DNA of 64,000 nt from a phage. This document shows positions 1 through 64,000 of this stretch, one piece after another. The notes beneath the pieces were generated by a model. The model was not told the DNA's origin and made no database searches. It saw only the letters and a list, made by a program, of their open reading frames with translations. The stretch lies in NCBI GenBank assembly GCA_026683435.1, contig GCA_026683435.1_4866.1; one strand, given 5' to 3'. Position 1 is the first letter of the stretch. Each line of letters opens with the position of its first letter. The translations under genes were made by a program, and so were the position numbers.

Positions 1-122
1 TATAACGAACCGAAAGGGAAGAATCTGCGAGGTAAGAAAGGTCGAATGCGGGTTGCTTCTGCGAGGCTGAAGCCATCCTGGTTTAATCCTTCAATAGCAC
101 TAGGATTACTTGGTCTGTACAT
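1..122 (-). CDS. hypothetical protein, N-terminal fragment (gene runs off the window start)
   Basis: Minus-strand ATG at 120-122 preceded by AAGG RBS; frame stays open to position 1. Confidence 0.35.
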   Translation of the reverse strand, partial: MYRPSNPSAIEGLNQDGFSLAEATRIRPFLPRRFFPFGSL

Positions 123-180
123 GATGCTTACCTTTTATAGTCGAGTTGGGGAAATTCAGATGAGGCTTTCTCATCTCACT

Positions 181-199
181 TAGGTAATATCTATCTGTG
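181..199 (-). promoter_or_regulatory. conserved upstream motif P1 (plus-strand reading TAGGTAATATCTATCTGTG), copy 1
   Basis: One of four near-identical copies; lies 51-69 nt upstream of the minus-strand start at 122. Confidence 0.4.
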
Positions 200-211
200 A
201 ATATTTGGGAT

Positions 212-254
212 ACAAAAAAATAAAAGAGTTGTCCTCACTCCGAAGAGTGAGGAC
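212..254 (-). terminator. intrinsic terminator: 10-bp stem with CGAA loop (231-254) plus T-run on minus strand
   Basis: gtcctcactc-cgaa-gagtgaggac hairpin directly downstream of the 345..1166 gene, followed on the minus strand by a T-rich run (plus-strand A-run 212-229). Confidence 0.6.
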
Positions 255-344
255 TTCCCTGGTGTTGGCATGTAAATCTACAAGGTCTTACAAGGTCAGA
301 CGAGGGCTAATCGTCAGGAACATAGCTACTGGGCGTTAGCTAAT

Positions 345-1166
345 TCAGCGAAGGGCGTCGGTAGTCTTACCGTGAGAGTTAACCACGTAGACTTCGTCGC
401 CTTTATAAAACAGTTCGTACAACGCACCGGCACTGATCTGGTTATCAGGATCGTACCCAGATTCTTCTTCGATGCACATTGCGCCAATCAGTTCATCGAC
501 TGACCGGTCGCCAGGGCGAGCGCCTTTTAAAACAGTAACAACACACTCACCGTTAATCCACTGCGACTGCTCCTGGACATCAGTGAACTCGATAGATGGG
601 CCAGGCTCTAATTCGACTTGTTGCAGTTCTTCCTGAGTGTAGACAATGATCGCCATGTCGCTATCAGGAGATGGTTTGTACCAGCCTAATTTCTCTGGGG
701 GAGTACCGTAACCGATGATTTCACCACGTATGCTAGCCACAGCATCAGGTATACTGGAATTTGTGTCCAGTACCAGAACAGCATTACTTTTTTCACCCAG
801 CACATAGCTGATAAAGCCACGTCCATTGCAGTTAAACAACGCAACGTCGTCCAAATCAGGAATAACCAGATTCGGGAAAAGCTGTTTCAGGTATAAATGG
901 GCAGCTTCCTGATCTTTAAGCATTCGGGTTAGCCAACTGTAATAATCGGACGGGTGTATGGTGTTCGGATCAGGCACATCAGGGGCAACGCGTTTTAACC
1001 CCGGATTAAGGGCTAACTTTTCATCATCGACAACGATGTCGAAGCGCTCGTTCTCGAGCATTTTTAATGCCTCGCGGAATACACGAGACTTACGGTCACC
1101 GATACGAACCTTTTCATGCTCGGTAATAATGCGGTCACCATCAATTACACGTTTAACTGTAAACAT
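345..1166 (-). CDS. hypothetical protein (273 aa)
   Basis: Long ORF; AGAAGGAAG RBS upstream of ATG at 1166. Confidence 0.6.
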   Translation of the reverse strand: MFTVKRVIDGDRIITEHEKVRIGDRKSRVFREALKMLENERFDIVVDDEKLALNPGLKRVAPDVPDPNTIHPSDYYSWLTRMLKDQEAAHLYLKQLFPNLVIPDLDDVALFNCNGRGFISYVLGEKSNAVLVLDTNSSIPDAVASIRGEIIGYGTPPEKLGWYKPSPDSDMAIIVYTQEELQQVELEPGPSIEFTDVQEQSQWINGECVVTVLKGARPGDRSVDELIGAMCIEEESGYDPDNQISAGALYELFYKGDEVYVVNSHGKTTDALR

Positions 1167-1622
1167 GTTGCTTCCTTCTTACTACTATTGCTGCTTCTAT
1201 TGGTAGTCCACGACATATCCCTCGTGGGTGGGTTCGGTGTGTAACCGAATAAGTTTTTCTGTTCCCAGGGCAACGCACCAGGCTTAATTGATTTAGTTGG
1301 CAAACCAGGAACAGAAAAGGGGTATACAGACTAGGGCGCGAGGTGGCTCTGGATTGATGCGTAAGAAAAACCCAAACGGCCCTGGCCTGTAAGTTGGCCC
1401 GAAGTCACCGTGTCGGAGGACAGCCCATGCAGGTAGGCGGCAATGGACACGGTGACCGCGGAAGTGGTTCGTGTTACCCTTGACCCGTGTGTGGATACGC
1501 GTCTTATTTCGAATGCCTTCGGGATAAGGATAACACAAATAGGGCGAGCAAGTGGCAGGGATTCGAACCGTCGAAATATCCGATTATGAGTCGGGTGTTA
1601 ATTCCTCTAACTTCGCTGCTCT

Positions 1623-1691
1623 TGCTTTGACCGGTCTCGAACCGGCGACCTTCCTCAAAGAGGCTGCTCTACCTACCTGAGCTACAAAGCC
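1623..1691 (-). ncRNA. tRNA-like element, possibly a degenerate or pseudo tRNA
   Basis: Minus-strand sequence has an acceptor stem, a D-arm (GCTC/GAGC) and a good T-arm (GCCGG-TTCGAGA-CCGGT), but the anticodon arm does not fold canonically (CCTC-TTT-GAGG). Confidence 0.3.
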
Positions 1692-2452
1692 GTTGTAAGG
1701 TGCCGGTGCTTCCCGGCGTGTGTTAGTGCACTCAGCTCCCTCGGGCTTATCTGCGGCAACACGTTGCCCGGAGCACCGACATATACCACAGTAACCTCGT
1801 AAAGTCACTCTGGTATTGTTCGTTGCATACTACTAAGTTACCACGTAAACGATTTCATCACTTCCATAAATAATAATTAACCTAAATTCATTTCTGAATG
1901 CAGGTGATGGACTTCTTCTTCTGAGCCTGGCCGTAAGGTCAGGTCTTAGCGTCTCCAAGCACCACCCGCTATCACGTACATTCGTGGCGTACCGGCCGTA
2001 TGAGGTACCGCGCCTACGGTGACACACAGTCACCCTAACACTGGGAACTCAATCCCATTCGGTTATCAAATTGTGGATTTACAGGCGTAGCGTAGCGGCT
2101 TAATGGGCCGGTGCTTGCCTGTCCCCTAGGGACGGTTGTCGTGGAGACGCCAGTCTGTAAGTGGGGCCCTTGCGGGAAAACCCATCGCCTGTAAACCAAA
2201 CATGATTGAATACCCAGAACCGGACGTTGGAAATCAACATCCTGATGTACTGGAGTATTTCATGCATAAACGTGTCTCGTATCGAATGAGGTTATGACCG
2301 GTCAGATACCCAGCATCCTGTACAAGCGACCTGGTGCTTTGTGTACCTGGCTGCTACGGATTTATTGGTCTACCGTAGGTCTAAGCTACTACCGGCTCAT
2401 GCGGGACATCAACCCGCACAATCTGAGTAAGTATCACGGCTCGAATAGGGTT

Positions 2453-2470
2453 AGTGGGCCGAAGCCCACT
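2453..2470. other. CGAA-loop hairpin (gtgggc-cgaa-gcccac)
   Basis: Inverted repeat read directly; member of the recurring hairpin family; no clear T-run. Confidence 0.4.
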
Positions 2471-2472
2471 GT

Positions 2473-2715
2473 TTAGCCAGCGTTGAACGATTCATGAACG
2501 ACGGTCCCAGCAGGATAGTGCGTAGTGCCGATAAGAGTAACGGTCAGGGTAACCCCTTCATCCCAGCGCTCTTTCGGTAACCAGCGGCAGTCCATCCAAT
2601 GACCACGGTCGGGAGGAATTGCACACGCGGCTTGCTCCGTAGGAGCCGCCACGATTATGGAATCAAATTCATCATACCCGATATCGTCAGTTCGTTCTAG
2701 CAAGTACAAATTCAT
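2473..2715 (-). CDS. hypothetical small protein (~80 aa)
   Basis: ORF with GGAGA RBS before ATG at 2715 (ORF track started at an upstream TTG). Confidence 0.4.
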   Translation of the reverse strand: MNLYLLERTDDIGYDEFDSIIVAAPTEQAACAIPPDRGHWMDCRWLPKERWDEGVTLTVTLIGTTHYPAGTVVHESFNAG

Positions 2716-2769
2716 GTTGTTCTCCAACAGTTGACAAATCTGTGTCTTCTGTGTTGAACCTGAATTCGT

Positions 2770-2845
2770 TGGCTAAATGTGGCGGGGGCACGAGGTTTCG
2801 AACCTCGAACCTTCGGTTTTGGAGACCGGTGCGCTACCAATTGCG
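2770..2845 (-). tRNA. trnW: tRNA-Trp (anticodon CCA)
   Basis: Clean cloverleaf on the minus strand: acceptor GGGGGTA/TGCCCCC, D-arm GCGC-AATTGGTA-GCGC, anticodon loop CTCCAAA, T-arm CGAGG-TTCGAAA-CCTCG, discriminator G, encoded CCA. Confidence 0.85.
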
Positions 2846-2983
2846 CCATACCCCCAGAATCTTTACTCGGGTGCCATACGGATGGGAGGGGACTTCTTGC
2901 GCTGACCAAACAACGTCAAAACCGTATCCCGTAAACCCAACTGCTTTGGCTTATCCTGATTCTTCTTCGGCTTTTGAGACACG

Positions 2984-3454
2984 TTAAATCTCCTGGACTG
3001 GGCCACCCGTGTTGATATCAAACTTTGCAGCGATGCGAACAGCGTCTGCTGAACTCGCCCCTGCTGCCATTGCCCCGATTGCAAACTCGCAACCCGACCC
3101 AACCGCGACCGGTGGTTGCACAACCGCCATCCAGGGAAGTTCATCGTCTTCGTACTGGCCGCCAGTGTACACAACACCTTTGTCCGTAATCGCGATGTAC
3201 TTGAGCGTGATACCTTTGGGGAATCGGTGGTTGGACGTGAGACCGTTGTAACTCGTCAACGCTTCATGAACCGCTTGTACGCCAACCAGTTTTCCAGCGA
3301 CGCCATAAGCCACGATTTGATTACCATCCAAACGCCAGTTATCGCTGGGTTTGGCCATGAAGATTTTCTGCGTGTTCATGTCCAGGCGATAATCGCCTAA
3401 GGTCATCTGGCTGTCAGAAGCCAGGACTTTTCCGTCGAACGCTATCGTCGTCAT
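2984..3454 (-). CDS. HslV-like / proteasome beta-type Ntn-hydrolase peptidase
   Basis: Begins Met-Thr-Thr-Ile (N-terminal Thr nucleophile), has DSQMTLG and VAVGSGCEFA segments resembling HslV GDGQATLG and IAIGSGG; GAGGAAGG RBS; ATG overlaps the upstream stop (ATGA). Confidence 0.6.
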   Translation of the reverse strand: MTTIAFDGKVLASDSQMTLGDYRLDMNTQKIFMAKPSDNWRLDGNQIVAYGVAGKLVGVQAVHEALTSYNGLTSNHRFPKGITLKYIAITDKGVVYTGGQYEDDELPWMAVVQPPVAVGSGCEFAIGAMAAGASSADAVRIAAKFDINTGGPVQEI

Positions 3455-4026
3455 TGGGTCACCTTCCTCGGTGTGTACTCGAATGTCGTTTCCGTCAGGT
3501 AATCCTGGCGGATCCAAGTCAGCTCCTGGCCTTGCTCACACTTGATGTTCGTAACCAAACCGGCTTCAAGTGGTAGCTCACAGACCGAAACGATTCCGGG
3601 TTTATCACCGTCCCAATATGCGAATGCCGCAGCAGGGGTTGTTGCCCCGACGATGATTCCGGAATCGACGTAGTCTTCGGTAGCGGCGTCGCTGTACACC
3701 AGGTACAGTTTGAGCGTCGAAGGTTGTTTAACCTGAAATCCGAAATACGTCCCGGTGTTGCCTGAGGGAAATTCCCAGGAATGTCTGGCAGGTTCGGAAA
3801 CAAACTCCAAACCGGGATGGGAGTAATCTTCCCATCGGCCCATCTTCAGGACTACGCCTGCAGCGACATCCGTTGCGGCAACTGGACCGTCGTAGCAGCA
3901 CGCAACCGCTGGACGCTCTGCGCTAACCGGCCAGAAGGATTTGGCCTGCTCCTCGTTTTCGGCTAAGACAACCAAAACCGATTCTGGTACCTCGTTCCGG
4001 TAAAACCCGATGCGATACAAGTTCAT
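3451..4026 (-). CDS. hypothetical protein (191 aa), translationally coupled to the HslV-like gene
   Basis: Long ORF; its stop overlaps the downstream start. Confidence 0.55.
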   Translation of the reverse strand: MNLYRIGFYRNEVPESVLVVLAENEEQAKSFWPVSAERPAVACCYDGPVAATDVAAGVVLKMGRWEDYSHPGLEFVSEPARHSWEFPSGNTGTYFGFQVKQPSTLKLYLVYSDAATEDYVDSGIIVGATTPAAAFAYWDGDKPGIVSVCELPLEAGLVTNIKCEQGQELTWIRQDYLTETTFEYTPRKVTQ

Positions 4027-4933
4027 GGTTTAATTCTCCGTTTGGTTTATCATACCTCACGCAGAATCTGTAAATTTTAATCAGCCAGGTACTGGCGTTT
4101 CACAACGGGAGTACCCACCCCTCTCGTCTGTTCCGAGCCGTCAAGATCCGATCACCCCACTTTGGAGTTATCCCCCAAGTCTGCGGTTCTACACGCAGAC
4201 CCCTTTTCGACGCAACGCCGAATTCGAATCAGTTTTGGCCCGACGCCAGAGCGGAATCAGCGATAACTATCGGAGGTAAGTTCAACGACGTCTCTCCGCT
4301 GCCCAGTCCTCTGGCGCTGCCACGGTCAACTCGGATTTTGTCATGGGTGAGCAGTCGACTTTCTCGACACTCTCGCAAACCGAACTACGCCCGACGTAGC
4401 ACCGTCGGCAGGTCGGTTATTTACCGAGTACCTGAATGGGTGGTGATTGTCGGAATCCCCGCCGACGCTCACCGGTTCTGTTCCACGGCGAAAGTTTTCC
4501 AGAACATAATAAATCACGCAGTGTTAGATTGCGCTTTGTCGAAGACACCACGGTAGGTATTTTCGAAAAAGCGTCCTGGGTAACAATCCCAGGACTTGGA
4601 GCCCTAGCGTGCAGGGTTTAAAAGTGATTGGACCATTGGCGCGGTCAATCGCTATTCGCATATAACAACAAACTCACGTAATCAAAAAATTACCGGCTCG
4701 AGGCGTAGGCGTCCAGGAGCCGGTGAGTCACACAGCAGTGAGTCCCTCTGCGGGGATTTTCGTGGAGCTTGTCGTTGGAATAAAAATCCGTCCCCGGACG
4801 GGTTGGTATTGTGGGTCGACTTGTCAGAGTCTAACGACCAGGGAGGCGACCACCGAAGCTATGGGTTTTTGGACATCGAGTGGTGGTCTGAACACACGAT
4901 AGGGAAACCACGTAAAAAATACACGGGGTACCC

Positions 4934-5177
4934 GATCTCGGTCTTCCGTCCGATCACGATCTCTTAATAAGGATCACGCGCGCGCCCGCACGCGTTTTAA
5001 GATCTTAATATATTAATATATTTATTTATATAAATAATTATAATAATTAAATATAATACCTAAAGGTATTATTATATTTAATATTATTATATATTTTAAA
5101 AGATCCTGGAGGATACGGGTGCGCGCACGCGCACGCGTATAAGGAAAGGGTCTTCGACCCGATCCACAGGATCGATC
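4934..5177. other. GATC (Dam-site) cluster: 9 GATC in about 244 bp
   Basis: Counted directly: GATC at 4934, 4952, 4958, 4972, 5001, 5102, 5161, 5170, 5174. Confidence 0.7.
4973..5139. repeat. ~100-bp nearly pure AT palindromic core (centre near 5059-5068) flanked by alternating-CG tracts; candidate DNA unwinding element / origin
   Basis: Left flank cacgcgcgcgcccgcacgcg, right flank gtgcgcgcacgcgcacgcg; AT core with imperfect inverted symmetry around acctaaaggt. Confidence 0.6.
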
Positions 5178-5232
5178 TAAAAAACAATCTAAGTGATTGT
5201 TTTAAAAAGAAATTTTGAGAATTAGATTAAAT

Positions 5233-5252
5233 TATCCCCTAAGGGGGATTTT
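5233..5252 (+). terminator. hairpin atcccct-a-agggggat followed by TTTTAG
   Basis: Inverted repeat plus short T-run read directly. Confidence 0.35.
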
Positions 5253-5740
5253 AGAGTGAGTTAAACAACCCAAAGAACTCGTAAGTAACCGACAGTGTGT
5301 GTCGGTTACAGAACGATCCAGTTTTCACCCAGACATGGCACGAAGTGCTACCCAACGTGTGATCGTCGTCGCCGGCCGCGACCGTTGTCCCGGAACCGAA
5401 ACGGGAATGGCTCTCTCGCGCTCTCAGCGGCCCGCTGGCGCGATTTTCCGGTATAGGGAACCCAAGTGTACCGGGTCTGAGTTAAATCTCGTTCTAGCGC
5501 TTTCTAGAGCGTTTTTAATAACTGGTTAAAAAACATACAATCCTGAATCCCCATTCCCTGAATTTCCTCGCTCCGACAAAAATAAATTCTCTGTCTCGAT
5601 ACATAACCCCCTCTAAAACGCACGTAACCGACCCTAGAAAACGATAAACTGCCAAAAACGAGCTACCCTACGTCGATACCACCTAATCGTTTTCTGATGC
5701 TTCCCAGACCCCTTTAACCGGTTGGTTAAAAAGTAACCAA

Positions 5741-5789
5741 AAAAATAAAAAAAAAATAAGATTGGCGTACTCCCCGAAGAGAGTACGCC
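5741..5789 (-). terminator. intrinsic terminator: hairpin ggcgtactc-cccgaaga-gagtacgcc plus T-run on minus strand
   Basis: Directly downstream of the minus-strand gene ending at 5797; plus-strand A-run 5741-5760. Confidence 0.6.
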
Positions 5790-5796
5790 TAGTGAC

Positions 5797-6306
5797 TTAA
5801 CACTTGATGGTGTAGCCATCAAGGCCAAGGTGTACTGGTTTTATCCATAACCCTGGCTCCCCGAAAATATTCAGGTCGTAAGTTTGGTAATGCATGATCT
5901 TTGCAGGAACATGCACACCCATGCTTTGCAGAAATTCCCAGACGGCGACGTAGCGTTCACGAGTGATGAACATTAGCCCGGAGTCGAACCCGGAACCGAT
6001 GTCTAGGAAATTACCAAGAGAACTGTCAAAACTTGACACCCCATCTTGAGTAAGTGCGACCAACCCTTTAGTTAAATCTCTGTGGTTGTCAATGAAGTTA
6101 CAGAGATCTACGATGGTTATTTGACCGTAAATACGACGGAGGACGGCAGCAACAGCCAAAATCTCGCTGGTATTTCCGTAGTCACCTAAAGGGTTATGGT
6201 CCATCATCGCAGTAATTATGCTTGTGTCGCAGAGGTCGATTAACCGCTGGTCGTGTACCGCCAGGTTAAGACCTTGCCCCACCTGCACGGTTGGCGCAGT
6301 AAACAT
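5797..6306 (-). CDS. hypothetical protein (169 aa)
   Basis: ORF; strong AAGGAG RBS before ATG at 6306 (ORF track began at an upstream in-frame Met). Confidence 0.55.
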   Translation of the reverse strand: MFTAPTVQVGQGLNLAVHDQRLIDLCDTSIITAMMDHNPLGDYGNTSEILAVAAVLRRIYGQITIVDLCNFIDNHRDLTKGLVALTQDGVSSFDSSLGNFLDIGSGFDSGLMFITRERYVAVWEFLQSMGVHVPAKIMHYQTYDLNIFGEPGLWIKPVHLGLDGYTIKC

Positions 6307-6316
6307 AGGAGGCTCC

Positions 6317-7450
6317 TTACGTTTTGACTGACTGTGAAGGTAATCTGGCATCGTACATTAAAAAGATTTCCAGCAGGCTCATACCCGTCGCGTAAAAGAT
6401 TTGGTCTGTGATGACACTCACTAACGCATCTGGGTCAATCGCATCTACTGCGAAATCGCTGTCGAACTGCCAGAACTCGACGTCATCCCCCTTTTCAAAC
6501 GTCGCGGCATACAATCCAGGTTTCACACCACGCCGGAACGAAAAGAGTTTTGCGTCAGACTCAGTGTCCTTACCATAAATTTCCCCGTCGGTCCGTGTGA
6601 TCGCTGCGCGTTTACACCGAGTTACCGTAAGGAGCGCACGGTTTGCAGATGCTTGCGATTTAAACGGATAGGGGCCATCGTATGTCGGGACATTCTGGTC
6701 GCCTAAGGCATCAAGTGCCTTACTCCGATAGACTACCGGAGACTTAAAATTACACAGTCGATTCCCTTCGGTAAACATTGTGTATTCGACCTTAACGTCG
6801 GTACCGACGAGGTCAGCAGGGGACACTTTGTAGTGTGCTAACTGTCCCTGCACGCGGCGAGAGAGCATCGATGCCAGGAAGGTATGGTTGCCCTGTGTAC
6901 GCAAGACATAACCGAACTCTGTGCAGTCGACGATACGAGCGTCCATACGTCGTACAGGCTCCAGCCGGTAAGTCACATCATTCGCTTCGATAAGAAACTG
7001 ACTGATGCTAACATCGCGAGATCGATGTTTGATTGCTTCAAACACTTCACCCGCTTCCAGAATAGCTGGTTCAATTACATTGACCTGGAATGGGAGGGGT
7101 TTCGTCGGCCGTTGACCCATTGTTGTCACTGTCATCGAACGTAGCCACGGATCGTCCTCGCTAGGGTCATTGGAAAGCCAATGTGTTAACCAGCGAGAAA
7201 GGTTCTGAGGAATCGTTGCGGTTGAATATAAAATCACGGTACCCATTATGCCTGCATCGGCCAGCAAGCGCGCGAGTACCGTGTTCATCGAATCGTATTT
7301 GCCATTTCGAAGAATAGGTAATCCCCCGACCTGGACCATTTCGCAGATGACGCCGTGCGGCAGCACCCACATCTTCACTTGTTGGGCAGAATGTATCTGC
7401 CCCGTGCGTAGCTTTTCTTGCCACGCGTGCTTACGTTCATAGTTCATCAT
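6317..7450 (-). CDS. hypothetical protein (377 aa)
   Basis: Long ORF; AAGGAG RBS before ATG at 7450. Confidence 0.6.
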   Translation of the reverse strand: MMNYERKHAWQEKLRTGQIHSAQQVKMWVLPHGVICEMVQVGGLPILRNGKYDSMNTVLARLLADAGIMGTVILYSTATIPQNLSRWLTHWLSNDPSEDDPWLRSMTVTTMGQRPTKPLPFQVNVIEPAILEAGEVFEAIKHRSRDVSISQFLIEANDVTYRLEPVRRMDARIVDCTEFGYVLRTQGNHTFLASMLSRRVQGQLAHYKVSPADLVGTDVKVEYTMFTEGNRLCNFKSPVVYRSKALDALGDQNVPTYDGPYPFKSQASANRALLTVTRCKRAAITRTDGEIYGKDTESDAKLFSFRRGVKPGLYAATFEKGDDVEFWQFDSDFAVDAIDPDALVSVITDQIFYATGMSLLEIFLMYDARLPSQSVKT

Positions 7451-7522
7451 TGGGTAAAATCTCCTTCAGGTATACTCTCAGTATGATAACATATATCCGT
7501 AAATTTTTAGAGGTTTAGTGCC

Positions 7523-8899
7523 ATGTCTGAACTGGTTTATGATTTCAGTACCGGTTGTTATCGCGATACCGGAGTGAAGGTTGCCGTCGAATCATTCGGA
7601 CGTGACCCATTCTTCGACGATGACACGTATTCTACGGGCTTGTATTACGACTACGGTTTTGGCGGCTACGTTCCGATGGGGCTGGTAGTTGCTGCAGAAG
7701 CCATGAAGAATGACCGATTACGTAAAGTGTTTGACGAATGCTTTAAACACGTCGTAATCGATCGTCGTTTTGCAAAGCAAATTCAACTTCACGTAGACAA
7801 CATCCTTAAACGTGAAGGCAATGTGGAGTGGCTAGGGTCTAATCTATTAGGCGTCCACACCATTCGTTTCTACGATTCTGACCGTAACCGCTTTTTTGAA
7901 GATGTCTTGAAAGTGGATGAAGATTATCTGTTCGAGATGATTAAAGAATCGGGTACGATTAACACCGACTGGGCAGTGGCGGGTGATCCGTATAACCTCT
8001 CTACAGTGTATACTCTACATCGAATGATGTCGAAATTCGCCGATCGTGAAATCCACGCCGCGGCGGTATCGTTGGTAACGTTGCTGCAATTCAAATTCTA
8101 CTCCAGTATATATTATCACTTCTTCCCCAAGCCGGTCGACATGGCCGCTGCCGACGCCGCATACTCGATGTTGTCGTTAAAGTTCGATATCCGTCGTTTA
8201 GGCAACTGGGGTCTGCACATGCAGGAGCGTTCAGAATACTTCTGTTCTCCGGAGTACCCAAACTACGACGCGGTTAAACGTTTTGATACGCCAGACCTGG
8301 TATTGCGTTTTATCACCGACCTGAACACCCGTACCAAACAAACTGTGAAGGACTATTACGCGGTGCTGGACAAAGTGCGTCGTGATAACAGTCGTGTGAT
8401 TACGCAGTCAACCCGAATTGAGTTAGACGGTGAATCGATTATCCGTGACAAAGTGGGTGCGCTGGATATCGCTAAGCAGAATTTGTTCGATGCGTCTTAC
8501 GACATCAACAATCTCTACAAAGAGCAATTGGCAAAAGTGGTGTTGGAGCTAGTACCCAAAGCATCTCCCGCGGCACTGAAAACTTTGCTGGCGTATATTG
8601 CAAGTCTACCGCTTGGCAAAAAGCGTGATGAGATTAACGCTATCATGGAGGACACGCTATCGCACGCGTTCGATGAAATTGTTACCTCTCGTCTGAACTT
8701 TAACGATGCGAGCACGGTTCTACTGCGTATGCGTTCGTTGTACCAGGCTTCGAAGTCCCCTAACCCATACGTGTTATCGTTGCGTGAACGGATTGAGAAA
8801 CTGGCCGCACGGGAAACACACATCCGCCATGAAGCCGCTCTGGCTGCCTTACGTAATGCGTTACTGTTGTACTTCTTGATCCGCTCTTTGCAGAAATAA
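7523..8899 (+). CDS. hypothetical protein (458 aa)
   Basis: Long ORF, lone plus-strand gene here; followed by a terminator. Confidence 0.6.
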   Translation: MSELVYDFSTGCYRDTGVKVAVESFGRDPFFDDDTYSTGLYYDYGFGGYVPMGLVVAAEAMKNDRLRKVFDECFKHVVIDRRFAKQIQLHVDNILKREGNVEWLGSNLLGVHTIRFYDSDRNRFFEDVLKVDEDYLFEMIKESGTINTDWAVAGDPYNLSTVYTLHRMMSKFADREIHAAAVSLVTLLQFKFYSSIYYHFFPKPVDMAAADAAYSMLSLKFDIRRLGNWGLHMQERSEYFCSPEYPNYDAVKRFDTPDLVLRFITDLNTRTKQTVKDYYAVLDKVRRDNSRVITQSTRIELDGESIIRDKVGALDIAKQNLFDASYDINNLYKEQLAKVVLELVPKASPAALKTLLAYIASLPLGKKRDEINAIMEDTLSHAFDEIVTSRLNFNDASTVLLRMRSLYQASKSPNPYVLSLRERIEKLAARETHIRHEAALAALRNALLLYFLIRSLQK

Positions 8900-8907
8900 A
8901 ATAAAAT

Positions 8908-8950
8908 GCCACCTCTCCAGTTTCGGAGAGGTGGCTACGTCGTATTTTTT
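8908..8950. terminator. bidirectional intrinsic terminator (gccacctctcc-agtttc-ggagaggtggc)
   Basis: 11-bp stem; T-run downstream on plus strand and A-run upstream (T-run for minus strand); sits between convergent genes. Confidence 0.65.
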
Positions 8951-8965
8951 CGAGTTAAAGTTGAT

Positions 8966-9208
8966 TCAGGCGAGTGCTCCCGATACGGCAACTTGATGTA
9001 GGGTATACACAACGTGTAGCCCCGCGGTCGATAGTCCACCGATAAGCAATACGCCAAAGCTACAGATAATCTGTCCGAGCCGCATTGTGCGTGTGCAGAC
9101 ATCGTGGCTTTGTGCGTGTATGCGTATTACTTCGATGGTGTGGCGTAAGCCAAAGTATAGGCAAATCCACATTACCAGCACGATTGCGTAGTAGAGTTGA
9201 GTCATCAC
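8966..9208 (-). CDS. small predicted membrane protein (80 aa, two hydrophobic segments)
   Basis: ORF whose ATG overlaps the stop of the terminase gene (ATGA coupling); two hydrophobic stretches. Confidence 0.45.
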   Translation of the reverse strand: MMTQLYYAIVLVMWICLYFGLRHTIEVIRIHAQSHDVCTRTMRLGQIICSFGVLLIGGLSTAGLHVVYTLHQVAVSGALA

Positions 9209-11316
9209 TTCATCCTCTGTCGTTGGATTAGCTCTTTCAAGCTTTCCATCGATGCGACGTTACGAACGTCAGTGTTGAGTTGAGAGACGAGCGCTTGAAT
9301 ACGATTCTTGTACATGAGCTGTTGTACCGGGTCGGCTACAACTTGACTCTGCCTAATCATCGTTTCAATTTGCCCCATCAGTTGTTGTTGCTTTTCTTCT
9401 TCCTCGACTGCAGCCTCTTCATCGAATTCACCTGCCATGCCCCCAAGCATATTGCGGTTGCGCATCATCAGTCGGCTGTTACTTATACCGTAGTGGCCTA
9501 AGTTGTTGCCGAACAGAAGTAACCACATTGCCAGAAGCCAGGATATTACCAGGTCATCGTGACCGGATGCACGGTGGTCTATGCGCCCGTTTCGTTCGAC
9601 GAGACCGAGGATTTGGTCGATCAATTCGCCTGACCGCAGTAAGTCCGCAGAAAGACGCAACGCCGTGGTAAATACTTCACCATACAACTTACGGCGTTTA
9701 TCCTGGTCGGTTGAGAAACCGATGTATTTACGGAATTTGTCCCAGAAGCGCTCTGGACTGCCCACAGGGCCACGATGGAACTCTTTGTAAAGTTCATCGT
9801 TCCTTGAGTAATCCTGGGTCACTTTCACGTACAAACGACGATGCAAATCGCGAACCTTAGATTGCAGCTGCAGTATAATGGCATCTGCTACCGAGGAGCC
9901 GGTAGACCGTCGTTCCAGAATGAGTACCGTGTTCGGATATTCGATCATGAAGTCTGCTAAGTGAATCGCAAACCCGATGACGTTTGTTTCGTTCACGGTG
10001 AGCTTGCCGGCATATTCGGCAGTGACAGAGTTGACGATTGACATGGCAATGGCGTCCCGCCCCACGGCTTCGGAAGTATCCAAACCGATGATGTGGCGGT
10101 CTTGCATTTTAACCAGCATCTGTTCTTCAGTGTAATACCAATCCGTTACGTAGTTGGAAGCAGAGATAATTTTCTGTGCTGCCCGAATACGCGAGGCGTT
10201 CATACGTCTTGCATCATCGCCTGAGAACGGTTTGTTGTAACCACCGGTTGTCCATTCACCACCGAAGTCACGGCGGATTTGGTCTAGTGTACCTGGGGCG
10301 TTCGCAATCATATCTGCGAGTTCTTCGTCCGTGGTACCGAGTTGGCGGTGGTTGTATTTCACGTAGAACATGATACGTGGAATCTTCGCAGTAGAGCCTT
10401 TGCGAATCATGTCAATCAGTTGTGCACGAGTCGGAATGTCGATATACCGTTCATCCCACGAAATCCCCGACGTCATCAGGCTGTACATGTACTCGCCTTC
10501 TTCTGTCGCCAAATCCCCAGGCGTTGTTGCGAAGACGTTGCCGTATGGAACACCTTCGGCTTCGTTAATACGACGCGCCGCAGTACCCGATGCTAGTGCA
10601 GCGGGGAGGATATGGTGGATGTTGTTGGTAAACGGTCCTTCATCCGAGAACAGGCGTCCGGCTGTGAGTCCACGGCCTACCCCGTTCGCAGCTTCCTTAT
10701 CGTTTTGACCGATGCCGGTGATAAGTTTGTTACCCTGTGCTAGACAAGCAAATGTCTCACGGTTATCAGGATCGTCCGGATGATGAGGCCAGAGATAATC
10801 CGGTAACGCGTTACGCAGTTGTTTCATTTTGTTGATAGTTTCTTCACGCAGGGCAGGACCCTTCGTGATAAGAATCGTACGTGAGTTCTCCAGGAAGCGC
10901 ATCAGCCACAATAGCAATGCGGACATCCCGACAGTCTTACCATGCTGACGGAGAAACTCGATAGCGGCGTCGATGTTGTTGAAGAAAATCCAATACATCG
11001 AAAAGTTACCGCGGTCTAGACGAAACGGCATCCCGTTCTTTACACCATCCGCAGGGACCCGGACACACTCACGGAAGAAGTACCATGGGTTTTCCGCACA
11101 CTCCGTAACAATCATCGCTTTTTGTTCGAGTGTTAAATCCGGGCTAAACGGATCAACACCACGGAGTTCGGGATTGTGTAATGCCAGGTGGACGTACCAA
11201 TGCTGGACACCTAATCCTTGTAGTGTTGTGGCGAATTGAAGGAAGTGCACGTTTGGTGTGACATCGTCAACAATCGCCCCCGGATAGTGTCGCCAATCGT
11301 TTTTTCGCAGTATCAT
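9205..11316 (-). CDS. terL: terminase large subunit
   Basis: Deviant Walker A LRQHGKTVG as in T4 gp17-type terminases; C-terminal nuclease-like GHDDLVISW motif; 703 aa. Confidence 0.75.
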   Translation of the reverse strand: MILRKNDWRHYPGAIVDDVTPNVHFLQFATTLQGLGVQHWYVHLALHNPELRGVDPFSPDLTLEQKAMIVTECAENPWYFFRECVRVPADGVKNGMPFRLDRGNFSMYWIFFNNIDAAIEFLRQHGKTVGMSALLLWLMRFLENSRTILITKGPALREETINKMKQLRNALPDYLWPHHPDDPDNRETFACLAQGNKLITGIGQNDKEAANGVGRGLTAGRLFSDEGPFTNNIHHILPAALASGTAARRINEAEGVPYGNVFATTPGDLATEEGEYMYSLMTSGISWDERYIDIPTRAQLIDMIRKGSTAKIPRIMFYVKYNHRQLGTTDEELADMIANAPGTLDQIRRDFGGEWTTGGYNKPFSGDDARRMNASRIRAAQKIISASNYVTDWYYTEEQMLVKMQDRHIIGLDTSEAVGRDAIAMSIVNSVTAEYAGKLTVNETNVIGFAIHLADFMIEYPNTVLILERRSTGSSVADAIILQLQSKVRDLHRRLYVKVTQDYSRNDELYKEFHRGPVGSPERFWDKFRKYIGFSTDQDKRRKLYGEVFTTALRLSADLLRSGELIDQILGLVERNGRIDHRASGHDDLVISWLLAMWLLLFGNNLGHYGISNSRLMMRNRNMLGGMAGEFDEEAAVEEEEKQQQLMGQIETMIRQSQVVADPVQQLMYKNRIQALVSQLNTDVRNVASMESLKELIQRQRMK

Positions 11317-11328
11317 ACAATCTCCATA

Positions 11329-11352
11329 CCTCCACCCCCGAAGGGGTGGAGG
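11329..11352. other. 10-bp stem CGAA-loop hairpin (cctccacccc-cgaa-ggggtggagg)
   Basis: Perfect inverted repeat between two minus-strand genes; no clear T-run, so possibly a processing or stability hairpin rather than a terminator. Confidence 0.5.
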
Positions 11353-11360
11353 AAGGTTTG

Positions 11361-13004
11361 TTACTCGATGTGGTGCGCCAGCATTGGCGTAGCCGCGAGG
11401 TTAAGCGTATCCGTAGGAGTGCGACGAATCCAGCGAATAACTAACGAATCGTCCAGAGCGATACGATAATCTACCGTTTGCTCATTTAACCACTCATCGA
11501 TGCTGTGGGTGTAAACCTTACCACCGACATGCACCTCAAAGTGTGTAGGCTCGGGAGCCTCAGATTCATTACGACGATCGTAGAGCGGATAAATCGGCTC
11601 GTACAACGCTTTAAGCCACTCGGCTTTAGAGGCACAACCACAACGAAGGTTCAGCGTGGAGTAGTTGACGTTAGAGTATTTGAACTCCGCCCAAATTTCA
11701 TTACCGTAGACCAGCCCATCGGGCAGGTATTCGATAAGGAAGTTGGTATTCAACTCGTTACCTGGGTTCACTAACGTGATGGCGAAAGACTGCGCCTGGA
11801 TGAATGCGCGGAATTGTGGATTTACTTTGCTGATATCCACCTGCACATTCAGACGCTGTTTCACACCCATCAATAGTGGGTCGAAAGTAGTCCCTGTGGT
11901 GTACTGGATGTTTGCGGTCGCGTCGTAGACTTGGCCGCGTGTCAGGTTGTACAGCAGGAACGACAGACGATAACCACGGTTCGCATCCAACCAACGCGGA
12001 ACCACAAACAGCTTCATGGAATAAGCACCATCGACTGTTTCGGTTACAGCGGTGTAGTCTTTGACAATTGTATCTTTAACAATGTCAGTACCACCGTAGG
12101 TTTCACCGCGAGCCAACTGATAGCTTAACTGGCAAGGTAACTCATTACCGGCGTTTGAAGCGATGTAAAACGTGTCATGTGCACCAGAGTTACGCAGACC
12201 GTTAAACTTCACACGCGAACCATCGATAGGTAGGCGTTTGGTTCCGTCGCTGTACTGGATGTCACACCACAGCGGAATAGATTCCAGCGGGATGTTAATC
12301 GGCAGCGTTAGCGTAGTACCATTGTCGTCTACCAGGAACGGTGAAACCAGTTTAATACCTAGCACAGTGCGAGATGGAGTCTCTTGCGCCATCACCAGAT
12401 TGGTCTTGATGATGTGACCGTGGGCGATCTGAACAACGTTACCGGTGTCAGAGTAAACCAGGAAAGTACACTCTTCACCGTTACTGACTTCGGCCAGACA
12501 GCTCCCAGGAATCGCTTGTTTCACCACAGTTTCTGCGTCAGCCGCACTGATAGTCTGCACCGGCAGATAGTTCTTTTTCAGAACCCCGTCTTTGTAATAA
12601 CCAGACAGGATTTCCGCAGCATCGTTTACAGATGAGCCACGCAGGATACGCACACCATCGATATCAGGACCGTTGAAAGTGACGGCATCATCGATAACCA
12701 TCGTCGGTGGAAGTTTGGTGCTGTCCACGTAGACGCGATATCTGTCAGAGCGTAGTGGGTAGTGACCATTAAGACGCCCGTCTTGGTTTGCCACACCAAC
12801 GCCACCGAACGGTTCTGTTTCCCACGACGGTACCGAATAGTTTACGCTAACCACGCGGTCAAAACCGGAGGTCATGTCGTTCACGATAAGGTCACGTGGG
12901 TTAGGTACGTAACCTGTTGGTTTGTTTGGTTCGTACAATTCACTCGGGTCCCAGACTTCGAACCCGCGATCCTTGTCGATTAATTTGGACGCAATCTTCG
13001 CCAT
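11361..13004 (-). CDS. hypothetical protein, putative virion structural protein (547 aa)
   Basis: Long ORF in the structural block between terminase and sheath. Confidence 0.55.
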   Translation of the reverse strand: MAKIASKLIDKDRGFEVWDPSELYEPNKPTGYVPNPRDLIVNDMTSGFDRVVSVNYSVPSWETEPFGGVGVANQDGRLNGHYPLRSDRYRVYVDSTKLPPTMVIDDAVTFNGPDIDGVRILRGSSVNDAAEILSGYYKDGVLKKNYLPVQTISAADAETVVKQAIPGSCLAEVSNGEECTFLVYSDTGNVVQIAHGHIIKTNLVMAQETPSRTVLGIKLVSPFLVDDNGTTLTLPINIPLESIPLWCDIQYSDGTKRLPIDGSRVKFNGLRNSGAHDTFYIASNAGNELPCQLSYQLARGETYGGTDIVKDTIVKDYTAVTETVDGAYSMKLFVVPRWLDANRGYRLSFLLYNLTRGQVYDATANIQYTTGTTFDPLLMGVKQRLNVQVDISKVNPQFRAFIQAQSFAITLVNPGNELNTNFLIEYLPDGLVYGNEIWAEFKYSNVNYSTLNLRCGCASKAEWLKALYEPIYPLYDRRNESEAPEPTHFEVHVGGKVYTHSIDEWLNEQTVDYRIALDDSLVIRWIRRTPTDTLNLAATPMLAHHIE

Positions 13005-13006
13005 GA

Positions 13007-15520
13007 TTAACCCTTGATTATCAGATACTGATTAAGCTGCACTTCGCCATTCAGATAACGTTCATTGACGCGGTCTAAGAAGGCAAAGCCAAGTTCGTTG
13101 ATTTCTACCGTTTCGTACTTCACATGCGGATGCAGTTTCACAAACGCTTTATCGTAACCGATATAGGCCGGGTCAAACGGCAGGAGGTCTTTATAACGCT
13201 CCATGATGTCATCCAGCTGTGACGTCGAGATACGATACTCCGGATCGTCTTCCCGCAGAATCAGAATACCTTGCAAGTAGTCCCACAAGATTTTGTTCAG
13301 GGTTGGCGAATAGAGGTGATACAGATACGGCAACGGTACCGGGTTAACCGGCGGAGGTGTCGGGAACCAGTTAGACAGATAAGCCTCGACGCGTGTGTCC
13401 AAATCACGGGCAGTGTCGCGCAAGTCGTACGTATCGCCGCTTACCAGCGTCCGCAACGGAATAGTCGGATCGTCGACCGAGTATGGGAACCCGTCTTGCA
13501 CGATGTCAACACCTACAGTGTTGTCTTCACGGAACACGACTTCGTCACGCAATAGCAGTGAACCACCACCCACGACACGAATCACTTTGTCGTCACGGCA
13601 ATCAAACTGGCTGTTATTAGACAGCAGTCCGTTTGACACGAAACCATGTTTAGGAATACGGAGTTCACCGGTCACGCCACGACAACGCACTGAGACTTTA
13701 TTTGTATCCCCGTCCGCCATCCACGCTTTACAAACCACCACAATTTCCGGCCAGCGGGTGTGGTAATCGATACCGTGCACCAGTGGGTGGTTGTTCAACC
13801 ACACTTCAACCGTTTCCATCGGTAGCCACAGCGTGCGCTGCTGCCCGTCTTGGTTGCGTGCTACAATCGGAATACGTATCTGACCTTCCGACACCTTAAC
13901 ATCCACTTCGAAGAACAGATGGAAGTCGTCGTAAATCACTGTCGGGTGACGTCGTGTCCGATCTACGGTCCAGGTGATTTTATTTCCGTCGCGAGTATAA
14001 TCCGTTCCTTCCTCGGCTTTGTAGTAGTCGTTGGTTGGAACTTCCCCGATGACCATTCGAATCCACAACCCAACGTTTGAACCTGGCTCAATTTCAAAGT
14101 CGGGAGCGTTGTCAACAATCTTCACCGCATCCGAGACTTCACCCGCAATAGCCTCGATGATTCGTGCTTCTGGATTGCGAGGGATGTAAACATCGTAGCC
14201 TGCATTACGGTGATGTTCTAACAGCAACCCATCGGCATCGTACTCGTATACAGTTGACAGCGTTGCCAGTAAGTCGGGCAAAGTACCACGATAGCCACCG
14301 GATGTAAGTTCCAGACGCTGTGGAGTGTCGGCACTGTAACGTGCGGCGGCATTGTAGCCGTACGCATCAGTGCAGAGATCGCGTGTGATGTTCCGGAGTT
14401 TGGCTGCTGCTAACCGATTCGCTGCCGATTCTTCGAGCGCTGCTGCGGTCCACTCTGGTACGTTAGAGTTTGCCCCCACCATCGCACCGATGATCTGCTC
14501 GTCACTAAGACGATAGAGATCGTGCGTGTGGGTGGAGTTATACAACGGCTTCAGGTCAAGGAAATCGTCACGTATCAATAAACGAATCGTTAGTTCGTCG
14601 ATATCATTCATTGGGTTAGTGAAAGCGGTGCGGTATTTCGAAATCCGCATCGACGGAATCGATATATCGTTCCACGTCAATTGACGCACGGCCTGATGAC
14701 GGTGGCGGTGGTAGTAACGCCCTTCGCCTTTCCACAACAACTGAATTTCACAGTCGTTGTTGAAAATCCAAATGCCATCCCCTTTTGGAATGTGCAGCAG
14801 GTATTTTCGTGTTTGGTCAAGCGTTGAGTAGAACGTTTGCAAATCCCCACAACGGTATTCAATCACACGACGAATACGCCCATCGACACGGATTTCAACA
14901 TCATCCCATGCTTTGATATCCGCGGGCTTAGGATTAGCAATCATCTTTCCGTTTACCCAGAAATCGACATAGCCGATTTTCTGGCCTTTCAACAGATTAT
15001 AACGGTCTAAGACGATCTGGATCTGTTGTGGGTTCGGCGGATTATACGGTTCGATGAATGTCGGTTTAACAACAGGAGCGTTTTCGCCGCCATCATTACC
15101 AGCATAAATGCGCAGATAACACGGCGTGTCGTCTAACCACTTGTAGCGTTCCGTTTGCGGAATCGCCATGTAAATCTGACCAGAGAGTGTCCGCCAGAAA
15201 TACACAGAGTTCGACGGGATAATTGTCCCATCTTCGTTGTACACCTGCATCCACGCATGGAAGTTATTTACACACGTAGTAAGTTTCTTCCAGCGCTCAG
15301 GAGGGATACTCAAGTTGCCGTAGTTGAGGTGGAGCTTGTCAATTACAAACGCGTGCCACCACCCCTCGCCCGGTAAAGGAATCGGATTACGCCCGTGCTT
15401 GAAAAACCCGATCGCTCCGGTCTTTTCAGTTAATCGAAAAGGCGCAATGTTCAACACCCCATCGAGGTACGGACGCTGCCACGCATTTTTAACGGCGTGA
15501 GCGACCAGCCAGTTCTCCAT
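13007..15520 (-). CDS. hypothetical protein, putative virion structural protein (837 aa)
   Basis: Long ORF packed against neighbours. Confidence 0.6.
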   Translation of the reverse strand: MENWLVAHAVKNAWQRPYLDGVLNIAPFRLTEKTGAIGFFKHGRNPIPLPGEGWWHAFVIDKLHLNYGNLSIPPERWKKLTTCVNNFHAWMQVYNEDGTIIPSNSVYFWRTLSGQIYMAIPQTERYKWLDDTPCYLRIYAGNDGGENAPVVKPTFIEPYNPPNPQQIQIVLDRYNLLKGQKIGYVDFWVNGKMIANPKPADIKAWDDVEIRVDGRIRRVIEYRCGDLQTFYSTLDQTRKYLLHIPKGDGIWIFNNDCEIQLLWKGEGRYYHRHRHQAVRQLTWNDISIPSMRISKYRTAFTNPMNDIDELTIRLLIRDDFLDLKPLYNSTHTHDLYRLSDEQIIGAMVGANSNVPEWTAAALEESAANRLAAAKLRNITRDLCTDAYGYNAAARYSADTPQRLELTSGGYRGTLPDLLATLSTVYEYDADGLLLEHHRNAGYDVYIPRNPEARIIEAIAGEVSDAVKIVDNAPDFEIEPGSNVGLWIRMVIGEVPTNDYYKAEEGTDYTRDGNKITWTVDRTRRHPTVIYDDFHLFFEVDVKVSEGQIRIPIVARNQDGQQRTLWLPMETVEVWLNNHPLVHGIDYHTRWPEIVVVCKAWMADGDTNKVSVRCRGVTGELRIPKHGFVSNGLLSNNSQFDCRDDKVIRVVGGGSLLLRDEVVFREDNTVGVDIVQDGFPYSVDDPTIPLRTLVSGDTYDLRDTARDLDTRVEAYLSNWFPTPPPVNPVPLPYLYHLYSPTLNKILWDYLQGILILREDDPEYRISTSQLDDIMERYKDLLPFDPAYIGYDKAFVKLHPHVKYETVEINELGFAFLDRVNERYLNGEVQLNQYLIIKG

Positions 15521-15530
15521 AGTGGGCCTC

Positions 15531-16436
15531 TTACTTGATGTTCAGTGGTTTGGTGTTTTGATTCATCAGAAGGTTGTAGGTGAATTCAAACTTATCGCGT
15601 TTCTTAGCGGTGTCTGACTTCTTCACAATCCCACCTAACCGACTGCGGTTAAACATGTTATTATCCAGACAAGCCTTAATCATAACGAAGAGACTAGGCG
15701 GATATTCGATGGCGCTAGTAGCGAGTTGTTTTTCATAACTCACCCCGAAGAAGCTGGTATTCAACATCTGCTGCAGAGACAGAATGCTCAGGTCACGCAC
15801 CCGCGGAGTGATATCTGCAGCCTGCACCATTTCGACGAATTCTGCGATATTACGCGGGAAAAGATATTCTGTGTGGCCTGTCACTGATTCAAACAGTTCT
15901 GCAGGTAAGCCTAATTGCTGCTCCAGCATCTGCTGCAAACGTAACGCTTTCACATCATCTTCGATGTGATTATAGAACTGCCCCACAGAGAACAATGCAG
16001 CCAACGCTTTGATTTGCCCACTTTGATATGGAGCAAGTGCAAACGTGTGGGTAATCGCATCCGACACCCATTTGCTGAAAATCTCATGGTGGTAGGGCAT
16101 CTGTGCCATCAGTGCAGCAAGCTTACCATTACTCCGTTTCCACACCAATTCCCAGCGAGCCTGGTCGAGACGCAATGCGTGTTCGACTGGGTTTCGTATT
16201 TTTAGCTCGTTGGTCTTATCCAGCGTGGTAAACGTGGCTGCGTATACATAAACGTCGTCGCCGATAACAATCGGCAAAGGAAACGGTTTTACATCAGCGG
16301 TCTCAACAACGTAATGAACTTCATCGGACTGCGGGACAGTTTGGTTAAGTTTACGGGCTAATTCCAGGTCTGCCTTGGTGCGAGTAAGGTCGATTGCATT
16401 AAATGGATTACCGCTGTAAGCGTTTTCGAGTGCCAT
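15531..16436 (-). CDS. hypothetical protein (~301 aa)
   Basis: ORF; start placed at the ATG at 16436 with AAGGA RBS to avoid overlapping the divergent sheath gene. Confidence 0.5.
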   Translation of the reverse strand: MALENAYSGNPFNAIDLTRTKADLELARKLNQTVPQSDEVHYVVETADVKPFPLPIVIGDDVYVYAATFTTLDKTNELKIRNPVEHALRLDQARWELVWKRSNGKLAALMAQMPYHHEIFSKWVSDAITHTFALAPYQSGQIKALAALFSVGQFYNHIEDDVKALRLQQMLEQQLGLPAELFESVTGHTEYLFPRNIAEFVEMVQAADITPRVRDLSILSLQQMLNTSFFGVSYEKQLATSAIEYPPSLFVMIKACLDNNMFNRSRLGGIVKKSDTAKKRDKFEFTYNLLMNQNTKPLNIK

Positions 16437-16493
16437 GAGTATGATCCTTAGTATGACCATCAGGTCTTTAAGACGAATATATGGAGACGTTCC

Positions 16494-18539
16494 ATGACTT
16501 TTATTCCACGAAACGGCGCGCCGTTGAATAACAAGCAAGGTTGGCAGGATAACTCTGTCCCCGAGCTTGTGCGTACCCCTACGGGTGACGCAATTCATAA
16601 GCCGCTGATCTTCACCTTTGCCGCGCGCGGGGTAGACAACGAGGCGTTCCCGTTAACCGGGGATAATGCACTGTCTCTGCTTGGTCGCAATGTCTTTGAC
16701 TTGCGAGGCCCCTACGCGACGTTTAACACGCCCTATCAGGCGATGTTCAACGCTAACGCAAACGAGTGTATGTATCAGCGCTTGATCCCTGAAGATGCGA
16801 AAACCGCAAGTGTTCGCGTATTCGCCGACGTACTCGAAACGAAAGTTCCGTCCTACGAACGCGACAGCAACGGGATCGTTCAGTACGGCAACTCGGGCAA
16901 GCCCAAGATCAAAGAACAAGTTGACGGTTTGGTAATCGTCTTCCGTTCTGTCGTAATCGACGAAACTACCCCGGCCATCGGCGCAGGTGTGGTTATCGAG
17001 GGGACGATGACTGGCGAAGGCGGCACGAAATCGAAGCTGTATCCGTTGTTCGATATCGCAGGCCCGTATGCGGGTGCTGACGTCAACGGTTTCGGTTTCA
17101 AACTGATCCCACTCAGCGAGAAATCCAGCCCGGCTCTGACCTCCTCCTATCAAAATGAAGTCGGTGGTCGTGTTTACACCCTGCAATGGTTCGAAACCCT
17201 GGCAGGCGTGACTTCTCCGGTAGTGTGGAAAACTCTCACTGGCATGAGTAGCATCAATTTTAGCTTTAAGCCCGATGCATACTATCAGCCGATGAGAACG
17301 CAACTCGACTTCGAAGTTGTTGTTGCGGATGCATATCGTCAGACGATGCCTGACATTGGCGAGCTGCCAGATTATGGTCCTTTCGAGCAGTTCTATCTGT
17401 ATCGCGAGAACCTGGAAACTGTACTGGGCTTGGCTCAGGCCGCTATCACAACTGATGCGCCTGCTGACCCGTATATGGTTGACATCTTTGGCGGCTATGA
17501 TTTACTGGGCCAGCCTTACGATGGTCTTCAGGTAAACCCGGCTACTGAAACCGGTAAAGTTGTGTTCTCCGCATCCAACATCCACTACCTGCAAGGTGGT
17601 AGCGATGGTACCATGAACAACGACGTTTACGACGAACTCGTTCGCCGTGAAATGCTGCTGTTCCCGGATGGTGGTAAAGTCCGTTACGACAACGAGCTGA
17701 AATACTCGCTGGGTTGTTTCTGGGACTCTGGCTTTAGCTTCGATACTAAAGCTGCGCTCGTGAACTTCATCGGTCGTTCACGTAACACCTTCTTGACGCT
17801 GGCGACTCACGTTTACAGCCAAGGCCGTAACGATGAGCAGACAGAAGAAAGTGCAAAAATCGCCCTGATCGAATTGATCACAGCGGTACCGGAATCTGCC
17901 TATTACGGCACTCCGGCTGCACGTGGTATGGTCACCGGCCAATCGGCGTTCATCAAGAACTCTTCCTACAAGAAGCCTGTTCCGATGAACTACTCCCTGG
18001 CGAACTTCTTCTCGAAGTACCTGGGTGCAGGCGACGGTCGTGCAAAACCGGCTTATCGTTTCAGCCGTGGCGAACTGACGATTATCGAAGATCTGACTGA
18101 CCTGAGTATGCCGTGGAAAGGCAACGAAGTGTATGCGTCTGACTGGGATGTGTCGCTGATCACTGCCCGTTCCTACGACTACTATCGCTTGTTCATTCCG
18201 GCGATTCAGTCAATCTACAGCGAAGATCGTTCTGTACTGAACAACGCCCTGTTCAACTTCATGATGACCTACGTCTATCGTGTTTCCGACCGTGTATGGG
18301 CGGACATGTCTGGCGAAGCGGCCATGACGGATGATGAACGTGCGAAGATGATTGAGAACAAAATTATCGAACGTCTGGAAGGCCGTCTCGATAACGTTGC
18401 TGTCGTCACTCCGAAGGCGTACTTCACTGCAGACGATAAATCCAATGGTTACTCTGTGACGCTGGACCTGATCGCTGAAGGCGGTGTGCTGCTCACCCAG
18501 TTCAACACCACTATCAAAGTTTACCGTCGGGAGAGCTAA
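16494..18539 (+). CDS. putative tail sheath protein (681 aa)
   Basis: Size and pairing with a ~290-aa downstream gene match phiKZ-type sheath/tube pairs; GGAGA RBS; strong terminator after the pair; no diagnostic motif checked. Confidence 0.5.
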   Translation: MTFIPRNGAPLNNKQGWQDNSVPELVRTPTGDAIHKPLIFTFAARGVDNEAFPLTGDNALSLLGRNVFDLRGPYATFNTPYQAMFNANANECMYQRLIPEDAKTASVRVFADVLETKVPSYERDSNGIVQYGNSGKPKIKEQVDGLVIVFRSVVIDETTPAIGAGVVIEGTMTGEGGTKSKLYPLFDIAGPYAGADVNGFGFKLIPLSEKSSPALTSSYQNEVGGRVYTLQWFETLAGVTSPVVWKTLTGMSSINFSFKPDAYYQPMRTQLDFEVVVADAYRQTMPDIGELPDYGPFEQFYLYRENLETVLGLAQAAITTDAPADPYMVDIFGGYDLLGQPYDGLQVNPATETGKVVFSASNIHYLQGGSDGTMNNDVYDELVRREMLLFPDGGKVRYDNELKYSLGCFWDSGFSFDTKAALVNFIGRSRNTFLTLATHVYSQGRNDEQTEESAKIALIELITAVPESAYYGTPAARGMVTGQSAFIKNSSYKKPVPMNYSLANFFSKYLGAGDGRAKPAYRFSRGELTIIEDLTDLSMPWKGNEVYASDWDVSLITARSYDYYRLFIPAIQSIYSEDRSVLNNALFNFMMTYVYRVSDRVWADMSGEAAMTDDERAKMIENKIIERLEGRLDNVAVVTPKAYFTADDKSNGYSVTLDLIAEGGVLLTQFNTTIKVYRRES

Positions 18540-18542
18540 TAG

Positions 18543-19418
18543 ATGGCAATCAAAGATCGTCTCATTTTGCCTGATCAGGGTCTGCACGTCGACGGCGGCC
18601 AGTACGATATGGTCAACGCGTTCTCCTCGGGCCAAAACGGCCCGGTTGGACAGGTTGGCAAGTTCGTTACTAACGCCTCTCGTCTGCGTCGTAACGTCAT
18701 CGCGCGCGTCATGGAATTCCCTCGTTGGGTGGATTACATGCCGAACCCGCAGATGTGGCGTCAGGCTATCAAGTCCTTTATCGAGGTTCACTCCGAGATT
18801 ACTGGTCTGGATAAAACCCTGAGCCATGCGGCTGTTGAAACTCAGCAGGGTCGTAACAACCGCACCCAGTATGAAGCTGGTCTGGTAACGGAAGCACTGT
18901 CCTCTGTTACCTTCACCACCCCGGATAAACTCGGGAAGGTGTACCAAAACATGCTGTGGGCGTGGCTGGTTTACGGTGTTTGTGATCCCCAGACTGGTCA
19001 CCCGGGCCTGGCCGCAATCAACCCGAACGTTCCTGACCACCTGCCGGATATGTACAGCATGACCGTGCTGTTCATCGAGCCAGATGCGTATCAGCGTAAA
19101 CCGCAGAACGCGTGGTGGTTAACGAACATGATTCCGGAAACCGCTGGCCAGGATATCGGTGAGCGTGAAACCAACACCGGTCCGCAGATTAACGAACTGT
19201 CAATCGCCTTTACCTCCCAGCAATGGACAGGTTGGGGTCCGATGCAGGCTGCTGCGAAAGAGCTGGAGCGTATGAAGCTGTACGGTCTGCGTCCTTACGA
19301 GCGCAAACTGTGGCTTACTCCGTCTCAGCAGACCGATGGTATCAACCCGGACGTCAACGCAACCCCAGGTGGTTACAACTCTGTCTCCGACGAGCAGATG
19401 GCCAACCAGATGCGCTAA
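18543..19418 (+). CDS. putative tail tube protein (291 aa)
   Basis: Starts 4 nt after the sheath stop; followed by a strong terminator. Confidence 0.45.
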   Translation: MAIKDRLILPDQGLHVDGGQYDMVNAFSSGQNGPVGQVGKFVTNASRLRRNVIARVMEFPRWVDYMPNPQMWRQAIKSFIEVHSEITGLDKTLSHAAVETQQGRNNRTQYEAGLVTEALSSVTFTTPDKLGKVYQNMLWAWLVYGVCDPQTGHPGLAAINPNVPDHLPDMYSMTVLFIEPDAYQRKPQNAWWLTNMIPETAGQDIGERETNTGPQINELSIAFTSQQWTGWGPMQAAAKELERMKLYGLRPYERKLWLTPSQQTDGINPDVNATPGGYNSVSDEQMANQMR

Positions 19419-19420
19419 GA

Positions 19421-19476
19421 CAAAAAAAAACAAGCGTTACCTCTCTCCAGACGGAGAGAGGTACGTTTTATTTTTT
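19421..19476. terminator. bidirectional intrinsic terminator (acctctctcc-agac-ggagagaggt)
   Basis: 10-bp stem 19439-19462 flanked by A-run upstream and T-run downstream; between convergent genes. Confidence 0.7.
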
Positions 19477-20013
19477 CGGTTGGCTAGCATCAATTTCACG
19501 CTGCGCATTAGCACGAATTAATAGGTTCTTAATTTGCAGCAGTAACAGATAAGTTACGAGCACATCGAACTCAGACGGTGGTTGAACGTCACCTAGGTCA
19601 GGATGGGCAATCTTCCAGAGAGACATCCCGTCTTTATAACCTTGCCCCGATTCGGCCGCGAGAATGTCGTTGGCAGACATGCTAATGAGTTCGTGTTCCA
19701 GCCGACGGAGTACCTCGTCACCCAGCTCTACTTGCAACAAGCACTTAAAGCGGATGATAAAGCCCGCGATAATACGCCCGCTACTACCTTTGGTGATCGT
19801 GTCGAGAAAACGTTGGTAGCCGTTGATGGTGTGCGGAATAATCTCAACCGGATATTCGGCAATGGTTTCGAAAGCATCTTCCAATATGGCTTTCATGGAC
19901 AACGTAAACACGTCACCGATCTGATTGATGTGGCGAATAATGTCTTCACGTTTCATATCAGATGGAATCGGTTTGATATCATCCTGACCGAGAGTATTAA
20001 GTTGCTTCATTGT
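19468..20013 (-). CDS. hypothetical protein (181 aa)
   Basis: ORF; start placed at the ATG at 20013 preceded by GGAGCT. Confidence 0.5.
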   Translation of the reverse strand, partial: TMKQLNTLGQDDIKPIPSDMKREDIIRHINQIGDVFTLSMKAILEDAFETIAEYPVEIIPHTINGYQRFLDTITKGSSGRIIAGFIIRFKCLLQVELGDEVLRRLEHELISMSANDILAAESGQGYKDGMSLWKIAHPDLGDVQPPSEFDVLVTYLLLLQIKNLLIRANAQREIDASQPKK

Positions 20014-20065
20014 AGCTCCAAAATCAAAAAAAAATAGGGCAGTCATAAGACCACCCCATTGTTTA

Positions 20066-20269
20066 CTACTTCCGACCGTATAGCGAAGCAAGCCCTTCTA
20101 ACTGCAGCGGCTTCGGCATAGGTTTAGGGAAGGTGACAGTGAGACCGATTTCCTCGTGTGACGCAATGGTGCCATCCCAACGTAACCCAGTAGCAGGATT
20201 CACATTAGGATGGCATTCCACTTTAGCCCCGAGTAGCTCAGCGAGTTCCTTTGGGCTGGACGGAATCAT
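20066..20269 (-). CDS. hypothetical small protein (67 aa)
   Basis: ATG overlaps the stop of the upstream gene (TAATG coupling). Confidence 0.3.
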   Translation of the reverse strand: MIPSSPKELAELLGAKVECHPNVNPATGLRWDGTIASHEEIGLTVTFPKPMPKPLQLEGLASLYGRK

Positions 20270-20757
20270 TATTCGTCGTCTTCGTCTTCTTCATCGGTTG
20301 CCATCATGGACTTGGCAAACTCTTTACGCAGCTTGCCTTCCAACGCTTTAGACTTCGGAGAACCGAAACCGTAAGAGATGGACGCTGCCCATTCTTTCTG
20401 AGTTGGGTTTTCAGTAACCGGGCGAGAGAACACGGTAGAGAATGCTGCGTTACCGATATCCAGCGTTAAGTCCAGTGCACCGATATCGCTATCCGCTTTC
20501 GCACGGTCAGCAATCAGACCACCGGCAATGCCACCGAACAGTTCAGTGAAGTTTGCGTCGTGCTGTCGCAGAGCGTCCGCGTCTTCCAGTGTGAAGCGAT
20601 AGTCCACATCCCCAACACGTGTTACGGGGAGTGTTTCTTCGTAAATCTTAACCAGCGGCTCAGCATTCAGCGCCAGGTCTTCGGACAGGGTTGCTGCCGG
20701 CGTGTCCAGTTCAGCGATCAGTTTGTGCAGTGCTTTCATTGAAGTTACTTCAGCCAT
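20269..20757 (-). CDS. hypothetical acidic protein (162 aa, C-terminal EEDEDDE tail)
   Basis: ORF with AAGGAA RBS. Confidence 0.55.
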   Translation of the reverse strand: MAEVTSMKALHKLIAELDTPAATLSEDLALNAEPLVKIYEETLPVTRVGDVDYRFTLEDADALRQHDANFTELFGGIAGGLIADRAKADSDIGALDLTLDIGNAAFSTVFSRPVTENPTQKEWAASISYGFGSPKSKALEGKLRKEFAKSMMATDEEDEDDE

Positions 20758-20783
20758 CTTAATATTCCTTAAGGTCGGTGTGA

Positions 20784-21455
20784 TTAATCGTGTGAAAGAC
20801 GAGCTTCGAGGTCGTCGATAATGGTATCTGTGAAATAGCTAATATCTAGCTGCTCCACGAAATCCCTGCGTTCCAGAATGCGCTCTGCGAAGAGCGTACC
20901 GTACCAACTAGGGACATTACTAATACCGTTGCGTCCGAACTTCTGTTGGACGTGACCAACGGCATGGAATTTTGCATCGCCTTTACTTTTACCCTGTTCA
21001 CGGGCAAACAGATAAGAACGGTGCATGTAATTACTCACGTCATCTACAGACGGTATACCACGGTCAGCTGCGGCAACTATCTCAGAGACAATCCCGTTGT
21101 AGTTCCCTTTGTGAGAACTGCGGTGTTCTAAGACTGCATGGGCAATCGTCAAACATTCATCATCGGTAAGTTTATACTTACGTTTGAGCACTGGCTTGTT
21201 ATCCAGTATCCAGCTATACCCTTTGATGTGGTGCGATGCACGGTCTTCTTTGGTAGAGAAGATATCGTGAGCTGCCACCGCAATCAGTACCAGCTTCAGG
21301 TGTTCGGTTTGCCCAAGCATATACGCGATACGAATCGCATTTGATTTAACTGAGTTGATGTGATCCATGCGATGCGCACTATCGGTATAACGATAGAAGT
21401 CGCGGAATTGACGAACCAGTTTTTCCCAAAGTTTGTTGAGTTCAGTGCCCTGCAT
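20784..21455 (-). CDS. HD-domain phosphohydrolase
   Basis: H...HD signature (AHRMDH, VAAHDIF); TAAGGAATATT RBS. Confidence 0.6.
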   Translation of the reverse strand: MQGTELNKLWEKLVRQFRDFYRYTDSAHRMDHINSVKSNAIRIAYMLGQTEHLKLVLIAVAAHDIFSTKEDRASHHIKGYSWILDNKPVLKRKYKLTDDECLTIAHAVLEHRSSHKGNYNGIVSEIVAAADRGIPSVDDVSNYMHRSYLFAREQGKSKGDAKFHAVGHVQQKFGRNGISNVPSWYGTLFAERILERRDFVEQLDISYFTDTIIDDLEARLSHD

Positions 21456-21473
21456 GTAAATATTCCTTACGAT

Positions 21474-21487
21474 AATGGTCGATTAAC
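21474..21487 (-). promoter_or_regulatory. conserved palindromic motif P2 (TAATGGTCGATTAA), copy 1
   Basis: Same 14-mer, one mismatch allowed, found 18-34 nt upstream of three minus-strand starts. Confidence 0.4.
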
Positions 21488-21489
21488 TA

Positions 21490-21879
21490 CTACGAGAATG
21501 TGTGATAACAACGTGTCAGTGTAACCTTCACGTTATCAGAATGGTCTTCGTTGGTATACAACACCGGCCAGATAATGTTATCAGACGAAAGCGCCTTTGA
21601 TAACCCTTCAATCAATTCCTTCATTGAGGTTCCCTTCAGCCGATGGGTCGTACGCCACCTGTGTGACGTCATACGGCTATAAACCACCATATCTGGTGTA
21701 AGGGTACTACTTTCCTCTTTAATCTCCTCTAAACGCTTCTCCTCGCTTTCTACGAAGCTTAGTAAAGCATCTGGATTTCGAACAAACTCACCGAAACGAT
21801 CGTCTCGGCGCAAGCCACAAAGAACCCACAGCGTGAATGGGTCTCTGCACGCATCTACTAACCCCTCTGCGATTTTCAT
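21490..21879 (-). CDS. hypothetical protein (129 aa)
   Basis: ORF in operon context. Confidence 0.5.
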   Translation of the reverse strand: MKIAEGLVDACRDPFTLWVLCGLRRDDRFGEFVRNPDALLSFVESEEKRLEEIKEESSTLTPDMVVYSRMTSHRWRTTHRLKGTSMKELIEGLSKALSSDNIIWPVLYTNEDHSDNVKVTLTRCYHTFS

Positions 21880-21933
21880 TTTATTCCTTCCTACACAGTC
21901 AAAGGATTTGTACGATTCGTGATTTTTGAGAGA

Positions 21934-22332
21934 TCAGATTAGCTGCTCGGCGCGCAAACGTCTCAAAGTGTTCGTTGCTGTAACAAGAACATCTTGCAGT
22001 TCTTGCATTGCTTCACCAACAAAGAACGGTTTAAGATGCAGGTCGCTAGTGATGAGTCCGCCGTATTTGTACGGTAGGTCTGTAATATCACAGACGATGG
22101 GATTTTTTGCTCGCCACGTTTCATCAGCAACAAGAATAAGAAACTTCCAGGCGTCTTGATTGCCGAGCGATTCACCGGTTTCTGGCTTGTAGAGTTCTTT
22201 TAAACGTTTATCGCGCTCGGAGATAAGGTATTCGTCATCAGTCAACAGACGAATTAAATCGGCTTCGTTGCTCTCGGCTTTAGCACAAAGCATCATGGCA
22301 ACAAACGGGTCTTGGCGTAGTTGGTTAGTCAT
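21934..22332 (-). CDS. hypothetical protein (132 aa)
   Basis: ORF; AGAAGGAG RBS. Confidence 0.5.
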   Translation of the reverse strand: MTNQLRQDPFVAMMLCAKAESNEADLIRLLTDDEYLISERDKRLKELYKPETGESLGNQDAWKFLILVADETWRAKNPIVCDITDLPYKYGGLITSDLHLKPFFVGEAMQELQDVLVTATNTLRRLRAEQLI

Positions 22333-22352
22333 TGTAAATACTCCTTCTGGGT

Positions 22353-22366
22353 AATAGTCGATTAAA
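22353..22366 (-). promoter_or_regulatory. motif P2 (TAATAGTCGATTAA), copy 2
   Basis: 21-34 nt upstream of the start at 22332. Confidence 0.4.
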
Positions 22367-22388
22367 GCGTTAACGTGTAACGCTCACC

Positions 22389-22417
22389 TAAGTAATATAT
22401 ATCTCAGTTCTTTTTGA
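22389..22417 (-). promoter_or_regulatory. motif P1 (TAAGTAATATATATCTCAG TTCTTTTTGA), copy 2
   Basis: Near-identical to the copies at 181, 54049 and 63167. Confidence 0.4.
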
Positions 22418-22478
22418 ATGCAATTAATAAAATAAAAAGACTCACCCGTATCCGAAGATAGGATGAGCCTAGTGGAGC

Positions 22479-23027
22479 TTAGACTTGCAGTAGTGTCCCC
22501 GAGTGAGTAATCGGGTCATTGTAGAACGCTTCACACTGGAGGCAAATGCCATCAATGTTCGGTTCTTCAGTTCGCGACCATATTGCCGCGCCACCTTGCA
22601 AAATCCATTCTCGACAGTTACGACCATAATCGTCGACAAGCAAATTACCTCGCGAGGCGTAAGCTTTCTTCTGCCCTGAACTTTCGGTGACGATGACTTT
22701 GTCAGCTGGTACCCCAAAGTGCTTCATGAACCACCGTTGTTTTGAATCCACGACCAATTGGTGGTCGTAGTGATCTTCTGACCCAGAGGTGAGTATTGCC
22801 CAACTGTCGCAAAGTCTATCTACCGTTTCCAGGATTCGCTCTACACCCTCAATTGGTTCGAGTTTGTAAAACAAGTCAGGATCGTTCTGATACATCGAAC
22901 GAACCAAACTACGACGGCGGAGTTCAGGTAATGCGTTAAACTCTTTAATCGTCATTCCGGGAAAATGTGTGGATAAAACGTATTTACGCCAGCGTGCAAA
23001 AACGCCATCGCTATCCAGATAAAACAT
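22479..23027 (-). CDS. HAD-superfamily hydrolase, 5-prime(3-prime)-deoxyribonucleotidase-like
   Basis: N-terminal FYLDSDGVF (HAD motif I, DxDG) and C-terminal LLVDD; AAGGA RBS before ATG at 23027. Confidence 0.5.
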   Translation of the reverse strand: MFYLDSDGVFARWRKYVLSTHFPGMTIKEFNALPELRRRSLVRSMYQNDPDLFYKLEPIEGVERILETVDRLCDSWAILTSGSEDHYDHQLVVDSKQRWFMKHFGVPADKVIVTESSGQKKAYASRGNLLVDDYGRNCREWILQGGAAIWSRTEEPNIDGICLQCEAFYNDPITHSGTLLQV

Positions 23028-23080
23028 TTTCTTGTCCTTATTTTGTTCCCCAACACATGAAACCAACCTCATGTAAAAAA

Positions 23081-23425
23081 TTACATCTGCTTTATTGCCA
23101 TATTCGAACGATACGGCTCAGTGAGTAGAAAGTAAGTACGGCGATAGTCGATTGTCACTCCGGCCTCTTTAATGTCGCAATAGAGCGCCATGATATCTAG
23201 CGACGCGATTCCGGAGATAATGTTATTAACCTTGCGTTTTGTATCAAATCGTTCCGATAAGATTTCGGCAAGCACTTCCTTACCAGCCTTTCCTTGGATG
23301 GCGTAGATCGCTAACGCTTTCAGTTCTTCCGGCGTCAAACAACGAAGGGTCGGAGGTATTGCGATGTTAACGACCTTCATGCGTCCCCCTACTGTAGTGG
23401 TTTTTAGTTGTGATTTGCAGACCAC
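23081..23425 (-). CDS. hypothetical protein (114 aa)
   Basis: ORF. Confidence 0.45.
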   Translation of the reverse strand: MVCKSQLKTTTVGGRMKVVNIAIPPTLRCLTPEELKALAIYAIQGKAGKEVLAEILSERFDTKRKVNNIISGIASLDIMALYCDIKEAGVTIDYRRTYFLLTEPYRSNMAIKQM

Positions 23426-23435
23426 GAACTAGGCA

Positions 23436-24065
23436 CTACGGTGAAACGACGTATTCGTTCAGTGCGTTATCAAAAGCAGTACGCGCAGTGGCGACCGCCT
23501 CCGAGACCTTAACTTCACCGCGCTCCCAGTTGACGCTGATAATCAGCCGATAAAACTCGCCGGCTTTCAGCAGTTGACTGGTAGACAGGCGCACATCTTG
23601 TCCGAAACTTAAGTGATAGACAAAAACATGACCACCGTTGCGAAGTTCTGACAACCGCATCTCGCCCAGGTAAATCGGTTTGATATCCCAGTTCGACATG
23701 CGGTGTGGTACAATCCATACTTCACCCGCCCGATTCGGTTCCTGTGTCAGGTTGACCGAAGGCTGCGCTACATCACGTTCATCAAAACCGTAAAGATACA
23801 ATCGTGTGGGTATTTCGATTGCAGAGAAGTTGTGACGTGCACCCTTAATCGCTCGCTCTAAATCTACCGAGCAGCAAATCCTGGGCACGGTCTTGTCTTC
23901 ATCCGGCGCGCACGAAAGTGGGATACGCGGCGAAAACGTCGGTATCTTACACTTGCTTAAATGCAGCGGCTGTTCAGTCAGTTTACGTAACGTCAACTTT
24001 TTGGCGACGTGCGGCATCTGGCGTTCACACCACCGCTCTAATGACGGGTCGACATGTTCTGCCAT
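23436..24065 (-). CDS. hypothetical protein (209 aa)
   Basis: ORF. Confidence 0.5.
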   Translation of the reverse strand: MAEHVDPSLERWCERQMPHVAKKLTLRKLTEQPLHLSKCKIPTFSPRIPLSCAPDEDKTVPRICCSVDLERAIKGARHNFSAIEIPTRLYLYGFDERDVAQPSVNLTQEPNRAGEVWIVPHRMSNWDIKPIYLGEMRLSELRNGGHVFVYHLSFGQDVRLSTSQLLKAGEFYRLIISVNWERGEVKVSEAVATARTAFDNALNEYVVSP

Positions 24066-24069
24066 TTTT

Positions 24070-24873
24070 TTACCAGCTCCTTACACCCATGCCCATTACC
24101 CGCAGATTGGACACTTTCGGAGCCAGCTGCAGGTATTCCTGCGCGAGTTGCTGGAGAGCACCACGACGGGACTCAGTGGCAACAGCGCTGGTCGTTGTCG
24201 GATTGTACAGAATGTCTTCCAACACTTGACGACTGATAGGGCGGTCGACGTAAGTGCGAGTAGATTCCTGTGCCACTTTACTACCGCGTTGAATCGCAGA
24301 GTATTTGTTACAGATTTGCAGGCCATCTTCAATAACCCAGTCAAAGGTGACCAGTTTATCGATGCGGCGTACGATAGTCGTACCCAGACGACCTTCACGA
24401 ACGATAGCACGCAGTGAGAAACACACGTTCTGATGTGGGTTCTCTAGTGCTTCCGCCAGAAGCGGACCACGTTCACGGTTAGGTTTAATCCAACCCCAAA
24501 TTTCCATCACCGGCAGACCGTTACACATCTGGTCGGTCGGCTTCACTTCTACTTCGCGAATGTGCATACACACGTTACGCGTTTCGATCCATTCGTTACG
24601 TTCGATCCACTGGGCTTCGCTCATGCCTTGTTCGTATTGCGGATGGTCTTCTTCACCGAAGAGATTCCCCGCCAAAACTTTACGCATGAAAACGTTAGAG
24701 CGCTCGAAGACATGTTTTGACTCGTTATAGGCGTAGTAAATATTCTCAGAGTTGAAAATATTCAGTGCACCTAACAGGACGTAGTAATACCCGTCCGCAT
24801 CTTTCTTTAGCGTTGCCCCTTTATTGACCCCAGCGAGTGCCACGCAGTTATAACGTAGTGACAAGTTTTCCAT
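24070..24873 (-). CDS. hypothetical protein (267 aa)
   Basis: ORF. Confidence 0.55.
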   Translation of the reverse strand: MENLSLRYNCVALAGVNKGATLKKDADGYYYVLLGALNIFNSENIYYAYNESKHVFERSNVFMRKVLAGNLFGEEDHPQYEQGMSEAQWIERNEWIETRNVCMHIREVEVKPTDQMCNGLPVMEIWGWIKPNRERGPLLAEALENPHQNVCFSLRAIVREGRLGTTIVRRIDKLVTFDWVIEDGLQICNKYSAIQRGSKVAQESTRTYVDRPISRQVLEDILYNPTTTSAVATESRRGALQQLAQEYLQLAPKVSNLRVMGMGVRSW

Positions 24874-24935
24874 TGGTTTCCCCAGTTGTTATTACCGAAG
24901 CGGGTTATTGGGGACGTACAATAACCCTACCTCAG

Positions 24936-25664
24936 TTACCTCATATACAAATCCTCGAGTGGCTCTGCACGTACCGGATCGACCTGGAGTGCAGAACGGA
25001 TACCCTGTTTCAGTTCCACATCTGCAATCTTGGCCAACCGGGAAGTTTTGTTCAATGAACCTGAACGCAGCGGAATAAACTGCACCCGATTCATCAAATC
25101 GCTGTCTTTTTTCAGGGTGTAGCGGAAATACGTCCGCGGGTCGCCAACCTTACGCTGTGTGTGGGCAGCATAACAGTCAGCGGTGATCTGGTCGTTAAAG
25201 ACCGTAAAGCCGTTCCACGTCTTAGTGTCAGACAATAGCTCAGCGTCATCTACTGCGGTGTACCAGAAAGGCCGGTTTCCGAAGTCGTAGATGTACGAAG
25301 CGATGTTGTAGACTGGCGAGGAGAGCACTTGCAGCATTCGGTTGGGGAACACCACCGTGCCGGGGTCAAAACGGAACTCGTAATACGGCACACCCTGAAC
25401 GTCAATTTCCTCAAACGCCGACGGGGTAATTTCAATGAACGTCGTGACGTTCGATACCCCGTAGGTTTTGCGGTCAGTGGAGATAGCGAAAATGCCGACG
25501 ATTTCGACTTGCGAAGAAATTACCGCCAGCTCTTTAGCCACGAAGCCAACAGGGATGTAAATGTAACATCCCCCTTTGGTGATGGTGGCCGTGCCTTGGT
25601 CCACTAAATCTGCATGAATTTTCGTCGCGTCACGACGTGCTGTTTCAATGGCGCTCACGACCAC
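24936..25664 (-). CDS. hypothetical protein (242 aa)
   Basis: ORF. Confidence 0.55.
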   Translation of the reverse strand: MVVSAIETARRDATKIHADLVDQGTATITKGGCYIYIPVGFVAKELAVISSQVEIVGIFAISTDRKTYGVSNVTTFIEITPSAFEEIDVQGVPYYEFRFDPGTVVFPNRMLQVLSSPVYNIASYIYDFGNRPFWYTAVDDAELLSDTKTWNGFTVFNDQITADCYAAHTQRKVGDPRTYFRYTLKKDSDLMNRVQFIPLRSGSLNKTSRLAKIADVELKQGIRSALQVDPVRAEPLEDLYMR

Positions 25665-25673
25665 CTCTCTTTA

Positions 25674-27149
25674 TTAAACTTTGCTCGGTACAGAAATAAC
25701 CACACCGCCACAAATCCAATCCAGAACGTAGTTAATCATCCAGTCGGTTGCTACTTCGTCAGGTTGACGGTTAGCAATCATACCACGATGAATATCCAGC
25801 ATCAGCTTGGACAGTTCGTATTCGCCGAAGACCTCAGTCGCGGAGACTTTGATAACGAACTCTGTGATGTCGGTGGTGTCGGTTGTGAAGAACGAATCGA
25901 TGAAGCTTGCCGTTGATTTCTTAACGAACTCCGGCGTTGCTACCTGACCGTCCTGTCCACGCCAGAACAGCTCAGGATCGGTCGCATCGATAGCCACGTT
26001 AAACGCTTGTTTCAGTGACTGGCGATTGCGCGTTACCCAACTGTTGTCGAGCTTAGCACGCTGAATCGCAGAACGGTGCCCCCAGGCAGCGATGTAGTCT
26101 TTCTGTTTTTCCAACAGTGAAGCTACACGCGTGGAGACATTGGTGTCACCTTCGTCCAGCTGGTAGATAGCGCCCAGTAACGCTTCAACGCTACCGCCTT
26201 TTTCCAGATAGTCGTCCATCACTTCCTGACAGATATACACTTTCTTCTCAACGTTGTCGTATCCGAAGACAATGTTACCGGTCTTGATGCGGGTAACGAT
26301 GTTCTGGGTGTAGGCGTAAACCCAACCGATATAGCTGTAATGCAATGGCAGCATCTGTGCTTTCCACTGCCCGCTATTCAGACCAGAGTCTTTCCACGGC
26401 ATTTCCAGGTAGTAGCCAGAAAGCAGCATAAACAGAATGTTGCGTTTCAGGTTGTGTGGTGCCTGGTCGCTTACCGGAGAGAGCATGTTCCCTTCGAGCA
26501 TGTTGCGAACGGCTTCGTTGATATTCCAACCCAGCGCATTCAACAGTTCTTTAACCAGATCGTCGTATGCTTTGCTGCCGGTTTCTGGCAGTTCGATATC
26601 GGCAGGGACGTTGGCTTTAACTGCAGGGTGCGTAGTACCATTGCCCAGCGGGTTTTCTACCGAATCAATTAACGCCTGTACCACCGGGGAGTTCAACGCC
26701 GGGTCCATACCTGCAGGCACAAGTGCCCATTCTTCGCTAACTGCCTGGTTTTCAATACCCTGGTTGTTTTGGATAACCAGTTGAACAAACGGCTGAATAA
26801 CGTTACGGGCAAAGTCAAGCATACCCTGACAACGCTGGATCGCCATACGTTTCAGTTCGAACAGTGTCGGTTCGTGGTCTTCGACGTTCAGCGTTTCTGG
26901 ACCCGCTGCCGTGTCCGCGATTACAGACGCTTCGCCTGTACCGGCCTGCGGCGTTTTCAGTGCAGTGATATCCGGCAGAGACTGGAAGAACTCTTCGTCA
27001 GTTATCTGTGTATCGAAAACGCTCTGCTGCGTAGTCGCTTTTGTCAGTAGACCAACAGGACTGTCAACGTCAGCTTCCAAACGAACCTGGTGTTGTTTCG
27101 CCAGTTTCATTGCGTTGGTGACAGCATTAAGTGAATATAAGTTGATCAT
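25674..27149 (-). CDS. hypothetical protein (491 aa)
   Basis: Long ORF. Confidence 0.6.
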   Translation of the reverse strand: MINLYSLNAVTNAMKLAKQHQVRLEADVDSPVGLLTKATTQQSVFDTQITDEEFFQSLPDITALKTPQAGTGEASVIADTAAGPETLNVEDHEPTLFELKRMAIQRCQGMLDFARNVIQPFVQLVIQNNQGIENQAVSEEWALVPAGMDPALNSPVVQALIDSVENPLGNGTTHPAVKANVPADIELPETGSKAYDDLVKELLNALGWNINEAVRNMLEGNMLSPVSDQAPHNLKRNILFMLLSGYYLEMPWKDSGLNSGQWKAQMLPLHYSYIGWVYAYTQNIVTRIKTGNIVFGYDNVEKKVYICQEVMDDYLEKGGSVEALLGAIYQLDEGDTNVSTRVASLLEKQKDYIAAWGHRSAIQRAKLDNSWVTRNRQSLKQAFNVAIDATDPELFWRGQDGQVATPEFVKKSTASFIDSFFTTDTTDITEFVIKVSATEVFGEYELSKLMLDIHRGMIANRQPDEVATDWMINYVLDWICGGVVISVPSKV

Positions 27150-27439
27150 GCCTGACCCCCGTTTTTGGTGCTGATGGAATCCTGGATGCGGCCAGTAATA
27201 CGCGCACCCACCATATCAGCGATGTCTCGTTTCAGCAAACGCTGATCGCCCATGCGGTCAGACAGGCCATTGCTGCCCTTCAGCAGTCCGTGAATAATTT
27301 CGGTGGCCAATTCAACCGCATTGCCCAGAACAACAAAGTTCATGCGTTGCTGTGGGGAATAACCTTCCGTTTCCGGATTCGTGCTATTACGGCCCACCGG
27401 AATCCCATGCTGCTGCTTGAGCGTATCTAAAATTCCCAT
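27146..27439 (-). CDS. hypothetical protein (97 aa)
   Basis: ORF; stop overlaps downstream start (ATGA). Confidence 0.45.
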   Translation of the reverse strand: MGILDTLKQQHGIPVGRNSTNPETEGYSPQQRMNFVVLGNAVELATEIIHGLLKGSNGLSDRMGDQRLLKRDIADMVGARITGRIQDSISTKNGGQA

Positions 27440-27463
27440 TATTAACTCCGGAGTTTATTTACC

Positions 27464-27482
27464 GGGCGGGAGCGACCCGCCC
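27464..27482 (-). terminator. hairpin gggcggg-agcga-cccgccc downstream of the RNAP beta-like gene
   Basis: 7-bp GC stem just past the stop at 27487; weakly T-rich tail. Confidence 0.35.
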
Positions 27483-27486
27483 TACA

Positions 27487-30400
27487 TTAGTTGATTTTAG
27501 CCGGCAAGGCTGGGACGTCTTCACCATCTAAGATGCGTCCGATATTCTCCCCACCACGATACCCGACAGCGTTGGTGGTTCCGATGCGCATGATAGAACC
27601 TACGATACGTGCGTCGACGGAATCACGACCAAAGATAATGTCGAGTTCCTGCCCGTCTTCCGTTTTGTTGGTTCCATACATCACTTCCTGAACCGTCGTT
27701 TTCAGCTGGTTAGCAATAACCATCTTATCCGCTGCTGCCATCTCTACCCGGTGTGTGATGTAGAATCGGACACACAGGCTATTGTACGCTAACGGCACCC
27801 CCTCAACACGAAAATCACCGTTGACTCGACCGTCCTTCGGCACGTCACGTTTGAGAGCCAGCGCAGTCTTCCGACGTATACGGTCGTATTTACGAACCAT
27901 CTCCGCCAAAGACGGGGTCATATCTTCCACCTCGCCGTGGTAAACCACTTCGATTTTGTCGATAAACCCACGAACACCAGAGCGTGGTGCAAAGGAGCTT
28001 AACTCACGCAGCGTTTCCGCTGCTTCTTTACTGAACCCGCTCATATCGCCGGTCAGGTTGTCGGTGAAGGTGCATAGAATTGAATCCACGTCTACGTGGT
28101 CCCCTTCTTTTACCATCTCCAACAGGTTCTGGGTAAACGTCATTGTGACTTCTTTGAGTTTGGTAACATCGGCTTCAGCCTTAGCAGCGAACCGCTCACT
28201 AATGGCGTTGGAGTCCTCAATTACTTCTTCCCCTTCAATCAAAGCGACAGTTGCCAGTATCCCGTTTTTAAAACTGACCTGCGTTGGATCGTAGATGTCT
28301 GGTTCAAAGTGTTGTTCGTTGTACGTGATAACGGCACCGGCGGGGAGTTTATCTCCGCGCTTCCATTTCGTTACCAGGGTGTGTGGGTAGTAAGTCCCTT
28401 CGTGCGGACCGAACCAACGGCCCAGTGGGAAAGCTTCTTCCTCTCCGTCGTCGTATTTGATTTTAACGTGGTCGTTAAGAACCTCCACAATCTTGCCTGG
28501 TTTATCGATTACGCGTGCGTGCTTCACAGAAGTACGGTGTGCCACGAACTTTTCTTGCTCGGTACGATACGGTGTGGTGGTTGCGCCAACACAACTGGTC
28601 GCAGAACCGAATTGAATCCCAACGAAGTTCTGACGCTTAGCATCGTCCATCAGGGTATCCGGCACCAAGCCATCAATAAATGACAGTGCCTCACCTGGCT
28701 TCAGTTTATCGAGGTCCTTTTTAAAGGTCGTGCCGTCCACGGTGTCGTAACGCGGATTGTTTGTTGCAAAGGCGGTGATACCTACGTCGCCGTTATCGAC
28801 CGTGTTACCGGAGATAATCCCCAGGTCGCTCGGTTGGAATTCACGGGTACTGTATACCATGGTTTTGCGGTTACGACCGCCTGTACCGCCCATGGTAACA
28901 ACATCTTTTTCTTTGATGTTCTGTACCGGGTTTGCGCCAGGTGCCAGCAGAACAGACGGGTCGGAGTTAATTGCACCCCACACCATGTCCTGCGTCAACT
29001 CAAACTTACGATTCGAGTTAGGCGCGTTGTTGTAGTTACGCATCGCCCGCACCATCGCGGTGTAGATGTGATACGAAATACGTTGGTTCCCGATGAACAT
29101 CATTTCGTCACCGTTAATTTCCGGTAACGTGTGGTCCGTCTGCAGCAGTTCGTTAGAACGCTCCAGTAAGCCGATAAAGGTTTCCGGCTCGCCCATTTTC
29201 CTGAGGATACGCGCGTGCATGTCATCAACAAATGCGGTCCGCATCAGTTTCAGCTCTTTGATGTAGCGTGGTGTTAGCCCATCTGCATCGCGTAACAGGT
29301 TCAGATAAATGTCTTCCCGGTCAACTTCCGACTCGGTATACGTGGTAAAGTGTTTGATGTAACGGTCTAAGCCGTTGACAATCATCCTCTGTTGATCGTT
29401 CTCGCAGACAATTGCAATTTTCGCATCCTGGAGACGAATAATGGAGTCGAACTGACCTTTATCGATACGTTGTCCGACAGAGAGAACCTCGTAACTGATA
29501 CCAAAGTGTTTCAACATCCCGGTTAACCCGAGATAGTACGAAAACACAAAGCCCAGCGAGATTGATTTGCCCATCAGTGACAGTTCGGTCATTTCTCGTG
29601 GAGCCTTAGAGGTGTCCACGCCAAAGACTTCGGCGAGCGTACCCAGTGGTTCGGTCTTATCCTTATCCACTCGATAGAGCTGGGAGTTTTTATCCATACC
29701 GACGATGACATGACTCCGCGGTTTCTTCGCCACAGGTACCAGCTCGACACGGTCCGCGTCTGCCAGTTGCCCTTCGTTAAAGAATGCCGCTTTCTGTTTA
29801 ATGTCAAAGTTCCATTGGTACCCAATTGCGTTGAACGCTGCTACACGACGTGCCACCTCGGTGTACTGACGCGGCAGTTTAGACAGCGGATCGAACACAT
29901 TCGCCAGTTTTGCATCAGTGATTTCGGTGTTCTTTGGATCGACTGCACGAGTAATAATCGCGTTAGTGAGCCAACGTCCGTAATCATTGACGACTTTATC
30001 ACTGCGACGGACAAAGTTCTTCCCGTAGGCAGTGGTTAACGCTACAGTATCGTGGGACACTTTACGGATAGGAACATCAACGCGCTGACGACGCATTGTA
30101 TATTCCACACCATTCGCAACCCAAGTACCGTCTTCGGTTAATGCAGGAATTGAGAAACGTACCGTGGTTGGTTCTCCGCCAATCGGCTGAATACGCAACG
30201 TGTGGTGTTCGATATTCCCGGTAACGGAAATCTCTTTCTCAACAGTGTGATTGTGAATCGCCAAACCGAGACGCTGAGATGACGCCACTGCACCCAGAAC
30301 ATCTTTCGGGAAGATTTCCTGGTTGTACTGACGAATGATTTGGTCGGTAGTATTTTCCGCCCAGGCTTCATCCGTAACTAAGCGTTCAATCTTCTTAGGC

Positions 30401-31692
30401 TCGGCTTTAACTTCGAGTTTCTTCGGATCGATGGTCAGGCCTTCGCCGTACGTCTCTTTAGGATTGTACGGGTTGGGTAAGTTTACGAAACGTTTAGAAG
30501 ATTCGTTCAGGAACTGATACGCTTTGGCGGTGACGCGGCCCGCTTCTGCCAGGCGCTCAACTTCCTGTTTAATCACAGCATCGTGTGGGATGGTGCGTTC
30601 TACGACGATGGTGGTTGGTTTGACATCTTCTTTCGGCGCTTCGATGACCAGATCTTCTTTCTCATCGAACTCATGATCGTTCAATATATCGTCAACGTTG
30701 TCGCTTTGTGTTGCTTCATCGTCGACGATATCGAGGGTTTCTTCCGGTTTACTGGCAACGGCTTCAACAACATCGTCGTCCTCTCCCAGATGTACGCGTT
30801 CGTCCCCTTCCGGTGTAACGAACTCGTCATCTTCGTAGTCGGTAGACGGCGGTGTGGTCATCACAGTAGTCAGTGTACGGTAGAACATTCTGCCCATCTG
30901 TACGTCAGTCAAACGACCACCGGCAGACTTACGCATTCTTTCAATTACACCCATGTTCATGGATGTAAAACCACCGTTGTGCGTGAAGATAAAGTTCACA
31001 CGTGACAGCTGGTTCATGTCCATACCGTCAAACAGTGTTGCTTGCTGATCGCCGTACACCCAACCGAACAACTCCAGTAACCACAGGAGATTAAAGTCCT
31101 TAAAGCGCTCCAGTTTGGTTTTAACACGATCGTTATACGTCATTTTAAAACGATCGAAAGAAGGCAGTACGTTACCCAGTTCGATGATGTAGTAGTTCTG
31201 ACGCATGTACTCACGTGAGTCAGTTTTCATCTGGTTAGTTATCAGCAGCTGAATGTTGTGCAGACGTTCGTACCAGGACATCAGAGTATCAGGGTAGAAA
31301 TAATGCGGCAGCATCGGGGTGTAGTTTTCGATGAGCAGCACTTTCGGATCTGAACGCACCACGCCGTCTTCAATCATGCGACGAATACGACGATTGTTAC
31401 GATGGTACTGGAAGATTTGACGTTCTTGACCAACAACCGGTTTCTTACGCGGGTGGCCAATAATGCCGTCTTCAGGCAGCTGGAAGTGGTGACGAATCAT
31501 CGCCGGTTTTTCCAGCTGACCAAAACATGGTGTGGTTAACGGTGGTGCTAAAACCACCTGGTCTAAATCGATGGTGTGGTAGATAGAACCACGTGGGAGC
31601 TGGAGCTTCTCCAGCGGGATAATACGCGGACGACCGAACTCATCGGTCTTGCGCACGGTAAAGCGCTGGTTAAACTGTTTCAGAAAAATCAT
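27487..31692 (-). CDS. multisubunit RNA polymerase beta-like subunit (1401 aa)
   Basis: C-terminal half carries beta-like segments (IEDSNAISERF vs E. coli NFEDSILVSERV; AADKMV...EDGQELDIIFGRDSVDARIVGSIMRIG vs GDKMAGRHGNKGV...[26 protein letters not shown]); immediately downstream of the beta-prime-like gene. Confidence 0.6.
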   Translation of the reverse strand: MIFLKQFNQRFTVRKTDEFGRPRIIPLEKLQLPRGSIYHTIDLDQVVLAPPLTTPCFGQLEKPAMIRHHFQLPEDGIIGHPRKKPVVGQERQIFQYHRNNRRIRRMIEDGVVRSDPKVLLIENYTPMLPHYFYPDTLMSWYERLHNIQLLITNQMKTDSREYMRQNYYIIELGNVLPSFDRFKMTYNDRVKTKLERFKDFNLLWLLELFGWVYGDQQATLFDGMDMNQLSRVNFIFTHNGGFTSMNMGVIERMRKSAGGRLTDVQMGRMFYRTLTTVMTTPPSTDYEDDEFVTPEGDERVHLGEDDDVVEAVASKPEETLDIVDDEATQSDNVDDILNDHEFDEKEDLVIEAPKEDVKPTTIVVERTIPHDAVIKQEVERLAEAGRVTAKAYQFLNESSKRFVNLPNPYNPKETYGEGLTIDPKKLEVKAEPKKIERLVTDEAWAENTTDQIIRQYNQEIFPKDVLGAVASSQRLGLAIHNHTVEKEISVTGNIEHHTLRIQPIGGEPTTVRFSIPALTEDGTWVANGVEYTMRRQRVDVPIRKVSHDTVALTTAYGKNFVRRSDKVVNDYGRWLTNAIITRAVDPKNTEITDAKLANVFDPLSKLPRQYTEVARRVAAFNAIGYQWNFDIKQKAAFFNEGQLADADRVELVPVAKKPRSHVIVGMDKNSQLYRVDKDKTEPLGTLAEVFGVDTSKAPREMTELSLMGKSISLGFVFSYYLGLTGMLKHFGISYEVLSVGQRIDKGQFDSIIRLQDAKIAIVCENDQQRMIVNGLDRYIKHFTTYTESEVDREDIYLNLLRDADGLTPRYIKELKLMRTAFVDDMHARILRKMGEPETFIGLLERSNELLQTDHTLPEINGDEMMFIGNQRISYHIYTAMVRAMRNYNNAPNSNRKFELTQDMVWGAINSDPSVLLAPGANPVQNIKEKDVVTMGGTGGRNRKTMVYSTREFQPSDLGIISGNTVDNGDVGITAFATNNPRYDTVDGTTFKKDLDKLKPGEALSFIDGLVPDTLMDDAKRQNFVGIQFGSATSCVGATTTPYRTEQEKFVAHRTSVKHARVIDKPGKIVEVLNDHVKIKYDDGEEEAFPLGRWFGPHEGTYYPHTLVTKWKRGDKLPAGAVITYNEQHFEPDIYDPTQVSFKNGILATVALIEGEEVIEDSNAISERFAAKAEADVTKLKEVTMTFTQNLLEMVKEGDHVDVDSILCTFTDNLTGDMSGFSKEAAETLRELSSFAPRSGVRGFIDKIEVVYHGEVEDMTPSLAEMVRKYDRIRRKTALALKRDVPKDGRVNGDFRVEGVPLAYNSLCVRFYITHRVEMAAADKMVIANQLKTTVQEVMYGTNKTEDGQELDIIFGRDSVDARIVGSIMRIGTTNAVGYRGGENIGRILDGEDVPALPAKIN

Positions 31693-31710
31693 ACATGTGC
31701 CTTATGGGTA

Positions 31711-33324
31711 TCATTTCAACAGCGCAGCAGTCGTTCTTTTAATCACGTTGTTAACCGGATTGATTTTGAAACTGCCGTCTGTTGCAAACCAGTAGTTTTT
31801 CGAACTGACCCACTTCCGATTTTCCTCGAGCGCTTCGGTTGACATCGGGCAGTTTGCTGAGCCGGTGTCACCATCGTAGTCACCACCCAATCCACCTAAT
31901 CGGGATGGATGCGGTGCCATGGATTCCACAAAGGTTTTCACGGTACGGTCAGGGAAGCTAATTGCTCCCTTCTCTTTTAACGTGACCCAATCGTCTTCCA
32001 GTTCATGCAAATAGAGGGAAGAGGTGGTGGTCTCCAATCTTATGGTCGAGGAGTAAGTCGAACCGCGTCCCGTAACCGGATAACGCGTGATGAACGAGAA
32101 GTAGTCATTCCAAATATCGTAACCTGACAAATAGAGGAGTTCCGCTAAGCTCAGTCCGCGGACAAGCTTACGGTCACGTCCTTCCGGCAGGTCTTCAATA
32201 TCGTAAAAGATTTTGAAGCTGCGTTTGTCCTGGTAGATTAATGCCACGTAATGGTCCGGATCAATCATCAGCGGTTTATGTCGAAGCTCGCGCGCTTCCA
32301 TTCTGTTGATGAGTGTTTCGATGCCATCGTCGGTAGTGAAAAGGTCATACACCCGCCCGGAGACTTCCAGGAACTCACGCTTGAGTGTTTTGGTGTTAAC
32401 GCCGTATAAGTTGCCGTCCCCTGCCCGGATGTTACTGAGGTAACGTTCACGGATGTGGTATTGAGCCACAGGCAGTAATGCCTTCAGGGTTTGGTACAAA
32501 CCGATACGGGTATCCGTTGGACGAATCGCATCTTCGCGACCCATGACCTTGGAACCGGTTGAGAATGAAGACAGTACGTTACGCGTACCGTTCATTAACT
32601 TACGTGACGTCACTTTACGACGTGCAAAACCACCTTTACCATCCTGGATGTTGAAGAAGTACATCCAGATGTCATTAAAGGTTTGTTGGAGCTTCCAGCG
32701 AACCGGGTCAGTCAGTTCCGTTCGCGTACTGCGGTCGGGGATTGCACGCGCCAGAGAAATCAGACGACGGTAGAGTCCGCCAATCTCTTCTTCTTGGTCG
32801 CGGCCATCCTGACGAATGACCAAATCACGTAATCCCGCAGGCAGAACCAGCACATAGCGGCTGAGACTGACCGGACGGAACTTATTGAAGAAATCGACTG
32901 TCTCGTCGCGACGCATCGACTCGTTGCGACCCGGAGTCAGTTGTTCGTAGTAGCGTAGGAAGAAGTTGAAGCCGGTGTCTGCACCTTTATCACTGGGCAG
33001 AGCCGGCTCGAAATCTTTTTCTTTCTCATTCCAGATAGCGAATCGCTTCCCGGAACAGATTTCTTCGTACAGCTGTTTCAGCTGGAACAATGCCAAACAA
33101 ACGGTCGGCGAAATGATATCCAGTTTGATATCAATGTACGAGAACGTTGAGTCTCGTGCTTCGCTCCCTGTGAGGCCAAAAATTTCGGTTGAATACAGTC
33201 CTTCAGGGTGAAAGTTTTTCGTCAGTCCCTGAAAGGTGTCTGTTGTTGTAACTGGTTTTAAATGCGACACCAGGGACTTATTAACGTTCAGTAGATAAAA
33301 ATCTACCCAGTTAAGCTTTCTCAC
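31711..33324 (-). CDS. multisubunit RNA polymerase beta-prime subunit, N-terminal portion including the catalytic loop
   Basis: GLYSTEIFG (cf. GLFCARIFGP), YVLVLPAGLRDLV (cf. LPVLPPDLRPLV), GGLYRRLISLARAI (cf. NDLYRRVINRNNRL) and GGDYDGDTG (cf. NADFDGD); GTG start with AGGAG RBS. Confidence 0.75.
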   Translation of the reverse strand: MRKLNWVDFYLLNVNKSLVSHLKPVTTTDTFQGLTKNFHPEGLYSTEIFGLTGSEARDSTFSYIDIKLDIISPTVCLALFQLKQLYEEICSGKRFAIWNEKEKDFEPALPSDKGADTGFNFFLRYYEQLTPGRNESMRRDETVDFFNKFRPVSLSRYVLVLPAGLRDLVIRQDGRDQEEEIGGLYRRLISLARAIPDRSTRTELTDPVRWKLQQTFNDIWMYFFNIQDGKGGFARRKVTSRKLMNGTRNVLSSFSTGSKVMGREDAIRPTDTRIGLYQTLKALLPVAQYHIRERYLSNIRAGDGNLYGVNTKTLKREFLEVSGRVYDLFTTDDGIETLINRMEARELRHKPLMIDPDHYVALIYQDKRSFKIFYDIEDLPEGRDRKLVRGLSLAELLYLSGYDIWNDYFSFITRYPVTGRGSTYSSTIRLETTTSSLYLHELEDDWVTLKEKGAISFPDRTVKTFVESMAPHPSRLGGLGGDYDGDTGSANCPMSTEALEENRKWVSSKNYWFATDGSFKINPVNNVIKRTTAALLK

Positions 33325-33354
33325 TTTTTAGGCTCCTGAATTGGAAGAAACATT

Positions 33355-36300
33355 ATGGCAAAAAGAGGCAAAGACGGTTTCGATGATATCGATTTAGATA
33401 GACTCGACGACTGGGATGATTTCGGTGAACCACCCCGTCCCAAAGACGAGAAAAAACGAAGCCCGATACTCAGTACCCTGAATGTTGCCAGGAAGTCGGC
33501 GTTGTCAACTATCTGGCCAGAAGGGAAACGCGACCAAGTTATCCTCAAGGGGATGCCTAAGCCGGCAGCTGATGCATACGAGGGCTATCAGTCAGCGGCA
33601 GCTGCAGCAAAGGACATTTACGCCCATACGAAAGGGGAGCTTGAGAAGACCGAGCGCACGCTGAAGATGCAAGCGCGCCAACTCGGTCCGACAATGAAGA
33701 AATACTTGCCGGATGCAGTTACTAAGCGCATCGACAAGTGGTCAAAATCTGACCAGTTAGATTACCAGAACTACGATCCGAATCAGGCATTGATGGATCG
33801 TGAACTGGGCGACGTATTCTCAGGTGTGCCAAAGGACGCCGACGAACAACGTCAGCTGCAGGACCGCATGGTAGAGGATAAGCTCCGCGACAGCATCAAA
33901 GAGATGCGCGCGGATGCAATGCACCAAACCATGATTGGGATGGCGAAAGACATTAACCTGCTAACCGGGTTAAGCCGTGGGGTATTCTTAAACATCGAGC
34001 GTAAGAAACTCGAATTGCAATACCGTACCCTGTTCGCCATTCAAGACATCGTGAAGATGAAGCAGTCGGAGTTCGATCGTAACACGCCTGCTTTAGAAGC
34101 CATCGTGAAGAACACGGCGCTGCCAGACTACGCGAAGGAAGATTTCTCAGAAGTCCGTTGGGCAAACGTTAAACGCCAGGCTGCGGAATGGATGAACCCA
34201 TTGCGTTATGCTGACGGGTTTATGGACATGATTCGCGAAAATACCAAGAAGAAAATTTCTGGTATATTCGGCGAAGGTCGTGGTTTGTTAGAGTCTGTTC
34301 TCGGCATGGGTGTTGAAGACGATTTCGGCATGAGCGACAGCTCTTCGTTGACTGCCGAACGTCGCAAAACAAATGCTCGCGATAAAGCAACTGCATGGGG
34401 TAGCGGATTCCTTGCGAAGAAACTACTCGGCCCACAAATCGAGAAACTCCAGAAATGGACTCGTGAGGAGATGGAGAAAAATCCAGAGGTCATGAAACGC
34501 CTGCAGAAGGGCGCGTTCACCTTTGGTAATCTTTCCTCTATCTCGAACTCAGCTATCGCAGGCGAAACGCAAGGACCTTTGGCGGATTTGTTCCGGGTAC
34601 TGAATGAACTCGGTATTGTCCAACCGTTAAACCGTGAGAAAGCCTTCCTTGATGAGCGTAATGGCGAAACGTTAAGTCGCTCGGCGAAGTTTGACCGTAA
34701 AGCGTATCTTAGCCTGGTTGAAGTTATTCCTGCCTGGCTGGCAGAGATTAACAAATCTGTTCGTCGTGGCTATGGCGAACATGCCGATCTGGAATACGAC
34801 ATCACCAGTCGTGGTTTCGTGGACCGCAAAGTGGTCGGTAACCGTGTACGCAAAGCGGTTGCAAACGATGAGCAGCGCCTGCGTCTCCAAAATTCCATTA
34901 ACAGCACTGTGGATTTTGTTGACCGTGGCAAAACGCTCTCGCAGAAGGATCGGCAGCATCTTGCCGACTATATCGAGTCACGTGCCTCGCAGGGCCGCGC
35001 ATTCGACGTAGAAGCGATTCTGAAAGACCCGATGCATCTTCATCGGTATATGCCAGGAAACGCCGCAGAACGCATTAAGGAAGCGTTACAGGGGCATTCT
35101 GATAGCTTGGTCGGTGGTAGCAACGAATTAAGTAACGAGCTGGCCCGCAAAATCTCCACAGTGCAGTCATCTATCACCCAACGTCAGGCAATTATCGACG
35201 AGGCGGTGAATATTTACGGTGAGCGAGCATTGCGTGATGCGGGTATCTTTAACTACGACGCGAAGAGTGACACTTTCGGCGTGGATAAAGACCTGTCCGA
35301 TCCCTATACCTTGTTTAATGACTTGGCGATGGGTAAGACACGCAGCGGGCGTGCATTGACTCGTGACCAGGAGATTCAACGTAAGCTGCAAAACGGTTCG
35401 GCGTTAGGCGACTATCTGCGCCGAATGAACCAAGGGGCAAGTGGTGGTGCCGATGACACGTCGTTGCCGCCGGCTTTACGTGGCGGTGGTAAAGGCCGCG
35501 GAATGTCGCCTCGGCAGTTAGCCGCAGTTCTCTACGGTGAAACCTCGACTAACTTTGTTGAATTGTTGAGTCAACGTAACCGCGGCGAAGAAGCACCACG
35601 GAATAACTTTGACGGCATCATCGAAGCGATTCGGGGTAATAACAACAGCGACACCCTCCAGAAAATTCTGGAACACGTTAGAAGTATGGACGAAGAAGGG
35701 GTTCTCCTGGCTTCGTTAGCAGGGGGTGCTGGTTCTGGTGACGAAGAGATGGGACCACCTCGTCCTGGTGGTGGTAGCGGTGGCGGTAAACGCCGCCGTA
35801 TTATCATCGGTGAGGATGGGCTTATTCGTCGTTGGGGCGGTGTGTTGTTCGACACTGCAGCAGGAATCGGTGGCTTTGCAAAACGTGGTGTTAAAGGTGC
35901 CTGGAATAAACTGAATCAGTTCGGTGGCTGGGCGCGCGGTAAAATCGCGGGGATGGGCGGCGGAGAAGGTCCTGGTTTCTTAACCCGGATGCGTGGCCTT
36001 ATCAGCGGTAGTGTCCGTGGGGGCTTTGAAGCGGTAAGCTCTTTCGGTAAAGGATTGCTGGGTATCCGCGACGTTTACGATGACCATGGTAATGTTGTAC
36101 TGCAAGGTGCACGTCTGGAAGCTGGAGAATACTATCAGGTCATTGATGGTAAAATGGTTCAGCTGAAAACGCTGGACGACATCAAACTGGGGAGTGATAT
36201 TGTTGACTCCGCAGGTAATCTGGTATTAGCAGCCGCTGACTTAGCCGCTGCGGGTAAACTCCGCTACTATAAAGGCGGGAAAATCCAAGCACTGACCCAA

Positions 36301-39300
36301 GGTCTGGCCAGTAAGATTGGCTTAGGCTTTAATAAGGTGGCTAAGCTACCGAAACGGTTCCTGGATTTCCTGTCACCGAAAGCAGGCAGCATCGTTGGTA
36401 AGATTAAGGACTGGCTGAACGAGATTCCGGAGGGTGAAGAAAAGACACGTCTCCAGAAAGCGTTCAACCGCGTAACGAGCTTACCGGGTAAAGTGCTCGG
36501 TTTTGCGAAACGTGGTGTCGACCGTCTGAAAGACATGATTACCGACAACCCACTGACGCGTTGGTGGAAAGGCCGTAAAGATGGTGGGGGTGGTGGTTTC
36601 AGTATCTTCTCATCAACCGGAAAGAAAACCAACCACATTCTTATCCGTATCTACAAACTGTTGAACCAACGTTTACCGGGTGATCCGGAAGACGAAAGTT
36701 GGACAGAAGAAATGGAGAAGGGTGTCGGTGGCGGTGGTAGTACGATCGGCCGTGCAGTTCGCGGGGCGTATAATCGTGCGAAATCGTCGTTGTCTGAACG
36801 TTTTGGTGGACGTTGGTCAAGAACAAAAGCGTTCTTTGGTCGTGGACGTGACCGCCTGCGTGGTTGGTTCAGTGGTTTCCGAGGCCGGGCTGGGGATATG
36901 CTCGATGGGTATCGTGGAGCACGACACGACATTGCTACACGTTACGAAGTTGAACGTCGGTTGGCTGGACGTGATGACGACGTTGCTGAGTTTTATCGCA
37001 GTCATTTGAACGCGAAAGGTGGCCTTTCTGGCCGTAAAGTCTACGGTGACGCGAAGGACGACCTTGAGACCGCGCGCGATGCAGCAGGTCGGGTTATCAA
37101 CAAAGGGAAGAACGCTGCCAAATCTGCAGGTGCAAGGTTATTCGAACGCTTGGACCGAATGATTGGCTTGCAAGAGATGTCATGGTTTAACACCATGCGC
37201 GAATCAGTATCCCGTGCAGGTGGTGACGATGGCATTATTCGTACCATGTTTGCGAAGTTCGGTAAACGTAACAAGCCACCTGAAAGTGATGAAAAACGCG
37301 ACTACCTTAACTTCTTCAAACGTTGGCGTGAGAAACGTAAGGAGAAGAAAGAGAAAGCGCAGGGCTCCAAAGGGAAATCTGGCGGTCTGTGGGATATGGT
37401 GAAAGGCTTACCTATCATCGGTCCCATCGTCAGTATCTTGGGAACTGTGGGTAATATACTCGGTTCTATCACGAAATGGGGTGTGTTAAAACCAGTAGGT
37501 CTTTTAGGTAAGGCTGCGTGGAATGTCGGTAAGTTCGCAGTAACCCGTTTGGCGGCACCCGCGGTGTCCGCTGTGGCAACTGCGGCATCTGCCGTCGTGA
37601 CAGCAGTGGGCTGGCCGGCAATTCTTATCGGTGGTGCGATCGCTGCGGCTGGTTACGCCGCGTACAGGATTGCAACGACTACCTATACCCAGTACCTGGA
37701 TAAGATGCGTTTAGCTCAGTACGGTTTCCGTGATTACGATAAGTGGTCGTCGGACGACGGGGCGAAAGCGCGTTACTTAGAAGACGCATTGCGTGAGTAT
37801 GTGTCTTACGCGGAAGATGGCCAAGCCAGTCTCCGCGGGCTAAGTGGAAAAGACGTTCAGAAGTTAGCTGAAGGGTTCGGTATTAACGTCGAGGAAAAAG
37901 GCGAGATGTTGGCCTTCCAAGCGTTTATGCTTCAGCGCTTTATTCCGATTTATCTCCGCTGGATTACGGCACTGAAGTCAATGCCGAACAGTATCCAGTT
38001 GGCTGACGTCGGCGATGCGAAGAAAGTATCGAAAGAGGACATGCTGACTCTCTTCAACAAAATGAAGATGACTAAGGATGCAAAAGCGTTCTCTTCGTTA
38101 ACTGACCCACGCAAAGTCAACCAAGGTTTCTTCTCGAAGGCTTGGGACGTCGTAACCTTTACACCGAAGGAGTTTTTGAGCGGTGAAGAGGTTATGGAAG
38201 TGCAGAATGAAGTCGAGCGTGCAATCAAGTCCAGAATGGACGATAAGAAAGCACGTAAGTACGGAATGGCACCGGCCGTGGAGGGGATTAAATCCGCTGG
38301 CGTTGATGAAGCTATCAACAAACTAGGACAGCTGGATAACGAACGTAACAAAAATCTGGCGAAGGTAGAAGGTTGGGAAGACGGAACAGAGCAGGTTCAG
38401 ATTCAGGTAGACTGGAATGCGGTGCTCGACCAGAAAGACATGAATGCGATGGAATCGGTGCGTTGGAAGACTTACGGCTTTACCACCATCGATAACGCCA
38501 CCCGCACTTTGATCACGGTATTCGAGAAGAACGTCATCAAAGACATTGACGTGAAAACCGCAAGCTACAAAGGAGATTGGAAGAAAGCAATCGCCTCGAT
38601 GGTTCCAGACGCTATCGGCACACCGAAAGAAGATCGTTTGAAACGGTGGTTCTTTGACCGTTTCTTACCGGTATTCATGACGTATTTGGTTGGGGTGAAG
38701 CGTTACCTGCCAACAGCCGATCCGCTGAACTTGAAACTGACCGGCGGCTACCTGTACGAAATCAGTCTGATGATGTCAACTGCCTACAGCTTGAAAGGTG
38801 GTATAAGACAGTCGGTGTGGGAAGTGAATATCAACCCATTAGGGGGTGAGGCTAACACGAACCCATCGTCTATCAAAGCCGAGCTGGAAACGCTGAAGCT
38901 GTTGTCAAAAGAAGCTGACCTTGCCGTGCGTAACATGATTAAAGCCATTAAAAATAATGGCAAGCGTGCACGCTGGAAGGATCGTAACAAGAACCGCAGT
39001 TCTCTGGAAGTTACCGATGAAGATGAAGAAGACTCGAACATCAGTTCGGGAGATTCTTTGTCATCTGACGGTGCTCGCGCCTCAGGCTACATTCCATCGG
39101 GTACGAGTGGTGGTGTGCCGGGTAACTTGGGTCAAGTCGTCGATGCGGTTGGTGGTGTGCGGAACTACGCTGCAATGACCACTGGTTCGTCTTCGATTAA
39201 CCTGAGTGATGTGAAAGACGGTGATTATAAGTCACTGGCTGAAAAATACCCGATAGAAATGTTGGGTAGAAAGGGTGCGTTGAACGTTCCGAATATCAAA

Positions 39301-40476
39301 GCATTGATTACCGATGCGGCGAACATGATGGGCGTGCCACCTGCAGTAGCGTTAGCAATGGCTAAAGCGGAATCCGGTTTTAACTACACCGCTAAAAACC
39401 CGTATGCTTCGGCGTCTGGGCTGTTCCAGTTCATTGACGGCACGTGGAACGGGATGATGAAGGGGTATTCGCGGAAGTTCGGTATTCCGCGTGTTAACCA
39501 AATGGACCCGTGGGCGAATGCTATATTGGGTGTACAGTTCATTCGTGACAACATCCAACAAGCACAGCGTGACCTGGGTGGTAAAGCACCACCTCCAGCC
39601 GTGGCTTATCTGTACCACTTCTTGGGTGCAGGCGGCGGTAAGAAGTTCTTGGAAGCATGGAAGCGTAATCCGAATATGGCGGCATCAAGTGCTCCTGGGA
39701 TTACATCTGCAATACTGAGAGGGAATGCCAACGTCTTCTACAGCAACGGTCGTATACGTAGCGTAGACGGGGTTATTCAGGAACTGAACCGCCGCATGGG
39801 CGCAATTTCCGCCAACGAAGTCGCTGCCGATCCGAGTAAGACGAAGGATATGGTTGCAGGCTTGTCGCCTAATTCACCAACCAACCCGGCAGCAGCAATG
39901 GGTGCACCGGCCGCTAATGATCCGAGTCTGTCGCCAGCAGATAACCTGCCGGCAGATAATGCTAATCGTCGTGATGACGCATTGACGCAGAAAGGGGCCA
40001 TGGCGGCACAAGATGCAATGGCTACCGCCGCAGGTAATGTAGGACCAGCAGCACCTACACCAACCACAGGCGGTACCGGAACATCCGATGCCTCAACAAC
40101 GGCCGAAACCGTAGCGTCGCAAGCTGCAGCAGAAGGATTGTCTGCGACGGATGTTGCTAAAGTGAAAGCAGGCGCGGAAGCGCAGGTTAACGCAGCAGCT
40201 CGTCCAGTTGCCGCTCCAACTTCTGATGCTACAGCATCGACGCCAACGCTGAATGGTGACCCGATAGATGTTCAGCAGCTCAAGGTACTGATTCAGTCTC
40301 GCGATTACTTGAAAGAGATTCGTGATATTTTGAAATCAAATCCAAGAGCGGCAAACGACACACGGGGTGGTAGTATCCAGCAAGCGGCAAATGTGGCTCC
40401 TCCGGGCTCAGCTGCACGTAGGCAGGAAATAACCCAACCGACACCGTCGTTAAACGTAAGTCGGAAAGCAAGCTAA
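33355..40476 (+). CDS. giant virion protein (2373 aa) with C-terminal lytic transglycosylase (SLT) domain; putative tape-measure / cell-wall-penetrating protein
   Basis: SLT signature AKAESGFNYTAKNPYASASGLFQFIDGTWNGM near nt 39350-39700; hydrophobic segment (aa ~1350-1440); Gly-rich and basic repeats (AKRGVKGAW, FAKRGVDRLK); uninterrupted 7.1-kb ORF. Confidence 0.85.
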   Translation: MAKRGKDGFDDIDLDRLDDWDDFGEPPRPKDEKKRSPILSTLNVARKSALSTIWPEGKRDQVILKGMPKPAADAYEGYQSAAAAAKDIYAHTKGELEKTERTLKMQARQLGPTMKKYLPDAVTKRIDKWSKSDQLDYQNYDPNQALMDRELGDVFSGVPKDADEQRQLQDRMVEDKLRDSIKEMRADAMHQTMIGMAKDINLLTGLSRGVFLNIERKKLELQYRTLFAIQDIVKMKQSEFDRNTPALEAIVKNTALPDYAKEDFSEVRWANVKRQAAEWMNPLRYADGFMDMIRENTKKKISGIFGEGRGLLESVLGMGVEDDFGMSDSSSLTAERRKTNARDKATAWGSGFLAKKLLGPQIEKLQKWTREEMEKNPEVMKRLQKGAFTFGNLSSISNSAIAGETQGPLADLFRVLNELGIVQPLNREKAFLDERNGETLSRSAKFDRKAYLSLVEVIPAWLAEINKSVRRGYGEHADLEYDITSRGFVDRKVVGNRVRKAVANDEQRLRLQNSINSTVDFVDRGKTLSQKDRQHLADYIESRASQGRAFDVEAILKDPMHLHRYMPGNAAERIKEALQGHSDSLVGGSNELSNELARKISTVQSSITQRQAIIDEAVNIYGERALRDAGIFNYDAKSDTFGVDKDLSDPYTLFNDLAMGKTRSGRALTRDQEIQRKLQNGSALGDYLRRMNQGASGGADDTSLPPALRGGGKGRGMSPRQLAAVLYGETSTNFVELLSQRNRGEEAPRNNFDGIIEAIRGNNNSDTLQKILEHVRSMDEEGVLLASLAGGAGSGDEEMGPPRPGGGSGGGKRRRIIIGEDGLIRRWGGVLFDTAAGIGGFAKRGVKGAWNKLNQFGGWARGKIAGMGGGEGPGFLTRMRGLISGSVRGGFEAVSSFGKGLLGIRDVYDDHGNVVLQGARLEAGEYYQVIDGKMVQLKTLDDIKLGSDIVDSAGNLVLAAADLAAAGKLRYYKGGKIQALTQGLASKIGLGFNKVAKLPKRFLDFLSPKAGSIVGKIKDWLNEIPEGEEKTRLQKAFNRVTSLPGKVLGFAKRGVDRLKDMITDNPLTRWWKGRKDGGGGGFSIFSSTGKKTNHILIRIYKLLNQRLPGDPEDESWTEEMEKGVGGGGSTIGRAVRGAYNRAKSSLSERFGGRWSRTKAFFGRGRDRLRGWFSGFRGRAGDMLDGYRGARHDIATRYEVERRLAGRDDDVAEFYRSHLNAKGGLSGRKVYGDAKDDLETARDAAGRVINKGKNAAKSAGARLFERLDRMIGLQEMSWFNTMRESVSRAGGDDGIIRTMFAKFGKRNKPPESDEKRDYLNFFKRWREKRKEKKEKAQGSKGKSGGLWDMVKGLPIIGPIVSILGTVGNILGSITKWGVLKPVGLLGKAAWNVGKFAVTRLAAPAVSAVATAASAVVTAVGWPAILIGGAIAAAGYAAYRIATTTYTQYLDKMRLAQYGFRDYDKWSSDDGAKARYLEDALREYVSYAEDGQASLRGLSGKDVQKLAEGFGINVEEKGEMLAFQAFMLQRFIPIYLRWITALKSMPNSIQLADVGDAKKVSKEDMLTLFNKMKMTKDAKAFSSLTDPRKVNQGFFSKAWDVVTFTPKEFLSGEEVMEVQNEVERAIKSRMDDKKARKYGMAPAVEGIKSAGVDEAINKLGQLDNERNKNLAKVEGWEDGTEQVQIQVDWNAVLDQKDMNAMESVRWKTYGFTTIDNATRTLITVFEKNVIKDIDVKTASYKGDWKKAIASMVPDAIGTPKEDRLKRWFFDRFLPVFMTYLVGVKRYLPTADPLNLKLTGGYLYEISLMMSTAYSLKGGIRQSVWEVNINPLGGEANTNPSSIKAELETLKLLSKEADLAVRNMIKAIKNNGKRARWKDRNKNRSSLEVTDEDEEDSNISSGDSLSSDGARASGYIPSGTSGGVPGNLGQVVDAVGGVRNYAAMTTGSSSINLSDVKDGDYKSLAEKYPIEMLGRKGALNVPNIKALITDAANMMGVPPAVALAMAKAESGFNYTAKNPYASASGLFQFIDGTWNGMMKGYSRKFGIPRVNQMDPWANAILGVQFIRDNIQQAQRDLGGKAPPPAVAYLYHFLGAGGGKKFLEAWKRNPNMAASSAPGITSAILRGNANVFYSNGRIRSVDGVIQELNRRMGAISANEVAADPSKTKDMVAGLSPNSPTNPAAAMGAPAANDPSLSPADNLPADNANRRDDALTQKGAMAAQDAMATAAGNVGPAAPTPTTGGTGTSDASTTAETVASQAAAEGLSATDVAKVKAGAEAQVNAAARPVAAPTSDATASTPTLNGDPIDVQQLKVLIQSRDYLKEIRDILKSNPRAANDTRGGSIQQAANVAPPGSAARRQEITQPTPSLNVSRKAS

Positions 40477-40480
40477 TCGT

Positions 40481-40500
40481 AGGGGGTGGCAACACCCCCT
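40481..40500 (+). other. GCAA-tetraloop hairpin (agggggtg-gcaa-caccccct)
   Basis: Perfect 8-bp stem with GNRA-type loop, 5 nt after the giant gene stop. Confidence 0.5.
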
Positions 40501-40524
40501 AATCATCTTACAGAGAGGTTTTAC

Positions 40525-42747
40525 GTGGAAGCAAGACAACTAAAAGATTCAGGATGGGTAACCGGCCTGTTTGGCGGTACAACCGCACAACGCGATGAGC
40601 GTTTCCTGGGTTTGCGTCGTTACTCTAACGCGATGCTCTCGTTTGAAGATACCACGATGGGTGGTTCGCAAGCGTTAAATGCGCCGCCGCAGTTTACGAT
40701 GTTTGCTGATCCGAGTTCAACAGGCGCCTTTGCACAACCTGATGCGGGTCGTGGCTCGTACTCAAAGTACGTTAAAGGTCAAGACCAACGTGGTTCCTAT
40801 CGTTTAGGGACTTTCTATTACGAAGCTATTAACCAAAACAGTTTTTATCTTCATTGTCGTTTCGGTAAACCTCGATATATCGGGGTCGCTGCATTCTTCG
40901 CGAATATGTACGATTCCAACCTAGCGTATCTGGCGCGCACAGGTGACTACCCTGGTATGTTGCGTGCGATGGGGACGTATGTTGCCGCCGCAGCAATATG
41001 GGCCGCAGTAGGTACGGTTGCCTTTGCGGTTATTCTAATTACACCACGTATGTTGAAGATGGTGCTGAACAAGCAGACTTCTCGCTACTACTACGTGAAA
41101 CCGACAATGCACTTGTATCTGCGCGCTGTGCAGAATATGGTTAACACCCAGTTAGTTTATCGCCGATTGGTACCAACGGGTGTGTTAGGGACTTTCCAGC
41201 TTGCTAATGCTGTAGACGGGTCTGAGAAAGGCGGTACTGCTAATAAGTACAACGGCGACCGTAAAGAGTGGTACTCCATGCTGCCAGAAATCTGGACAGC
41301 TGATGGTGAGTTCGATATCTATCGAATGATTAACCGCTACCAAACATTAGCCAACTACCAGGCGAAAACCATCGATAAAATTCGTAAAGAGTCGAGTAAC
41401 GAAGAGGACATGGCTCGTCGTTTGCGAAACTTCTATCTGGAAGCGACGTATTCAACAACCCATTTGGAGAAAGCTGCGCAGTACGAGGTTTCTTTACGTA
41501 ACCTTGAATACGTAGCCAAAGCTGGTAAAGGGTACGATGCTGGTTTTGAAAACGTCGACAACAAAGAAGACGAACTGGTAGCAGGGATGAACGGCAGCAT
41601 TCAGGATGCTCAGTCACAAGGAGGTAAAGCTGAAAACTTCGAAAACGAAGGTGATGCGCAACGTAAAAAGCTTGCCGAGCGTATGGCACAGGTTGAAAAG
41701 AACCAGGCTCAGGTTGCTAAAAGTCAGACTGAAGCAAACTCAATGGATGAGAATAATCTCGACATTGGGAAGATTGAAAACTGGATGGACCAAGGCCAGA
41801 AAGAATCTGTCGGTAGCGTCTTCAAAGACTATATCGATATTTTAGAAGGCGCTATGGATGGGTTAACTTCGAACATCGCTTCGGAGATACGCAATGGTTC
41901 GCAGTGGATTACTTGGCGTGTTGATGGACGTGATACCGTAGGGCGTTCGTTCTCCAACACCACCAAAGAACCTGAAATCTCTGGCACGGTTAACTCCGCC
42001 ACACAGAAAGCACGTTCTTTAGAAGTAAACCTCTCTGGTGGTAAGACTGGTTTCGACGCAGTCGATGGTCTCATTACTGGGTTGAAGTCCGCCTTTACAG
42101 GCGCACTCGATTTCTTGCATTTATCAGGGATTATGTCGCTGTACAACTCGTCAGTGATTGACTTCCCGGAAGTGTGGGACTCCTCAGACACCTCAGGTGA
42201 CGATATCTCGCTAAGTATTCCCCTTCGCTGTTGGTCGGGTAACGACTTAGATGTGTTCCAGGATCTGATTGTCCCGTTGTCGTTCTGGTTAGCGGCAGTT
42301 TGCCCGTTAGCAACCGGTAAACAATCGTTTACGCACCCGTTCTATCTGGAGTGTTATTCTCGTGGTCATTATTCCATGCGTAATGCCATGGTAACTAACT
42401 TGAGTCTCCAGTTTGGTACAGGTGGGTTAGGGTGGCGTGCTGACGGTCTGCCGTTGTCGTGTGATATACAGGTAACTATTCGTGACCTGTCGCGTGTTAT
42501 GTACATGCCGATTGTAACTGATATTGGTGTGTTTGATGATGATAACAAGTTCAGTGAATTTATGTCTGTGTTGGGCGCTGCCACGCTTTACGAGCGTACC
42601 AACGGTATCGCGCAGGCTAAAATCAATGCGTCTATCTGGGCGCAGAACTGGGCAAGTGCCTGGTCACAGGGCAGCATCGTCAACGCCGCATTAGATATCA
42701 TACCAGCACGACAAATCGCGAACATTTTCCTACCACAAGCGCGATAG
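40525..42747 (+). CDS. hypothetical protein, putative virion protein (~740 aa)
   Basis: Long ORF; start placed at GTG 40525 preceded by AGAGAGG RBS (ORF track began at GTG 40486, inside the hairpin). Confidence 0.55.
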   Translation: MEARQLKDSGWVTGLFGGTTAQRDERFLGLRRYSNAMLSFEDTTMGGSQALNAPPQFTMFADPSSTGAFAQPDAGRGSYSKYVKGQDQRGSYRLGTFYYEAINQNSFYLHCRFGKPRYIGVAAFFANMYDSNLAYLARTGDYPGMLRAMGTYVAAAAIWAAVGTVAFAVILITPRMLKMVLNKQTSRYYYVKPTMHLYLRAVQNMVNTQLVYRRLVPTGVLGTFQLANAVDGSEKGGTANKYNGDRKEWYSMLPEIWTADGEFDIYRMINRYQTLANYQAKTIDKIRKESSNEEDMARRLRNFYLEATYSTTHLEKAAQYEVSLRNLEYVAKAGKGYDAGFENVDNKEDELVAGMNGSIQDAQSQGGKAENFENEGDAQRKKLAERMAQVEKNQAQVAKSQTEANSMDENNLDIGKIENWMDQGQKESVGSVFKDYIDILEGAMDGLTSNIASEIRNGSQWITWRVDGRDTVGRSFSNTTKEPEISGTVNSATQKARSLEVNLSGGKTGFDAVDGLITGLKSAFTGALDFLHLSGIMSLYNSSVIDFPEVWDSSDTSGDDISLSIPLRCWSGNDLDVFQDLIVPLSFWLAAVCPLATGKQSFTHPFYLECYSRGHYSMRNAMVTNLSLQFGTGGLGWRADGLPLSCDIQVTIRDLSRVMYMPIVTDIGVFDDDNKFSEFMSVLGAATLYERTNGIAQAKINASIWAQNWASAWSQGSIVNAALDIIPARQIANIFLPQAR

Positions 42748-42769
42748 TACACCACAGAGGTAGCGCATT

Positions 42770-43309
42770 ATGAGTTTATTTGGAAAGACCGCAAAAGAGT
42801 TGGTTTACGATCTTATCGTGTCCCAGAATCCCGGACTGGCTGGTAAGGGCGTGACCATCGATAAATTGTCGTTCGGTAACCCGTCGCACATCACCGCAGC
42901 CGATCCTGACCCAGAACAGTACACCAGACTGAACACCAGTCTCGATGTTTCTGGTATCGTTGAGAAAGGTACGTTTGGTAAGATGGGTCTTACTTACCGT
43001 CGACTGGACGTAGCCCACCTGTTTGAAAACGTGGTGCTGTCTGTAGATGGTAGTAGCGCATCCACTGCTGCTGATCTTGTCCCGTTATTGCAGGCTAAGT
43101 ATAACTGGATGATTGACACATCGGAGATCTATGCAAACGAGTCAATGACATCTTCCACGAAACACAATTTGCGTTTCAATGGCAAGTCTTTGGCTTGGAC
43201 TGGCACGGTTGAAGTTTATCTAACCGAAGTTCCAAGTGATGGCGTCGATATCAGTAAACTGATCACTGTTACTGAGCTGAATGGCTTGGTTTATGAAGTC
43301 TCGATATGA
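42770..43309 (+). CDS. hypothetical protein (179 aa)
   Basis: ORF with GAGGT RBS; followed by a terminator. Confidence 0.55.
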   Translation: MSLFGKTAKELVYDLIVSQNPGLAGKGVTIDKLSFGNPSHITAADPDPEQYTRLNTSLDVSGIVEKGTFGKMGLTYRRLDVAHLFENVVLSVDGSSASTAADLVPLLQAKYNWMIDTSEIYANESMTSSTKHNLRFNGKSLAWTGTVEVYLTEVPSDGVDISKLITVTELNGLVYEVSI

Positions 43310-43320
43310 CGCAGGCGTAA

Positions 43321-43375
43321 CAAAAAATAAGTATTACGAGTACCCCGTCGGGGTACTCGTTTGCTTTATTTTTTA
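43321..43375. terminator. bidirectional intrinsic terminator (acgagtacccc-gtc-ggggtactcgt)
   Basis: 11-bp stem 43336-43360 followed by ttgctttatttttt; A-run upstream; between convergent genes. Confidence 0.7.
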
Positions 43376-43795
43376 GCGTTCAATAATCACTTTTACGATA
43401 TCTTCTACCGGAGGGTAATACCACAGAACCACGCTGTTTCGTCCCAAGTCTTTTGGAAACGTTTGACAGTACGCAATGTCGGTGCCGAAGCGCTCAGAGA
43501 GCTTTAAAACGTTCTCTGGGAATTGACAGCCTCCTCGCCAATCATGCGTATAGAGTACCTGCTGTAGTAACTTCACATTAGCATCGAAGAAGTACAGATT
43601 TTCCACTGGCGCAATATGTGGTACCGGAATTGGCGTGTCTGTAAGTACGAACTCCAAACCACCACATTGTTCTGAACGCTCCGCTAGGAATTTCAGATGC
43701 CATGGCATTAGACCGTGGTCTTCCCAGACGATATTGTTGACCAGTAAACGATCAACGTATTCATCGTAATCAACCGTGAACAGTTTCTTCGCCAT
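43373..43795 (-). CDS. hypothetical protein (~140 aa)
   Basis: ORF; start placed at the ATG at 43795. Confidence 0.45.
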   Translation of the reverse strand: MAKKLFTVDYDEYVDRLLVNNIVWEDHGLMPWHLKFLAERSEQCGGLEFVLTDTPIPVPHIAPVENLYFFDANVKLLQQVLYTHDWRGGCQFPENVLKLSERFGTDIAYCQTFPKDLGRNSVVLWYYPPVEDIVKVIIER

Positions 43796-44711
43796 CGGTA
43801 AACGCCTCATCTTTTACAGTAAGGGAACCGTTTACTTCGATTTCAGCGGCGGTCATGTCTGCTTCTTTAACGAATATACCGTCCGCGTTCAGGAAACCCT
43901 TACGGTCTTTGATTTCATCCCACGCCAGAGAGAAACACTGTTCCAGAGTCATATCGTACGCATTAGCCAGCGCATTGGCGTATTCGACCATCTGCGCGAA
44001 GTGACATTCGATCATTACCGCGTCGCTGTTCTCGAAGTGTTTATATTCGAGTTGCTTAGCTGAGTCGATGCCGGCTTGATCCCAGATGTAATCAACAGCT
44101 GCTGTGAGATGGAAACGCATTTTGTGGAACAAGTAATGACTGTTCCCGGCATGTGGGTTCTTTGAACGCGCTTCGTTGACATATGTGCTGATATCGGTCG
44201 AGTCAAACTTAATGAGTTCCATCAAGTTAACCAGCACGACCAGAGCATCACCGATACCGTCCATGATGTAACGGCGTTTGTTTTTACTGATACCGGTTGC
44301 CGCTTCACCGTCTTCTTCGTAGAGTTTGGTGGCTTGGCTATACCAGACGCCGTTATCCAGAATACCACGCGCTTTAGACCAACCCATAACGTTAGTAATA
44401 CATTGTGGGATGGTGTACAAAGGTACGTAACGCGGACGATCAACCGTACCACGATACTCGACACCTTCCAATGTCCACGGCATTTCGAAATCGTTTACTT
44501 CTAAACTCTGATCGCCGGTAAAGACTTTACCTTCGACGTAAGTGTGACCGGTTTCACTGTTCACGCACAGGGTGTACAGTTTCTCAAAGGACCACGGTTT
44601 AACAAACTGACGTTGGCAAAATCCAGCCAGAAGCTCATTAATCTGTGCCAGGTACTGGTTAGGTTCAACAATTACGTTGTACGGAATCTGGATAATGAAA
44701 CGATCGCCCAT
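43770..44711 (-). CDS. hypothetical protein (313 aa)
   Basis: Long ORF; no secure motif. Confidence 0.55.
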   Translation of the reverse strand: MGDRFIIQIPYNVIVEPNQYLAQINELLAGFCQRQFVKPWSFEKLYTLCVNSETGHTYVEGKVFTGDQSLEVNDFEMPWTLEGVEYRGTVDRPRYVPLYTIPQCITNVMGWSKARGILDNGVWYSQATKLYEEDGEAATGISKNKRRYIMDGIGDALVVLVNLMELIKFDSTDISTYVNEARSKNPHAGNSHYLFHKMRFHLTAAVDYIWDQAGIDSAKQLEYKHFENSDAVMIECHFAQMVEYANALANAYDMTLEQCFSLAWDEIKDRKGFLNADGIFVKEADMTAAEIEVNGSLTVKDEAFTDGEETVHG

Positions 44712-44724
44712 TTTGATAGCTCCT

Positions 44725-44763
44725 TAAACAAAAAAATAACTAGGGTGTCCATATGGACACCCT
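44725..44763 (-). terminator. hairpin agggtgtcc-atat-ggacaccct with T-run on minus strand
   Basis: 9-bp stem; plus-strand A-run 44727-44737. Confidence 0.5.
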
Positions 44764-44974
44764 AATACGTATTTTAAATCTTGCACGCACCACCGGTGCA
44801 GTTGTCGTCGTCTTTCGACGGGTCAACGCCACCTTCCACACCTGCATCCGGGTCAAGTCCAGGGATAACCATCTCGTCATCCGGAGACATGTTTACATCC
44901 GCACCTAACCCATCACGATACATGAACGTTGTGGCTTGCCCACGACCGAGTTCTCCAGCCATATTTTCCTCTAC

Positions 44975-45454
44975 TTAATTAATCAGGTGTATCACAACGT
45001 CTGGCGTTACTACGTCGACCAGACTGCGATAGATTTTATCGTAACTGAACTTGTTGAAGAAGAAACCCGCTTCGTCGACAATAACCAAGCCGAATTTCTC
45101 GTAGCCGGATATACCAGCACCCGTCGCGCGTTTCCAACCCTCGGGCAAGTAGTTACAGTGTACGGTCAACCAACCGTTCCCGGCAGCCTTTTCATGGAAC
45201 TTCTCCACTACTTCGTTTCGTAACGATTCATTGTGGACCAGATACAGAACGCTGCCGTGGAACTTTGCTGACATATCAACGGCGTGTGTTGTAACGCCCT
45301 TCTGACGACCGGCACCGTAACGGATGGTACGGAACTCACTCAGTGCAATGTGTGGCAGGAAGCCACAGCTGCGGGCTTCATCGGAGTCCAGTTCGATAAG
45401 ACCTTTGGACAGTTCTTTTACCACGGCACGATAATCGATCCGAGTTATAGACAT
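44975..45454 (-). CDS. hypothetical protein (159 aa) with Walker-B-like LVIVDEAGFF
   Basis: ORF; resembles the thymidine kinase DEAQFF segment but no N-terminal P-loop. Confidence 0.5.
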   Translation of the reverse strand: MSITRIDYRAVVKELSKGLIELDSDEARSCGFLPHIALSEFRTIRYGAGRQKGVTTHAVDMSAKFHGSVLYLVHNESLRNEVVEKFHEKAAGNGWLTVHCNYLPEGWKRATGAGISGYEKFGLVIVDEAGFFFNKFSYDKIYRSLVDVVTPDVVIHLIN

Positions 45455-45465
45455 CTGTTTTCACC

Positions 45466-46233
45466 TTATTTGTAGTTAACCATATACGGCGCGCCCTGCT
45501 TAGTAAAGCCAACCGTCAGCTTGCTCGCCTCTTCTTTTACCCATGCGGGTAATTCTTCACGGAATGCCGGATTCAGGAACCAAATCTGCTCATAGCGCCC
45601 GTCAATCTTTTCAACAACACGTTCCCAACCTTCGACGTACGTCAACGAGAACCATTTAGAACGCGCCTGGCGTGCCCAGTAGTGGTATTCGATGGTTCGA
45701 CCGACGTGAGTCAAGACATCAATCAGAACTTGGTAGAAGCTCGGCTTTCCGATGACATGGCTATACTCGAAGATAACAGACTCTTCGCCAGGGACGAAGT
45801 TATCTTCAAAATTCTTCTCCCCTGTTAACGGTACCATTATCGTGTCGTCGTTGATACATAACAACCAGTGCTTATTCGAAAATATCGGCGTGTCGCCTGA
45901 GAAACGAGCCCAGCGATAATTTTCAATCGCGACGCCAATCTGTGGCCGTAGTGTATCGACCACCTTCGCTATCGCTGCAGGGTCTATCGGCTCATAAACC
46001 AGACAAATCGCTTGCGCTTGCTCTCTTTCCTGCTCAGGTTCCGCAGGTCGTGGTCGCCGCCCCAGCATCAAAATACCACTAAGATTAGTTTCCCCAATCT
46101 CAATGATTTCTATTTCGCTAGTGGGAAGCTGCCGTTTAGCGTCCTCCATGTCGACGGCCCCTAATAACCCGTATTCGTAGTCGTCAAATTCCACTGTGTA
46201 GAATTCATCGGAGAACGCAAAGAGTTTCATCAT
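45466..46233 (-). CDS. hypothetical protein (255 aa)
   Basis: ORF. Confidence 0.55.
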   Translation of the reverse strand: MMKLFAFSDEFYTVEFDDYEYGLLGAVDMEDAKRQLPTSEIEIIEIGETNLSGILMLGRRPRPAEPEQEREQAQAICLVYEPIDPAAIAKVVDTLRPQIGVAIENYRWARFSGDTPIFSNKHWLLCINDDTIMVPLTGEKNFEDNFVPGEESVIFEYSHVIGKPSFYQVLIDVLTHVGRTIEYHYWARQARSKWFSLTYVEGWERVVEKIDGRYEQIWFLNPAFREELPAWVKEEASKLTVGFTKQGAPYMVNYK

Positions 46234-46234
46234 C

Positions 46235-46486
46235 TTATTTCTCCATTGTTTTAAAGAGAACGTCTACGCTGTTACGGAGCATATTCAGTTCTTCTTCTTT
46301 CTTACGCAGCAGCATTTCAGGAGCGTTCTTTGCAAACTCTTTCAATGCCATTTGGACGACATGCGAATCGGTTTCGTCCGGGAACAGAGCCTTTAATGCG
46401 ACCCATTCTTCCGCCGTGAAAACGTCGCCTTTGCGAACATTACGCTGTTGTGGTAGTCGAATTGTTTTAGTGAGTCGGTCAGTCAT
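46235..46486 (-). CDS. hypothetical protein (~83 aa)
   Basis: ATG at 46486 overlaps upstream stop (ATGA); GGTGGAG RBS. Confidence 0.45.
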   Translation of the reverse strand: MTDRLTKTIRLPQQRNVRKGDVFTAEEWVALKALFPDETDSHVVQMALKEFAKNAPEMLLRKKEEELNMLRNSVDVLFKTMEK

Positions 46487-47019
46487 AGCTCCACCCAAAT
46501 CAGTTTAAAGGTATCACCTTCTAAGCCAGTCGGATGGATAATCATCGCTTCGGTATAGATAGGCTCTTCTTCTGCAATGCGGTGTTCAGCTGCTAAGCCT
46601 GAAAGGTGCATGTAGAGGTCTTCATCCATATCCCCGTTAAAAGATGAGGTCAGGATGAAAGGTGTGGATTCTGCGATTTGCAAAAGCGTTTCTTTGCTAA
46701 TCTGCATCTCCATTGTCCGACGTCGTTCCATCCAACTGCCTTGTTCGTGGATATACGGGTCGGTATTAATGCGAACGACAGGTTCCGTAGACACACCCAG
46801 ACCACGCGACATCATCTGGATGGCCAGAAGCGTCCACCATTCTTGTTCAGCTATCGGGAAACCGATAGCTTTCATCGTCCCGTCCGGTTGTGGAACGTGC
46901 AATTGCCCACGATGCTCGTCTGGAAACTCGATGATCTTCTGTCCATTGACAGGAACAAACGGCGGTTCGTCCGTAGCAACCACCACTTTAGGTTTGAATG
47001 GAACGACGTTGTCAACCAT
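46483..47019 (-). CDS. hypothetical protein (178 aa), co-transcribed downstream of thyA
   Basis: ORF; not DHFR-like on inspection. Confidence 0.55.
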   Translation of the reverse strand: MVDNVVPFKPKVVVATDEPPFVPVNGQKIIEFPDEHRGQLHVPQPDGTMKAIGFPIAEQEWWTLLAIQMMSRGLGVSTEPVVRINTDPYIHEQGSWMERRRTMEMQISKETLLQIAESTPFILTSSFNGDMDEDLYMHLSGLAAEHRIAEEEPIYTEAMIIHPTGLEGDTFKLIWVEL

Positions 47020-47031
47020 AAACGCTCCTAA

Positions 47032-48069
47032 TTAGATAGCGACAGGCGCAGATATTTTTTCATGAGACTGATACCCAACGATCTCAAAATCTTCGAACTT
47101 ATAATCGAAGATAGAATCCGGTTTACGCTTGATGACCAGTTTCGGTAAAGGTAAAGGTTCGCGCGTCAGCTGCAATTTAGCCTGTTCCAGATGGTTGGAG
47201 TACAGATGTACGTCACCACCACTCCAAACGAAATCGCCTGGAACCATGTTAACTTGCTGAGCTACCATGTGTACGAGTAATGCGTAAGACGCGATGTTGA
47301 ACGGTGTTCCCAGGAAGAAGTCTTGGGAACGTGCATACAGCTGACATGAAAGAATGCGGCGAGGTATTTCAAGTGCGTCCATCTCAACGTGGAACACTGC
47401 GTCGTCTGCAACAGCTTCATTACTAAAGCGGGAATCGTTAAATTGATCTGGAAGGTTCTTTTCAAACCAATCAAGACGCTCGTCGATAGACAGCTCACGA
47501 GTGTAGAACTGAAAGAACGCATGACACGGAGCTAACGCCATTTGATCCAACTCACCCACATTCCATGCGCTGACAATAATACGGCGACTGTCAGGATCGT
47601 TACGCAGTTGGTCAATCACCTTAGAGATTTGGTCGTGTAGTTTCAGAAGTACACGCGCATCGAACATTTGTGAACCGTCGTCCGCGTCGCCATAATCCAC
47701 GTATCCTGCATCTTGCAGTTTCTCGAGTAAAGCTGCATTTTTCTTAGGCACCAGTTTCACATCTTTCCAACGTCTCCACTGTTCCCCATACAGGGGGCCA
47801 AGGTTCCCATTTTCATCTTGCCACTCCCGCCAAATGGTAACGCCGTTATCTTCCAGATATTTGGTGTTGGTATCGCCACTAAGGAACCACAGCAGTTCGT
47901 GAATAATAGAACGCAGGTGGAGTTTTTTAGTCGTGACTAGCGGGAAACCTTTGCGCAAATCAAAACGCATTTGGCGACCAAAGACGGAGAGCGTCCCTGT
48001 TCCAGTACGGTCGCCTTTAACATGCCCTTCATCCAGAATATTCTGCATCGTTTCAAGGTATTGCTTCAT
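47032..48069 (-). CDS. thyA: thymidylate synthase
   Basis: Near-identical blocks to E. coli ThyA (MKQYLE...[51 protein letters not shown], ends ISAPVAI); two insertions relative to E. coli. Confidence 0.92.
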
Positions 48070-48929
48070 TAGATACTATCCCTCTTTAAGCTTTCAAATA
48101 AGTAAAGTAGATCATCATTCATCACCACATTCACACCGCCATCTGTGTAGGCTGCGGTTATTTCAGGTACACGTTCGAACAGGATACGATTCCAGCGCAC
48201 TGAGTCACGAACATATTTGTCCAGCAGTTCGTTTAACGTAGTTGCGAGTGCAGCATTGATTGTCGGCAACTCGTCGCGTTTAAACGGCCGGTGGCAATAG
48301 GGCGCAAGGTGCGTAGCGACACAACTGTCCAGGACAGTCTGGAACATCAGACAGATGGCTGGCCCAGACATCTGTCTAGAACCAGGCAATTTATCGCCAG
48401 TAAAATCATCAGACGCGGGAACAAACAACCCGATGCCGTTCATTTCACCTTTCGTGTTGATTAGCACACGATGTCCGTTGTATATTACACGGCCGAATTC
48501 CAGGCCGCAGATACGCGCCAACATTCGGTATTGTCGCGCCAAACTATGCAGCTCGGTAACGTAGCTGTGGGGCTCGTGCTCATCTTGCAATATGAGTCCA
48601 ACCACTTCGGTGGCAACAACAAAAAGGTTATGAAGACGGAACTCTTTGGTGTTTCCCGTGGTGCGGTCTTTTATAGCTGCATCCAGTGGAATAACGAAAT
48701 CTCCCACGTTCGTGTGCTTGCCGAAGTGCAACAGACCAACGAACGCCCAAAGAGAGCGACCCATGGCCGCCGCCACTTTCAAGTTGTCCATCTTCTGCAC
48801 ACCTTCAGCGACGTCGCCTAATGTGCGATAGAACTTGGCAAGCTGCTGCTCGCGTGTCCCGTATTGGTAAATCTTCGCTTGCCGGTACCAATCATCAACC
48901 GCCTGAGTCTGCTGAATAATACTAAGCAT
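48069..48929 (-). CDS. hypothetical protein (~286 aa)
   Basis: ORF; start placed at ATG 48929 with AGGAGG RBS; stop overlaps the thyA start. Confidence 0.55.
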
Positions 48930-49341
48930 ACTCTTCCTCCTGATACGCGTAGCAGATTGCAAAGTTAAGCTGGCCGGTTGCGCGAGAAACGACAACGGCG
49001 ATAGTCTGGTCTTCTACACCCGACATCGGTGTGCCCTGGTTAACCATTTGACCTGCGGCTTTACTTACCGGACCCAGCAAACGCCAGCTGTACAGACGGC
49101 TACGTAACGCGGCGTTTTGTAAGAAAGCGGAGCCGCAATCATAGTCGACGTTAAACGCTGCAAACATTGGACCACAGTCCGCCATTGTGCCGTTTAACGG
49201 TAACTCGCTCGTCACCACGATTTTCACCGGCTTGTCTTTGAGACGTTGCGCTAACGCTTCCCAGTTAGCGTTATTAGTGCCAGCGACGATGGTGTTGTTC
49301 AGAAGTAAGCCAACGCCTTTTTCAAACGCGATATTGTTCAT
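48922..49341 (-). CDS. hypothetical protein (139 aa)
   Basis: ORF. Confidence 0.5.
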   Translation of the reverse strand: MNNIAFEKGVGLLLNNTIVAGTNNANWEALAQRLKDKPVKIVVTSELPLNGTMADCGPMFAAFNVDYDCGSAFLQNAALRSRLYSWRLLGPVSKAAGQMVNQGTPMSGVEDQTIAVVVSRATGQLNFAICYAYQEEEYA

Positions 49342-49389
49342 TATAGTTCTCCTTGGGGTCTTTTACATACGTACAGCCGTGGCCGTAAA

Positions 49390-49752
49390 TTATCGAAGAA
49401 TAAGAATTTGGCTACTGTCGTGCACATTGTACGTATTCATCCTGGGCTTGCTAGGCGGGTTGAATCCCATCAATAATTCGCACAATACACGACCAGGCTG
49501 CCCACTGAAGATAACCAGGTGTGTGGTGTCTTCGCCGTCTCCAAGTCGGGAGAAAGCAACGCGTGGTGATGCAGCTTGCGTGTAGAGTTGCAATAGTTGA
49601 AACTTACCTTCTGCGAAGGGAGCAAGTTTCTCTTTCCACTCGACCATAGATGTTTCGTCGAGTTCTAACGTGCGTACACGTCTCCCGTCACTATCCGGAA
49701 CACCACAAACAAACACGATTCCGTGACGATTAAAGAAGAAGCCGATTTGCAT
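49390..49752 (-). CDS. hypothetical protein (120 aa)
   Basis: ORF. Confidence 0.45.
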   Translation of the reverse strand: MQIGFFFNRHGIVFVCGVPDSDGRRVRTLELDETSMVEWKEKLAPFAEGKFQLLQLYTQAASPRVAFSRLGDGEDTTHLVIFSGQPGRVLCELLMGFNPPSKPRMNTYNVHDSSQILILR

Positions 49753-49770
49753 TTACATACTCCTTAAGAT

Positions 49771-49806
49771 AAAAAATAAAGATACCCTCTCCCGAAGGAG
49801 AGGGTA
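49771..49806 (-). terminator. intrinsic terminator taccctctcc-cgaa-ggagagggta plus T-run on minus strand
   Basis: 10-bp stem with CGAA loop directly after the stop at 49811; plus-strand A-run 49771-49780. Confidence 0.65.
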
Positions 49807-49810
49807 CGAC

Positions 49811-50473
49811 TTAGATGCGGGTTTCATTATCCCAGTAGTTCCGAATGACTTCCTGGGCTTCAGCATCAGACGGGTTGCCTGGAATAGCGTCTTCTACTGC
49901 AAACGGCAATACGTCCTTGATAGACGTCAGCTCAAATCGCTCAACTTCCAGTTCGACTTTTACCCATTCACCGAATGTCGTGGAGTCACGCAGTTCGTTG
50001 ACAAGGTCTTCGAAACCTGCCTGCGATTCGATAACTGGGTGACCTGCCAGTTTAAAGAACAGATCAATATCCCAATGCTTCGCACCTTGCTCTGCCAGTT
50101 CACCTGGTTCGAGTTTGATACGACGCACGAGATGTGCAAGATTGCCATCTTCGTAGAAGGTCAGACCCGAAGCAAACCCGATATCCGAGTTCTCTTCGAT
50201 ACGTCCGTCAGATGCTTGTCGTTTTAACGTTAAGACTGCGGTTTTATCGGTGGACAACCGCACACGACGTTTGCCGTTAACGACCGGCATGATGACATCC
50301 AGGAACGTTTCACCTGTCTGACCAAACAGCCATTGCCAACCTTCTTCAGTGGGTTTAACCCACATGCAATACTCACGTTCCTTCTCCGTAGAGATGGACT
50401 CACGCGCAACAGTAATGACTTCTTTTTCCTGCTGCTCGTCTAAGTTTTTGAGAATATCAAATAGTCCCATCAT
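49811..50473 (-). CDS. hypothetical protein (220 aa)
   Basis: ORF. Confidence 0.55.
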   Translation of the reverse strand: MMGLFDILKNLDEQQEKEVITVARESISTEKEREYCMWVKPTEEGWQWLFGQTGETFLDVIMPVVNGKRRVRLSTDKTAVLTLKRQASDGRIEENSDIGFASGLTFYEDGNLAHLVRRIKLEPGELAEQGAKHWDIDLFFKLAGHPVIESQAGFEDLVNELRDSTTFGEWVKVELEVERFELTSIKDVLPFAVEDAIPGNPSDAEAQEVIRNYWDNETRI

Positions 50474-51308
50474 CGATTCCTAGTTTCTTCAAAAGTTCGG
50501 TTCGATCAAACGTACTGTCCTCAGGATCGATATGTTCAGCTATCATCTCAATCAGATTTGGTAGCCAGTCCCAGTGTGCTGGGAATATCTTACGCCCTTG
50601 CATCATGTAATAATGCTTAAGCGGGATACGTGCTCGCAGAATCTCTGCAAATACATTACCTAACGATGTCCCGTCGACCGACAGTATAAAGAGTTTATTT
50701 ACCAGCGCATGGATAAAACGGCTTTCTGTAACCGGGGTAAATGAACCGGGCTTATAGCTGGTTCCTCCGTAGATTTCCGCTTTCAGATTACGACCTAACC
50801 GGATACAGTCGGTGCCATCCAGTGCACGCAACTTCTCAATATCAGGCCAGGTGTTCACTGCCTGTCGCATGATATCAAATTCCATCACCAAAGTGCGGTT
50901 ATCAATTTCACGCATTAAGTAATCCAGAATACGCAGGTAATGATAATAACCTTCGAGCGTCCGGAAAGGTCCGTGGGGGGTAACAAAATACTCACCAGGG
51001 CGAGCATAGAAGTTACTCGCCATCCGACCTATCTCAGTTCGCCCCTGCGAATAGATGTTGAAGTGATTCAGACCGTCTGTAGACGGCGTGATGTCCACCA
51101 AGGTACTCTGGTAACCCATACGCAGTAAATAGCGTACAAAGGCTTCCTTTTCTTCTGGTGGGAGGATGGGACGTAAAACAGGATATGTGGCTTCTACCGA
51201 GGCGGGCAACGTAAACCCAAAAGCAGCTGCCAAAGCATCCACCGATGCACCATCGACACGTAGACGTTCCAACGCACTACGCAAAAACTTACCTTCATCT
51301 TTCGACAT
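50457..51308 (-). CDS. hypothetical protein (283 aa)
   Basis: ORF. Confidence 0.55.
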   Translation of the reverse strand: MSKDEGKFLRSALERLRVDGASVDALAAAFGFTLPASVEATYPVLRPILPPEEKEAFVRYLLRMGYQSTLVDITPSTDGLNHFNIYSQGRTEIGRMASNFYARPGEYFVTPHGPFRTLEGYYHYLRILDYLMREIDNRTLVMEFDIMRQAVNTWPDIEKLRALDGTDCIRLGRNLKAEIYGGTSYKPGSFTPVTESRFIHALVNKLFILSVDGTSLGNVFAEILRARIPLKHYYMMQGRKIFPAHWDWLPNLIEMIAEHIDPEDSTFDRTELLKKLGIDDGTI

Positions 51309-51317
51309 AGAGGTACC

Positions 51318-52592
51318 TTACAAGGCGAAATAGCTCTGCACCAGCGTACTGGCAGACTGATATTGGACACTACCACCGGCGATAACGTACGGACGTTTCT
51401 CGGTGGTCAGGAGTGCTTGAATCGCATTACTGTTGGCGTACGTGTAAAGCTTAAGCTCAACCATTCCCGGATTCGTTTTAGAGATATCCCAGTTTGGATT
51501 AAGCGTTTTAAACAACGTCAACAGTCGTTGGCCGTAGGTGCTGTAACCCACACCCGGCTCAACGTTAAGGTTCATCAGAAGATTCTGAATAACAGTATCT
51601 GCAATCTCAGCACCTTGACCTGGCTGTAGTTTAGGCAAGTAATACTCAACAGAATTGAGATTACCCGCAGCCGCAGCCTGTATCATCAGTTCGCCGTACA
51701 ACGCTTGTTGTGCAACAGGATCGGTGATAGCCTGAATCATCGGATCGATGCGATTCGGCAGACCGTATTGATTGAGCTTCGTGGACATACCGTATATCAA
51801 CGCAGACGAGGTGTTGATATCCAGCGAGGAGAAATTTCCACTCCCGCCCGTAAAGCTATCAATGATCCCGTCGATAGACAAGAAGTCGTCCAGGTCCTTA
51901 AAGCTATCAAACGTGTGCGTAACATCGTCAATCAGTGCGGTGACTTGCCACTTGGCGCTATTGGCCATATCGACGTAGTTACCGATTTCACGCTGTACCT
52001 CACCAGGCAGTTTGGCAAGCTGTCCCGCGATGTTCATCGTGGATTCCAGGCGAGCTTTCACTGACGCATAATCTGTCCCGACCGCGCTTAAAGCGCTATC
52101 GCGAAGATCAGTCAGTGTATCCCATCCCTTACTTAACAGACTACCTGCGCCGCCCGGTGAGAGATAGCTCAGTGCAGTTTTCCCTTCCTGGTTTACCTTC
52201 TGAAAGGGTTCGGACACATCACGCTTCTGTGGATCGATAACTGGCAGCGCTTCTTTCGTGTTGGAAGCAAAAGTAGGCACACGTTGTGGCGGCGATACTC
52301 CGGAAGCCGCTGAACCTGCTGCCTTTTTACCACCCACCGTGACTTGGTCGCCACCCCCGAACACGTTACCAAATTTTTCACTTATCGTGTTGCCAATGTT
52401 GGAGATCTTGTCGAACGTCTCTCCGGCTTTAGCAGTTGCGTTATTGTACAAATTTTGAGCACTTTCAATACCGCGCTCGGCATTACCAATCGTTGACTGG
52501 ACACGGTTTTGAACATCGTTAACTTTGTTCTCTATTGCGCCCGTTGTGCTGCTTATCTGGTTGGTAATCCCATCAAGGTTGTTCAGTTTCAT
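51318..52592 (-). CDS. hypothetical protein (424 aa)
   Basis: ORF. Confidence 0.55.
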   Translation of the reverse strand: MKLNNLDGITNQISSTTGAIENKVNDVQNRVQSTIGNAERGIESAQNLYNNATAKAGETFDKISNIGNTISEKFGNVFGGGDQVTVGGKKAAGSAASGVSPPQRVPTFASNTKEALPVIDPQKRDVSEPFQKVNQEGKTALSYLSPGGAGSLLSKGWDTLTDLRDSALSAVGTDYASVKARLESTMNIAGQLAKLPGEVQREIGNYVDMANSAKWQVTALIDDVTHTFDSFKDLDDFLSIDGIIDSFTGGSGNFSSLDINTSSALIYGMSTKLNQYGLPNRIDPMIQAITDPVAQQALYGELMIQAAAAGNLNSVEYYLPKLQPGQGAEIADTVIQNLLMNLNVEPGVGYSTYGQRLLTLFKTLNPNWDISKTNPGMVELKLYTYANSNAIQALLTTEKRPYVIAGGSVQYQSASTLVQSYFAL

Positions 52593-53451
52593 TGGAACTC
52601 CAGAATCTATACGTCGCTAACGGAACGTTGTCGCTGACCTCATATTCTCTACCACTACGATGGCGAACTTTGAAAGTGATTTCGAACTCACGCACGTCCA
52701 GCGCTTGTAAGATTATTAGAAACCAACGCCAGGTGATTGCCTCGGTGTGACGCATCGCCTGTTTCATGTTGTTTCGTCTGTCCCCACGTTTGGATGATGT
52801 GCCTGGGCACAACTTAGGGTTGTTGACGTAGTTCGTCGTCCACCGTTCCAGTTTATCACCATCGATTTTATACCCACGAATAATTTTGTAGATTAAACGC
52901 AGGAGAATATGCTTCATCACATGTTCGATGGTGTGATCGATGTTCGCGATATACTCGTTAACGTCGTGAGATGCAGGATGCTCGAAACGCTCTTTACGTT
53001 TCTTCCTGTTCTCATTACGTAAGTTCTTAATGAAGTCCTCACGCACAAACGTACTGTCGAATACAAAACACTTCGTGTCAAAGCTTCCCCGCTTAGTCAG
53101 CATGGTGACTGTTAGCGTTTGCATCTCCAGGATAACTAATCCCTCGATGAAACGTTTCCACGTAAAATCGACTGTCAGGTTACGTACCGAACCACCCGTA
53201 AGTGAGGTGTTCAGCCGGTTAACGCGGTCAGTCATCGTGGTCAGTTTGCTGTCACGAAACTGTTTCAGATACTCCGGGTCGTTGACATGTTGACGGATAA
53301 GGTCTTTCCATATCCCGTCGCTAATACCCATCAACTTAACCAGATTCCAATAAGCATTCCTTAACGGGTAGCTGGTATCCGACGCTGGTGGCGTACCGTG
53401 CCAAATTTGCTCGCGTGTGCTATTCAGCGGCGGCTTTTTCTCATCATCCAT
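52573..53451 (-). CDS. hypothetical protein (292 aa)
   Basis: ORF. Confidence 0.55.
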   Translation of the reverse strand: MDDEKKPPLNSTREQIWHGTPPASDTSYPLRNAYWNLVKLMGISDGIWKDLIRQHVNDPEYLKQFRDSKLTTMTDRVNRLNTSLTGGSVRNLTVDFTWKRFIEGLVILEMQTLTVTMLTKRGSFDTKCFVFDSTFVREDFIKNLRNENRKKRKERFEHPASHDVNEYIANIDHTIEHVMKHILLRLIYKIIRGYKIDGDKLERWTTNYVNNPKLCPGTSSKRGDRRNNMKQAMRHTEAITWRWFLIILQALDVREFEITFKVRHRSGREYEVSDNVPLATYRFWSSNETEQP

Positions 53452-53484
53452 ACATCACCTTGTTACAAGGGAATAGATTAAAAG

Positions 53485-54015
53485 TTAGAGATAGTGTTCC
53501 ACTATCACTTCTAACTCGCGGAAGATATGTGCGGTTTGATTAAACAGCGTATCCTGCTCGGGTGTTTGTTTATCAAATGCACGCTGATACAGTTCTAACA
53601 TAGCGAAGACTGTGCGCAGTTTTTCGCGCGCGACTTCAGGATCGGATGCACCGAAATAGTGATCAAGCCATCGTGGTTCTGAACTCTCTCCTTTTCTATC
53701 GATTGCCTCAGGCAACTCTAACCAACGTTGATTGGGAATGTTGCTACTGGATACACGGTTATACTCAGAAATGAAGAATTCCAATCGCTCCACCAACGTG
53801 TCAAAATCTCGAATACGTAATTCGAGTTGTCCACGCAATGAAAAAGGAAGGTATTCTTTCCCATTATATTCCAGAGGCTCTGTAATGAGTTCTAAGCCCA
53901 CCATCACTCTGTGCAGGGTGTTATGGGTATTCTTATGAAACTCAGCCTCCAAAGAGCGTCTGCGAGCTTCTACAGCCTTACGACGCAGGAGTGTTGAAAG
54001 CCATTTAAAAAGCAT
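53485..54015 (-). CDS. hypothetical protein (176 aa)
   Basis: ORF; P1 motif 34-52 nt upstream. Confidence 0.5.
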   Translation of the reverse strand: MLFKWLSTLLRRKAVEARRRSLEAEFHKNTHNTLHRVMVGLELITEPLEYNGKEYLPFSLRGQLELRIRDFDTLVERLEFFISEYNRVSSSNIPNQRWLELPEAIDRKGESSEPRWLDHYFGASDPEVAREKLRTVFAMLELYQRAFDKQTPEQDTLFNQTAHIFRELEVIVEHYL

Positions 54016-54048
54016 AGGTGTTATCCTATTATGAGATGTTGTCTCGGA

Positions 54049-54077
54049 TAGATAATATCTGTCTGAGTTCTTTTTGA
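54049..54077 (-). promoter_or_regulatory. motif P1 (TAGATAATATCTGTCTGAG TTCTTTTTGA), copy 3, in a divergent intergenic region
   Basis: Between the minus start at 54015 and the plus start at 54092. Confidence 0.45.
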
Positions 54078-54091
54078 GATGAGGTTATCCC

Positions 54092-54562
54092 ATGAGCGAA
54101 GAAGTGAAATACCAAGCGTTCGACGGAGATGTGGACAACGAAGATTCGCTTCTCCGCCAAACACAACAGCTACGCGTTAAGCTCGTCACGGATATGGTGA
54201 ACGACGGTGAAGTACACAAAGACTTAAAAGCCGTCGACCGAATCGAACGCCTAATCAACGGCATCGACAAACAGGTCATGACGAAGCGGAAAATTAAAGC
54301 TGCTGAGAAAGGCGCTGAGGCGACTCAAGATTTGGCCAACAGTTTAAACGGCTTCTTAATGACCCGTGCTGGCGTTGGTATCAAACGTCACGATGATGAA
54401 GAAGATTTAAATAACGGATACCAACCCACCGTCCCACAGATTGCCGCAGTACGGCCTCCGAAAGAAGGTGAGTTGGCACCAGTAGGCGAAAAGATTGACG
54501 TTGACCAGATCATGGCGTCTGCGTTTGCGAGTCGTCGTCCTGCTGATGACGACGAAGACTAA
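54092..54562 (+). CDS. hypothetical acidic protein (156 aa, C-terminal DDDED)
   Basis: ORF with GAGGT RBS; 3-prime end overlaps the convergent gene 54510..55238. Confidence 0.5.
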   Translation: MSEEVKYQAFDGDVDNEDSLLRQTQQLRVKLVTDMVNDGEVHKDLKAVDRIERLINGIDKQVMTKRKIKAAEKGAEATQDLANSLNGFLMTRAGVGIKRHDDEEDLNNGYQPTVPQIAAVRPPKEGELAPVGEKIDVDQIMASAFASRRPADDDED

Positions 54563-55238
54563 ACAGCGCAGTGTCCTTTACGTCAGTACCGACGTATTGT
54601 GCAAGAAAACGGGTGGACTCCTTAAAGGGGTTCACCTTATCTCTTTTTATTTGCGCGATTGCTTCTTCCGTTAATTCGCTGGTCAGCATACTCGGTCGGG
54701 TAATCGTAAAATCCGGAATCGGTTTCTGGAAATGGTTCGCGTGTTGTTCTATCCACGGATACCAATCGTACATTATCCAACCATCCCATGCAGATGCAAG
54801 TCGTCCTGGTGTAAGATCGCTGTGAGGAATAACAACGACGTCTACTTGCACTTCGTTATAGTAGTAACGCAGTTCTTCCAAAAACGCATGACGTTCTTCA
54901 TCATCGAGATCAGCGTATGGCCACAGGTTAAACGTTAAGACAGGTCGCTCGATAGGAGCGTGCATCTGTATCGTCATTAACATTGCCTGTACTTCGTTCT
55001 TTAGCGTAAGCAACATTTCTGTTGGCTGCGCGTTCTGCAACGCGCGTTTATCACGCTCCGCGAACTTTTTATTCCAGTCCTGAATTCCTACCACTTCGGC
55101 CCACGCATCTGTGAACCGCATCCGATACACTTCTAAATCAAGCTTCTCTAATACATCAGGCTGCAGCACTTTCGCCCAACCAATTCGTGTATCGAAGATT
55201 GTGTCGATATCGACTAAGAAACGGCGTCCTAATCTCAT
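54510..55238 (-). CDS. hypothetical protein (242 aa)
   Basis: ORF. Confidence 0.5.
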   Translation of the reverse strand: MRLGRRFLVDIDTIFDTRIGWAKVLQPDVLEKLDLEVYRMRFTDAWAEVVGIQDWNKKFAERDKRALQNAQPTEMLLTLKNEVQAMLMTIQMHAPIERPVLTFNLWPYADLDDEERHAFLEELRYYYNEVQVDVVVIPHSDLTPGRLASAWDGWIMYDWYPWIEQHANHFQKPIPDFTITRPSMLTSELTEEAIAQIKRDKVNPFKESTRFLAQYVGTDVKDTALFSLRRHQQDDDSQTQTP

Positions 55239-55903
55239 TCCGGGCGTCCTAAGTTGTTACCGATGTGCATTGCTTTAAAGTACGAAGACCATGTACGCGG
55301 CGCTTTTGAACTAGTACGCTCAGCCCCTTCCAGGTTGATGCGACCTTTACCGGTTTGCCGTAGCGATTGATAGAACGCACGTTGTAACGTATCGTTACCA
55401 CCACGCGCCCACAGGAACTCCTGGAGCGTTGAGTCGTGTCCATCCGAGTACATGATGTACGCTTCTGGAAACGAAACACCCGAAGCTTTGGAAGGCCCTA
55501 CTACCTGACCTGAGAGTTTATCGCGGACTTTATCGTTCTTCGCCACCGCCATTTTCTTCTCATGCATCTGCGTCTGGCGACGTGCAGGCAGGCGGAAGAC
55601 TAAATGGGGGTAACGGGTACGTTGTAGGATACCGGTTTTCGGTTCCGTGAGCCACAGGCGCTGACACAAGCTCAGTCCCATCGCTTCGCAAATTTTAATA
55701 TTGCGCATATGGTCAATTTTGACCTTGCCACCAGTTGGGTTGTAAACAGGCAACCCTTCGCGCAGACGATTGAACTCTTCGTCAGACATTCGCGAGAAAG
55801 CGCGCTTGGCAGCTTCCGCGTTAATCCCGGTCGGGTCAACTAAGTTCAGTAACTGTAAAGCATAAGCTTCTGCTTTTTTTCGCCGTGCCGGGTCTAATCT
55901 CAT
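55235..55903 (-). CDS. hypothetical protein (222 aa)
   Basis: ORF, ATGA-coupled. Confidence 0.5.
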   Translation of the reverse strand: MRLDPARRKKAEAYALQLLNLVDPTGINAEAAKRAFSRMSDEEFNRLREGLPVYNPTGGKVKIDHMRNIKICEAMGLSLCQRLWLTEPKTGILQRTRYPHLVFRLPARRQTQMHEKKMAVAKNDKVRDKLSGQVVGPSKASGVSFPEAYIMYSDGHDSTLQEFLWARGGNDTLQRAFYQSLRQTGKGRINLEGAERTSSKAPRTWSSYFKAMHIGNNLGRPE

Positions 55904-56175
55904 TTTTTCATCCTCTCGCGGAGCACTGGAAGAACCACACGTTCCAGGTCTTCAATCCAGTACGGGATATCTTCATTGTGTTCAGGCACACCGACCGCAT
56001 CAACCTTCGGTTTATCATTAATCAGGTTGCCGTAATGGGCATTTACCTGATGACTAAATTCAGACAGTGCATGTCGCGGTGCTGAGAACTCGTTATGGAA
56101 CGCGGTGCTAAGTTCCTGGCTAATACCAGCGAGACCCAGACACAGACGCTCTACAATATCTTTCTGATAACGCAT
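55900..56175 (-). CDS. hypothetical protein (91 aa)
   Basis: ORF, ATGA-coupled. Confidence 0.4.
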   Translation of the reverse strand: MRYQKDIVERLCLGLAGISQELSTAFHNEFSAPRHALSEFSHQVNAHYGNLINDKPKVDAVGVPEHNEDIPYWIEDLERVVLPVLRERMKK

Positions 56176-56190
56176 CGCTAATCCTCAGGG

Positions 56191-56216
56191 GGAAAAAACA
56201 GGCGGGTTGCCCCGCC
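56191..56216 (-). terminator. hairpin ggcggg-ttgc-cccgcc with T-run on minus strand
   Basis: GC stem just past the stop at 56222; plus-strand A-run 56193-56199. Confidence 0.5.
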
Positions 56217-56221
56217 CATGC

Positions 56222-57715
56222 TTATTTCTTCTTAGTCAAGAACTTAGGTTCCAGACCATCCACGGCCATCGCCAGTAATGACATTGCTGTTAAGCAACGC
56301 TTACCACCTTTGACTTCCTGATCCTTGAACATCCAGTATTCCACTGTATTGTCCAGAATTTCATTCCAGTCCCACTTTTCGTCGATAACTTTATAAAGCT
56401 CCGCCGGTGAGAGATGGTACTTCATTTCCAGTCGGTGGTAGTTATTCTGCATGTACGCTAGTGCGGCGGTGATTTCCAACGCACGGCGCAAACGCGGGTT
56501 GCTGTCACACATGTCGCGAATCGTGGTACGCATGAAAGATGTACCAGGTAGCAAATCGAGGGTATAGTTAGCACCACTACGTTTGTAGCCCCATTCATCT
56601 TTCAGTGTGTCGCTCAGGTAATGCCACAGAGAGAGGTGATAAAGCAGACCCATCTCCTGCGAGAAGACCATTTTGAACTTAACGCCTGTGTGACCACCCT
56701 TCGCACGGTACTGCGTGAAAACAATTTCTTTCAGGTCGTTCACCGAAGCATTCATTGCTTTCGAACGCGCAGTCGGGTATTTCTCTTCGTTTACACCGGT
56801 CTTCGCGTTGTAAGTCTGATCCTGCTTCAACTCACCAGACTTGGTTGCAACCAGCAGGGAGTTAGTTAAGAACGACAACTGACGGCGCGGGATACCCGCA
56901 AACTTCAGATCATCGCCTGCATCGTCCAGCAGTTTACCGTTCGCCTTCGGTCCACCACGGCCACCTGCCGCCATTGCTTTACCCGCATCGTCGGCCAACT
57001 GAGCAACGAAGCCCATATAGAAACCACCACGCGCAAACGCAGACGGCCAACGGCTCATCATATTCGATTTCTGCAACGCATCGTGGGCGTTCAGGATGTT
57101 CTGTTCAGAATCACCGACTTCTGATTTGGCATGTTTCTCTTCCAGGGAAGAAGTGTGCCATTCGGACAGGGAGTCAATCGAGTACAACCACGGGTCGAGA
57201 ATCTTTTTCGCAGAGCGACGGATTGGGTCCGGGAACGGTGTTTCGCGTGCCTTACCAGCCATGTACTCTTTGAAACGTTTTTCGACTTCGTCACGGATAT
57301 AAGCAGAGTAATACTCCTCACCCGCCATGATATCCGAGCCAACCATGTTGTAACGACCTTCGTGGATCAGGTCCAGCACGCCGCCCGTTGGTGGTACTTC
57401 TAATCCGTTTGCTTTCGCTGCGGAAATGTACCCTGTTTCCAGACGACTTAATGCTGCCGTAACTTCGGTATCATATTTCGATCCCCAGGCTGCATTATAA
57501 CGTTGCAGAATCATGAAAATACAGAAGTCCAATAAGGTGGACTTAAAGGTATTCCCACGACCTGCGAAGCCCATGATGTGGGCAAAACCACCGTTGAGGT
57601 AGTACAAACCATCTTCCCCGCGCTCGTAGTTACCGAGAGCGTGGTCCATGATGGTATATACGTTAAAACGAGGGCGAATCACTTCACCCATGACTTGTTT
57701 AGCTGGACCTGCCAT
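56222..57715 (-). CDS. hypothetical protein (497 aa), possible deviant P-loop ATPase
   Basis: Long ORF; GFAGRGNTFKST loosely resembles deviant Walker A of recombinase-type ATPases; tentative. Confidence 0.5.
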   Translation of the reverse strand: MAGPAKQVMGEVIRPRFNVYTIMDHALGNYERGEDGLYYLNGGFAHIMGFAGRGNTFKSTLLDFCIFMILQRYNAAWGSKYDTEVTAALSRLETGYISAAKANGLEVPPTGGVLDLIHEGRYNMVGSDIMAGEEYYSAYIRDEVEKRFKEYMAGKARETPFPDPIRRSAKKILDPWLYSIDSLSEWHTSSLEEKHAKSEVGDSEQNILNAHDALQKSNMMSRWPSAFARGGFYMGFVAQLADDAGKAMAAGGRGGPKANGKLLDDAGDDLKFAGIPRRQLSFLTNSLLVATKSGELKQDQTYNAKTGVNEEKYPTARSKAMNASVNDLKEIVFTQYRAKGGHTGVKFKMVFSQEMGLLYHLSLWHYLSDTLKDEWGYKRSGANYTLDLLPGTSFMRTTIRDMCDSNPRLRRALEITAALAYMQNNYHRLEMKYHLSPAELYKVIDEKWDWNEILDNTVEYWMFKDQEVKGGKRCLTAMSLLAMAVDGLEPKFLTKKK

Positions 57716-57730
57716 TTAGCGCTCCGTCAA

Positions 57731-58030
57731 TTAGCGTTTTTTCAGTGGGAGTAACAGACGACGTTTATGCCAAACTTCGAAATGCATTTCTGCCCACTCG
57801 GTGACTTGACTGTCATCTTTAGGGTTGATATTAGAAATGCTTTTGAAGCGGTTACGGTTACGTTCGTCGATTTCGATTTCCAGAACGCGTTGACCATCAG
57901 CACGTGTGGTCACGTTCAGGATTTTACCAACCACGATCGGACTACCATCGGTATTCTTCTTCGTCGGGGTGGTGTAAATCTCAGGTTCGATACGAGAGGT
58001 TAAAGCGCGAGTCAGTAATTTGATTCTCAT
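57731..58030 (-). CDS. hypothetical protein (99 aa)
   Basis: ORF. Confidence 0.45.
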   Translation of the reverse strand: MRIKLLTRALTSRIEPEIYTTPTKKNTDGSPIVVGKILNVTTRADGQRVLEIEIDERNRNRFKSISNINPKDDSQVTEWAEMHFEVWHKRRLLLPLKKR

Positions 58031-58128
58031 CAGATGTTACCTTTTTGCAGTTCTCGTACATAAGGTTTGGGTGATACGTAAAAGACTTACTATGTAGCCC
58101 AATCCCTTATATATTCGAGGTTGATAGA

Positions 58129-58884
58129 ATGAATGTTAATCCACTTGCAGCGTTGTCGGGCTTTGTTGCCAAAGCATCCACGATTCTGCCTAAAGCCTTT
58201 AGCGGCTCTCAACAGGAACTCGCGCTGACCACCTATGACGACATGTCTGATGTGTCCAAGTGGATGCAGCAAGAGAAGTTTTTAAACTTTACCGGAATGC
58301 TTGTACCCGTACCACCGGGCTTCAACACGTATGTGATGGACCACATAGAACGGTTGGAATCTGTATGGGCTGTGCTCCAGAAGATTCAGGAAGGGGTTTT
58401 AAGTCCCATCGACAAACGTTTCGGCGCGATGACCCACGACCTGGGCATGTTAACTCTGCCGATTGGGTTTAAGTTCAAAGACCTGAACTATCCACTGAAA
58501 AACATTAACCCGAAAGACCTGGTTGAGAAACTGGCGAAGTCGTACACCAACAATGTGATCGACCAGCGTGCGATTGAAAAGACCTACCACAGTGCAGGTG
58601 AGATTGACGTTGCGTTTAATCGTGCCAAAGCGCTGAACCTGGAAGTGACTAAGAAACTCCAGAAAGGTATTGACCGTACAGTTGAAAGCATCAACGTCTC
58701 TGTAGACATTATCTCTAATTCACAAGTCCATCCTAATGTGGCGGCAGAGTTAGTGAAAATGGCTGACATGGGTGCTGACTGGGTTGAGCTGTTCGGACTG
58801 TTTATGAAACAGATTAATGAACTGACAGAATGCCTGAACGTAACCGGTGATCGCCTCAAGACCCTGAAAGCAAACAAAAAATAA
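58129..58884 (+). CDS. hypothetical protein (251 aa)
   Basis: ORF; lone plus-strand gene, followed by a terminator. Confidence 0.55.
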   Translation: MNVNPLAALSGFVAKASTILPKAFSGSQQELALTTYDDMSDVSKWMQQEKFLNFTGMLVPVPPGFNTYVMDHIERLESVWAVLQKIQEGVLSPIDKRFGAMTHDLGMLTLPIGFKFKDLNYPLKNINPKDLVEKLAKSYTNNVIDQRAIEKTYHSAGEIDVAFNRAKALNLEVTKKLQKGIDRTVESINVSVDIISNSQVHPNVAAELVKMADMGADWVELFGLFMKQINELTECLNVTGDRLKTLKANKK

Positions 58885-58940
58885 AAAAAAATAAGCATTA
58901 CCCACTCCCATAAGGGGAGTGGGTAGGCTTTATTTTATTT
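58871..58940. terminator. bidirectional intrinsic terminator (tacccactccc-ataa-ggggagtgggta)
   Basis: 11-12-bp stem 58899-58925, A-run upstream and ctttattttattt downstream; between convergent genes. Confidence 0.7.
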
Positions 58941-59858
58941 GCATTTAGAACCGTTGACAAATGTCGGCGGTATCCATTTCAAAATCTTTGTCCGATTCCC
59001 GTCACGTGGACCGAGCCAGTAAGTACGCCAGTGTGCACGACGCATATGCGCACATCTGCTACCTTGTGTTCTTTTCTCCGTATCAGTATCAAATTCTTCA
59101 AGATACTCGCTTTGTGCTTTTACGGTGGAGAGGACAGTCGGTTTAGATTTTGGTTCAATGTGGTAATTGGCGATACGTTTCTTTCCAGTTAATTGTCTCA
59201 GTTTGACGGGTGTAGGGTTGTGCGGGATCAGTGAGAATGTAAACATGGTAGCGCCGACAATGCGTAACGTTTTCTCATTGGCCGGCGTACCAGTTTCCGC
59301 CACACGCAAGGATACAAAGCCGTCACCCACGTCCACGATTTCAAAGGTTTCCCCCTCGATACGTTTTCCAAAAATCATCATTGTTAAACAATCTTTCCCT
59401 TTAAACATTCGCCGACCGAAAACGTAAGTCTTTTCTTGGATACCGATATCTTTAGCGCGATAGCACACTGAAAAGGAGACGGCCCAACCGGGAATCTTGT
59501 CTATCCAGCTGCGTGGTATCTCAGTGAGAACGTCGCCAAGTAGAACTTGTTCAAAAATATTAAGATCAAATTCCATTTGGATACCCCCGTATCGCCAGCC
59601 GTAGGCAAGAGACAGGAAGTCTGCGGTGCATTCTTCGGCGAAGCAGTTCTTTAGGAACGCCTCAATCGGTATAAAGTGCTGGCCTATCTCGCCACAATGG
59701 GCTATTGCGTATTGCTCGATGATGGCGGGATCTCCACTTCTGGATTTCACACGTTCGTCGATTTTAGTAAGACCGTTTAAGAAATTACTCGGGGATTCGC
59801 GCATACCGATTACATCTACATTTACCGATTCTGCCAAATCAAAAAGAAAGCTGTCCAT
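58935..59858 (-). CDS. hypothetical protein (307 aa)
   Basis: ORF; AAGGAG RBS; P2 motif just upstream. Confidence 0.55.
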   Translation of the reverse strand: MDSFLFDLAESVNVDVIGMRESPSNFLNGLTKIDERVKSRSGDPAIIEQYAIAHCGEIGQHFIPIEAFLKNCFAEECTADFLSLAYGWRYGGIQMEFDLNIFEQVLLGDVLTEIPRSWIDKIPGWAVSFSVCYRAKDIGIQEKTYVFGRRMFKGKDCLTMMIFGKRIEGETFEIVDVGDGFVSLRVAETGTPANEKTLRIVGATMFTFSLIPHNPTPVKLRQLTGKKRIANYHIEPKSKPTVLSTVKAQSEYLEEFDTDTEKRTQGSRCAHMRRAHWRTYWLGPRDGNRTKILKWIPPTFVNGSKCK

Positions 59859-59875
59859 TTAATACTCCTTTAGAT

Positions 59876-59889
59876 TAATGGTCGATTAA
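59876..59889 (-). promoter_or_regulatory. motif P2 (TAATGGTCGATTAA), copy 3
   Basis: 18-31 nt upstream of the start at 59858, just downstream (minus sense) of a terminator hairpin. Confidence 0.45.
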
Positions 59890-59922
59890 AATAAAACTAC
59901 GGACACTCCGAAGAGTGTCCGT
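59885..59922 (-). terminator. intrinsic terminator acggacactc-cgaa-gagtgtccgt
   Basis: 10-bp stem with CGAA loop directly after the stop at 59927; A-rich on plus strand upstream. Confidence 0.55.
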
Positions 59923-59926
59923 TTAA

Positions 59927-60469
59927 CTAGAATTTACTAATAGCGAGTGGCTGCATTGGCTCAATCACAATCAGTATTTCTTTCAGACGTGAAACGATAT
60001 GCTCCCAGACCTGCGCTTCGAGATGACGTAGCATAGTGGTGAACTCCTCCATATACATCTTTTTATACTCTTCGCGGTTGAGATTTTCCCACGCTTCTTT
60101 CAATGGGCCTGCTTCCGGTCCAGACATCTTAATCATCATTTCGATGTCCTTCATTTCATCAAAGGCTTTACCGACCTTATCAATAACCTCATCGGTCTTG
60201 AGTTCGAGTGAGAAGCGACCCATCTTAGACTGCAGGAAGCCGTCTTCAATGTCTTCGTCGTTGTATTCGAAACACGCAATACGTTGCGCGAGTTGATGAA
60301 CTTCATTTACCGCGATATTGACATACGCTGCAGAGATAAGCCCAGCGAGGTGCTGACGATCGATATTCTTCGGTATTAGATAGTCTTCACACTTACGCTT
60401 AAACTCGAACAACGCCGCTGGAAATATTTCACGAAATTCGTCATCGAGTAAGTCAATGAATATCTTCAT
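59927..60469 (-). CDS. hypothetical protein, paralog family member A (180 aa)
   Basis: ORF; shares N-terminal MKIFIDL and length with the next two genes. Confidence 0.55.
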   Translation of the reverse strand: MKIFIDLLDDEFREIFPAALFEFKRKCEDYLIPKNIDRQHLAGLISAAYVNIAVNEVHQLAQRIACFEYNDEDIEDGFLQSKMGRFSLELKTDEVIDKVGKAFDEMKDIEMMIKMSGPEAGPLKEAWENLNREEYKKMYMEEFTTMLRHLEAQVWEHIVSRLKEILIVIEPMQPLAISKF

Positions 60470-60479
60470 TCAACACCCT

Positions 60480-61049
60480 CTATAGTTGAAAACTGAAACG
60501 CAAATGGATTTCCCTTACCGTATCTACCACTTTCCGATAAACGTCTCCCATCACATCCCTCAAATCACGCTCAAGCAGATACACGATTTTCTCACACAGC
60601 TCGCTGCTAAAAGGATAACGTGTCACTGTATAACTGCCCGGATGTTTTTCGGCATGTTCGATGATTGCTTTATCACTAACGGCATACGCGGCAACACGCT
60701 TGCCGTCGTCACGATAGACTACATAAGCGATGTTGTCGAAAGACTCGACGTGGCGTCGAAAATTCGCTACCAAATCCGAAACATCATCGCGTTCAGTCAG
60801 CGAAGTTATTCTGCCAGCATAAACCCCATCGACCAGATCGGCATCAGTAATCTCAACCTGTAAAACGCGCTCCGTTAACGCAATCAAATCTTTCAAAAAG
60901 GGATTGAGCAGCAGCAACATGATGTGCTTTCGATGTTCTTCAGGCATGATACTCTCAAGCATGGCGTCGTAATCTCTGTTGAGAGTTTCGATGAGGCCTT
61001 TCCACATTTCCTCATGCCCAGGCGTGGTCAGATCAAGGTAGATTTTCAT
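60480..61049 (-). CDS. hypothetical protein, paralog family member B (189 aa)
   Basis: ORF; N-terminal MKIYLDL. Confidence 0.55.
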   Translation of the reverse strand: MKIYLDLTTPGHEEMWKGLIETLNRDYDAMLESIMPEEHRKHIMLLLLNPFLKDLIALTERVLQVEITDADLVDGVYAGRITSLTERDDVSDLVANFRRHVESFDNIAYVVYRDDGKRVAAYAVSDKAIIEHAEKHPGSYTVTRYPFSSELCEKIVYLLERDLRDVMGDVYRKVVDTVREIHLRFSFQL

Positions 61050-61585
61050 TCAATAACCTCCCCATATTTCTCGCCGAGGTACAACAGCTCACGGCGACAG
61101 ATAGCCAGCACTTTCATTTCCGCTTCACGATACAACTTGGTGATTTTGTCAATGATTGGCTGGTCAACGATATCAGACCATGTTACCGTGTCCGTAACGT
61201 TTGACGATTGTCCGTTAATGACCACAGCAACGTACGTCTCGCCGAGGTTCTCTTGATGTAACCCCGCCAGAGATTCACCGACCTTATCAAAGGCTTCACT
61301 CAACAAGTCGGTGATTTGGTCCGTCCCTTCTACCAGTTCAAAACGATGGGGATAGTTCAGAATGTTACGCAGCCGCGTGAACATACGTTCAATAAGCTGA
61401 TTTACCATATCCCCAGTGTCACAGATAGTCACATCTACACCCGAACCTATTTCGTCAGACAAACGATTTTCGTGGACGGCCAACGCATCGTGAAGTTCAA
61501 ATTCCACGTCACGTTTTAATCCTAACAGAATTTCATCTAGCTGACGTCTCGACTCCGACAGAGCGAAGTCAATTACGATTTGCAT
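61046..61585 (-). CDS. hypothetical protein, paralog family member C (179 aa)
   Basis: ORF; N-terminal MQIVIDF; ATGA-coupled to member B. Confidence 0.55.
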   Translation of the reverse strand: MQIVIDFALSESRRQLDEILLGLKRDVEFELHDALAVHENRLSDEIGSGVDVTICDTGDMVNQLIERMFTRLRNILNYPHRFELVEGTDQITDLLSEAFDKVGESLAGLHQENLGETYVAVVINGQSSNVTDTVTWSDIVDQPIIDKITKLYREAEMKVLAICRRELLYLGEKYGEVIE

Positions 61586-61595
61586 CTAATGCTCC

Positions 61596-62003
61596 TTAAA
61601 AGTTACTTAACTCGGGCTGCGTATACCAGTATCTGCACGCTACGAGATCCACAACGTTATATTTCAGTTGTCCACCGTGCTGTGACGTGTCTGCCAATTC
61701 ACGCGCAAGCTTGAACGCCAAGTCTCCACGGTTGTCGAGGATAAGCAACACAACACGTTGCACCTCATTAAAGATATCCAGTTCACGTAAACAACTGTAG
61801 CGGTCGCTAAGATGCTTAATAACGCCTTTATAAACATCTCCTGGTACAGCAGTGCCATTTTCTGCCGCGTGGAATGAAACAAGCACGATTTTAATTAAAA
61901 TCTCGACAACCATGGAGTATATCATTCCACGGTTGCCGTTAATTTCCACATGCTTTAGATACTCTTGCAAGTCCATCAATGACTCGCTATACACCTTTAA
62001 CAT
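61596..62003 (-). CDS. hypothetical protein (~135 aa)
   Basis: ORF; start placed at ATG 62003 to avoid a 71-nt overlap. Confidence 0.45.
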   Translation of the reverse strand: MLKVYSESLMDLQEYLKHVEINGNRGMIYSMVVEILIKIVLVSFHAAENGTAVPGDVYKGVIKHLSDRYSCLRELDIFNEVQRVVLLILDNRGDLAFKLARELADTSQHGGQLKYNVVDLVACRYWYTQPELSNF

Positions 62004-62013
62004 ACCGCCCCCA

Positions 62014-62385
62014 TTAGCTGGTAGCTGGCCAAACCCCCGGCGATGGAATCGCATCGTATCCACGCCATTTCTTAATGGCAACAAGGCTAGTGCCTGGGGA
62101 GCCGTCTAAATCGAAACCGACGGTTGCAACCACATCAACTTCGGTTTCTAAGTTAGAGTGGCCGATCGGAGAGAGGTGGGAGAAGCTGACGACTTTACCG
62201 CCCTGGATGGCGGTATCTCGAACTATACGAGCCATCTGTCTTATTTCTTGAGAAACTGGGCCGCGTAGGGTGGTTACCCGCGACGATAACGTCAACCAGT
62301 TTTCGCTCTCGGGTGCGACTATGTACAGAATAGTCCCTTCTTTAAAGTATTGTTTAACCAGTGTTTCAAATTCGTCTTGCGTCAT
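62014..62385 (-). CDS. hypothetical protein (123 aa)
   Basis: ORF. Confidence 0.45.
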   Translation of the reverse strand: MTQDEFETLVKQYFKEGTILYIVAPESENWLTLSSRVTTLRGPVSQEIRQMARIVRDTAIQGGKVVSFSHLSPIGHSNLETEVDVVATVGFDLDGSPGTSLVAIKKWRGYDAIPSPGVWPATS

Positions 62386-62398
62386 GTTAAATACTCCT

Positions 62399-63133
62399 TC
62401 AGTAGTTTAGTTTCTCAGAGACTTCTTTACGGATGCGACACATCACCACCATCGCACCATTCGGAATTTGGCTCACGCAGTTATCCGTGTAAAACTTACC
62501 TTCACAGAGATAAAAGTCCAGACACATGGCATCGGTCAGTTCGTGCCACAGTGTGCCGAAACCGTACTGCCAAGGGCCAGAATGAACGACATCGTAATCG
62601 CCTTCAGTTATGCCAAAAGCGGCAGTAGCGGAAGACCACAGTGTTGAGGAGGTGGTATAAGTGTCATACCAGTAACCGAGCAGACGATGGTTACGACGTA
62701 TCTCAGCTAACCGCTCGTACATTGGGATGAATACATCTTCCACCTGCGTGACAAAATCAGCCAGCATCAACTTTTCCGTGAACCACTCGATCCACGCAAA
62801 GATTTGTTCTTCAACGTCTTGTTGACTTAACCCCGTGGAAGTGATACCTTCTTCGTAGCTGTAACCTTCGTAGACGTCAACAACATTAATCTCTACATGT
62901 TCTAGCGTGAACAACCGTTCGGTGTTGATGCAGTCGTACATCTCTTGTAACCACGCAGTGAAGACTTCTATACAGACGTTGATGGCTGTATACTTGAACT
63001 CGTCACGCAGAGGATACCACTGTGGGTTATCCTTTAGTTCGTTCTTCGCGAACGCGGGCCAATGCTTTTCGAACAACGCTTCAAAGAACTGGGGCGTGAG
63101 GTTTAAAAGCACTGGCACTTCGACTTTAAGCAT
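62399..63133 (-). CDS. hypothetical protein (244 aa)
   Basis: ORF; AAGGAG RBS; P1 motif 34-52 nt upstream. Confidence 0.55.
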   Translation of the reverse strand: MLKVEVPVLLNLTPQFFEALFEKHWPAFAKNELKDNPQWYPLRDEFKYTAINVCIEVFTAWLQEMYDCINTERLFTLEHVEINVVDVYEGYSYEEGITSTGLSQQDVEEQIFAWIEWFTEKLMLADFVTQVEDVFIPMYERLAEIRRNHRLLGYWYDTYTTSSTLWSSATAAFGITEGDYDVVHSGPWQYGFGTLWHELTDAMCLDFYLCEGKFYTDNCVSQIPNGAMVVMCRIRKEVSEKLNY

Positions 63134-63166
63134 CGTGAATAAATTCTCCTTAAGGTTACGTCCCTG

Positions 63167-63198
63167 TAGATAATATCTATCTCAGATTACTTTAAGAG
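63167..63198 (-). promoter_or_regulatory. motif P1 (TAGATAATATCTATCTCAG ATTACTTTAAGAG), copy 4
   Basis: Same spacing to the gene start (63133) as copy 3. Confidence 0.45.
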
Positions 63199-63927
63199 AT
63201 GCAAGAAGCGTGCTGCCTGTTCTGTAAAGTGAAAATACTCGATGGTATCAGGTTCGTCCGAGTGAATGTCATCCGGGTCCAGCAGGTAGCCCGAGATATC
63301 ATCCGTTAAAACCCAAGCGTCTCCCTGCAGGAAAATACCCATCGGTTTTTCTACCACGGACATCACCAAGTCGGAATAAGAGTTACCTTCTGCTACCTTT
63401 ACAATGTCTTCACACGGGTCAACAATATACAGGTTGCAGAGACTACGATCTTTAAGACTGCGATGAAACATCGCTCGATCGTACCAAATAACCTGAGAAC
63501 AATTATCTTCGTCACCCGCCACATCGACCAACTCTGTCCAGAACCGATGTAAGAACCAGTTCAACGCACCGGTTATTAGCTCGTTCGGTTTCAGCATTCT
63601 AACGTGTTCGTCGTACAACTCTTCCATTGTCCAGATTCGACAATGCTCACGATCGATTGTCGGTAGCGGAGGTATTTGCGGCGGGACTTGTTTAGGCATC
63701 GGTTCATCACATCTTGCGTTGTAACGCGCAATTGTTTCGGTAACCAGCTCTGCCACAACATCACAAGCCGCTTCAAATCCCCACTTGTACAACACGTCGT
63801 AATCTTCCATGGGCGCAGCACCAAACTCACGGTTCGTTGCCATCCACGACATCCATCCGTATTGCTCCACACAGTTAATCAGACTTTGTGTGTGGAGCGT
63901 GAGCGATTCACTCACGACTCGCAACAT
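63187..63927 (-). CDS. hypothetical protein (~246 aa)
   Basis: ORF; start placed at ATG 63927 with AGAGGTG RBS. Confidence 0.5.
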   Translation of the reverse strand: MLRVVSESLTLHTQSLINCVEQYGWMSWMATNREFGAAPMEDYDVLYKWGFEAACDVVAELVTETIARYNARCDEPMPKQVPPQIPPLPTIDREHCRIWTMEELYDEHVRMLKPNELITGALNWFLHRFWTELVDVAGDEDNCSQVIWYDRAMFHRSLKDRSLCNLYIVDPCEDIVKVAEGNSYSDLVMSVVEKPMGIFLQGDAWVLTDDISGYLLDPDDIHSDEPDTIEYFHFTEQAARFLHLLK

Positions 63928-64000
63928 GTTACACCTCTTCTTCTCGCAGTATGCGACGGTTTGCGTAATACGCACACCACAACCCATGATACTCTTTACC

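Follow-up and report, generated by a model that had tools for sequence, protein, structure and literature searches.

Results

Genomic setting

The window analyzed here, a stretch of 64,000 nt, comes from an SPN3US-like Salmonella jumbo phage, with 98.6% identity to SPFM2/4 and 97.8% to SPN3US; its source is an SPN3US-type nucleus-forming jumbo phage that has already been sequenced and annotated. At the locus of interest, a gene for an HD-superfamily phosphohydrolase and a gene for a HAD-superfamily phosphatase are separated by two small genes, a promoter-type motif, and a terminator-like hairpin, with thymidylate synthase and a MazG-like gene elsewhere in the window (Table 1). Both genes already carry the same assignment in GenBank relatives. 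The labels "putative HD domain protein" and "NT5C" are found in SPN3US, the SPFM phages, Proteus phage 7, and many Erwinia phages. By our own count, the SPN3US counterparts of the HD and HAD proteins are gp251 and gp248, respectively, and we found nothing in the literature on the function of either.

Table 1. Coordinates of the genes and sequence features within the 64,000-nt window
Feature	Position	Strand	Remarks
Terminator-like hairpin and T-run, probable end of putative early operon	20033..20060	-	
Two small genes past the HD gene	20066..20757	-	162 aa at 20269-20757; 67 aa at 20066-20269
HD-superfamily phosphohydrolase gene, 223 aa	20784..21455	-	SPN3US YP_009153545, "putative HD domain protein"
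Second gene of putative early operon, 129 aa	21490..21879	-	phrog_23206
First gene of putative early operon, 132 aa	21934..22332	-	phrog_27024
Early-promoter-type motif TGAGATATATATTACTTAGGTGAG	22383..22406	-	~50 nt 5' of the next gene's ATG; holds phiKZ core TATATTAC
Intrinsic-terminator-like hairpin and U-run	22426..22470	-	Starts 9 nt past HAD stop codon
HAD-superfamily phosphatase gene, NT5C (5'(3')-deoxyribonucleotidase) family, 182 aa	22479..23027	-	SPN3US YP_009153542
MazG-like putative nucleotide pyrophosphohydrolase	43770..44711	-	Weak Pfam match, E=0.0017, under cut-off; SPFM4 homologue annotated MazG
Thymidylate synthase ThyA, 345 aa, E. coli-like	47032..48069	-	Insertions at aa 103-145 and 192-239
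Weaker copy of early-promoter-type motif, 28.3 bits	54043..54066	-	5' of minus-strand block with ThyA and MazG-like gene

Placement of the HD protein in the YedJ/2pq7/YpgQ clade

The HD protein has an all-helical HD fold and the motif HxxxH...HD...H...H...D. Pfam returned no match for it at E ≤ 0.1, so the gathering score of PF01966 (HD) was not reached, and its membership of the superfamily rests on profile, fold, and motif; within the family, 24 of 59 members match PF01966 at E ≤ 0.01. A single-sequence phmmer search against the PDB gave no match, and only family profiles tied the protein to solved structures. Against the NCBIfam equivalog for YedJ (NF007515/PRK10119), it scored 23.9 bits (E 2.5e-5) compared with a curated cut-off of 286 bits, indicating a related clade rather than a YedJ orthologue. 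We place it as a standalone member in the YedJ/2pq7/YpgQ clade of the HD superfamily, with only ~16-21% identity to E. coli YedJ (PDB 3gw7) and the Thermotogales protein 2pq7, neither of which has a known substrate.

The third member giving its name to the clade, Bacillus subtilis YpgQ (PDB 5dqv/5dqw), is a Mn-dependent (d)NTP pyrophosphohydrolase. Residues H32, H63-D64, and D131 of the HD protein, which are invariant in 21 close and 59 distant relatives, align with YpgQ H29, H58-D59, and D124, whose roles have been described (PMC8177086), and H28, R146, F150, and H164 fall on the four positions that contact the nucleotide in YpgQ, namely H25, R136, F140, and H158 (PMC8177086), in an HMM alignment to 5dqv that is a single marginal one obtained with a broad profile only (E 7.5e-4). 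By this correspondence, the catalytic metal would be held by H32, H63, D64, and D131, the phosphate would be contacted by H28, and the sugar and base would be held by R146, F150, and H164. Two further histidines, H75 and H111, are invariant in 59 sequences and common to YedJ and 2pq7, with a spacing that differs from that in YqeK, and may hold a second metal. In the alignment, YpgQ has no counterparts of these histidines, and it is mononuclear (PMC8177086).

Some distant relatives of the HD protein are fused to MazG and others to ThyX, which connects the family with the metabolism of deoxynucleotides and thymidylate. HD enzymes with ties to thymidylate metabolism have a precedent in the HD-type 5'-nucleotidases, including Streptomyces PenF, which has a YpgQ-like core with an H...HD...D motif, E. 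coli YfbR, which feeds the deoxycytidine route to thymidylate, and phage T5 Dmp, all of which dephosphorylate dNMPs; YfbR is absent among the PDB matches listed for the HD protein. The likeliest substrates of the HD protein would be (deoxy)nucleoside tri- or monophosphates in free form; sequence cannot decide between monophosphatase and pyrophosphatase chemistry. An HD protein made early in infection might also be a host-takeover or anti-defense phosphodiesterase that destroys a signaling nucleotide (cAMP/cGMP/cCMP/cUMP, cyclic di- or oligonucleotides, (p)ppGpp, or Ap4A) instead of managing the dNTP pool. We regard this as unlikely. The class I cyclic-nucleotide phosphodiesterases (PDE1-10) are ~10% identical to the HD protein, have catalytic domains longer by 100 or more residues, and give insignificant sequence-profile matches (E>0.2). 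PADLOC returned no match for the HD protein, the HAD protein, their four small neighbors, or the MazG-like protein.

The HAD protein is an NT5C-type phosphatase

The HAD protein matches Pfam NT5C (PF06941) with 34.1 bits, above the cut-off of 24.8 (E 3.1e-8), over residues 40-141 only. All four HAD motifs are present (I, LDSDG; II, LTS; III, K120; IV, VDD), as they are in human cdN and mdN (NT5C/NT5M; PDB 2i7d and 2jao), and the LEPI.G segment is conserved; D5-S-D7-G, T80-S81, K120 (also K96 and K102), and D132-D133 are invariant in 15 homologues. In the structural model (pLDDT 95.2), helices 13-20, 27-32, 35-48, and 52-55 lie between strand 1 and the core, predicting a four-helix cap after motif I on a Rossmann-like core, as in cdN/mdN. 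The best Foldseek matches are cdN (2i7d), at about a quarter of residues identical (24%), the deoxyribonucleotidase-like protein of S. epidermidis (3bwv), and designs built on the cdN/mdN scaffold. Cap aromatics Y46, F53, and Y54 are conserved, and Y46 aligns with a cdN Tyr. The single HAD sequence found cdN/mdN in the PDB at about 0.008, a profile of its close homologues found no PDB entry at E ≤ 0.01, and the closer PHROG fit is to PHROG 420 ("unknown function") rather than to PHROG 2643, which is annotated as a deoxyribonucleotidase.

Judged by these features, the protein is an NT5C-type phosphatase. It would be Mg-dependent, with D5 forming the phospho-aspartyl intermediate, D7 serving as acid/base, T80/S81 and K120 binding the phosphate, and D132/D133 binding Mg, and it would most likely convert (deoxy)nucleoside monophosphates to nucleosides. 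The family assignments made in the original prediction, an HD-domain hydrolase and a HAD phosphatase resembling deoxyribonucleotidases, were both borne out, and each protein retains every residue expected to be catalytic. The nucleotide-metabolism role proposed for the pair is also the one best supported, by the YpgQ residues, the MazG and ThyX fusions, and the NT5C match and fold. We consider it very unlikely that the HD protein has nucleic-acid ends as its substrate, with a nuclease or RNA-processing role resembling that of the YhaM, RNase Y, or Cas3 HD domains, or that the HAD protein dephosphorylates a non-nucleotide phosphoester.

A terminator and an early-promoter-type motif separate the two genes

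The hairpin behind the HAD gene folds with -18.3 kcal/mol (z -4.27), a value equaled by none of 200 shuffles, and the relative L006 keeps a hairpin and T-run. The motif beyond it contains the core of the phiKZ early promoter, TATATTAC (PMC7058600; for further literature, see PMC7598289 and PMC11512511). The 24-nt motif occurs 11 times in 237 kb of SPFM4 and in none of 20 shuffles; the SPFM4 copies are all intergenic and co-oriented, mostly ~40-95 nt ahead of an ATG, and the motif is kept in a relative with 67% protein identity. Significance is limited to this extended motif and does not apply to the bare 8-mer, which is not enriched: the 64-kb window has 3 copies where 1.1 are expected, and a count of at least 3 also arises in 11 of 100 shuffles. 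A scan for sigma-70 promoters gave a chance-level result (7 found against 7.9 expected), which is to be expected because the phage uses its own RNA polymerases.

The terminator and motif between the genes assign the HD gene to a putative early operon, as the third gene of a predicted five-gene unit opening with the phiKZ-type motif, and, given this position, the injected virion RNA polymerase probably drives early production of the HD protein. By the same token, the HAD phosphatase closes a block of virion-polymerase and head-protease genes, being the last gene before a strong terminator and having no early-type promoter. DHFR and the block with ThyA and the MazG-like gene also lie downstream of early-promoter-type motifs.

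Synteny and thymidylate synthase

The order of the HD and HAD genes is preserved even in relatives whose HD proteins are 36-38% identical. Phages of Aeromonas, Vibrio, and Klebsiella carry the HD gene but no HAD gene. T4-like phages have the HAD gene but not this HD gene, as does Vibrio phage pVa-21, in which the HAD gene occupies the same syntenic position. The neighbors of the HD homologues (in PCH45, ZPAH34, and a Fusobacterium phage) and of the HAD homologues (in GAP161 and pVa-21) are hypothetical proteins and carry synteny information only.

These data bear on the proposal that the two hydrolases and thymidylate synthase form one coordinated module reshaping the dNTP pool for modified DNA or for escape from nucleotide-depletion defenses, for example with the HD enzyme converting a dNTP to dNMP and the HAD enzyme turning the dNMP into deoxynucleoside so that one canonical base is excluded. 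Activity on deoxynucleotides is plausible for both enzymes, their gene order is stable, and an HD-ThyX fusion is known elsewhere, but the terminator and promoter motif divide the two genes, other phage lineages have one gene and lack the other, and ThyA lies 24 kb away in a separate unit. ThyA is also canonical, aligning closely with E. coli ThyA and keeping the catalytic Cys (PCHAFFQFY) and the dUMP-specifying Asn (...HLYSNH), and the close relative SPFM4 carries DHFR and thymidylate kinase as well, which fits ordinary thymine DNA and leaves the modified-DNA idea without support. The evasion idea fares no better, because the enzymes strip phosphates and hydrolases cannot restore a depleted dNTP pool, and because PADLOC gave no match. 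Such a module is thus hard to credit, and the part of the original prediction that grouped the genes with thymidylate synthase was not supported as a co-regulated set; the HD and HAD genes should not be treated as one module.

Discussion

The genes, their families, and their positions were already known, and in this respect the finding is ordinary. Our analysis adds the placement of the HD protein in the YedJ/2pq7/YpgQ clade with its nucleotide-binding residues intact, the link of this clade to deoxynucleotide metabolism through MazG and ThyX fusions, the split between the two genes at the terminator and early-type motif, and the lack of support for the modified-DNA idea. The explanation we favor, with somewhat better than even confidence, is that the HD and HAD genes are two separate accessory genes, each encoding a small metal-dependent nucleotide phosphohydrolase. 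Both enzymes probably tune nucleotide supply, and their genes are predicted to be transcribed separately. The likeliest job of the HD protein would be to keep the deoxynucleotide pool clean, or to direct its flow, near the dUMP/dTMP branch.

A more specific reading, which we put forward as speculative and on balance improbable, is that the HD family is the chimallivirus way to supply or protect the thymidylate branch, for example as a dUTP/dCTP pyrophosphohydrolase that replaces the missing trimeric dUTPase and, early in infection, hands dUMP to thymidylate synthase. Hints in this direction come from the fusions of HD to ThyX and of MazG to HD, from the conserved YpgQ residues for nucleotide binding, from the early-type promoter, and from a search of 237 of the 240 kb of SPFM4, in which no Dut homologue was detected. 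If true, this would give the YedJ/2pq7 clade, with its still uncharacterized founder from E. coli, a first activity. The widespread jumbo-phage HD branch would be a reasonable test case for assigning a function to the YedJ clade.

Phage identity and genomic surroundings

Over the 5.5 kb around the two genes, identity is 98.6% to Salmonella phages SPFM2/4 and 97.8% to SPN3US; these phages (genus Seoulvirus) are 240-kb phiKZ-related jumbo phages, and SPN3US is included in the list of nucleus-forming Chimalliviridae. The neighboring genes (prohead protease, tail sheath and tube) agree with assigning the window to an SPN3US-type phage. Both ORFs lie on the minus strand, exactly where the original prediction had placed an HD-domain hydrolase and a HAD-type deoxyribonucleotidase-like gene. 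Counting on from gp241/gp244, the HD and HAD proteins would be gp251 and gp248 in SPN3US numbering. In LR535904, LR535906-LR535908, and LR535912 (SPFM7, 8, 9, 10, and 14), tblastn matches to the HD and HAD genes fall into 3-6 pieces, and matches among the annotated proteins of SPFM6, 12, and 15 cover little of the query; the broken matches suggest frameshift-type sequencing errors in the assemblies, not true gene decay.

Features of the window, with positions in nucleotides
Feature	Position	Strand	Remark
HD gene	20784-21455	minus	223 aa
HAD gene	22479-23027	minus	182 aa, begins MFYLDSDG
Thymidylate synthase ThyA	47032-48069	minus	Pfam 4e-112
S80 prohead protease	24070-24873		Pfam 1e-84
Tail sheath and tube	16494-19418
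Early-type motif TGAGATATATATTACTTAGGTGAG	22383-22406	minus	downstream of hairpin; contains phiKZ early-promoter core TATATTAC
24-nt motif, copies	22383-22406, 175-198, 54043-54066	minus
24-nt motif, weaker copies	63161-63184, 7477-7500	minus
AATCGACYATTA...AAGGAG element	21475-21484, 22354-22363, 59878-59887	minus
Terminator-like site ending five-gene HD unit	20033-20060

Elsewhere in the window, there is a single tRNA-Trp (CCA) gene (2780-2855, minus strand), which the SPFM4 annotation places beside an HslV-like peptidase gene. Between the convergent tail-tube gene (plus strand) and the minus-strand block's last gene, a hairpin with a perfect 11-bp stem and T-runs on either strand (19438-19463) resembles a bidirectional terminator. 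The 1.77 kb at 4027-5796 (especially 4978-5145) has no ORF above 76 aa, is likewise unannotated in SPFM4, and matched no Rfam family; it holds two GC-rich alternating purine/pyrimidine 25-mers (GCGCGCGCCCGCACGCG...), spaced 143 nt and enclosing ~105 nt of nearly pure, palindromic A+T, and resembles an origin-like unwinding element or other cis-acting site.

Both proteins belong to nucleotide-hydrolase families

For the HD protein, identity is 100% to a protein of SPFM11/13/16 and 99.1% to one of Proteus phage 7; in SPN3US, it corresponds to YP_009153545, "putative HD domain protein." It matched nothing in Pfam or in a single-sequence search of the PDB, and orthology to YedJ was rejected, the NCBIfam YedJ model scoring 23.9 bits against a 286-bit cut-off. 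A profile built on 21 close homologues matches 2pq7 (8e-6), and a 59-member profile matches YedJ 3gw7 (8e-13), 2pq7 (4e-12), 3djb, 3b57, and YpgQ 5dqv (7.5e-4). The AlphaFold model is confident (pLDDT 91.8), with 2pq7, 2pjq, YpgQ, and SE1688 ranking top in Foldseek. On these comparisons, the protein is predicted to be a YedJ-clade HD hydrolase that binds nucleotides. The family is large (1,079 members at E<=1e-3 and 625 at E<=1e-10 among 1.84 billion representatives searched) and is found in many jumbo-phage lineages, including Erwinia, Salmonella, Aeromonas, Vibrio, Klebsiella N1M2, Serratia PCH45, Pseudomonas Noxifer, and Fusobacterium; in Aeromonas phage ZPAH34, the homologue again adjoins the tail tube and sheath genes.

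Among HD relatives, H28, H32, H63, D64, H75, H111, and D131 are invariant down to 25% identity, and D25, R72, R112, S114, R146, H168, K172, and Y185 are nearly so. In the alignment with YpgQ, H32, H63, D64, and D131 fall on its metal ligands H29, H58, D59, and D124, and H28, R146, F150, and H164 fall on H25, R136, F140, and H158, which provide phosphate, ribose, and base contacts (HD-superfamily review, PMC8177086). YedJ and 2pq7, though not YpgQ, also have counterparts of H75 and H111; with the other residues, these two form an H...HD...H...H...D pattern, which is associated with two-metal sites (PMC8177086). The catalytic residues on which the original prediction depended are thus all present, and the conservation of metal and nucleotide residues argues that the catalytic apparatus is intact.

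The HAD protein matches SPN3US YP_009153542 at 100% identity, and its homologue already carries the label "NT5C" in the SPFM19 record. It scores 34.1 bits against Pfam NT5C (threshold 24.8) and matches phrog_420 ("unknown function," 3e-34) and phrog_2643 ("5'-3' deoxyribonucleotidase," 7e-19); as a single sequence, it finds cytosolic and mitochondrial deoxyribonucleotidases in the PDB at ~0.008. The model (pLDDT 95.2) combines a Rossmann-like core with a four-helix cap and is closest in Foldseek to human cdN 2i7d (24% identity) and the Staphylococcus epidermidis deoxyribonucleotidase-like protein 3bwv. No variation is seen in motifs I-IV (D5/D7, T80/S81, K120, and D132/D133) or in the cap aromatics Y46, F53, and Y54. 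Together, the Pfam, PDB, fold, and motif results identify it as a bona fide NT5C-family member with an intact active site.

The HD and HAD genes are probably transcribed separately

Nine nt past the HAD stop codon, a strong hairpin leads into a U-run (-18.3 kcal/mol, z -4.27, equaled by no shuffle), and then comes the early-type motif TGAGATATATATTACTTAGGTGAG, which is similar to a 201phi2-1 motif (PMC7058600). In phiKZ-like phages, AT-rich motifs lying ~10 nt before the start site have been tied to early transcription driven by the virion polymerase (PMC7598289, PMC11512511); for SPN3US-type phages, no description of a TYTCAGATATATATTACCTAGGTGAG-type motif was found in the searchable literature. 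This 24-nt intergenic motif TYTCAGATATATATTACCTAGGTGAG, which includes the phiKZ early-promoter core, occurs genome-wide (SPFM4 loci L003, L004, and L008-L011); in its extended form, it has 11 copies in 237 kb of SPFM4 versus none in 20 shuffles. All SPFM4 copies are intergenic and co-oriented with the downstream gene, mostly ~40-95 nt before the ATG. A second conserved element, AATCGACYATTA...AAGGAG, with ~10 further copies in SPFM4, stands before many genes at an almost constant spacing, the ATG following ~29-31 nt after its start; it precedes the HD gene itself and most genes after an early-type motif and could be a shared 5'-UTR, translation-initiation element or processing site.

The HD gene is the third in a five-gene unit (21934-22332, 21490-21879, HD, 20269-20757, and 20066-20269). 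Between 23027 and 54066, a PWM scan of the minus strand found no early-type motif, so the HAD gene, last in the virion-RNA-polymerase/protease block, has no early-type promoter. From the protease, gene order runs through two small genes to HAD, then through two more to HD, and on through further small genes to the tail tube and sheath. Contigs with a 67%-identical HD protein preserve this order, as does one at only 36-38%, which is colinearity of the whole block; hairpin and motif persist in the 67% lineage despite diverged flanks. The two genes also occur apart: Aeromonas, Vibrio, and Klebsiella phages carry HD without HAD, T4-like Cronobacter and Enterobacter phages carry HAD without this HD gene, and Vibrio phage pVa-21 has HAD at the same syntenic spot in a block without HD. 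The terminator, the early-type motif, the HAD block lacking such a promoter, and this separate occurrence argue against coupling, and the genes are probably expressed from different transcription units.

Relation to nucleotide metabolism

The thymidylate synthase that the original prediction had joined to the pair is real, but it lies 24 kb away, past the virion RNA polymerase genes and an oppositely oriented tail-fiber module. It aligns closely with Escherichia coli ThyA except for two insertions (~aa 103-145 and 192-239), giving 345 aa versus 264, and retains the catalytic cysteine of PCHAFFQFY and the dUMP-specifying asparagine of HLYSNH. The recognizable nucleotide genes of SPFM4 are spread over the genome, with DHFR at 50.6 kb, thymidylate kinase at 84.8 kb, ThyA at 188 kb, the MazG-like gene at 191.6 kb, NT5C at 213.3 kb, and HD at 214.9 kb. 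The early-type motif stands upstream of DHFR, of the ThyA/MazG-like block, and of the HD gene, a placement that fits early expression of nucleotide genes generally and no special module at HD/HAD. A trimeric dUTPase was not detectable in the 237 kb of SPFM4 (best match E=0.21, with an E. coli Dut query).

For the suggestion that the phage may carry modified DNA, no sign of base modification was found, and the canonical ThyA residues together with DHFR and thymidylate kinase indicate that the DNA would be ordinary thymine DNA. Nor did anything point to a counter-system against dNTP-depletion defenses, PADLOC giving zero matches for both enzymes, four small neighbors, and the MazG-like protein.

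Two longer members of the HD family are fusions that keep its AHAVLEHR...SE..AADRG signature: P0116 joins MazG to HD, and P0210, encoded by chimallin-bearing contigs from ENA and JGI samples, joins HD to an intein-interrupted ThyX. On two such metagenomic contigs (L012 6001-8343 and L013 6001-8343), HD homologue and ThyX form one 780-aa ORF, the ThyX being split by a Hint/LAGLIDADG intein, and a TnpB/Cas12f-like gene lies two genes downstream. As a main rival, the early HD enzyme might be a signaling-nucleotide phosphodiesterase, given that its fold resembles phosphodiesterases and it has a possible two-metal site; we consider this unlikely. Because the fusion partners are deoxynucleotide-pool enzymes, they support a role of the HD family in (deoxy)nucleotide metabolism around dUMP/dTMP. 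The original prediction therefore stands as an observation and holds in part as an interpretation: the nucleotide-hydrolase families and their intact active sites are upheld, whereas the coupled set is not. The HD and HAD proteins are two accessory nucleotide phosphohydrolases, intact and previously annotated, from a known phage, and they probably act on free (deoxy)nucleotides.

Follow-up and report, generated by a model that had tools for sequence, protein, structure and literature searches.

Two adjacent genes in a 64,000-nucleotide stretch of phage DNA (the window) encode proteins bearing motifs of the β′ and β subunits of multisubunit RNA polymerase (RNAP). The question that this locus raises is which polymerase the two proteins belong to, and how much of that enzyme the window encodes. 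Both genes lie on the minus strand. The first (31711..33324) encodes 537 amino acids and starts with a GTG at 33324, with an AGGAG 8 nt upstream; the second (27487..31692) starts with ATG and encodes 1401 amino acids, and the spacer between them is 18 nt (31693-31710). EIFG (residues 46-49), LPAGLRDLV, GGLYRRLISLARAI and GDYDGD (D482/D484/D486) were all found in the translation of the first, and EDSNAISER (E1159/D1160), AADKMVIANQLK and DIIFGRDSVDARIVGSIMRIG in that of the second. An earlier note on this DNA had described two co-oriented reading frames with an 18-nt gap and had quoted these motifs, and the ORF list and the translations agree with it on these points. It had also proposed profile and structure searches of both proteins against RpoB and RpoC, and these yielded similarity to RNAP β′ and β.

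The 537-aa protein matches PHROG 2986 from end to end (E 3e-238). It is 99.8% identical to gp240 of SPN3US and 33% identical to gp180 of phiKZ (E 4.5e-76), and 325 phage records carry a homolog. The Pfam-A scan gave nothing at threshold, and a single-sequence PDB search reached β′ only marginally (E 0.39). The family profile matched β′ of the AR9 non-virion RNAP (nvRNAP; 7s00/7s01 chain d; E 2e-13), and it also matched β′ from bacteria or plastids (E 1e-7 to 1e-10). Foldseek searches with an AF2 model of the protein (pLDDT 78.5) returned AR9 β′, cyanobacterial γ, plastid RpoC1 and bacterial β′ (E 1e-14 to 1e-10, prob 1.00). The TM-score of 0.3 is modest, as the subunit was modelled in isolation.

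The catalytic metal-binding loop DYDGD (D482, D484, D486) is encoded at 31867..31881 on the minus strand. In the HMMER alignments it lines up with NADFDGD of plastid β′ and SGDYDGD of AR9 β′. D482 is invariant, and D484, G485 and D486 are at least 90% conserved, among 30 homologs down to 37% identity. In the AF2 model the region around the loop (residues 469-486) has pLDDT <50, so that its superposition in three dimensions could not be judged. The chain stops 51 residues past D486, and γ/RpoC1 chains of 611-620 residues are among its best fold matches. These results support the assignment of the 537-aa protein as an N-terminal β′ fragment (N-β′) ending shortly after the catalytic Asp loop, as the earlier note had read it. 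The fragment comprises the clamp core and the double-psi β-barrel with its Mg-binding DYDGD loop, and its end is the split site used also by cyanobacterial and plastid β′. In the cyanobacterial and plastid enzymes (γ/RpoC1 + RpoC2), β′ is broken at the same place, after the catalytic barrel; these enzymes differ in being cellular, with an unsplit β, with α, ω and σ, and with no packaging in virions. Reviews describe the core of virion-packaged RNAPs (vRNAPs) as five polypeptides, with a β′ split that coincides with the cyanobacterial one (PMC7598289, PMC13282480).

The 1401-aa protein matches PHROG 3148 over residues 1-1391 (E 0), and by blastp its residues 4-1390 align with phiKZ gp178 (29% identity over 1447 columns, E 0). 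Its ORF sits where SPN3US_0241 does, and the DNA of this region is 97.9% identical between the two phages. Neither a Pfam-A scan (nothing at threshold) nor a single-sequence PDB search (no β match) recognised it. The family profile matched Thermus β (E 4.7e-11) in colinear blocks at Thermus residues 117-139, 396-464, 532-654 and 822-880, and hhalign placed residues 917-1363 on E. coli β 515-1107 (prob 92.6%). With an AF2 model of residues 361-1401 (pLDDT 85, pTM 0.82), all of the top 50 Foldseek hits in the PDB were bacterial β chains (best E 4.7e-25); the TM-score, again of a subunit modelled in isolation, is modest at 0.47. E1159, D1160, K1323, Q1329 and K1331 are invariant among 26 homologs down to 22% identity. 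With such conservation in both families, the motifs of the two proteins are no chance occurrence. The 1401-aa protein is thus β-like, as had been proposed from its motifs. Because the Pfam-A scans were blank and the single-sequence PDB searches marginal or negative, the assignments of both proteins rest on profiles, folds and orthology.

Whether the 1401-aa protein is a complete β was considered separately. The earlier note had read the β gene as apparently a single unit of 1401 aa, alongside an N-terminal β′ fragment and with the remaining β′ wholly elsewhere. The length is near that of a full bacterial β (1342 aa in E. coli), and motifs that look C-terminal in β are present. The length is, however, owed to a region of about 400 aa ahead of the first β-like block, which has no Pfam match. 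The β-like part stops at about residue 1107 of 1342 in E. coli β and residue 880 of 1119 in Thermus β. Further, a separate gene of the C-β family and the published C-β′ gene both lie in the window. An unsplit β is thus not borne out, and this reading retains almost no probability. The results support a β-like protein cut before the β C-terminal region, that is, N-β.

The β-like body of N-β, the homolog of SPN3US gp241 and phiKZ gp178, covers about residues 400-1401 (27487..30492, minus strand). The extension covers about residues 1-400 (30493..31692, minus strand) and includes an acidic linker near residues 285-360. No Pfam family was found at threshold for the N-terminal 360 aa, and in HMMER the first β-like block starts at about residue 515, aligned to Thermus β 117. 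The extension is conserved among the homologs (F7, P33, H39 and Y124 are invariant) and is present in phiKZ gp178, where the blastp alignment begins at residue 4. N-β consists, in order, of a phage-specific extension of about 400 residues, the β lobes and fork loop, and then the second barrel (EDS...) with a DK...K nucleotide-binding block after it; it ends near E. coli β residue 1107. A head-targeting role of the extension has been put forward as a hypothesis (PMC5105663), and the region can be regarded as a proposed head-targeting region.

The piece that would complete β is encoded 23.5 kb away from the N-β gene. A 222-aa gene at 55235..55903 (minus strand) maps to SPN3US_0218, and its product is a homolog of SPN3US gp218 that matches PHROG 3233, 'RNA polymerase beta subunit' (E 5e-93). 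gp218 was described as vRNAP β-C and is missing from virions of the 241(am11) mutant (PMC5105663), and the assignment of the 222-aa protein as C-β is that published there. By hhalign the protein falls on E. coli β 1160-1309, just past the end of the 1401-aa match, in a weak alignment (E 0.0045, prob 7.7%). Its profile gave no match in the PDB or to SPN3US gp34, annotated as an RNAP β subunit; a single-sequence PDB search also gave nothing, and none of the 22 members of the C-β alignment matched an RNAP family in Pfam.

A fourth gene, of 242 aa (24936..25664, minus strand), lies 1.8 kb downstream of the 1401-aa gene. Its product is homologous to gp244 of SPN3US and to gp176 of phiKZ (30% identity to the latter, E 5e-32), matches PHROG 2926, a virion structural protein (E 1e-94), and belongs to a large family, of which 458 representatives remain after clustering at 50% identity. 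The gp244 family has been assigned to the C-terminal-most region of β′ (PMC5105663, PMC7598289); the published link consists of an HHpred match at E 0.05 and of its joint loss with the other subunits from gp241-mutant virions (PMC5105663). A profile of 70 sequences of this family matched neither E. coli β′ nor gp35 of SPN3US, which carries a β′ annotation, nor any PDB chain, and for the 242-aa protein itself Pfam returned no family at threshold. Our own profile and alignment tests of the 222-aa and 242-aa proteins thus gave no independent confirmation of an RNAP origin. It is conceivable, though on balance doubtful, that the 242-aa fifth subunit is an unrelated vRNAP-specific factor, e.g. an assembly or promoter-specificity subunit, and not a remnant of the β′ C-terminus; an analogue would be gp68, the non-homologous fifth subunit of the phiKZ nvRNAP. 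In that case the packaged polymerase would work without the C-terminal-most region of β′.

The middle β′ piece, gp42 in SPN3US, was searched for in the window by tblastn and nothing was found below E 4; its gene lies at 39.4-40.7 kb in SPN3US, beyond the region that the window covers. The statement in the earlier note that the C-terminal half of β′ is not in the window therefore holds for the middle piece and fails for the published C-β′, the gp244 homolog at 24936-25664. By the published assignments, four of the five vRNAP genes are present in the window, namely those for N-β′, N-β, C-β and the fifth subunit, and β is split as well as β′.

The origin of the DNA was established by comparison with SPN3US. 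The 5.8-kb region of the two genes is 97.9-99.1% identical in DNA to phages of the SPN3US group. Host-derived genes, or a prophage of another type, were considered as the source and rejected, since the window is collinear with SPN3US throughout at ~97% identity. The window is that of an SPN3US-like Salmonella jumbo phage. SPN3US gp240 and gp241 have the same lengths (537 and 1401 aa), the same 18-nt spacing and the same neighbours, gp239 and gp242-245, and the two genes differ from theirs by strain-level substitutions only. Elsewhere there are small changes in gene content, such as an extra 307-aa ORF of the window at 58935-59858.

The surroundings of the two genes are those of a virion gene block. 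Divergently adjacent to the N-β′ gene, at 33355..40476 on the plus strand, is a gene for a giant virion protein of 2373 aa, the homolog of SPN3US gp239 and phiKZ gp181 (blastp against the latter, E 3e-29). It belongs to PHROG 3201 and carries a Pfam SLT lytic transglycosylase domain at residues 1984-2072 (E 6e-10), in line with the giant SLT neighbour described before; it is a divergent neighbour and stands outside the polymerase proper. At the other end the block is closed by the gene of a 267-aa prohead maturation protease (24070..24873, minus strand), the homolog of SPN3US gp245 and phiKZ gp175 (PHROG 3014, head maturation protease, E 6e-109); gp175 of phiKZ, 'head protease', is placed alike. 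The gene order is that of phiKZ, gp181 / gp180 / (gp179) / gp178 / 177.1 / 177 / 176 / 175, and this synteny supports the phiKZ-type virion RNAP arrangement suggested earlier. The phiKZ vRNAP consists of gp180 (N-β′) and gp178 (N-β) with gp149, gp80 and gp176, and shares with the present locus the orthologs, the block and the divergent SLT giant protein. In phiKZ, an insertion bearing gp179 breaks the gp180 frame within the DFDGD motif; here the gene is continuous and lies 18 nt from the N-β gene. A scan of 23.5-34 kb for sigma-70 promoters and intrinsic terminators gave sites no commoner than in shuffled sequence and was uninformative on how the genes are transcribed.

phiKZ-type phages also make an nvRNAP, and the two proteins could in principle be subunits of such an enzyme, made after infection and transcribing late genes. 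Both kinds of enzyme have split β and β′, and in the PDB the 537-aa protein is best matched by an nvRNAP, that of AR9. The AR9 enzyme (PDB 7S00/7S01) is likewise a split two-barrel polymerase without α and ω; among solved structures its N-β′ comes closest to the 537-aa protein, and the split site after the β′ barrel is common to both. AR9 may rank first simply for want of a matching vRNAP chain in the copy of the PDB searched. The AR9 nvRNAP differs in being paralogous (14% identity), in not being packaged and in acting late in infection, and it has four core polypeptides as against five in vRNAP, with β split elsewhere (PMC7598289). The reading is opposed by the detection of the orthologs SPN3US gp240 and gp241 in virions by mass spectrometry, together with gp218, gp42 and gp244 (Thomas et al. 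2016, PMC5105663). SPN3US has two further genes, gp34 and gp35, annotated as RNAP β and β′; they are placed ~30 kb into its genome and have no match in the window. Two family HMMs run against the six-frame translation of the window detected no paralog of either family, and hence no second RNAP gene set of these families. Finally, the two genes lie within the virion block that also encodes the giant SLT protein, head proteins and the prohead protease; it is syntenic with phiKZ gp175-181, which are annotated as structural head proteins. Subunits of an nvRNAP are thus a highly improbable explanation.

The evidence points to packaging: the products of the two genes are very probably two of the five chains of the multisubunit RNAP that this SPN3US-like Salmonella jumbo phage packs into its virions. 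The enzyme would be completed by C-β (55235-55903), the 242-aa fifth subunit (24936-25664) and the middle β′ piece encoded outside the window. In SPN3US, virions of the 241(am11) mutant lose all five vRNAP proteins, and gene 241 is essential (PMC5105663). Each phiKZ virion carries ~10 copies of gp180. The protein is injected, and gp178, gp80 and gp149 co-precipitate with it (PMC10612078); its packaging and injection were demonstrated by Western blot and fluorescence (PMC10612078).

The two proteins might instead be RNAP-derived and catalytically dead, retained as structural, internal head or ejection proteins. As of a review of 2020, a vRNAP had yet to be purified or assayed (PMC7598289), and the 1401-aa protein, with its Pfam-less extension of ~400 aa, is needed to load other head proteins (PMC5105663). 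Against a dead enzyme, all the catalytic elements tested are conserved in distant homologs (the DxDGD triad; β E1159/D1160 and K1323/K1331). In phiKZ-type phages rifampicin does not inhibit early transcription, which needs no host RNAP, and gp180 co-localises with the incoming DNA after injection (PMC10612078, PMC13282480). Loss of catalysis therefore appears very unlikely. Since no vRNAP had been purified as of that review, we infer the enzymatic activity of the complex; host-RNAP-independent early transcription (PMC13282480, PMC7598289) suggests that the vRNAP synthesizes RNA.

From the work on SPN3US and phiKZ, the course of events for the packaged polymerase would be as follows. The subunits would be made in mid-infection and assembled before being loaded into the prohead, and the loading would depend on N-β. 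About 10 copies of the vRNAP would be ejected with the DNA and would then transcribe the early genes without host RNAP, α, ω or σ.

The two genes are an ordinary case, already published in 2016 as SPN3US gp240/gp241. The window adds nothing to the biology of the vRNAP, and the practical gain is a corrected annotation. Packaged multisubunit RNAPs free the giant phages of the phiKZ type from the host polymerase for early transcription. They are unusual enzymes, made of five chains, with no α, ω or σ, which must traverse the tail.

The 537-aa N-beta-prime ORF (31711-33324, minus strand, GTG start) and the 1401-aa N-beta ORF (27487-31692, minus strand, ATG start) are co-oriented in the ORF list and separated by 18 nt. 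Their translations contain every motif that the earlier note had quoted for this pair at 27487-33324: EIFG, LPAGLRDLV, GGLYRRLISLARAI and GDYDGD in the 537-aa protein, and EDSNAISER, AADKMVIANQLK and DIIFGRDSVDARIVGSIMRIG in the 1401-aa protein. An AGGAG sequence is located upstream of the GTG start at 33324 with a spacing of 8 nt, and no terminator-like site was found between the two genes when the region was scanned.

The 537-aa protein had no match in Pfam. A single-sequence PDB search was marginal, with LPxxLR, LYRR and the DxDGD loop in the correct order against plastid beta-prime. A family profile of 30 homologs matched N-beta-prime of the AR9 non-virion RNAP at E 2e-13 and, at E 1e-7 to 1e-10, beta-prime chains of bacteria, cyanobacteria and plastids by the dozen, the catalytic loop being aligned with NADFDGD. 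The AlphaFold2 model (mean pLDDT 78.5, the catalytic loop itself being of low confidence) was compared with PDB by Foldseek, and only beta-prime-type chains were retrieved; the best match was AR9 chain d (1.4e-14), and next came cyanobacterial gamma, plastid RpoC1 and bacterial beta-prime. Within the 30-homolog family D482 is invariant and D484, G485 and D486 are nearly so. That these are RNAP-derived but catalytically dead proteins is unlikely, being at odds with the conserved catalytic residues. The chain ends 51 residues past the catalytic loop, at a split site common to virion-packaged RNA polymerases (vRNAP), the second, non-virion polymerases (nvRNAP) and cyanobacterial beta-prime (review, PMC7598289). 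Profile and structure searches were thus positive and, together with conservation, bear out the earlier proposal that the product is an N-terminal beta-prime fragment ending after the catalytic loop.

The family profile of the 1401-aa protein (26 homologs) matched Thermus beta (E 4.7e-11) in four colinear blocks, phage residues ~515-537 corresponding to Tth 117-139 and the remaining blocks to Tth 396-464, 532-654 and 822-880 of 1119. By hhalign, residues 917-1363 aligned with E. coli beta 515-1107 (probability 92.6%). For the model of residues 361-1401 (pLDDT 85, pTM 0.82), all 50 of the top 50 Foldseek matches were bacterial beta chains (best E 4.7e-25). E1159 and D1160 of the EDS block and K1323 and K1331 of the DK...K block are invariant in the family. 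The N-terminal ~400 residues, with an acidic linker among them, lie ahead of the beta-like blocks and had no match in Pfam. Because these matches and conserved residues are accompanied by a match end at ~E. coli residue 1107, the protein is beta-like, as had been claimed, and is not a whole beta, lacking everything past that residue. The earlier view of the gene as a single-unit beta had to be given up, since a gene of the C-beta family is present elsewhere in the window; an unsplit beta is improbable in view of the alignment boundaries.

This C-beta gene (222 aa, 55235-55903, minus strand) is the counterpart of SPN3US gp218 and belongs to PHROG 3233, 'RNA polymerase beta subunit' (E 5e-93). 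With weak statistics (hhalign E 0.0045, probability 7.7%), its product aligned with E. coli beta 1160-1309, exactly the part absent from the 1401-aa protein, and the weak alignment includes SGVSFPEAY..STLQEFL; its family profile found no chain in PDB. The fifth subunit (242 aa, 24936-25664, minus strand) is a homolog of gp244/phiKZ gp176, a large family with 458 representatives. A 70-sequence profile of this family showed no similarity to E. coli beta-prime, SPN3US gp35 (annotated beta-prime) or PDB chains, and the subunit is a candidate beta-prime derivative, for which the published sequence link is an HHpred match with E 0.05. The statement that the C-terminal half of beta-prime is absent therefore holds in part: SPN3US gp42, the middle beta-prime piece, had no match within the window, but the published candidate C-beta-prime gene is the gp244 homolog. 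Matches to SPN3US gp34 and gp35 (annotated further RNAP beta and beta-prime) were likewise not found within the window, nor, with the two family HMMs, were paralogs of the 537-aa and 1401-aa families.

The block shares synteny with phiKZ, where the order is gp181 (SLT giant protein), gp180, gp179, gp178, 177.1, 177, gp176 and gp175 protease, and this synteny upholds the proposed phiKZ-type virion RNAP arrangement, including the divergent giant SLT virion protein (2373 aa, 33355-40476, plus strand; SLT domain, Pfam E 6e-10). That the genes encode nvRNAP subunits is unlikely, as it conflicts with both orthology and gene context. In phiKZ (AF399011, reverse complement), the annotated gp180 ORF (8968-10440) breaks off exactly at the opening Asp of the catalytic motif, DFDGD ('...APLGAD'; compare window 31867-31881), and its continuation 'FDGDTVSFNAVYSEEAIAE...' (11881-11985) is found ~1.4 kb downstream, past the 357-aa gp179 ORF (10493-11566); the loop is therefore interrupted by an inserted element. 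Unlike phiKZ gp180, the N-beta-prime gene of the window is uninterrupted. Between the N-beta and fifth-subunit genes are two conserved genes of unknown function, of 491 aa (25674-27149, minus strand, PHROG 3841) and 97 aa (27146-27439, minus strand, PHROG 8223). They occupy the positions of phiKZ gp177 (a 519-aa structural head protein) and gp177.1, to which their products show no similarity (blastp, E<=1e-3).

The divergent starts of the N-beta-prime and SLT-protein genes are just 30 nt apart (33325-33354), each with a Shine-Dalgarno-like sequence of its own. A sigma-70 promoter scan found no site in this intergenic region. Such a gap is too short to hold two conventional promoters, and the layout would be compatible with a phage polymerase using minimal promoters.

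By megablast, 42 phage records cover at least 80% of the polymerase region, with 97.9-99.1% identity to the SPN3US group of Salmonella/Escherichia jumbo phages (Seoulvirus). The SPN3US genes under the match, SPN3US_0240 and SPN3US_0241, are annotated 'putative DNA-directed RNA polymerase beta subunit 4/5'. Between gp240 and the 537-aa protein the identity is 99.8%, and the stretch of the window between 7.5 and 64 kb runs collinear with SPN3US at ~97% identity. The case is already known, since the genes are SPN3US gp240 and gp241. The 537-aa protein has homologs in 325 phage records, with hosts in Pseudomonas, Erwinia, Vibrio, Serratia, Aeromonas, Klebsiella, Ralstonia, Staphylococcus and Bacillus. 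A 100% identical entry, 'hypothetical protein DEI58_00075 [Salmonella enterica serovar Enteritidis]', is on a 241,679-bp contig, and a complete jumbo-phage genome was therefore deposited inside a bacterial assembly, by way of a carrier state, pseudolysogeny or contamination. Where the window has a 307-aa ORF of unknown function (58935-59858, minus strand, PHROG 6160), SPN3US has ~10 nt, and thus differs in gene content as type phage. Two tandem paralogs (59927-60469 and 60480-61049, minus strand, PHROG 9806) adjoin this ORF, and around 58935-61049 the alignment with SPN3US is either broken or diverged (92% identity). Another break in the alignment, over ~800 nt in the SPN3US gp228 region, coincides with a 308-aa ORF (48069-48995, minus strand, PHROG 10269; weak match to a MazG-like nucleotide pyrophosphohydrolase family, E 8e-6) immediately upstream of a thymidylate synthase homolog.

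The SPN3US vRNAP has been listed as gp240 (beta-prime N), gp42 (beta-prime M), gp241 (beta N) and gp218 (beta C), with gp244 as candidate beta-prime C (Thomas et al. 2016, PMC5105663). All five polypeptides were found in virions by mass spectrometry; gene 241 is essential, and with an amber mutation in it all five are gone from the particle (PMC5105663). Goslar virions also contain all five subunits. In phiKZ, each virion has ~10 copies of gp180, which enters the cell by injection, co-localises there with the incoming DNA and brings down gp178, gp80 and gp149 on co-precipitation (PMC10612078). Reviews of 2020 (PMC7598289) and 2026 (PMC13282480) treat the five-polypeptide core as established, and up to 2020 purification of a vRNAP had not been achieved (same reviews).

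Between them, the 537-aa and 1401-aa proteins carry both halves of a two-barrel RNAP active centre in which all catalytic residues tested are conserved, and the genes assigned to the missing beta C-terminus and to the fifth subunit are close by in this window. The observation and core interpretation of the earlier note are correct; two details are wrong, in that beta is also split and that two vRNAP genes besides N-beta-prime and N-beta are present in the window. As the SPN3US and phiKZ literature suggests, the vRNAP subunits would assemble in the cytoplasm, depend on gp241 for their loading into the prohead and be ejected together with the DNA; the ejected enzyme would then transcribe early genes without host RNAP, alpha, omega or sigma.

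Follow-up and report, generated by a model that had tools for sequence, protein, structure and literature searches.

The closest described counterpart of the gene studied here is gp239 of phage SPN3US. This protein has been named the tail tape measure protein and was detected in virions by mass spectrometry; particles without tails lack it or contain far less of it (PMC5105663, PMC5694885, PMC10052503). It peaks in the top gel slice, and no processing by the prohead protease was noted. Its spectral count per mass (SC/M) is 0.77, compared to 0.93 for the 12-copy portal and 0.56 for gp238, which is a hexamer in phiKZ; these values are consistent with roughly 6–12 copies of gp239, spectral counting being a crude measure. 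In phiKZ, orf181 is essential and "likely the tape measure", and the neighbouring orf182 encodes a baseplate protein (PMC12676376). The phiKZ virion atlas describes a tail of 2000 Å with 43 tube rings and identifies gp182 as a hexameric spacer ring between the tube initiator and the hub. For SPN3US, about 264 tube copies are expected. As the atlas gives the spike, tip, hub and spacer to other proteins, gp181 is left unplaced. It is not mentioned among the 40 proteins of this 2026 atlas, and no structure puts the family in the tube lumen.

Tape measure proteins of two other phages invite comparison. The T5 protein pb2 has the same module order as the protein described below, namely a coiled-coil helical ruler, a hydrophobic segment of about 46 residues, a C-terminal muralytic domain and a C-terminus anchored at the tail tip. 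During infection pb2 is expelled, digests peptidoglycan and forms a channel. It differs from the present protein in that it has no detectable homology, is half the size, belongs to a siphovirus, carries a Zn-peptidase instead of a lytic transglycosylase (SLT) domain, is proteolytically processed and lacks a duplicated module. T4 gp29 is a tape measure protein of a myovirus and is bound to the hexameric ring of the tube initiator gp48; it has a coiled coil and a transmembrane part that forms the genome-translocation channel. It differs in its length of ~590 aa, in the absence of a muralytic domain (the T4 lysozyme resides on the gp5 spike) and in showing no sequence homology. On the T4 genome the tube-initiator genes 48 and 54 come directly after gene 29, an arrangement similar to the adjacency of gp239 and gp238 in SPN3US.

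An orthologue of SPN3US gp239 and phiKZ gp181

The window, which is the whole 64,000-nt stretch of phage DNA analysed here (contig GCA_026683435.1_4866.1), contains at 33355..40476 on the plus strand a single unbroken 7.1-kb ORF that encodes a giant tail protein of 2373 aa; all features described below lie on the same strand. Along its full length the gene is 97% identical in nucleotides and 98.9% identical in amino acids to SPN3US gp239 (YP_009153533, 2372 aa). The codon differences comprise 178 synonymous and 21 non-synonymous changes, a signature of purifying selection, together with a one-codon indel that adds a codon to a Gly run at residue 805. Neither the 21 substitutions nor the additional Gly codon is of functional note. 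The profile of PHROG 3201 matches the whole protein (E = 0, 2457 bits) and the match reaches the profile end at 2408. Identity to the phiKZ-type and 201phi2-1 homologues is only ~20–24%, and BLASTP against gp158 of the phiKZ-type phage SL2 (2237 aa) yields collinear segments at the N-terminus, in the middle and in the C-terminal half. Phage phiKZ gp181 (compared via SL2 gp158) and 201phi2-1 gp276 (2337 aa) are positional orthologues with the same gene order, and both retain the SLT domain and its catalytic Glu, while the SL2 and 201phi2-1 proteins are 36–136 residues shorter than the 2373 aa found here.

A long ORF of this kind could in principle be an artefact, arising by fusion in a mis-assembly or by sequencing error, and the sequence-only reading had raised a fused mis-assembly as a possible objection. 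We exclude this explanation. The gene is intact, full-length and collinear in 61 independent phage records, 92 database proteins have a similar length, and the ratio of synonymous to non-synonymous changes points to purifying selection. Moreover, the top gel slice contained the orthologous protein as a product of 259 kDa, represented by 107 unique peptides. The length of the family is narrowly distributed, with 5th and 95th percentiles of 2234 and 2561 aa (n = 95 proteins). The protein is therefore real and, as SPN3US gp239, already described.

The gene neighbourhood is conserved as well. Upstream, at a distance of 30 bp, lie divergently transcribed genes for the β/β′ subunits of the virion RNA polymerase (vRNAP), a proximity that was correctly noticed from the sequence alone. 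Downstream, at 40486..42747 (+), is a homologue of phiKZ gp182 (E = 4e-40 in BLASTP against SL2 gp157; E = 1e-61 against PHIKZ182 in PDB 9xqs_K). SPN3US gp239 has the same flanks, namely the oppositely oriented vRNAP genes gp240/gp241 on the upstream side and gp238 on the downstream side, and the order of divergent vRNAP β/β′ genes, giant ORF and gp182-like gene is common to SPN3US, SL2, 201phi2-1, CR5 and pVa-21, representing five phage genera. The adjacency to the spacer-ring gene is, with respect to docking at the tube tip, suggestive only. A pair of tail-assembly chaperone genes with a programmed frameshift, of the lambda G/GT type, is absent upstream, its place being taken by the divergent vRNAP genes. 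To our knowledge such a pair is also absent in T4-type myoviruses and does not define all tape measure proteins.

Domain organisation of the protein

Conservation and consensus counts reported here refer to 95 relatives aligned with MAFFT in fast mode. The protein begins with an acidic conserved tip (residues 1–30; 33355..33444), in which 30% of the residues are Asp. The pattern M-A-K...D..D.D..D..DF..P is kept in at least 50–70% of the 95 relatives, and D13, L14, D18 and D19 do not vary among six divergent phage homologues. The tip is followed by a highly conserved, mainly α-helical region (residues 31–650; 33445..35304) that may constitute the first part of a ruler. In the AF2 model, 73% of residues 1–650 are helical, with pLDDT of 70–88 for residues ~340–660 and low values elsewhere, and in BLASTP residues 12–603 align collinearly with residues 26–631 of SL2 gp158 (E = 3e-15). 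Next comes a variable, Gly-rich and net-basic linker region (residues 651–900; 35305..36054), which is weakly conserved, with 14–29% gaps in the family alignment. Residues 780–900 contain 30% Gly and have a net charge of +7, and AF2 pLDDT is below 50 for residues 774–904.

A small conserved β-rich domain (residues 901–970; 36055..36264; 31% strand, AF2 pLDDT 71–79) separates this linker from a second region. It contains the motif pair D..GN.VL....L at 903–917 and 945–959 (HHalign probability 88%) and is 38% identical to residues 1049–1106 of SL2 gp158. The second region (residues 971–1345; 36265..37389) is helical and rich in Gly, Arg and Lys. Conservation within the protein is lowest here, gaps reaching 39%, and the segments of this region each carry a net charge of +7 to +10. 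Helix accounts for 73% of residues 971–1200 at low AF2 confidence, residues 1150–1260 contain 16% Gly and 16% Arg (net +10), and residues 1300–1345, a Lys-rich end adjoining the hydrophobic block, consist of 37% Lys and Arg. Over the N-terminal 1200 residues as a whole, AF2 predicts 66% helix with low pLDDT.

The Gly-rich net-basic stretches had been taken for reiterated modules, and an unexplained repeat architecture had been ascribed to the N-terminal 1900 residues. The stretches exist, but they contain no repeats, and the architecture described for the N-terminal part is in fact a set of compositionally biased linkers. Self-comparison of the protein by BLASTP (E ≤ 1000) found nothing off the diagonal, Tandem Repeats Finder and a search for direct DNA repeats in the ORF returned chance-level matches only, and all-against-all profile–profile comparison of 120-residue segments detected no repeats in the Gly-rich regions. 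The sole peptide shared within the protein, as assessed by k-mer sharing, is GFAKRGV at residues 840 and 1049.

The mid-protein hydrophobic stretch rich in Ala, Gly and Val, first estimated at about 80 residues, is indeed present and extends over about 98 (residues 1346–1443; 37390..37683). The block (20% A, 13% G, 12% V, 10% I) could accommodate ~3–4 membrane helices, judged by Kyte–Doolittle windows and AF2 secondary structure only. Two sub-segments, 1351–1372 and 1399–1433, reach at least 1.6 on the Kyte–Doolittle scale over 19 residues. In 89 of 95 family members, no other part of the protein is as hydrophobic as this block. The maximum of the 19-residue window is 1.9 here compared with 1.2 in phiKZ-type proteins and 1.06 in the aligned block of 201phi2-1; because the block is only weakly hydrophobic in the latter two, membrane insertion may not be universal in the family.

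Downstream of the hydrophobic block lies the only real internal repeat, a previously unannotated module present in two copies. Copy A (residues 1444–1588; 37684..38118) carries the motifs RLAQYGF and QRFIPIYLRW, and copy B (residues 1695–1831; 38437..38847) the motifs VRWKTYGF and DRFLPVFMTY. HHalign relates the two copies over 130 columns with a probability of 98.7% (E = 3e-16), whereas direct BLASTP of A against B is marginal (E = 0.015), and the duplication becomes clear only with family profiles. In the AF2 model, where copy A has pLDDT of ~80–93, both copies share the order helix–helix–hairpin–helix–long helix. A phmmer search with copy A alone matched at least 250 sequence clusters, most of them in two stretches, and all are giant proteins of the gp239/gp181 type. 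The module has no match to a Pfam or NCBIfam family or to a solved structure.

A disordered linker rich in Gly, Ser, Asp and Asn (residues 1853–1945; 38911..39189), poorly conserved and with AF2 pLDDT below 50 (model residues 414–506), leads to the SLT domain (residues 1946–2150; 39190..39804). The domain has a lysozyme-like fold, and the Pfam search that the sequence-only reading had proposed recovers SLT (PF01464, GH23) at residues 1984–2072 with E = 6e-10 and 39.2 bits against a gathering score of 21.3 bits. The family-1 signature ES...GLFQF that had been spotted by eye corresponds to E2006-S2007 and G2022-LFQF-2026. E2006-S2007 aligns to Glu115 of phiKZ gp144, and the catalytic Glu2006 (nt 39370–39372) is kept in 91 of 95 relatives. 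Of the remaining four, three have Asp at this column and GH19 in place of SLT, and one, P0076, has Val and no detected muralytic domain. The muralytic module is swappable, as in other tape measure proteins, and GH19, SLT+M23 and VanY+SLT all occur among the relatives. Apart from the SLT domain, no part of the protein matched a family in Pfam (E ≤ 0.01) or NCBIfam, and the family profile matched no PDB chain outside this domain.

A review passage citing Briers 2008 (PMC5380687) describes the C-terminal domain of phiKZ gp181 as muralytic, and the SLT domain of the present protein is likewise predicted to cleave peptidoglycan. It should be distinguished from phiKZ gp144, an endolysin and neck wedge (PDB 3bkh, 9xps) of 260 aa with an N-terminal peptidoglycan-binding domain, which occupies the outer side of the neck in the virion and does not belong to a giant lumen protein. 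Beyond the SLT domain, a poorly conserved low-complexity tail (residues 2151–2320; 39805..40314; 25% Ala, 10% Thr, 9% Pro) precedes the C-terminal end (residues 2321–2373 and the stop codon; 40315..40476). The only conserved positions in the vicinity of this end are Leu2319, just upstream in the low-complexity tail, and an Arg near the C-terminus, both present in the consensus over 95 relatives and nearly invariant as columns close to the end of two alignments. By analogy with T5 pb2, the end may serve as a distal anchor.

Probable tape measure role and alternative functions

The core of the sequence-only reading, a virion protein of the phiKZ gp181 type with a membrane segment and a C-terminal family-1 lytic transglycosylase domain, was right. 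It had left the choice between tape measure and inner-body protein open. The former agrees with the published assignments of gp239 and phiKZ orf181, whereas the latter conflicts with the behaviour of gp239, which is absent from tailless heads and unprocessed. We consider it likely that the gene encodes the tail tape measure-type protein, orthologous to gp239 and gp181, of an SPN3US-like (Seoulvirus) Salmonella jumbo myophage.

With 0.15 nm per residue, the 1345 residues preceding the hydrophobic block would span 202 nm, compared to 2000 Å for the phiKZ tail, although this arithmetic is weakened because AF2 predicts a folded-back helical region at 340–660. Taken over its full length, the protein exceeds by a factor of ~1.8 what a simple helix would need to span a 200-nm tail (it would cover 0.089 nm per residue versus 0.158 for lambda gpH), so that room must be found for about 1000 residues of folded domains as well. 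In pVa-21, the 1362 residues before the block correspond to 204 nm versus a tail of 240 ± 9 nm in negative stain, and protein and tail length do not track each other; phiKZ (200 nm) and pVa-21 are the only phages for which we found tail lengths, and these values do not discriminate.

These observations could also mean that the protein acts in the tail lumen or baseplate as an ejected protein that degrades the wall and forms a membrane channel, that tail length is fixed by another factor, and that the large size reflects cargo or conduit functions. The excess of residues over what a ruler needs, the folded domains in the C-terminal ~1000 residues, the predicted helical bundle in part of the N-terminal region and the pVa-21 measurements all fit this explanation. 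In addition, we found no experiment in the literature on SPN3US gp239 and phiKZ orf181 in which the length of either protein was changed and related to tail length. Among other sources, the Goslar structure preprint mentions neither a tape measure nor a transglycosylase, PMC10643120 has SPN3US in its references only, the supplement text of PMC10052503 has no gp239 entry, and the one paper searched for the SPN3US tail length does not report it. However, neither SPN3US nor phiKZ is known to have another candidate for the tape measure, no tail gene is larger than this one, protein length varies little within the family, and the part before the hydrophobic block corresponds to ~200 nm. Moreover, the tape measure proteins of T4 and T5 combine both roles. 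We therefore regard a pure ejection function as unlikely.

Three further readings were rejected. An older one sees phiKZ gp181 and 201phi2-1 gp276 as a needle-like device at the centre of the baseplate: in a table of the review quoted above (PMC5380687), which follows Briers 2008 on this point, gp181 appears as a "needle-like cell-puncturing device", the record of gp276 says "putative cell-puncturing device", and a muralytic domain is present, as in T4 gp5. This is very unlikely, given that the phiKZ atlas identifies the spike as gp164, the tip as gp163.1 and the hub as gp101, with gp181 not modelled in the spike complex, and that the protein, largely helical and equipped with a membrane block, shows no OB-fold or β-helix in either AF2 model or in Pfam. 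Packaging in the head as an inner-body or ejection protein might be suggested by the adjoining vRNAP subunit genes, whose products are head-packaged, and by the resemblance of the SLT domain to that of T7-type internal virion protein D/gp16. Yet the gene is transcribed divergently from the vRNAP genes, and gp239 is missing from tailless DNA-filled 64_112(am27) heads, at least 10-fold depleted in 255(am107) particles, not flagged "Head" and not cut by the prohead protease, which makes this reading extremely improbable. Finally, most GenBank records, that of SPN3US gp239 among them, and the PHROG 3201 label bear the product name "tail fiber protein", and one distant relative has a Peptidase_S74 chaperone motif. 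A role as tail fibre or receptor-binding protein is nevertheless next to impossible: fibre-type domains are absent from a protein whose N-terminus is helical and ruler-like and which has a membrane block and an SLT domain, receptor-binding proteins are not usually so strongly conserved when the hosts belong to different genera, and other proteins fill the role (the gp131 paralogues in phiKZ; gp168–170 as fibre or baseplate candidates in SPN3US).

Returning to the tape measure reading, we propose a scheme in line with what has been shown or proposed for T4 gp29 and T5 pb2. About six copies of the protein would reside inside the ~200-nm tail tube, where the mostly helical N-terminal ~1345 residues, broken by flexible Gly-rich basic linkers, could serve as an assembly scaffold or ruler and the C-terminal end would dock at the tube-initiator and spacer rings, including the product of the adjacent gene. 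Once the sheath has contracted and the spike has been lost, the protein would be ejected by way of the tube tip. Judging from the analogous cases of T4 and T5, its earlier description as injected is plausible. The SLT domain (Glu2006) could then cut peptidoglycan locally, and the 98-residue hydrophobic block may insert in the inner membrane and form or line a conduit for DNA and ejected proteins.

Our results mostly confirm existing knowledge and have corrective value, as most database records still say "tail fiber protein". They also provide a domain map for a family that even the phiKZ virion atlas of 2026 leaves without a structural position, and the map offers genetic targets in SPN3US, for which an amber-mutant system exists. 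The issues at stake are the means by which a 200-nm jumbo-phage tail is measured and the passage of DNA, together with ejected proteins amounting to tens of megadaltons, across the envelope.

An early phage infection (EPI) vesicle derived from the inner membrane has been described for phiKZ-like phages. This leads us to speculate that the C-terminal ~1000 residues, with the hydrophobic block, the duplicated module and the swappable muralytic domain, might be a jumbo-phage-specific ejected device that does more than cut the wall. Such a device might build a trans-envelope conduit wide enough for the bolus of ejected proteins, or help to pinch off the EPI vesicle. We view this as a tentative and rather unlikely idea; if it were true, the duplicated module would be a new functional domain.

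The giant ORF and its counterpart in SPN3US

The 2373-aa reading frame at 33355-40476 (+), here called the giant ORF, runs through the window sequence without interruption, as the sequence-only reading had claimed, and is clearly a real gene. It belongs to a group of + strand genes, in a region that is mostly coded on the - strand, and there is a strong positive GC skew over it. Compared with its closest characterised relative, from Salmonella phage SPN3US (Seoulvirus), there are 178 synonymous and 21 non-synonymous codon differences, and its homologues are intact and collinear in 61 phage records; both observations led us to reject a mis-assembly. The identity to SPN3US is 97% in DNA and 98.9% in protein. 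In both the window and SPN3US, a prohead protease gene and two virion RNA polymerase (vRNAP) subunit genes on the opposite strand are followed by the giant ORF, and 3' of it lie a 740-750-aa gene and a small virion structural gene. This shared gene order identifies the giant ORF as SPN3US gp239. The product matches the orthologous group PHROG 3201 end to end, and the sole length difference from gp239 is one additional codon, residue 805 (35767-35769), within a GGGSGGG run, which fits the notion that Gly-rich linkers would be the indel-tolerant parts of the protein.

With 259 kDa, gp239 is the largest SPN3US virion protein identified by mass spectrometry; it is absent from gp64 amber mutant particles, which are tailless but filled with DNA, and reduced 10-fold or more when the tail tube is mutated (PMC5105663, PMC5694885, PMC10052503). 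In a published SPN3US table it has its maximum in the top gel slice, along with a 188-kDa protein, with 107 unique peptides, no noted processing and no head-protein flag, and its spectral count per mass is 0.77, compared with 0.93 for the 12-copy portal and 0.56 for gp238. Taken together, these data point to a low-copy, full-size tail protein. An inner-body (head) protein, as had been considered from the sequence, is rejected because gp239 is missing from the tailless particles and lacks both processing and a head flag. GenBank records and the PHROG 3201 label both read "tail fiber protein", a reading that we also rejected on specific evidence.

The homologue in Salmonella phage SPFM20 (LR535917; P0052 in our family set), 2364 aa long, scores 1047 bits with HMMER; the best alignment by BLASTP spans only 3% of the query, and tblastn matches residues 992-1050 only. 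For this gene, a frameshift or poor quality of the record is possible. At the 5' side of the giant ORF, its ATG at 33355 (+), with GGAAG at 33343-33347, and the divergent start of the vRNAP beta' gene, a GTG at 33324 (-) with AGGAG as the reverse complement of 33333-33337, are 30 bp apart (33320-33357). This space leaves no promoter room for either gene, and each promoter should therefore lie inside the opposite gene or more distant.

Domain organisation, repeats and the muralytic domain

The product was mapped with an alignment of 92 database relatives and two phage homologues and with two AlphaFold2 models. An acidic tip conserved in the family consensus (residues 1-30) is followed by a conserved region with 73% helix (31-650), where the helical part at ~340-660 has moderate AlphaFold2 confidence, and by a Gly-rich basic stretch predicted to be disordered (651-900), one of the parts with the lowest conservation and the most indels. 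A small conserved beta-rich domain with a short motif pair (901-970), recognised by profile comparison and AlphaFold2, precedes a mostly helical region with Gly/Arg/Lys-rich stretches (971-1345), modelled with low confidence and the least conserved and most indel-rich of all. The hydrophobic block (1346-1443; hydrophobicity scan and family alignment) leads into two globular regions modelled confidently by AlphaFold2 (1444-1852), a disordered linker in the same models (1853-1945), the family-1 lytic transglycosylase (SLT) domain (1946-2150; Pfam, gp144 alignment, family column and fold search), a tail rich in Ala/Thr/Pro by composition (2151-2320) and a short C-terminal end (2321-2373), where the only conserved positions nearby are Leu 2319 and an Arg near the C-terminus.

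The presence of a hydrophobic Ala/Gly/Val/Ile-rich block was confirmed. Two of its sub-segments exceed a Kyte-Doolittle value of 1.6 (19-residue window), and in 89 of 95 family members no other part of the protein is more hydrophobic than the block, whose position always falls at ~55-63% of the length. The aligned block is weakly hydrophobic in the phiKZ-type and 201phi2-1 proteins.

The "reiterated basic Gly-rich modules" described from the sequence stand as to composition but not as to repetition. The stretches at 780-900 (30% Gly) and 1150-1260 (16% Gly, 16% Arg) are net basic, and 37% of residues 1300-1345 are Lys or Arg. Self-BLASTP of the product gave no off-diagonal matches, GFAKRGV (residues 840 and 1049) was the sole peptide common to two sites, and tandem and direct DNA-repeat searches of the giant ORF yielded chance-level matches only. 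An all-against-all profile-profile comparison of 57 overlapping 120-residue family segments, which stood in for HHrepID, detected no internal repeats in the Gly-rich basic regions and one genuine duplication, of residues 1444-1588 (copy A) and 1695-1831 (copy B), with 130 columns, a probability of 98.7% and E 3e-16. The two copies share the motifs R-x-x-x-Y-G-[FL] and [WF]-x-x-R-F-[IL]-P-[IV]-[YF] and have an identical order of helices and hairpin in the AlphaFold2 model. When copy A alone was compared by phmmer with 1.84 billion representative proteins, 250 clusters were found, most of them matching in two stretches. Nearly all are proteins of 2000-3300 aa in which the module occupies an equivalent relative position, which makes the duplicated module a hallmark of the giant-protein family. 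It matches no Pfam or NCBIfam family, and no solved-structure match to it was seen in whole-model fold searches, which were dominated by the lysozyme fold.

The E-S...G-L-F-Q-F signature holds as well (E2006-S2007, with GLFQF at 2022-2026), and the Pfam SLT match lies above the gathering threshold (E 6e-10). Glu2006 aligns to the catalytic Glu115 of phiKZ gp144, and Glu occupies this column in 91 of 95 relatives. The wall-degrading module is exchanged among relatives at the same C-terminal position, with GH19 replacing SLT in one (P0041), SLT plus Peptidase_M23 in another (P0083) and VanY plus SLT in a third (P0085). The last of these also has a Peptidase_S74 intramolecular-chaperone motif at 703-747, inside the putative ruler region. 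The closest structural relative of the SLT domain is the 'endolysin' gp144, which in the phiKZ atlas (PDB 9xps) is modelled as a structural wedge between the neck whiskers and the sheath, present in six copies (PMC13250141); in the virions of these phages the SLT fold thus serves at least two distinct purposes.

Relation to phiKZ gp181 and the adjoining tail genes

The giant ORF adjoins the vRNAP genes, as had been noticed from the sequence, and this arrangement is kept in SPN3US and in four other phages (phiKZ-type SL2, 201phi2-1 with gp276, Cronobacter phage CR5 and Vibrio phage pVa-21), where divergent vRNAP beta/beta' genes, an ORF of ~2200-2500 aa and a gp182-like gene have the same order. 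The proposed comparison with phiKZ gp181-type proteins gave collinear BLASTP matches to a phiKZ-type protein of 2237 aa at three places, namely the N-terminus (residues 12-603 vs 26-631, E 3e-15), the small central domain (897-958 vs 1049-1106) and the C-terminal half (1383-2148 vs 1297-2047, E 6e-29), and the homology therefore extends beyond the SLT domain.

[quoted passage not shown] The C-terminal domain of gp181 is reported to be muralytic (Briers 2008, as cited in the review PMC5380687), and the same review lists gp181 as a "needle-like cell-puncturing device". This latter reading is contradicted by the 2026 phiKZ structural atlas, in which gp164 is the spike, gp163.1 the tip, gp101 the hub, gp182 the spacer ring and gp88 the tube initiator, and which nowhere mentions gp181 (PMC13250141).

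The downstream ORF at 40486-42747 (+) is a homologue of gp182 (BLASTP E 4e-40; PDB 9xqs_K, E 1e-61), which in phiKZ forms a hexameric spacer ring beneath the tube initiator (PMC13250141). It also matches 11lx_H, named 'Tail tube initiator complex protein gp203', and, as an odd match, 36za_rp, a chain deposited as 'Capsid decorator gp77'. Its GTG start, that of the longest ORF, is probably ~13-14 codons too early, as the PHROG match starts at residue 15 and the SPN3US CDS has 740 aa. The + strand tail/baseplate gene block is continued by a small ORF at 42770-43309 (+) with matches to Pfam DUF7941 (E 4e-26) and PHROG 2935 'virion structural protein'.

A probable tape-measure role and its alternatives

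In the giant ORF product a long helical region comes first, followed by the hydrophobic block, the muralytic domain and the C-terminal end. T5 pb2 has the same succession, and for it the proposal is that ~46 hydrophobic residues make a membrane channel, that the C-terminal peptidase digests peptidoglycan once expelled from the tube, and that the final 35 residues anchor the protein in the tip. A matching layout of coiled coil plus TM is seen in T4 gp29, the protein that forms the channel for genome translocation and attaches to the tube-initiator ring gp48. By analogy, a few copies of the giant ORF product would fill the tube lumen and scaffold tube polymerisation, with the C-terminal end docked at the initiator/spacer rings encoded by the adjoining gene(s). 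After contraction the protein would be expelled, and the SLT domain could then cleave the wall while the hydrophobic block enters the inner membrane.

This proposal draws its quantitative support from the 1345 residues ahead of the hydrophobic block, which would span 202 nm if helical, the tight family length (5th-95th percentile 2234-2561 aa) and the exchangeable muralytic module at a fixed position. The phiKZ tail measures 2000 A and has 43 tube rings (PMC13250141), and ~264 tube subunits are expected in SPN3US. Other observations are caveats to it. The whole chain is ~1.8 times longer than a simple ruler requires, and part of its N-terminus is predicted by AlphaFold2 to fold back; the 240-nm tail of pVa-21, the sole additional tail length found, is out of step with protein length; and there is no G/GT-type chaperone pair among the genes 5' of the giant ORF. 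The weak hydrophobicity of the phiKZ-type block, a PDB search that matched no chain outside the SLT domain and the absence of gp181 from the atlas are further caveats. On their account we retain, as a quite improbable alternative beside the tape-measure role, a conduit protein of the tube lumen or baseplate with no part of its own in setting the tail length.

The finding itself is already known, since published work covers the gene, the location of its product in the virion, its assignment as tape measure and the family's muralytic domain. The present analysis adds useful leads rather than surprises: the "repeats" are read differently, a duplicated module specific to the family is described, the hydrophobic block is conserved across the family, the muralytic domain can be swapped, and the giant protein still has no place in the most complete jumbo-phage structure. 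We could further speculate that the ~1000 residues at the C-terminus are an ejected device peculiar to jumbo phages, which would build a wide trans-envelope conduit or contribute to the EPI vesicle, the inner-membrane-derived vesicle described for phiKZ-like phages (PMC13250141), which we consider unlikely.

Elsewhere in the window, a tRNA-Trp (anticodon CCA) at 2780-2855 (-) was found by both ARAGORN and Rfam (65.6 bits), and a tRNA-like element at 1622-1691 (-) was called by Rfam only, at 37.1 bits compared with a gathering score of 29.

Follow-up and report, generated by a model that had tools for sequence, protein, structure and literature searches.

A probable early-gene promoter of an SPN3US-like jumbo phage, predicted to be read by the multisubunit virion RNA polymerase

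Introduction

Salmonella phage SPN3US is used as a model in the genetics of giant phages. It belongs to the genus Seoulvirus, is related to phiKZ and encodes two multisubunit RNA polymerases: the virion RNA polymerase (vRNAP), which is packaged in the virion, and the nvRNAP, which is made post-infection (PMC5105663, PMC7598289). In phiKZ and AR9 the injected enzyme transcribes the early genes, among which are the genes for the second polymerase, and it is for these two phages only that activity within minutes, independent of host RNAP and of new protein synthesis, has been described (PMC7598289). The early promoters of AR9 take the form AAATATATATTAT-N6-G(+1), as mapped by dRNA-seq and primer extension, and the start sites of phiKZ and phiR1-37 likewise lie 6 nt past the conserved element (PMC5312081); furthermore, the early motifs of phiKZ and 201phi2-1 have been confirmed by dRNA-seq and ONT-cappable-seq (PMC8244752, PMC10914365, PMC11512511). 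The early consensus is TATATTAC for phiKZ and ...BTATATTACDWHDGTG for 201phi2-1 (PMC7058600), with longer predicted consensuses available for N1M2 (TBYAWWWWWTTTCARRYAKATATTATYWAAGTGWA; PMC7058600) and for OBP (BSHAWWWWWTTTYARRYAKATATTATYWWADTG; PMC7058600, citing Cornelissen et al. 2012). Such a motif is already expected by specialists in every phiKZ-related phage (PMC7598289). In case of SPN3US, the literature that we searched yielded no start-site, timing or polymerase-dependence data.

A first-pass annotation of a 64,000-nt stretch of phage DNA (the window) had pointed to a repeated motif, here called P1, as a candidate phage promoter that might be recognised by a phage RNA polymerase. Our analysis supports this proposal through the match of P1 to a described consensus, its placement at operon heads and its conservation across genera. 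On these sequence-based grounds we are confident that P1 is an early-gene promoter of an SPN3US-like jumbo phage, most probably recognised by the multisubunit vRNAP; the polymerase originally proposed would then narrow to the virion RNAP specifically, the transcriber of early genes.

Copies of the motif in the window

Pieces of 4 kb and 25 kb from the window show 97-99% identity to SPN3US-like Salmonella jumbo phages and 60-80% identity to Erwinia jumbo phages, and judged by this identity the window stems from a phiKZ-related jumbo phage of Salmonella that resembles SPN3US (Seoulvirus). Relative to the SPN3US RefSeq record the window is reverse-complemented, its + strand being the record's minus strand, and most window genes consequently lie on the minus strand. 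Subtracting a RefSeq tag number from 266 gives the gene number used in the older SPN3US literature, a map that was checked with gp75 (capsid), gp256 (sheath), gp260 (terminase), gp239 and gp81.

A search of the window with the 19-mer TAGATAATATCTATCTCAG, allowing up to 3 mismatches, returned exactly four matches, all on the + strand as written: 181-199, 22389-22407, 54049-54067 and 63167-63185, with 3, 3, 2 and 0 mismatches, respectively. The four copies originally reported, all in one orientation, are present at these positions against 0.01 matches expected in a shuffled window, and four or more matches occurred in 0 of 100 shuffles. The equal spacing noted ahead of the genes starting at 54015 and 63133 is exact (54049-54015 = 63167-63133 = 34), and minus-strand start codons do lie downstream of copy 2 (22332, at 57 nt) and copy 1 (122, at 59 nt). 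The count of four holds for the reported sites but overlooks a weaker fifth copy on the same strand (7479-7501): the genome-wide position weight matrix (PWM) described below identifies five P1 sites here, each of them on the minus strand (Table 1). Rfam gave no match at P1 sites, its window matches being two tRNAs only; when the literature was searched for the motif as text, nothing but unrelated primer sequences came up, and the exact 15-mer CAGATAGATATTATC has about 120 matches in viral contigs, mostly single and at chance level.

Table 1. Positions of P1 copies and associated features (window coordinates unless another phage is named).
Feature	Position	Strand	Details
P1 copy 1, predicted early promoter (-34..+2)	176..211	-	23-nt core 177-199; predicted +1 = G at 177; PWM score 34.3
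P1 copy 1, equivalent in SPN3US	SPN3US 4424-4446		upstream of gp5 (RefSeq tag gp261)
P1 copy 5, weaker predicted early promoter TACGGATATATGTTATCATACTG	7478..7513	-	core 7479-7501; predicted +1 at 7479; score 24.0; start codon at 7450, 28 nt downstream
P1 copy 5, counterparts	SPN3US 238178; Erwinia phage Asesino 242439		orthologous site in Asesino
P1 copy 2, predicted early promoter, TATATATTAC subclass	22384..22419	-	core 22385-22407; predicted +1 at 22385; score 30.7
P1 copy 3 (site first flagged), predicted early promoter	54044..54079	-	core 54045-54067; predicted +1 at 54045
P1 copy 4, predicted early promoter	63162..63197	-	core 63163-63185; predicted +1 at 63163; score 27.3
Intrinsic terminator before copy 1, ends preceding unit	215..254	-	10-bp stem, UUCG loop, T-run
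Intrinsic terminator before copy 2	22426..22470	-	UUCG loop, T-run; -18.3 kcal/mol, z = -3.7, 0/200 shuffles fold as well
Stem-loop at +2 of predicted copy-1 transcript	158..176	-	7 bp, AGAUGAG/CUCAUCU
Stem-loop at +1/+2 of predicted copy-2 transcript	22365..22385	-	7-8 bp; orthologues keep structure, not sequence
Leader box AATCGACTATTA	22352..22363	-	19 nt before start codon
Box AATCGACYATTA in P1 leaders	137-144; 22354-22361		137-144 in copy-1 leader
Box AATCGACYATTA without P1	21475-21482; 59878-59885
First gene of copy-2 unit	21934..22332	-	SPN3US gp249 homologue, hypothetical; followed by HD-domain protein gene
First gene of copy-3 unit	53485..54015	-	SPN3US gp221 homologue, hypothetical
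First gene of copy-4 unit	62399..63133	-	SPN3US gp209 homologue, hypothetical
First gene of copy-5 unit	6317..7450	-	SPN3US gp263 homologue, hypothetical
vRNAP subunit genes	27487-31692; 31711-33324	-	SPN3US gp241 and gp240 homologues; lengths match RefSeq 'RNA polymerase beta subunit' genes
Further vRNAP subunit genes	55235-55903; 24936-25664		gp218; gp244

The copies had been described as near-identical, which applies to their core but not to the tail TTCTTTTTGA: this is common to copies 2 and 3 only, whereas copy 4 has a diverged version with an indel of 1 nt and copy 1 a different sequence. As written on the + strand, the tail is complementary to the A/T-rich stretch in the upstream part of P1. 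Read on that strand, the element could also be taken for an intrinsic terminator, with a hairpin followed by TTCTTTTT, and a terminator scan does call copy 3 there (11-bp stem, 3-nt loop, then TTCTTTTTGA). Copies 1, 2 and 4 are not called, however, and only 4 of the 11 pairs in the AT-rich copy-3 stem are GC, whereas the genuine terminators of this genome have GC-rich stems and UUCG loops; moreover, none of the copies has the end of a + strand gene upstream of it, leaving nothing to terminate. We regard a terminator as barely conceivable.

Anatomy of the motif

The position matrix was built from 23 SPN3US sites aligned on an invariant G (numbered +1) and describes an oriented 35-nt motif, on the minus strand here: A(-34)..TC.A(-29)AWWWWTTTCAGATAGATATTAYCTanGTG(+1)A. 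The conserved element, about -34 to +2 in this alignment, is longer than the extent of roughly 30 bp given originally. Its upstream half consists of A(-34), T(-32), C(-31), A(-29, in 23/23 sites), an A/T-rich run from -28 to -24, TTT(-23..-21) and CAGATA(-20..-15); the downstream half comprises G/T(-14), ATATTA(-13..-8), T/C(-7), C/T(-6), T(-5), G(-2), T(-1), G(+1, 23/23) and A(+2, 20/23). The motif can be summarised as a block TTTCAGATA at -23 to -15 followed by a core (G/T)ATATTA(T/C) at -14 to -7, in which ATATTA at -13..-8 is invariant or nearly so over the 23 SPN3US sites and all 5 window copies. P1 shares with the early promoters of jumbo phages an AT-rich element of about 10 nt near -10 with a core of the TATATTAC/ATATTAT type. 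The G lies exactly 6 nt after TATTAY in every one of the 23 sites and, since the early promoters of AR9, phiKZ and phiR1-37 start 6 nt past the conserved element, this invariant G is likely to be the transcription start. Both the +1 position and the label 'early' would apply to P1 by analogy with phiKZ, 201phi2-1, phiR1-37 and AR9.

The 23 sites form two subclasses in which positions -14 and -7 are completely linked: 16 sites carry GATAGATATTAT and are OBP-like, and 7 sites carry GATATATATTAC and are phiKZ-like.

The TATTAT within the core invites comparison with a host sigma-70 promoter, which would have a -10-like box and an A/T-rich, UP-like element and would serve early genes before phage enzymes are available. 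The first-pass annotation had held P1 to be unlike a sigma-70 -35/-10 pair: this is right as regards the -35 element, which is lacking (-35..-30 reads CAYTCn), but TATTAT does occupy -12..-7 relative to the invariant G as a -10 box would, matching TATAAT at 5/6 positions, with an A-rich tract at -29..-24, and weak host use at some copies is compatible with the sequence. The details nevertheless diverge from a sigma-70 promoter: there is no TG of an extended -10 (A is found at -15 in 22/23 sites), and C stands at -7 in 7/23 sites and G at -11 in 4/23, -11 and -7 being the positions on which sigma-70 depends most. Conservation runs through -23..-13 and is strongest at -20..-13 (CAGATAGA), outside anything that a sigma-70 reading covers, and a scan with the sigma-70 consensus placed no site on P1 in the right orientation. 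As a candidate class, sigma-70 promoters with a -35 element 16-18 nt from the -10, A at -11 and T at -7 do not include P1. Furthermore, the development of phiKZ and AR9 does not require host RNAP (PMC7598289), and the enzyme that we propose for P1 is without a sigma homologue (PMC13282480). We consider recognition of P1 by host sigma-70 to be very improbable.

In 16/23 sites the core AGATA-T-TATCT forms a palindrome (5+1+5), which is why an unoriented matrix matches both strands. Such a core could be an operator bound by a dimeric DNA-binding protein of phage or host, or a hairpin promoter of the N4 kind, and copy 3, a near-palindrome over 25 nt located between divergent genes, fits this description. 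Despite the palindromic core, however, the flanks of P1 are strongly asymmetric and so is the information in the motif, with TTTCAG upstream, GTGA downstream and both A(-29) and G(+1) invariant; all 23 sites have the same orientation to the downstream gene; seven high-scoring sites (TATATATTACC) break the palindrome with their partner positions uncompensated; and a 'loop' of 1 nt cannot form a hairpin. An operator or hairpin promoter is in our judgement as poor a candidate as the host promoter. With regard to copy 3, which scores 27.9 in the forward and 17.0 in the reverse reading, we note that this near-palindromic site might fire both ways, also serving the divergent gene at 54092.

Placement in the complete SPN3US genome

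The complete SPN3US genome was scanned with the oriented PWM, giving 23 sites with scores of at least 16. All 23 lie on the main coding strand and each faces a gene encoded on that strand; lower-scoring matches (11-12) were solely reverse readings of three of these sites, and one further reverse reading scores 17. The first-pass annotation had named equally frequent occurrence inside coding regions as a result that would speak against a promoter: in SPN3US, 21/23 sites are fully intergenic, although intergenic DNA makes up 6.4% of the genome (coding 93.6%), the exceptions being site 25223 (inside a gene) and site 174951 (overlapping gene ends). For 20/21 intergenic sites a start codon follows 25-134 nt downstream, and at the remaining one (72483) the start codon is 232 nt away, this site being the upstream member of a tandem pair; such pairs are found in two intergenic regions (15611/15704 and 72483/72681). 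Several P1 sites directly follow intrinsic terminators, as do copies 1 and 2 in the window (Table 1). Copies in the tens per genome, intergenic, co-oriented and at operon heads are what characterises the early promoters of jumbo phages, and this is the pattern found for P1.

The 6-mers that stood out as enriched over 185 upstream regions were limited to T-runs, words of the Shine-Dalgarno type, CTTCGG from terminator loops and P1 words, with no second promoter-like motif in these 185 regions. This agrees with the view that only the early promoter class can be found bioinformatically in such phages (PMC7598289).

Genes downstream of the motif

In SPN3US, P1 heads three operons with annotated nvRNAP subunit genes: sites 15611/15704 precede gp22-gp23, site 28966 precedes gp34-gp35 and site 72681 precedes gp76-gp77-gp78. 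Here gp35 and gp77 have been named as nvRNAP subunits (PMC5105663), and gp23 and gp34 carry the annotation 'RNA polymerase beta subunit'. No gene annotated as virion structural was found among the first genes downstream of the 23 SPN3US sites, a result that is based on annotation, and the operons after some sites hold genes annotated as virion proteins further along. By annotation, P1 thus occupies the position of an early promoter, before non-structural genes including those for nvRNAP subunits. In the window, the first genes of the units behind copies 2-5 encode hypothetical proteins (Table 1), and the co-oriented genes of the copy-3 unit run to about 43373 and include thymidylate synthase and MazG.

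The packaged enzyme itself is also represented: gp240, gp241, gp218 and gp244 have been described as vRNAP, with their products detected in virions (PMC5105663), and homologues of all four lie within the window. P1 was not found directly upstream of vRNAP genes, including these four.

A sequence alone cannot tell which phage polymerase binds it, and P1 could instead be an nvRNAP promoter of the middle/late class, or one that needs a newly made phage factor in place of the injected enzyme; in 201phi2-1, middle/late promoters do serve some nvRNAP genes (PMC11512511). The non-early motifs mapped in relatives are different from P1, however (phiKZ late, TATG; phiKZ middle, TACT at about -22; AR9 late, AACA-N6-TA/G), whereas P1 has the early-class core TATATTAC/ATATTAT with the predicted start 6 nt downstream. 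In addition, P1 precedes nvRNAP genes, whose transcription must predate that enzyme, and is absent from structural-gene operons. Such an assignment therefore appears improbable to us, and the vRNAP is the polymerase that we would expect to bind P1.

In the mechanism that we propose, the vRNAP, which is packaged in the capsid and injected with the DNA, would read P1. Each copy of P1 would begin a leftward (minus-strand) unit of non-structural genes, often right after the terminator of the preceding unit, and its presence at the heads of nvRNAP operons would lead to an early-to-late cascade as described for phiKZ and AR9.

Conservation across phages

The intergenic region of copy 3 was aligned for 8 phages of 4 genera (Seoulvirus, Erskinevirus, Wellingtonvirus and Machinavirus): in this alignment TCAGAYAGATRTTATC is invariant, whilst the flanking non-coding sequence varies. 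In Erwinia phage Asesino, a member of another genus (96 kb scanned, ~70% identity), matrix matches were found at the junctions orthologous to copies 2, 3, 4 and 5, with the orthologue of copy 4 at 186025. Six further phages have copy 2 at the orthologous junction, its orthologues in 6 phages covering 4 genera.

Features of the predicted leaders

Stem-loops were read from single-sequence folds and by inspection of the stems. A stem-loop of 6-9 bp at +1/+2 of the predicted transcript is seen in the second subclass and at a few other sites; copies 1 and 2 both have one (Table 1). The stems of the copy-2 orthologues differ from one another with the pairing kept (GCGUUA/UAACGC, GAUUA/UAAUC, ACUUA/UAAGU). 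Genome-wide, a 5'-terminal hairpin is present at 11/23 sites against a null of 25%, a modest enrichment (p = 0.016), with p = 0.08 in the energy comparison; the 5' hairpin is a feature of a subclass and no general property of the promoter. RNAalifold predicted no structure from a gap-free alignment of the paralogous leaders, in which loop lengths differ.

Seven P1 leaders contain a further short element, the box AATCGACYATTA, at a distance of 18-21 nt from the ATG. Several intergenic regions that lack P1 have the box as well: there it stands directly after strong terminators, before other genes and always 18-21 nt from the ATG; in the window, the box at 59878 directly follows a strong terminator.

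It is possible, though unlikely, that about a third of the P1 promoters (the TATATATTAC subclass and a few others, including copies 1 and 2) belong to a larger conserved cassette, which would run in the order terminator, promoter, stem-loop at +2, box AATCGACYATTA, Shine-Dalgarno sequence and ATG. The structure of the cassette stem-loop is kept across four phage genera and its sequence is not. The cassette could represent a so far undescribed element in the leaders of early mRNAs of jumbo phages, whose role, if this is true, might lie in 5'-end protection, in translation or in the handling of transcripts from the early infection vesicle. Alternatively, the box AATCGACYATTA could be a second promoter, used by the nvRNAP, leading to dual early-plus-later expression.

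Comparison with known promoter systems

The promoter class to which P1 would belong is already known from related giant phages, and the current understanding of it is unchanged by our findings. Lavysh et al. 2016 (Virology), as cited, reportedly detected early-promoter motifs by bioinformatics in all jumbo phages that encode an RNAP. What the present analysis provides is a concrete map of predicted early transcription starts, five in the window and 23 in the SPN3US genome.

Among promoters of phage polymerases in general, those of the N4 virion RNAP and of T7-type enzymes resemble P1 in being phage-specific, in being read, as is predicted for P1, by a phage-encoded enzyme (injected in case of N4) and in following one long motif per phage. 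The N4 and T7 polymerases are single-subunit enzymes, however, whereas the SPN3US vRNAP is a multisubunit enzyme with split beta/beta' subunits. Furthermore, N4 promoters require a hairpin of 5-7 bp, whilst the P1 palindrome is not kept in 7/23 sites, these being the TATATATTAC sites in which it is broken without compensation.

The mapped early class of phiKZ, 201phi2-1, phiR1-37 and AR9 is considerably closer. Like P1, the promoters of these phages have an AT-rich conserved element near -10 and a further A/T-rich stretch upstream, and they are present in roughly 28-41 copies per genome; the start lies 6 nt downstream (at a G in AR9) and nvRNAP genes are among those preceded. The TATATTAC core of phiKZ and the ATATATTAT-N6-G(+1) pattern of AR9 are both contained in the SPN3US matrix, which differs from the elements of all four phages by an extra conserved CAGATAG block at -20..-14. 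Early timing and start sites have been measured in phiKZ, 201phi2-1, phiR1-37 and AR9 and are predicted for SPN3US, and independence from host RNAP and protein synthesis would likewise be expected for SPN3US, in contrast to the relatives in which it was measured.

The closest likeness is with Pseudomonas phage OBP and Klebsiella phage N1M2, whose consensuses, both of them bioinformatic predictions, agree with that of SPN3US over about 35 positions and in one register, -32 to +2. Common to all are TC.A, the A/T run, TTTCA, RRYAK, ATATTAT and YWA.GTG; the copy number is similar (31 in N1M2, 23 in SPN3US), and the sites stand alike at the starts of non-structural operons, including those with RNAP subunit genes. 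SPN3US differs from OBP and N1M2 in its host (Salmonella) and genus (Seoulvirus), has little DNA similarity to either phage and additionally uses the TATATATTAC variant at 7 sites. The SPN3US sites also show that early-promoter variants of the OBP/N1M2 type and of the phiKZ type occur side by side in one genome. To our knowledge, the vRNAP has not yet been characterised biochemically, and a genome carrying both variants should help to address the question of how DNA is read by a split multisubunit polymerase that lacks sigma.

Copies and orientation of the P1 motif

The first-pass annotation had listed four copies of P1, the repeated motif read as a predicted early promoter of the virion RNA polymerase, but had overlooked a fifth, weaker one, copy 5 (see table), which lies between divergent genes, with a start codon (7450) 28 nt downstream, and which is kept at the orthologous junction of Erwinia phage Asesino. 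The originally flagged site, copy 3 (window 54043-54077), is palindromic across 25 nt. Read in reverse, it still receives a promoter-matrix score of 17, and it was called as a hairpin plus T-run on the plus strand in the terminator scan. Judged from sequence, firing of copy 3 in both directions is conceivable, since the divergent plus-strand gene (start 54092) begins 24 nt past it.

Features of the leaders and flanking regions

For approximately 9-11 of the 23 matrix matches in the complete SPN3US genome, the predicted early transcript has a 6-9 bp stem-loop opening at +1/+2; genome-wide enrichment is only modest (p = 0.016). In copy-2 orthologues from four genera, the pairing of the stem is preserved though its sequence varies. 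A conserved box, AATCGACYATTA, placed immediately 5' of the Shine-Dalgarno sequence and invariably 18-21 nt ahead of an ATG, is carried by several P1 leaders. This box is also found without P1, as at 59878, where it immediately follows a strong UUCG-loop terminator, and it could represent a leader or translation element or, alternatively, a second promoter class. Intrinsic terminators of the phage very often exhibit CTTCGG (a UUCG tetraloop) at the apex, with CTTCGG present in 31 of 185 upstream regions across the SPN3US genome, 4.3-fold above expectation. The two tRNA genes of the window are counterparts of a pair that the SPN3US record places close to its beginning, tRNA-Trp and "tRNA-OTHER".

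Coordinates of features (window positions unless stated)
Feature	Position	Strand	Detail
P1 copy 5	7479-7501	minus	TACGGATATATGTTATCATACTG; weaker
Stem-loop, copy-1 leader	158-176	minus	
Stem-loop, copy-2 leader	22365-22385	minus	
Stem-loops, SPN3US sites	56291, 65410, 92537, 94236, 113983, 165684		SPN3US positions
Box	137-144	minus	
Box	21475-21482	minus	
Box	22354-22361	minus	
Box	59878-59885	minus	
Intrinsic terminator	231-254		CTTCGG apex
Intrinsic terminator	22438-22470		CTTCGG apex
Intrinsic terminator	59890-59922		CTTCGG apex
tRNA gene	1622-1691	minus	Rfam, 65.6 bits
tRNA gene	2783-2855	minus	Rfam, 37.1 bits
ORF	58935-59858		307 aa

Comparison with related phages

In the operon of P1 copy 4, the region 58935-61049 holds more coding sequence than SPN3US, namely the 307-aa ORF and an extra ORF of ~180-190 aa, in an arrangement like that of Asesino (gp235) and unlike that of SPN3US; an indel in this operon therefore separates the window phage from SPN3US. 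Across the 23 SPN3US sites, positions -14 and -7 are in complete linkage, defining two promoter subclasses: the GATAGATATTAT subclass (16/23), with a palindromic core, resembles the predicted early promoters of OBP and N1M2, while the GATATATATTAC subclass (the other seven), with longer leaders of 50-77 nt, resembles the early promoters of phiKZ and 201phi2-1.
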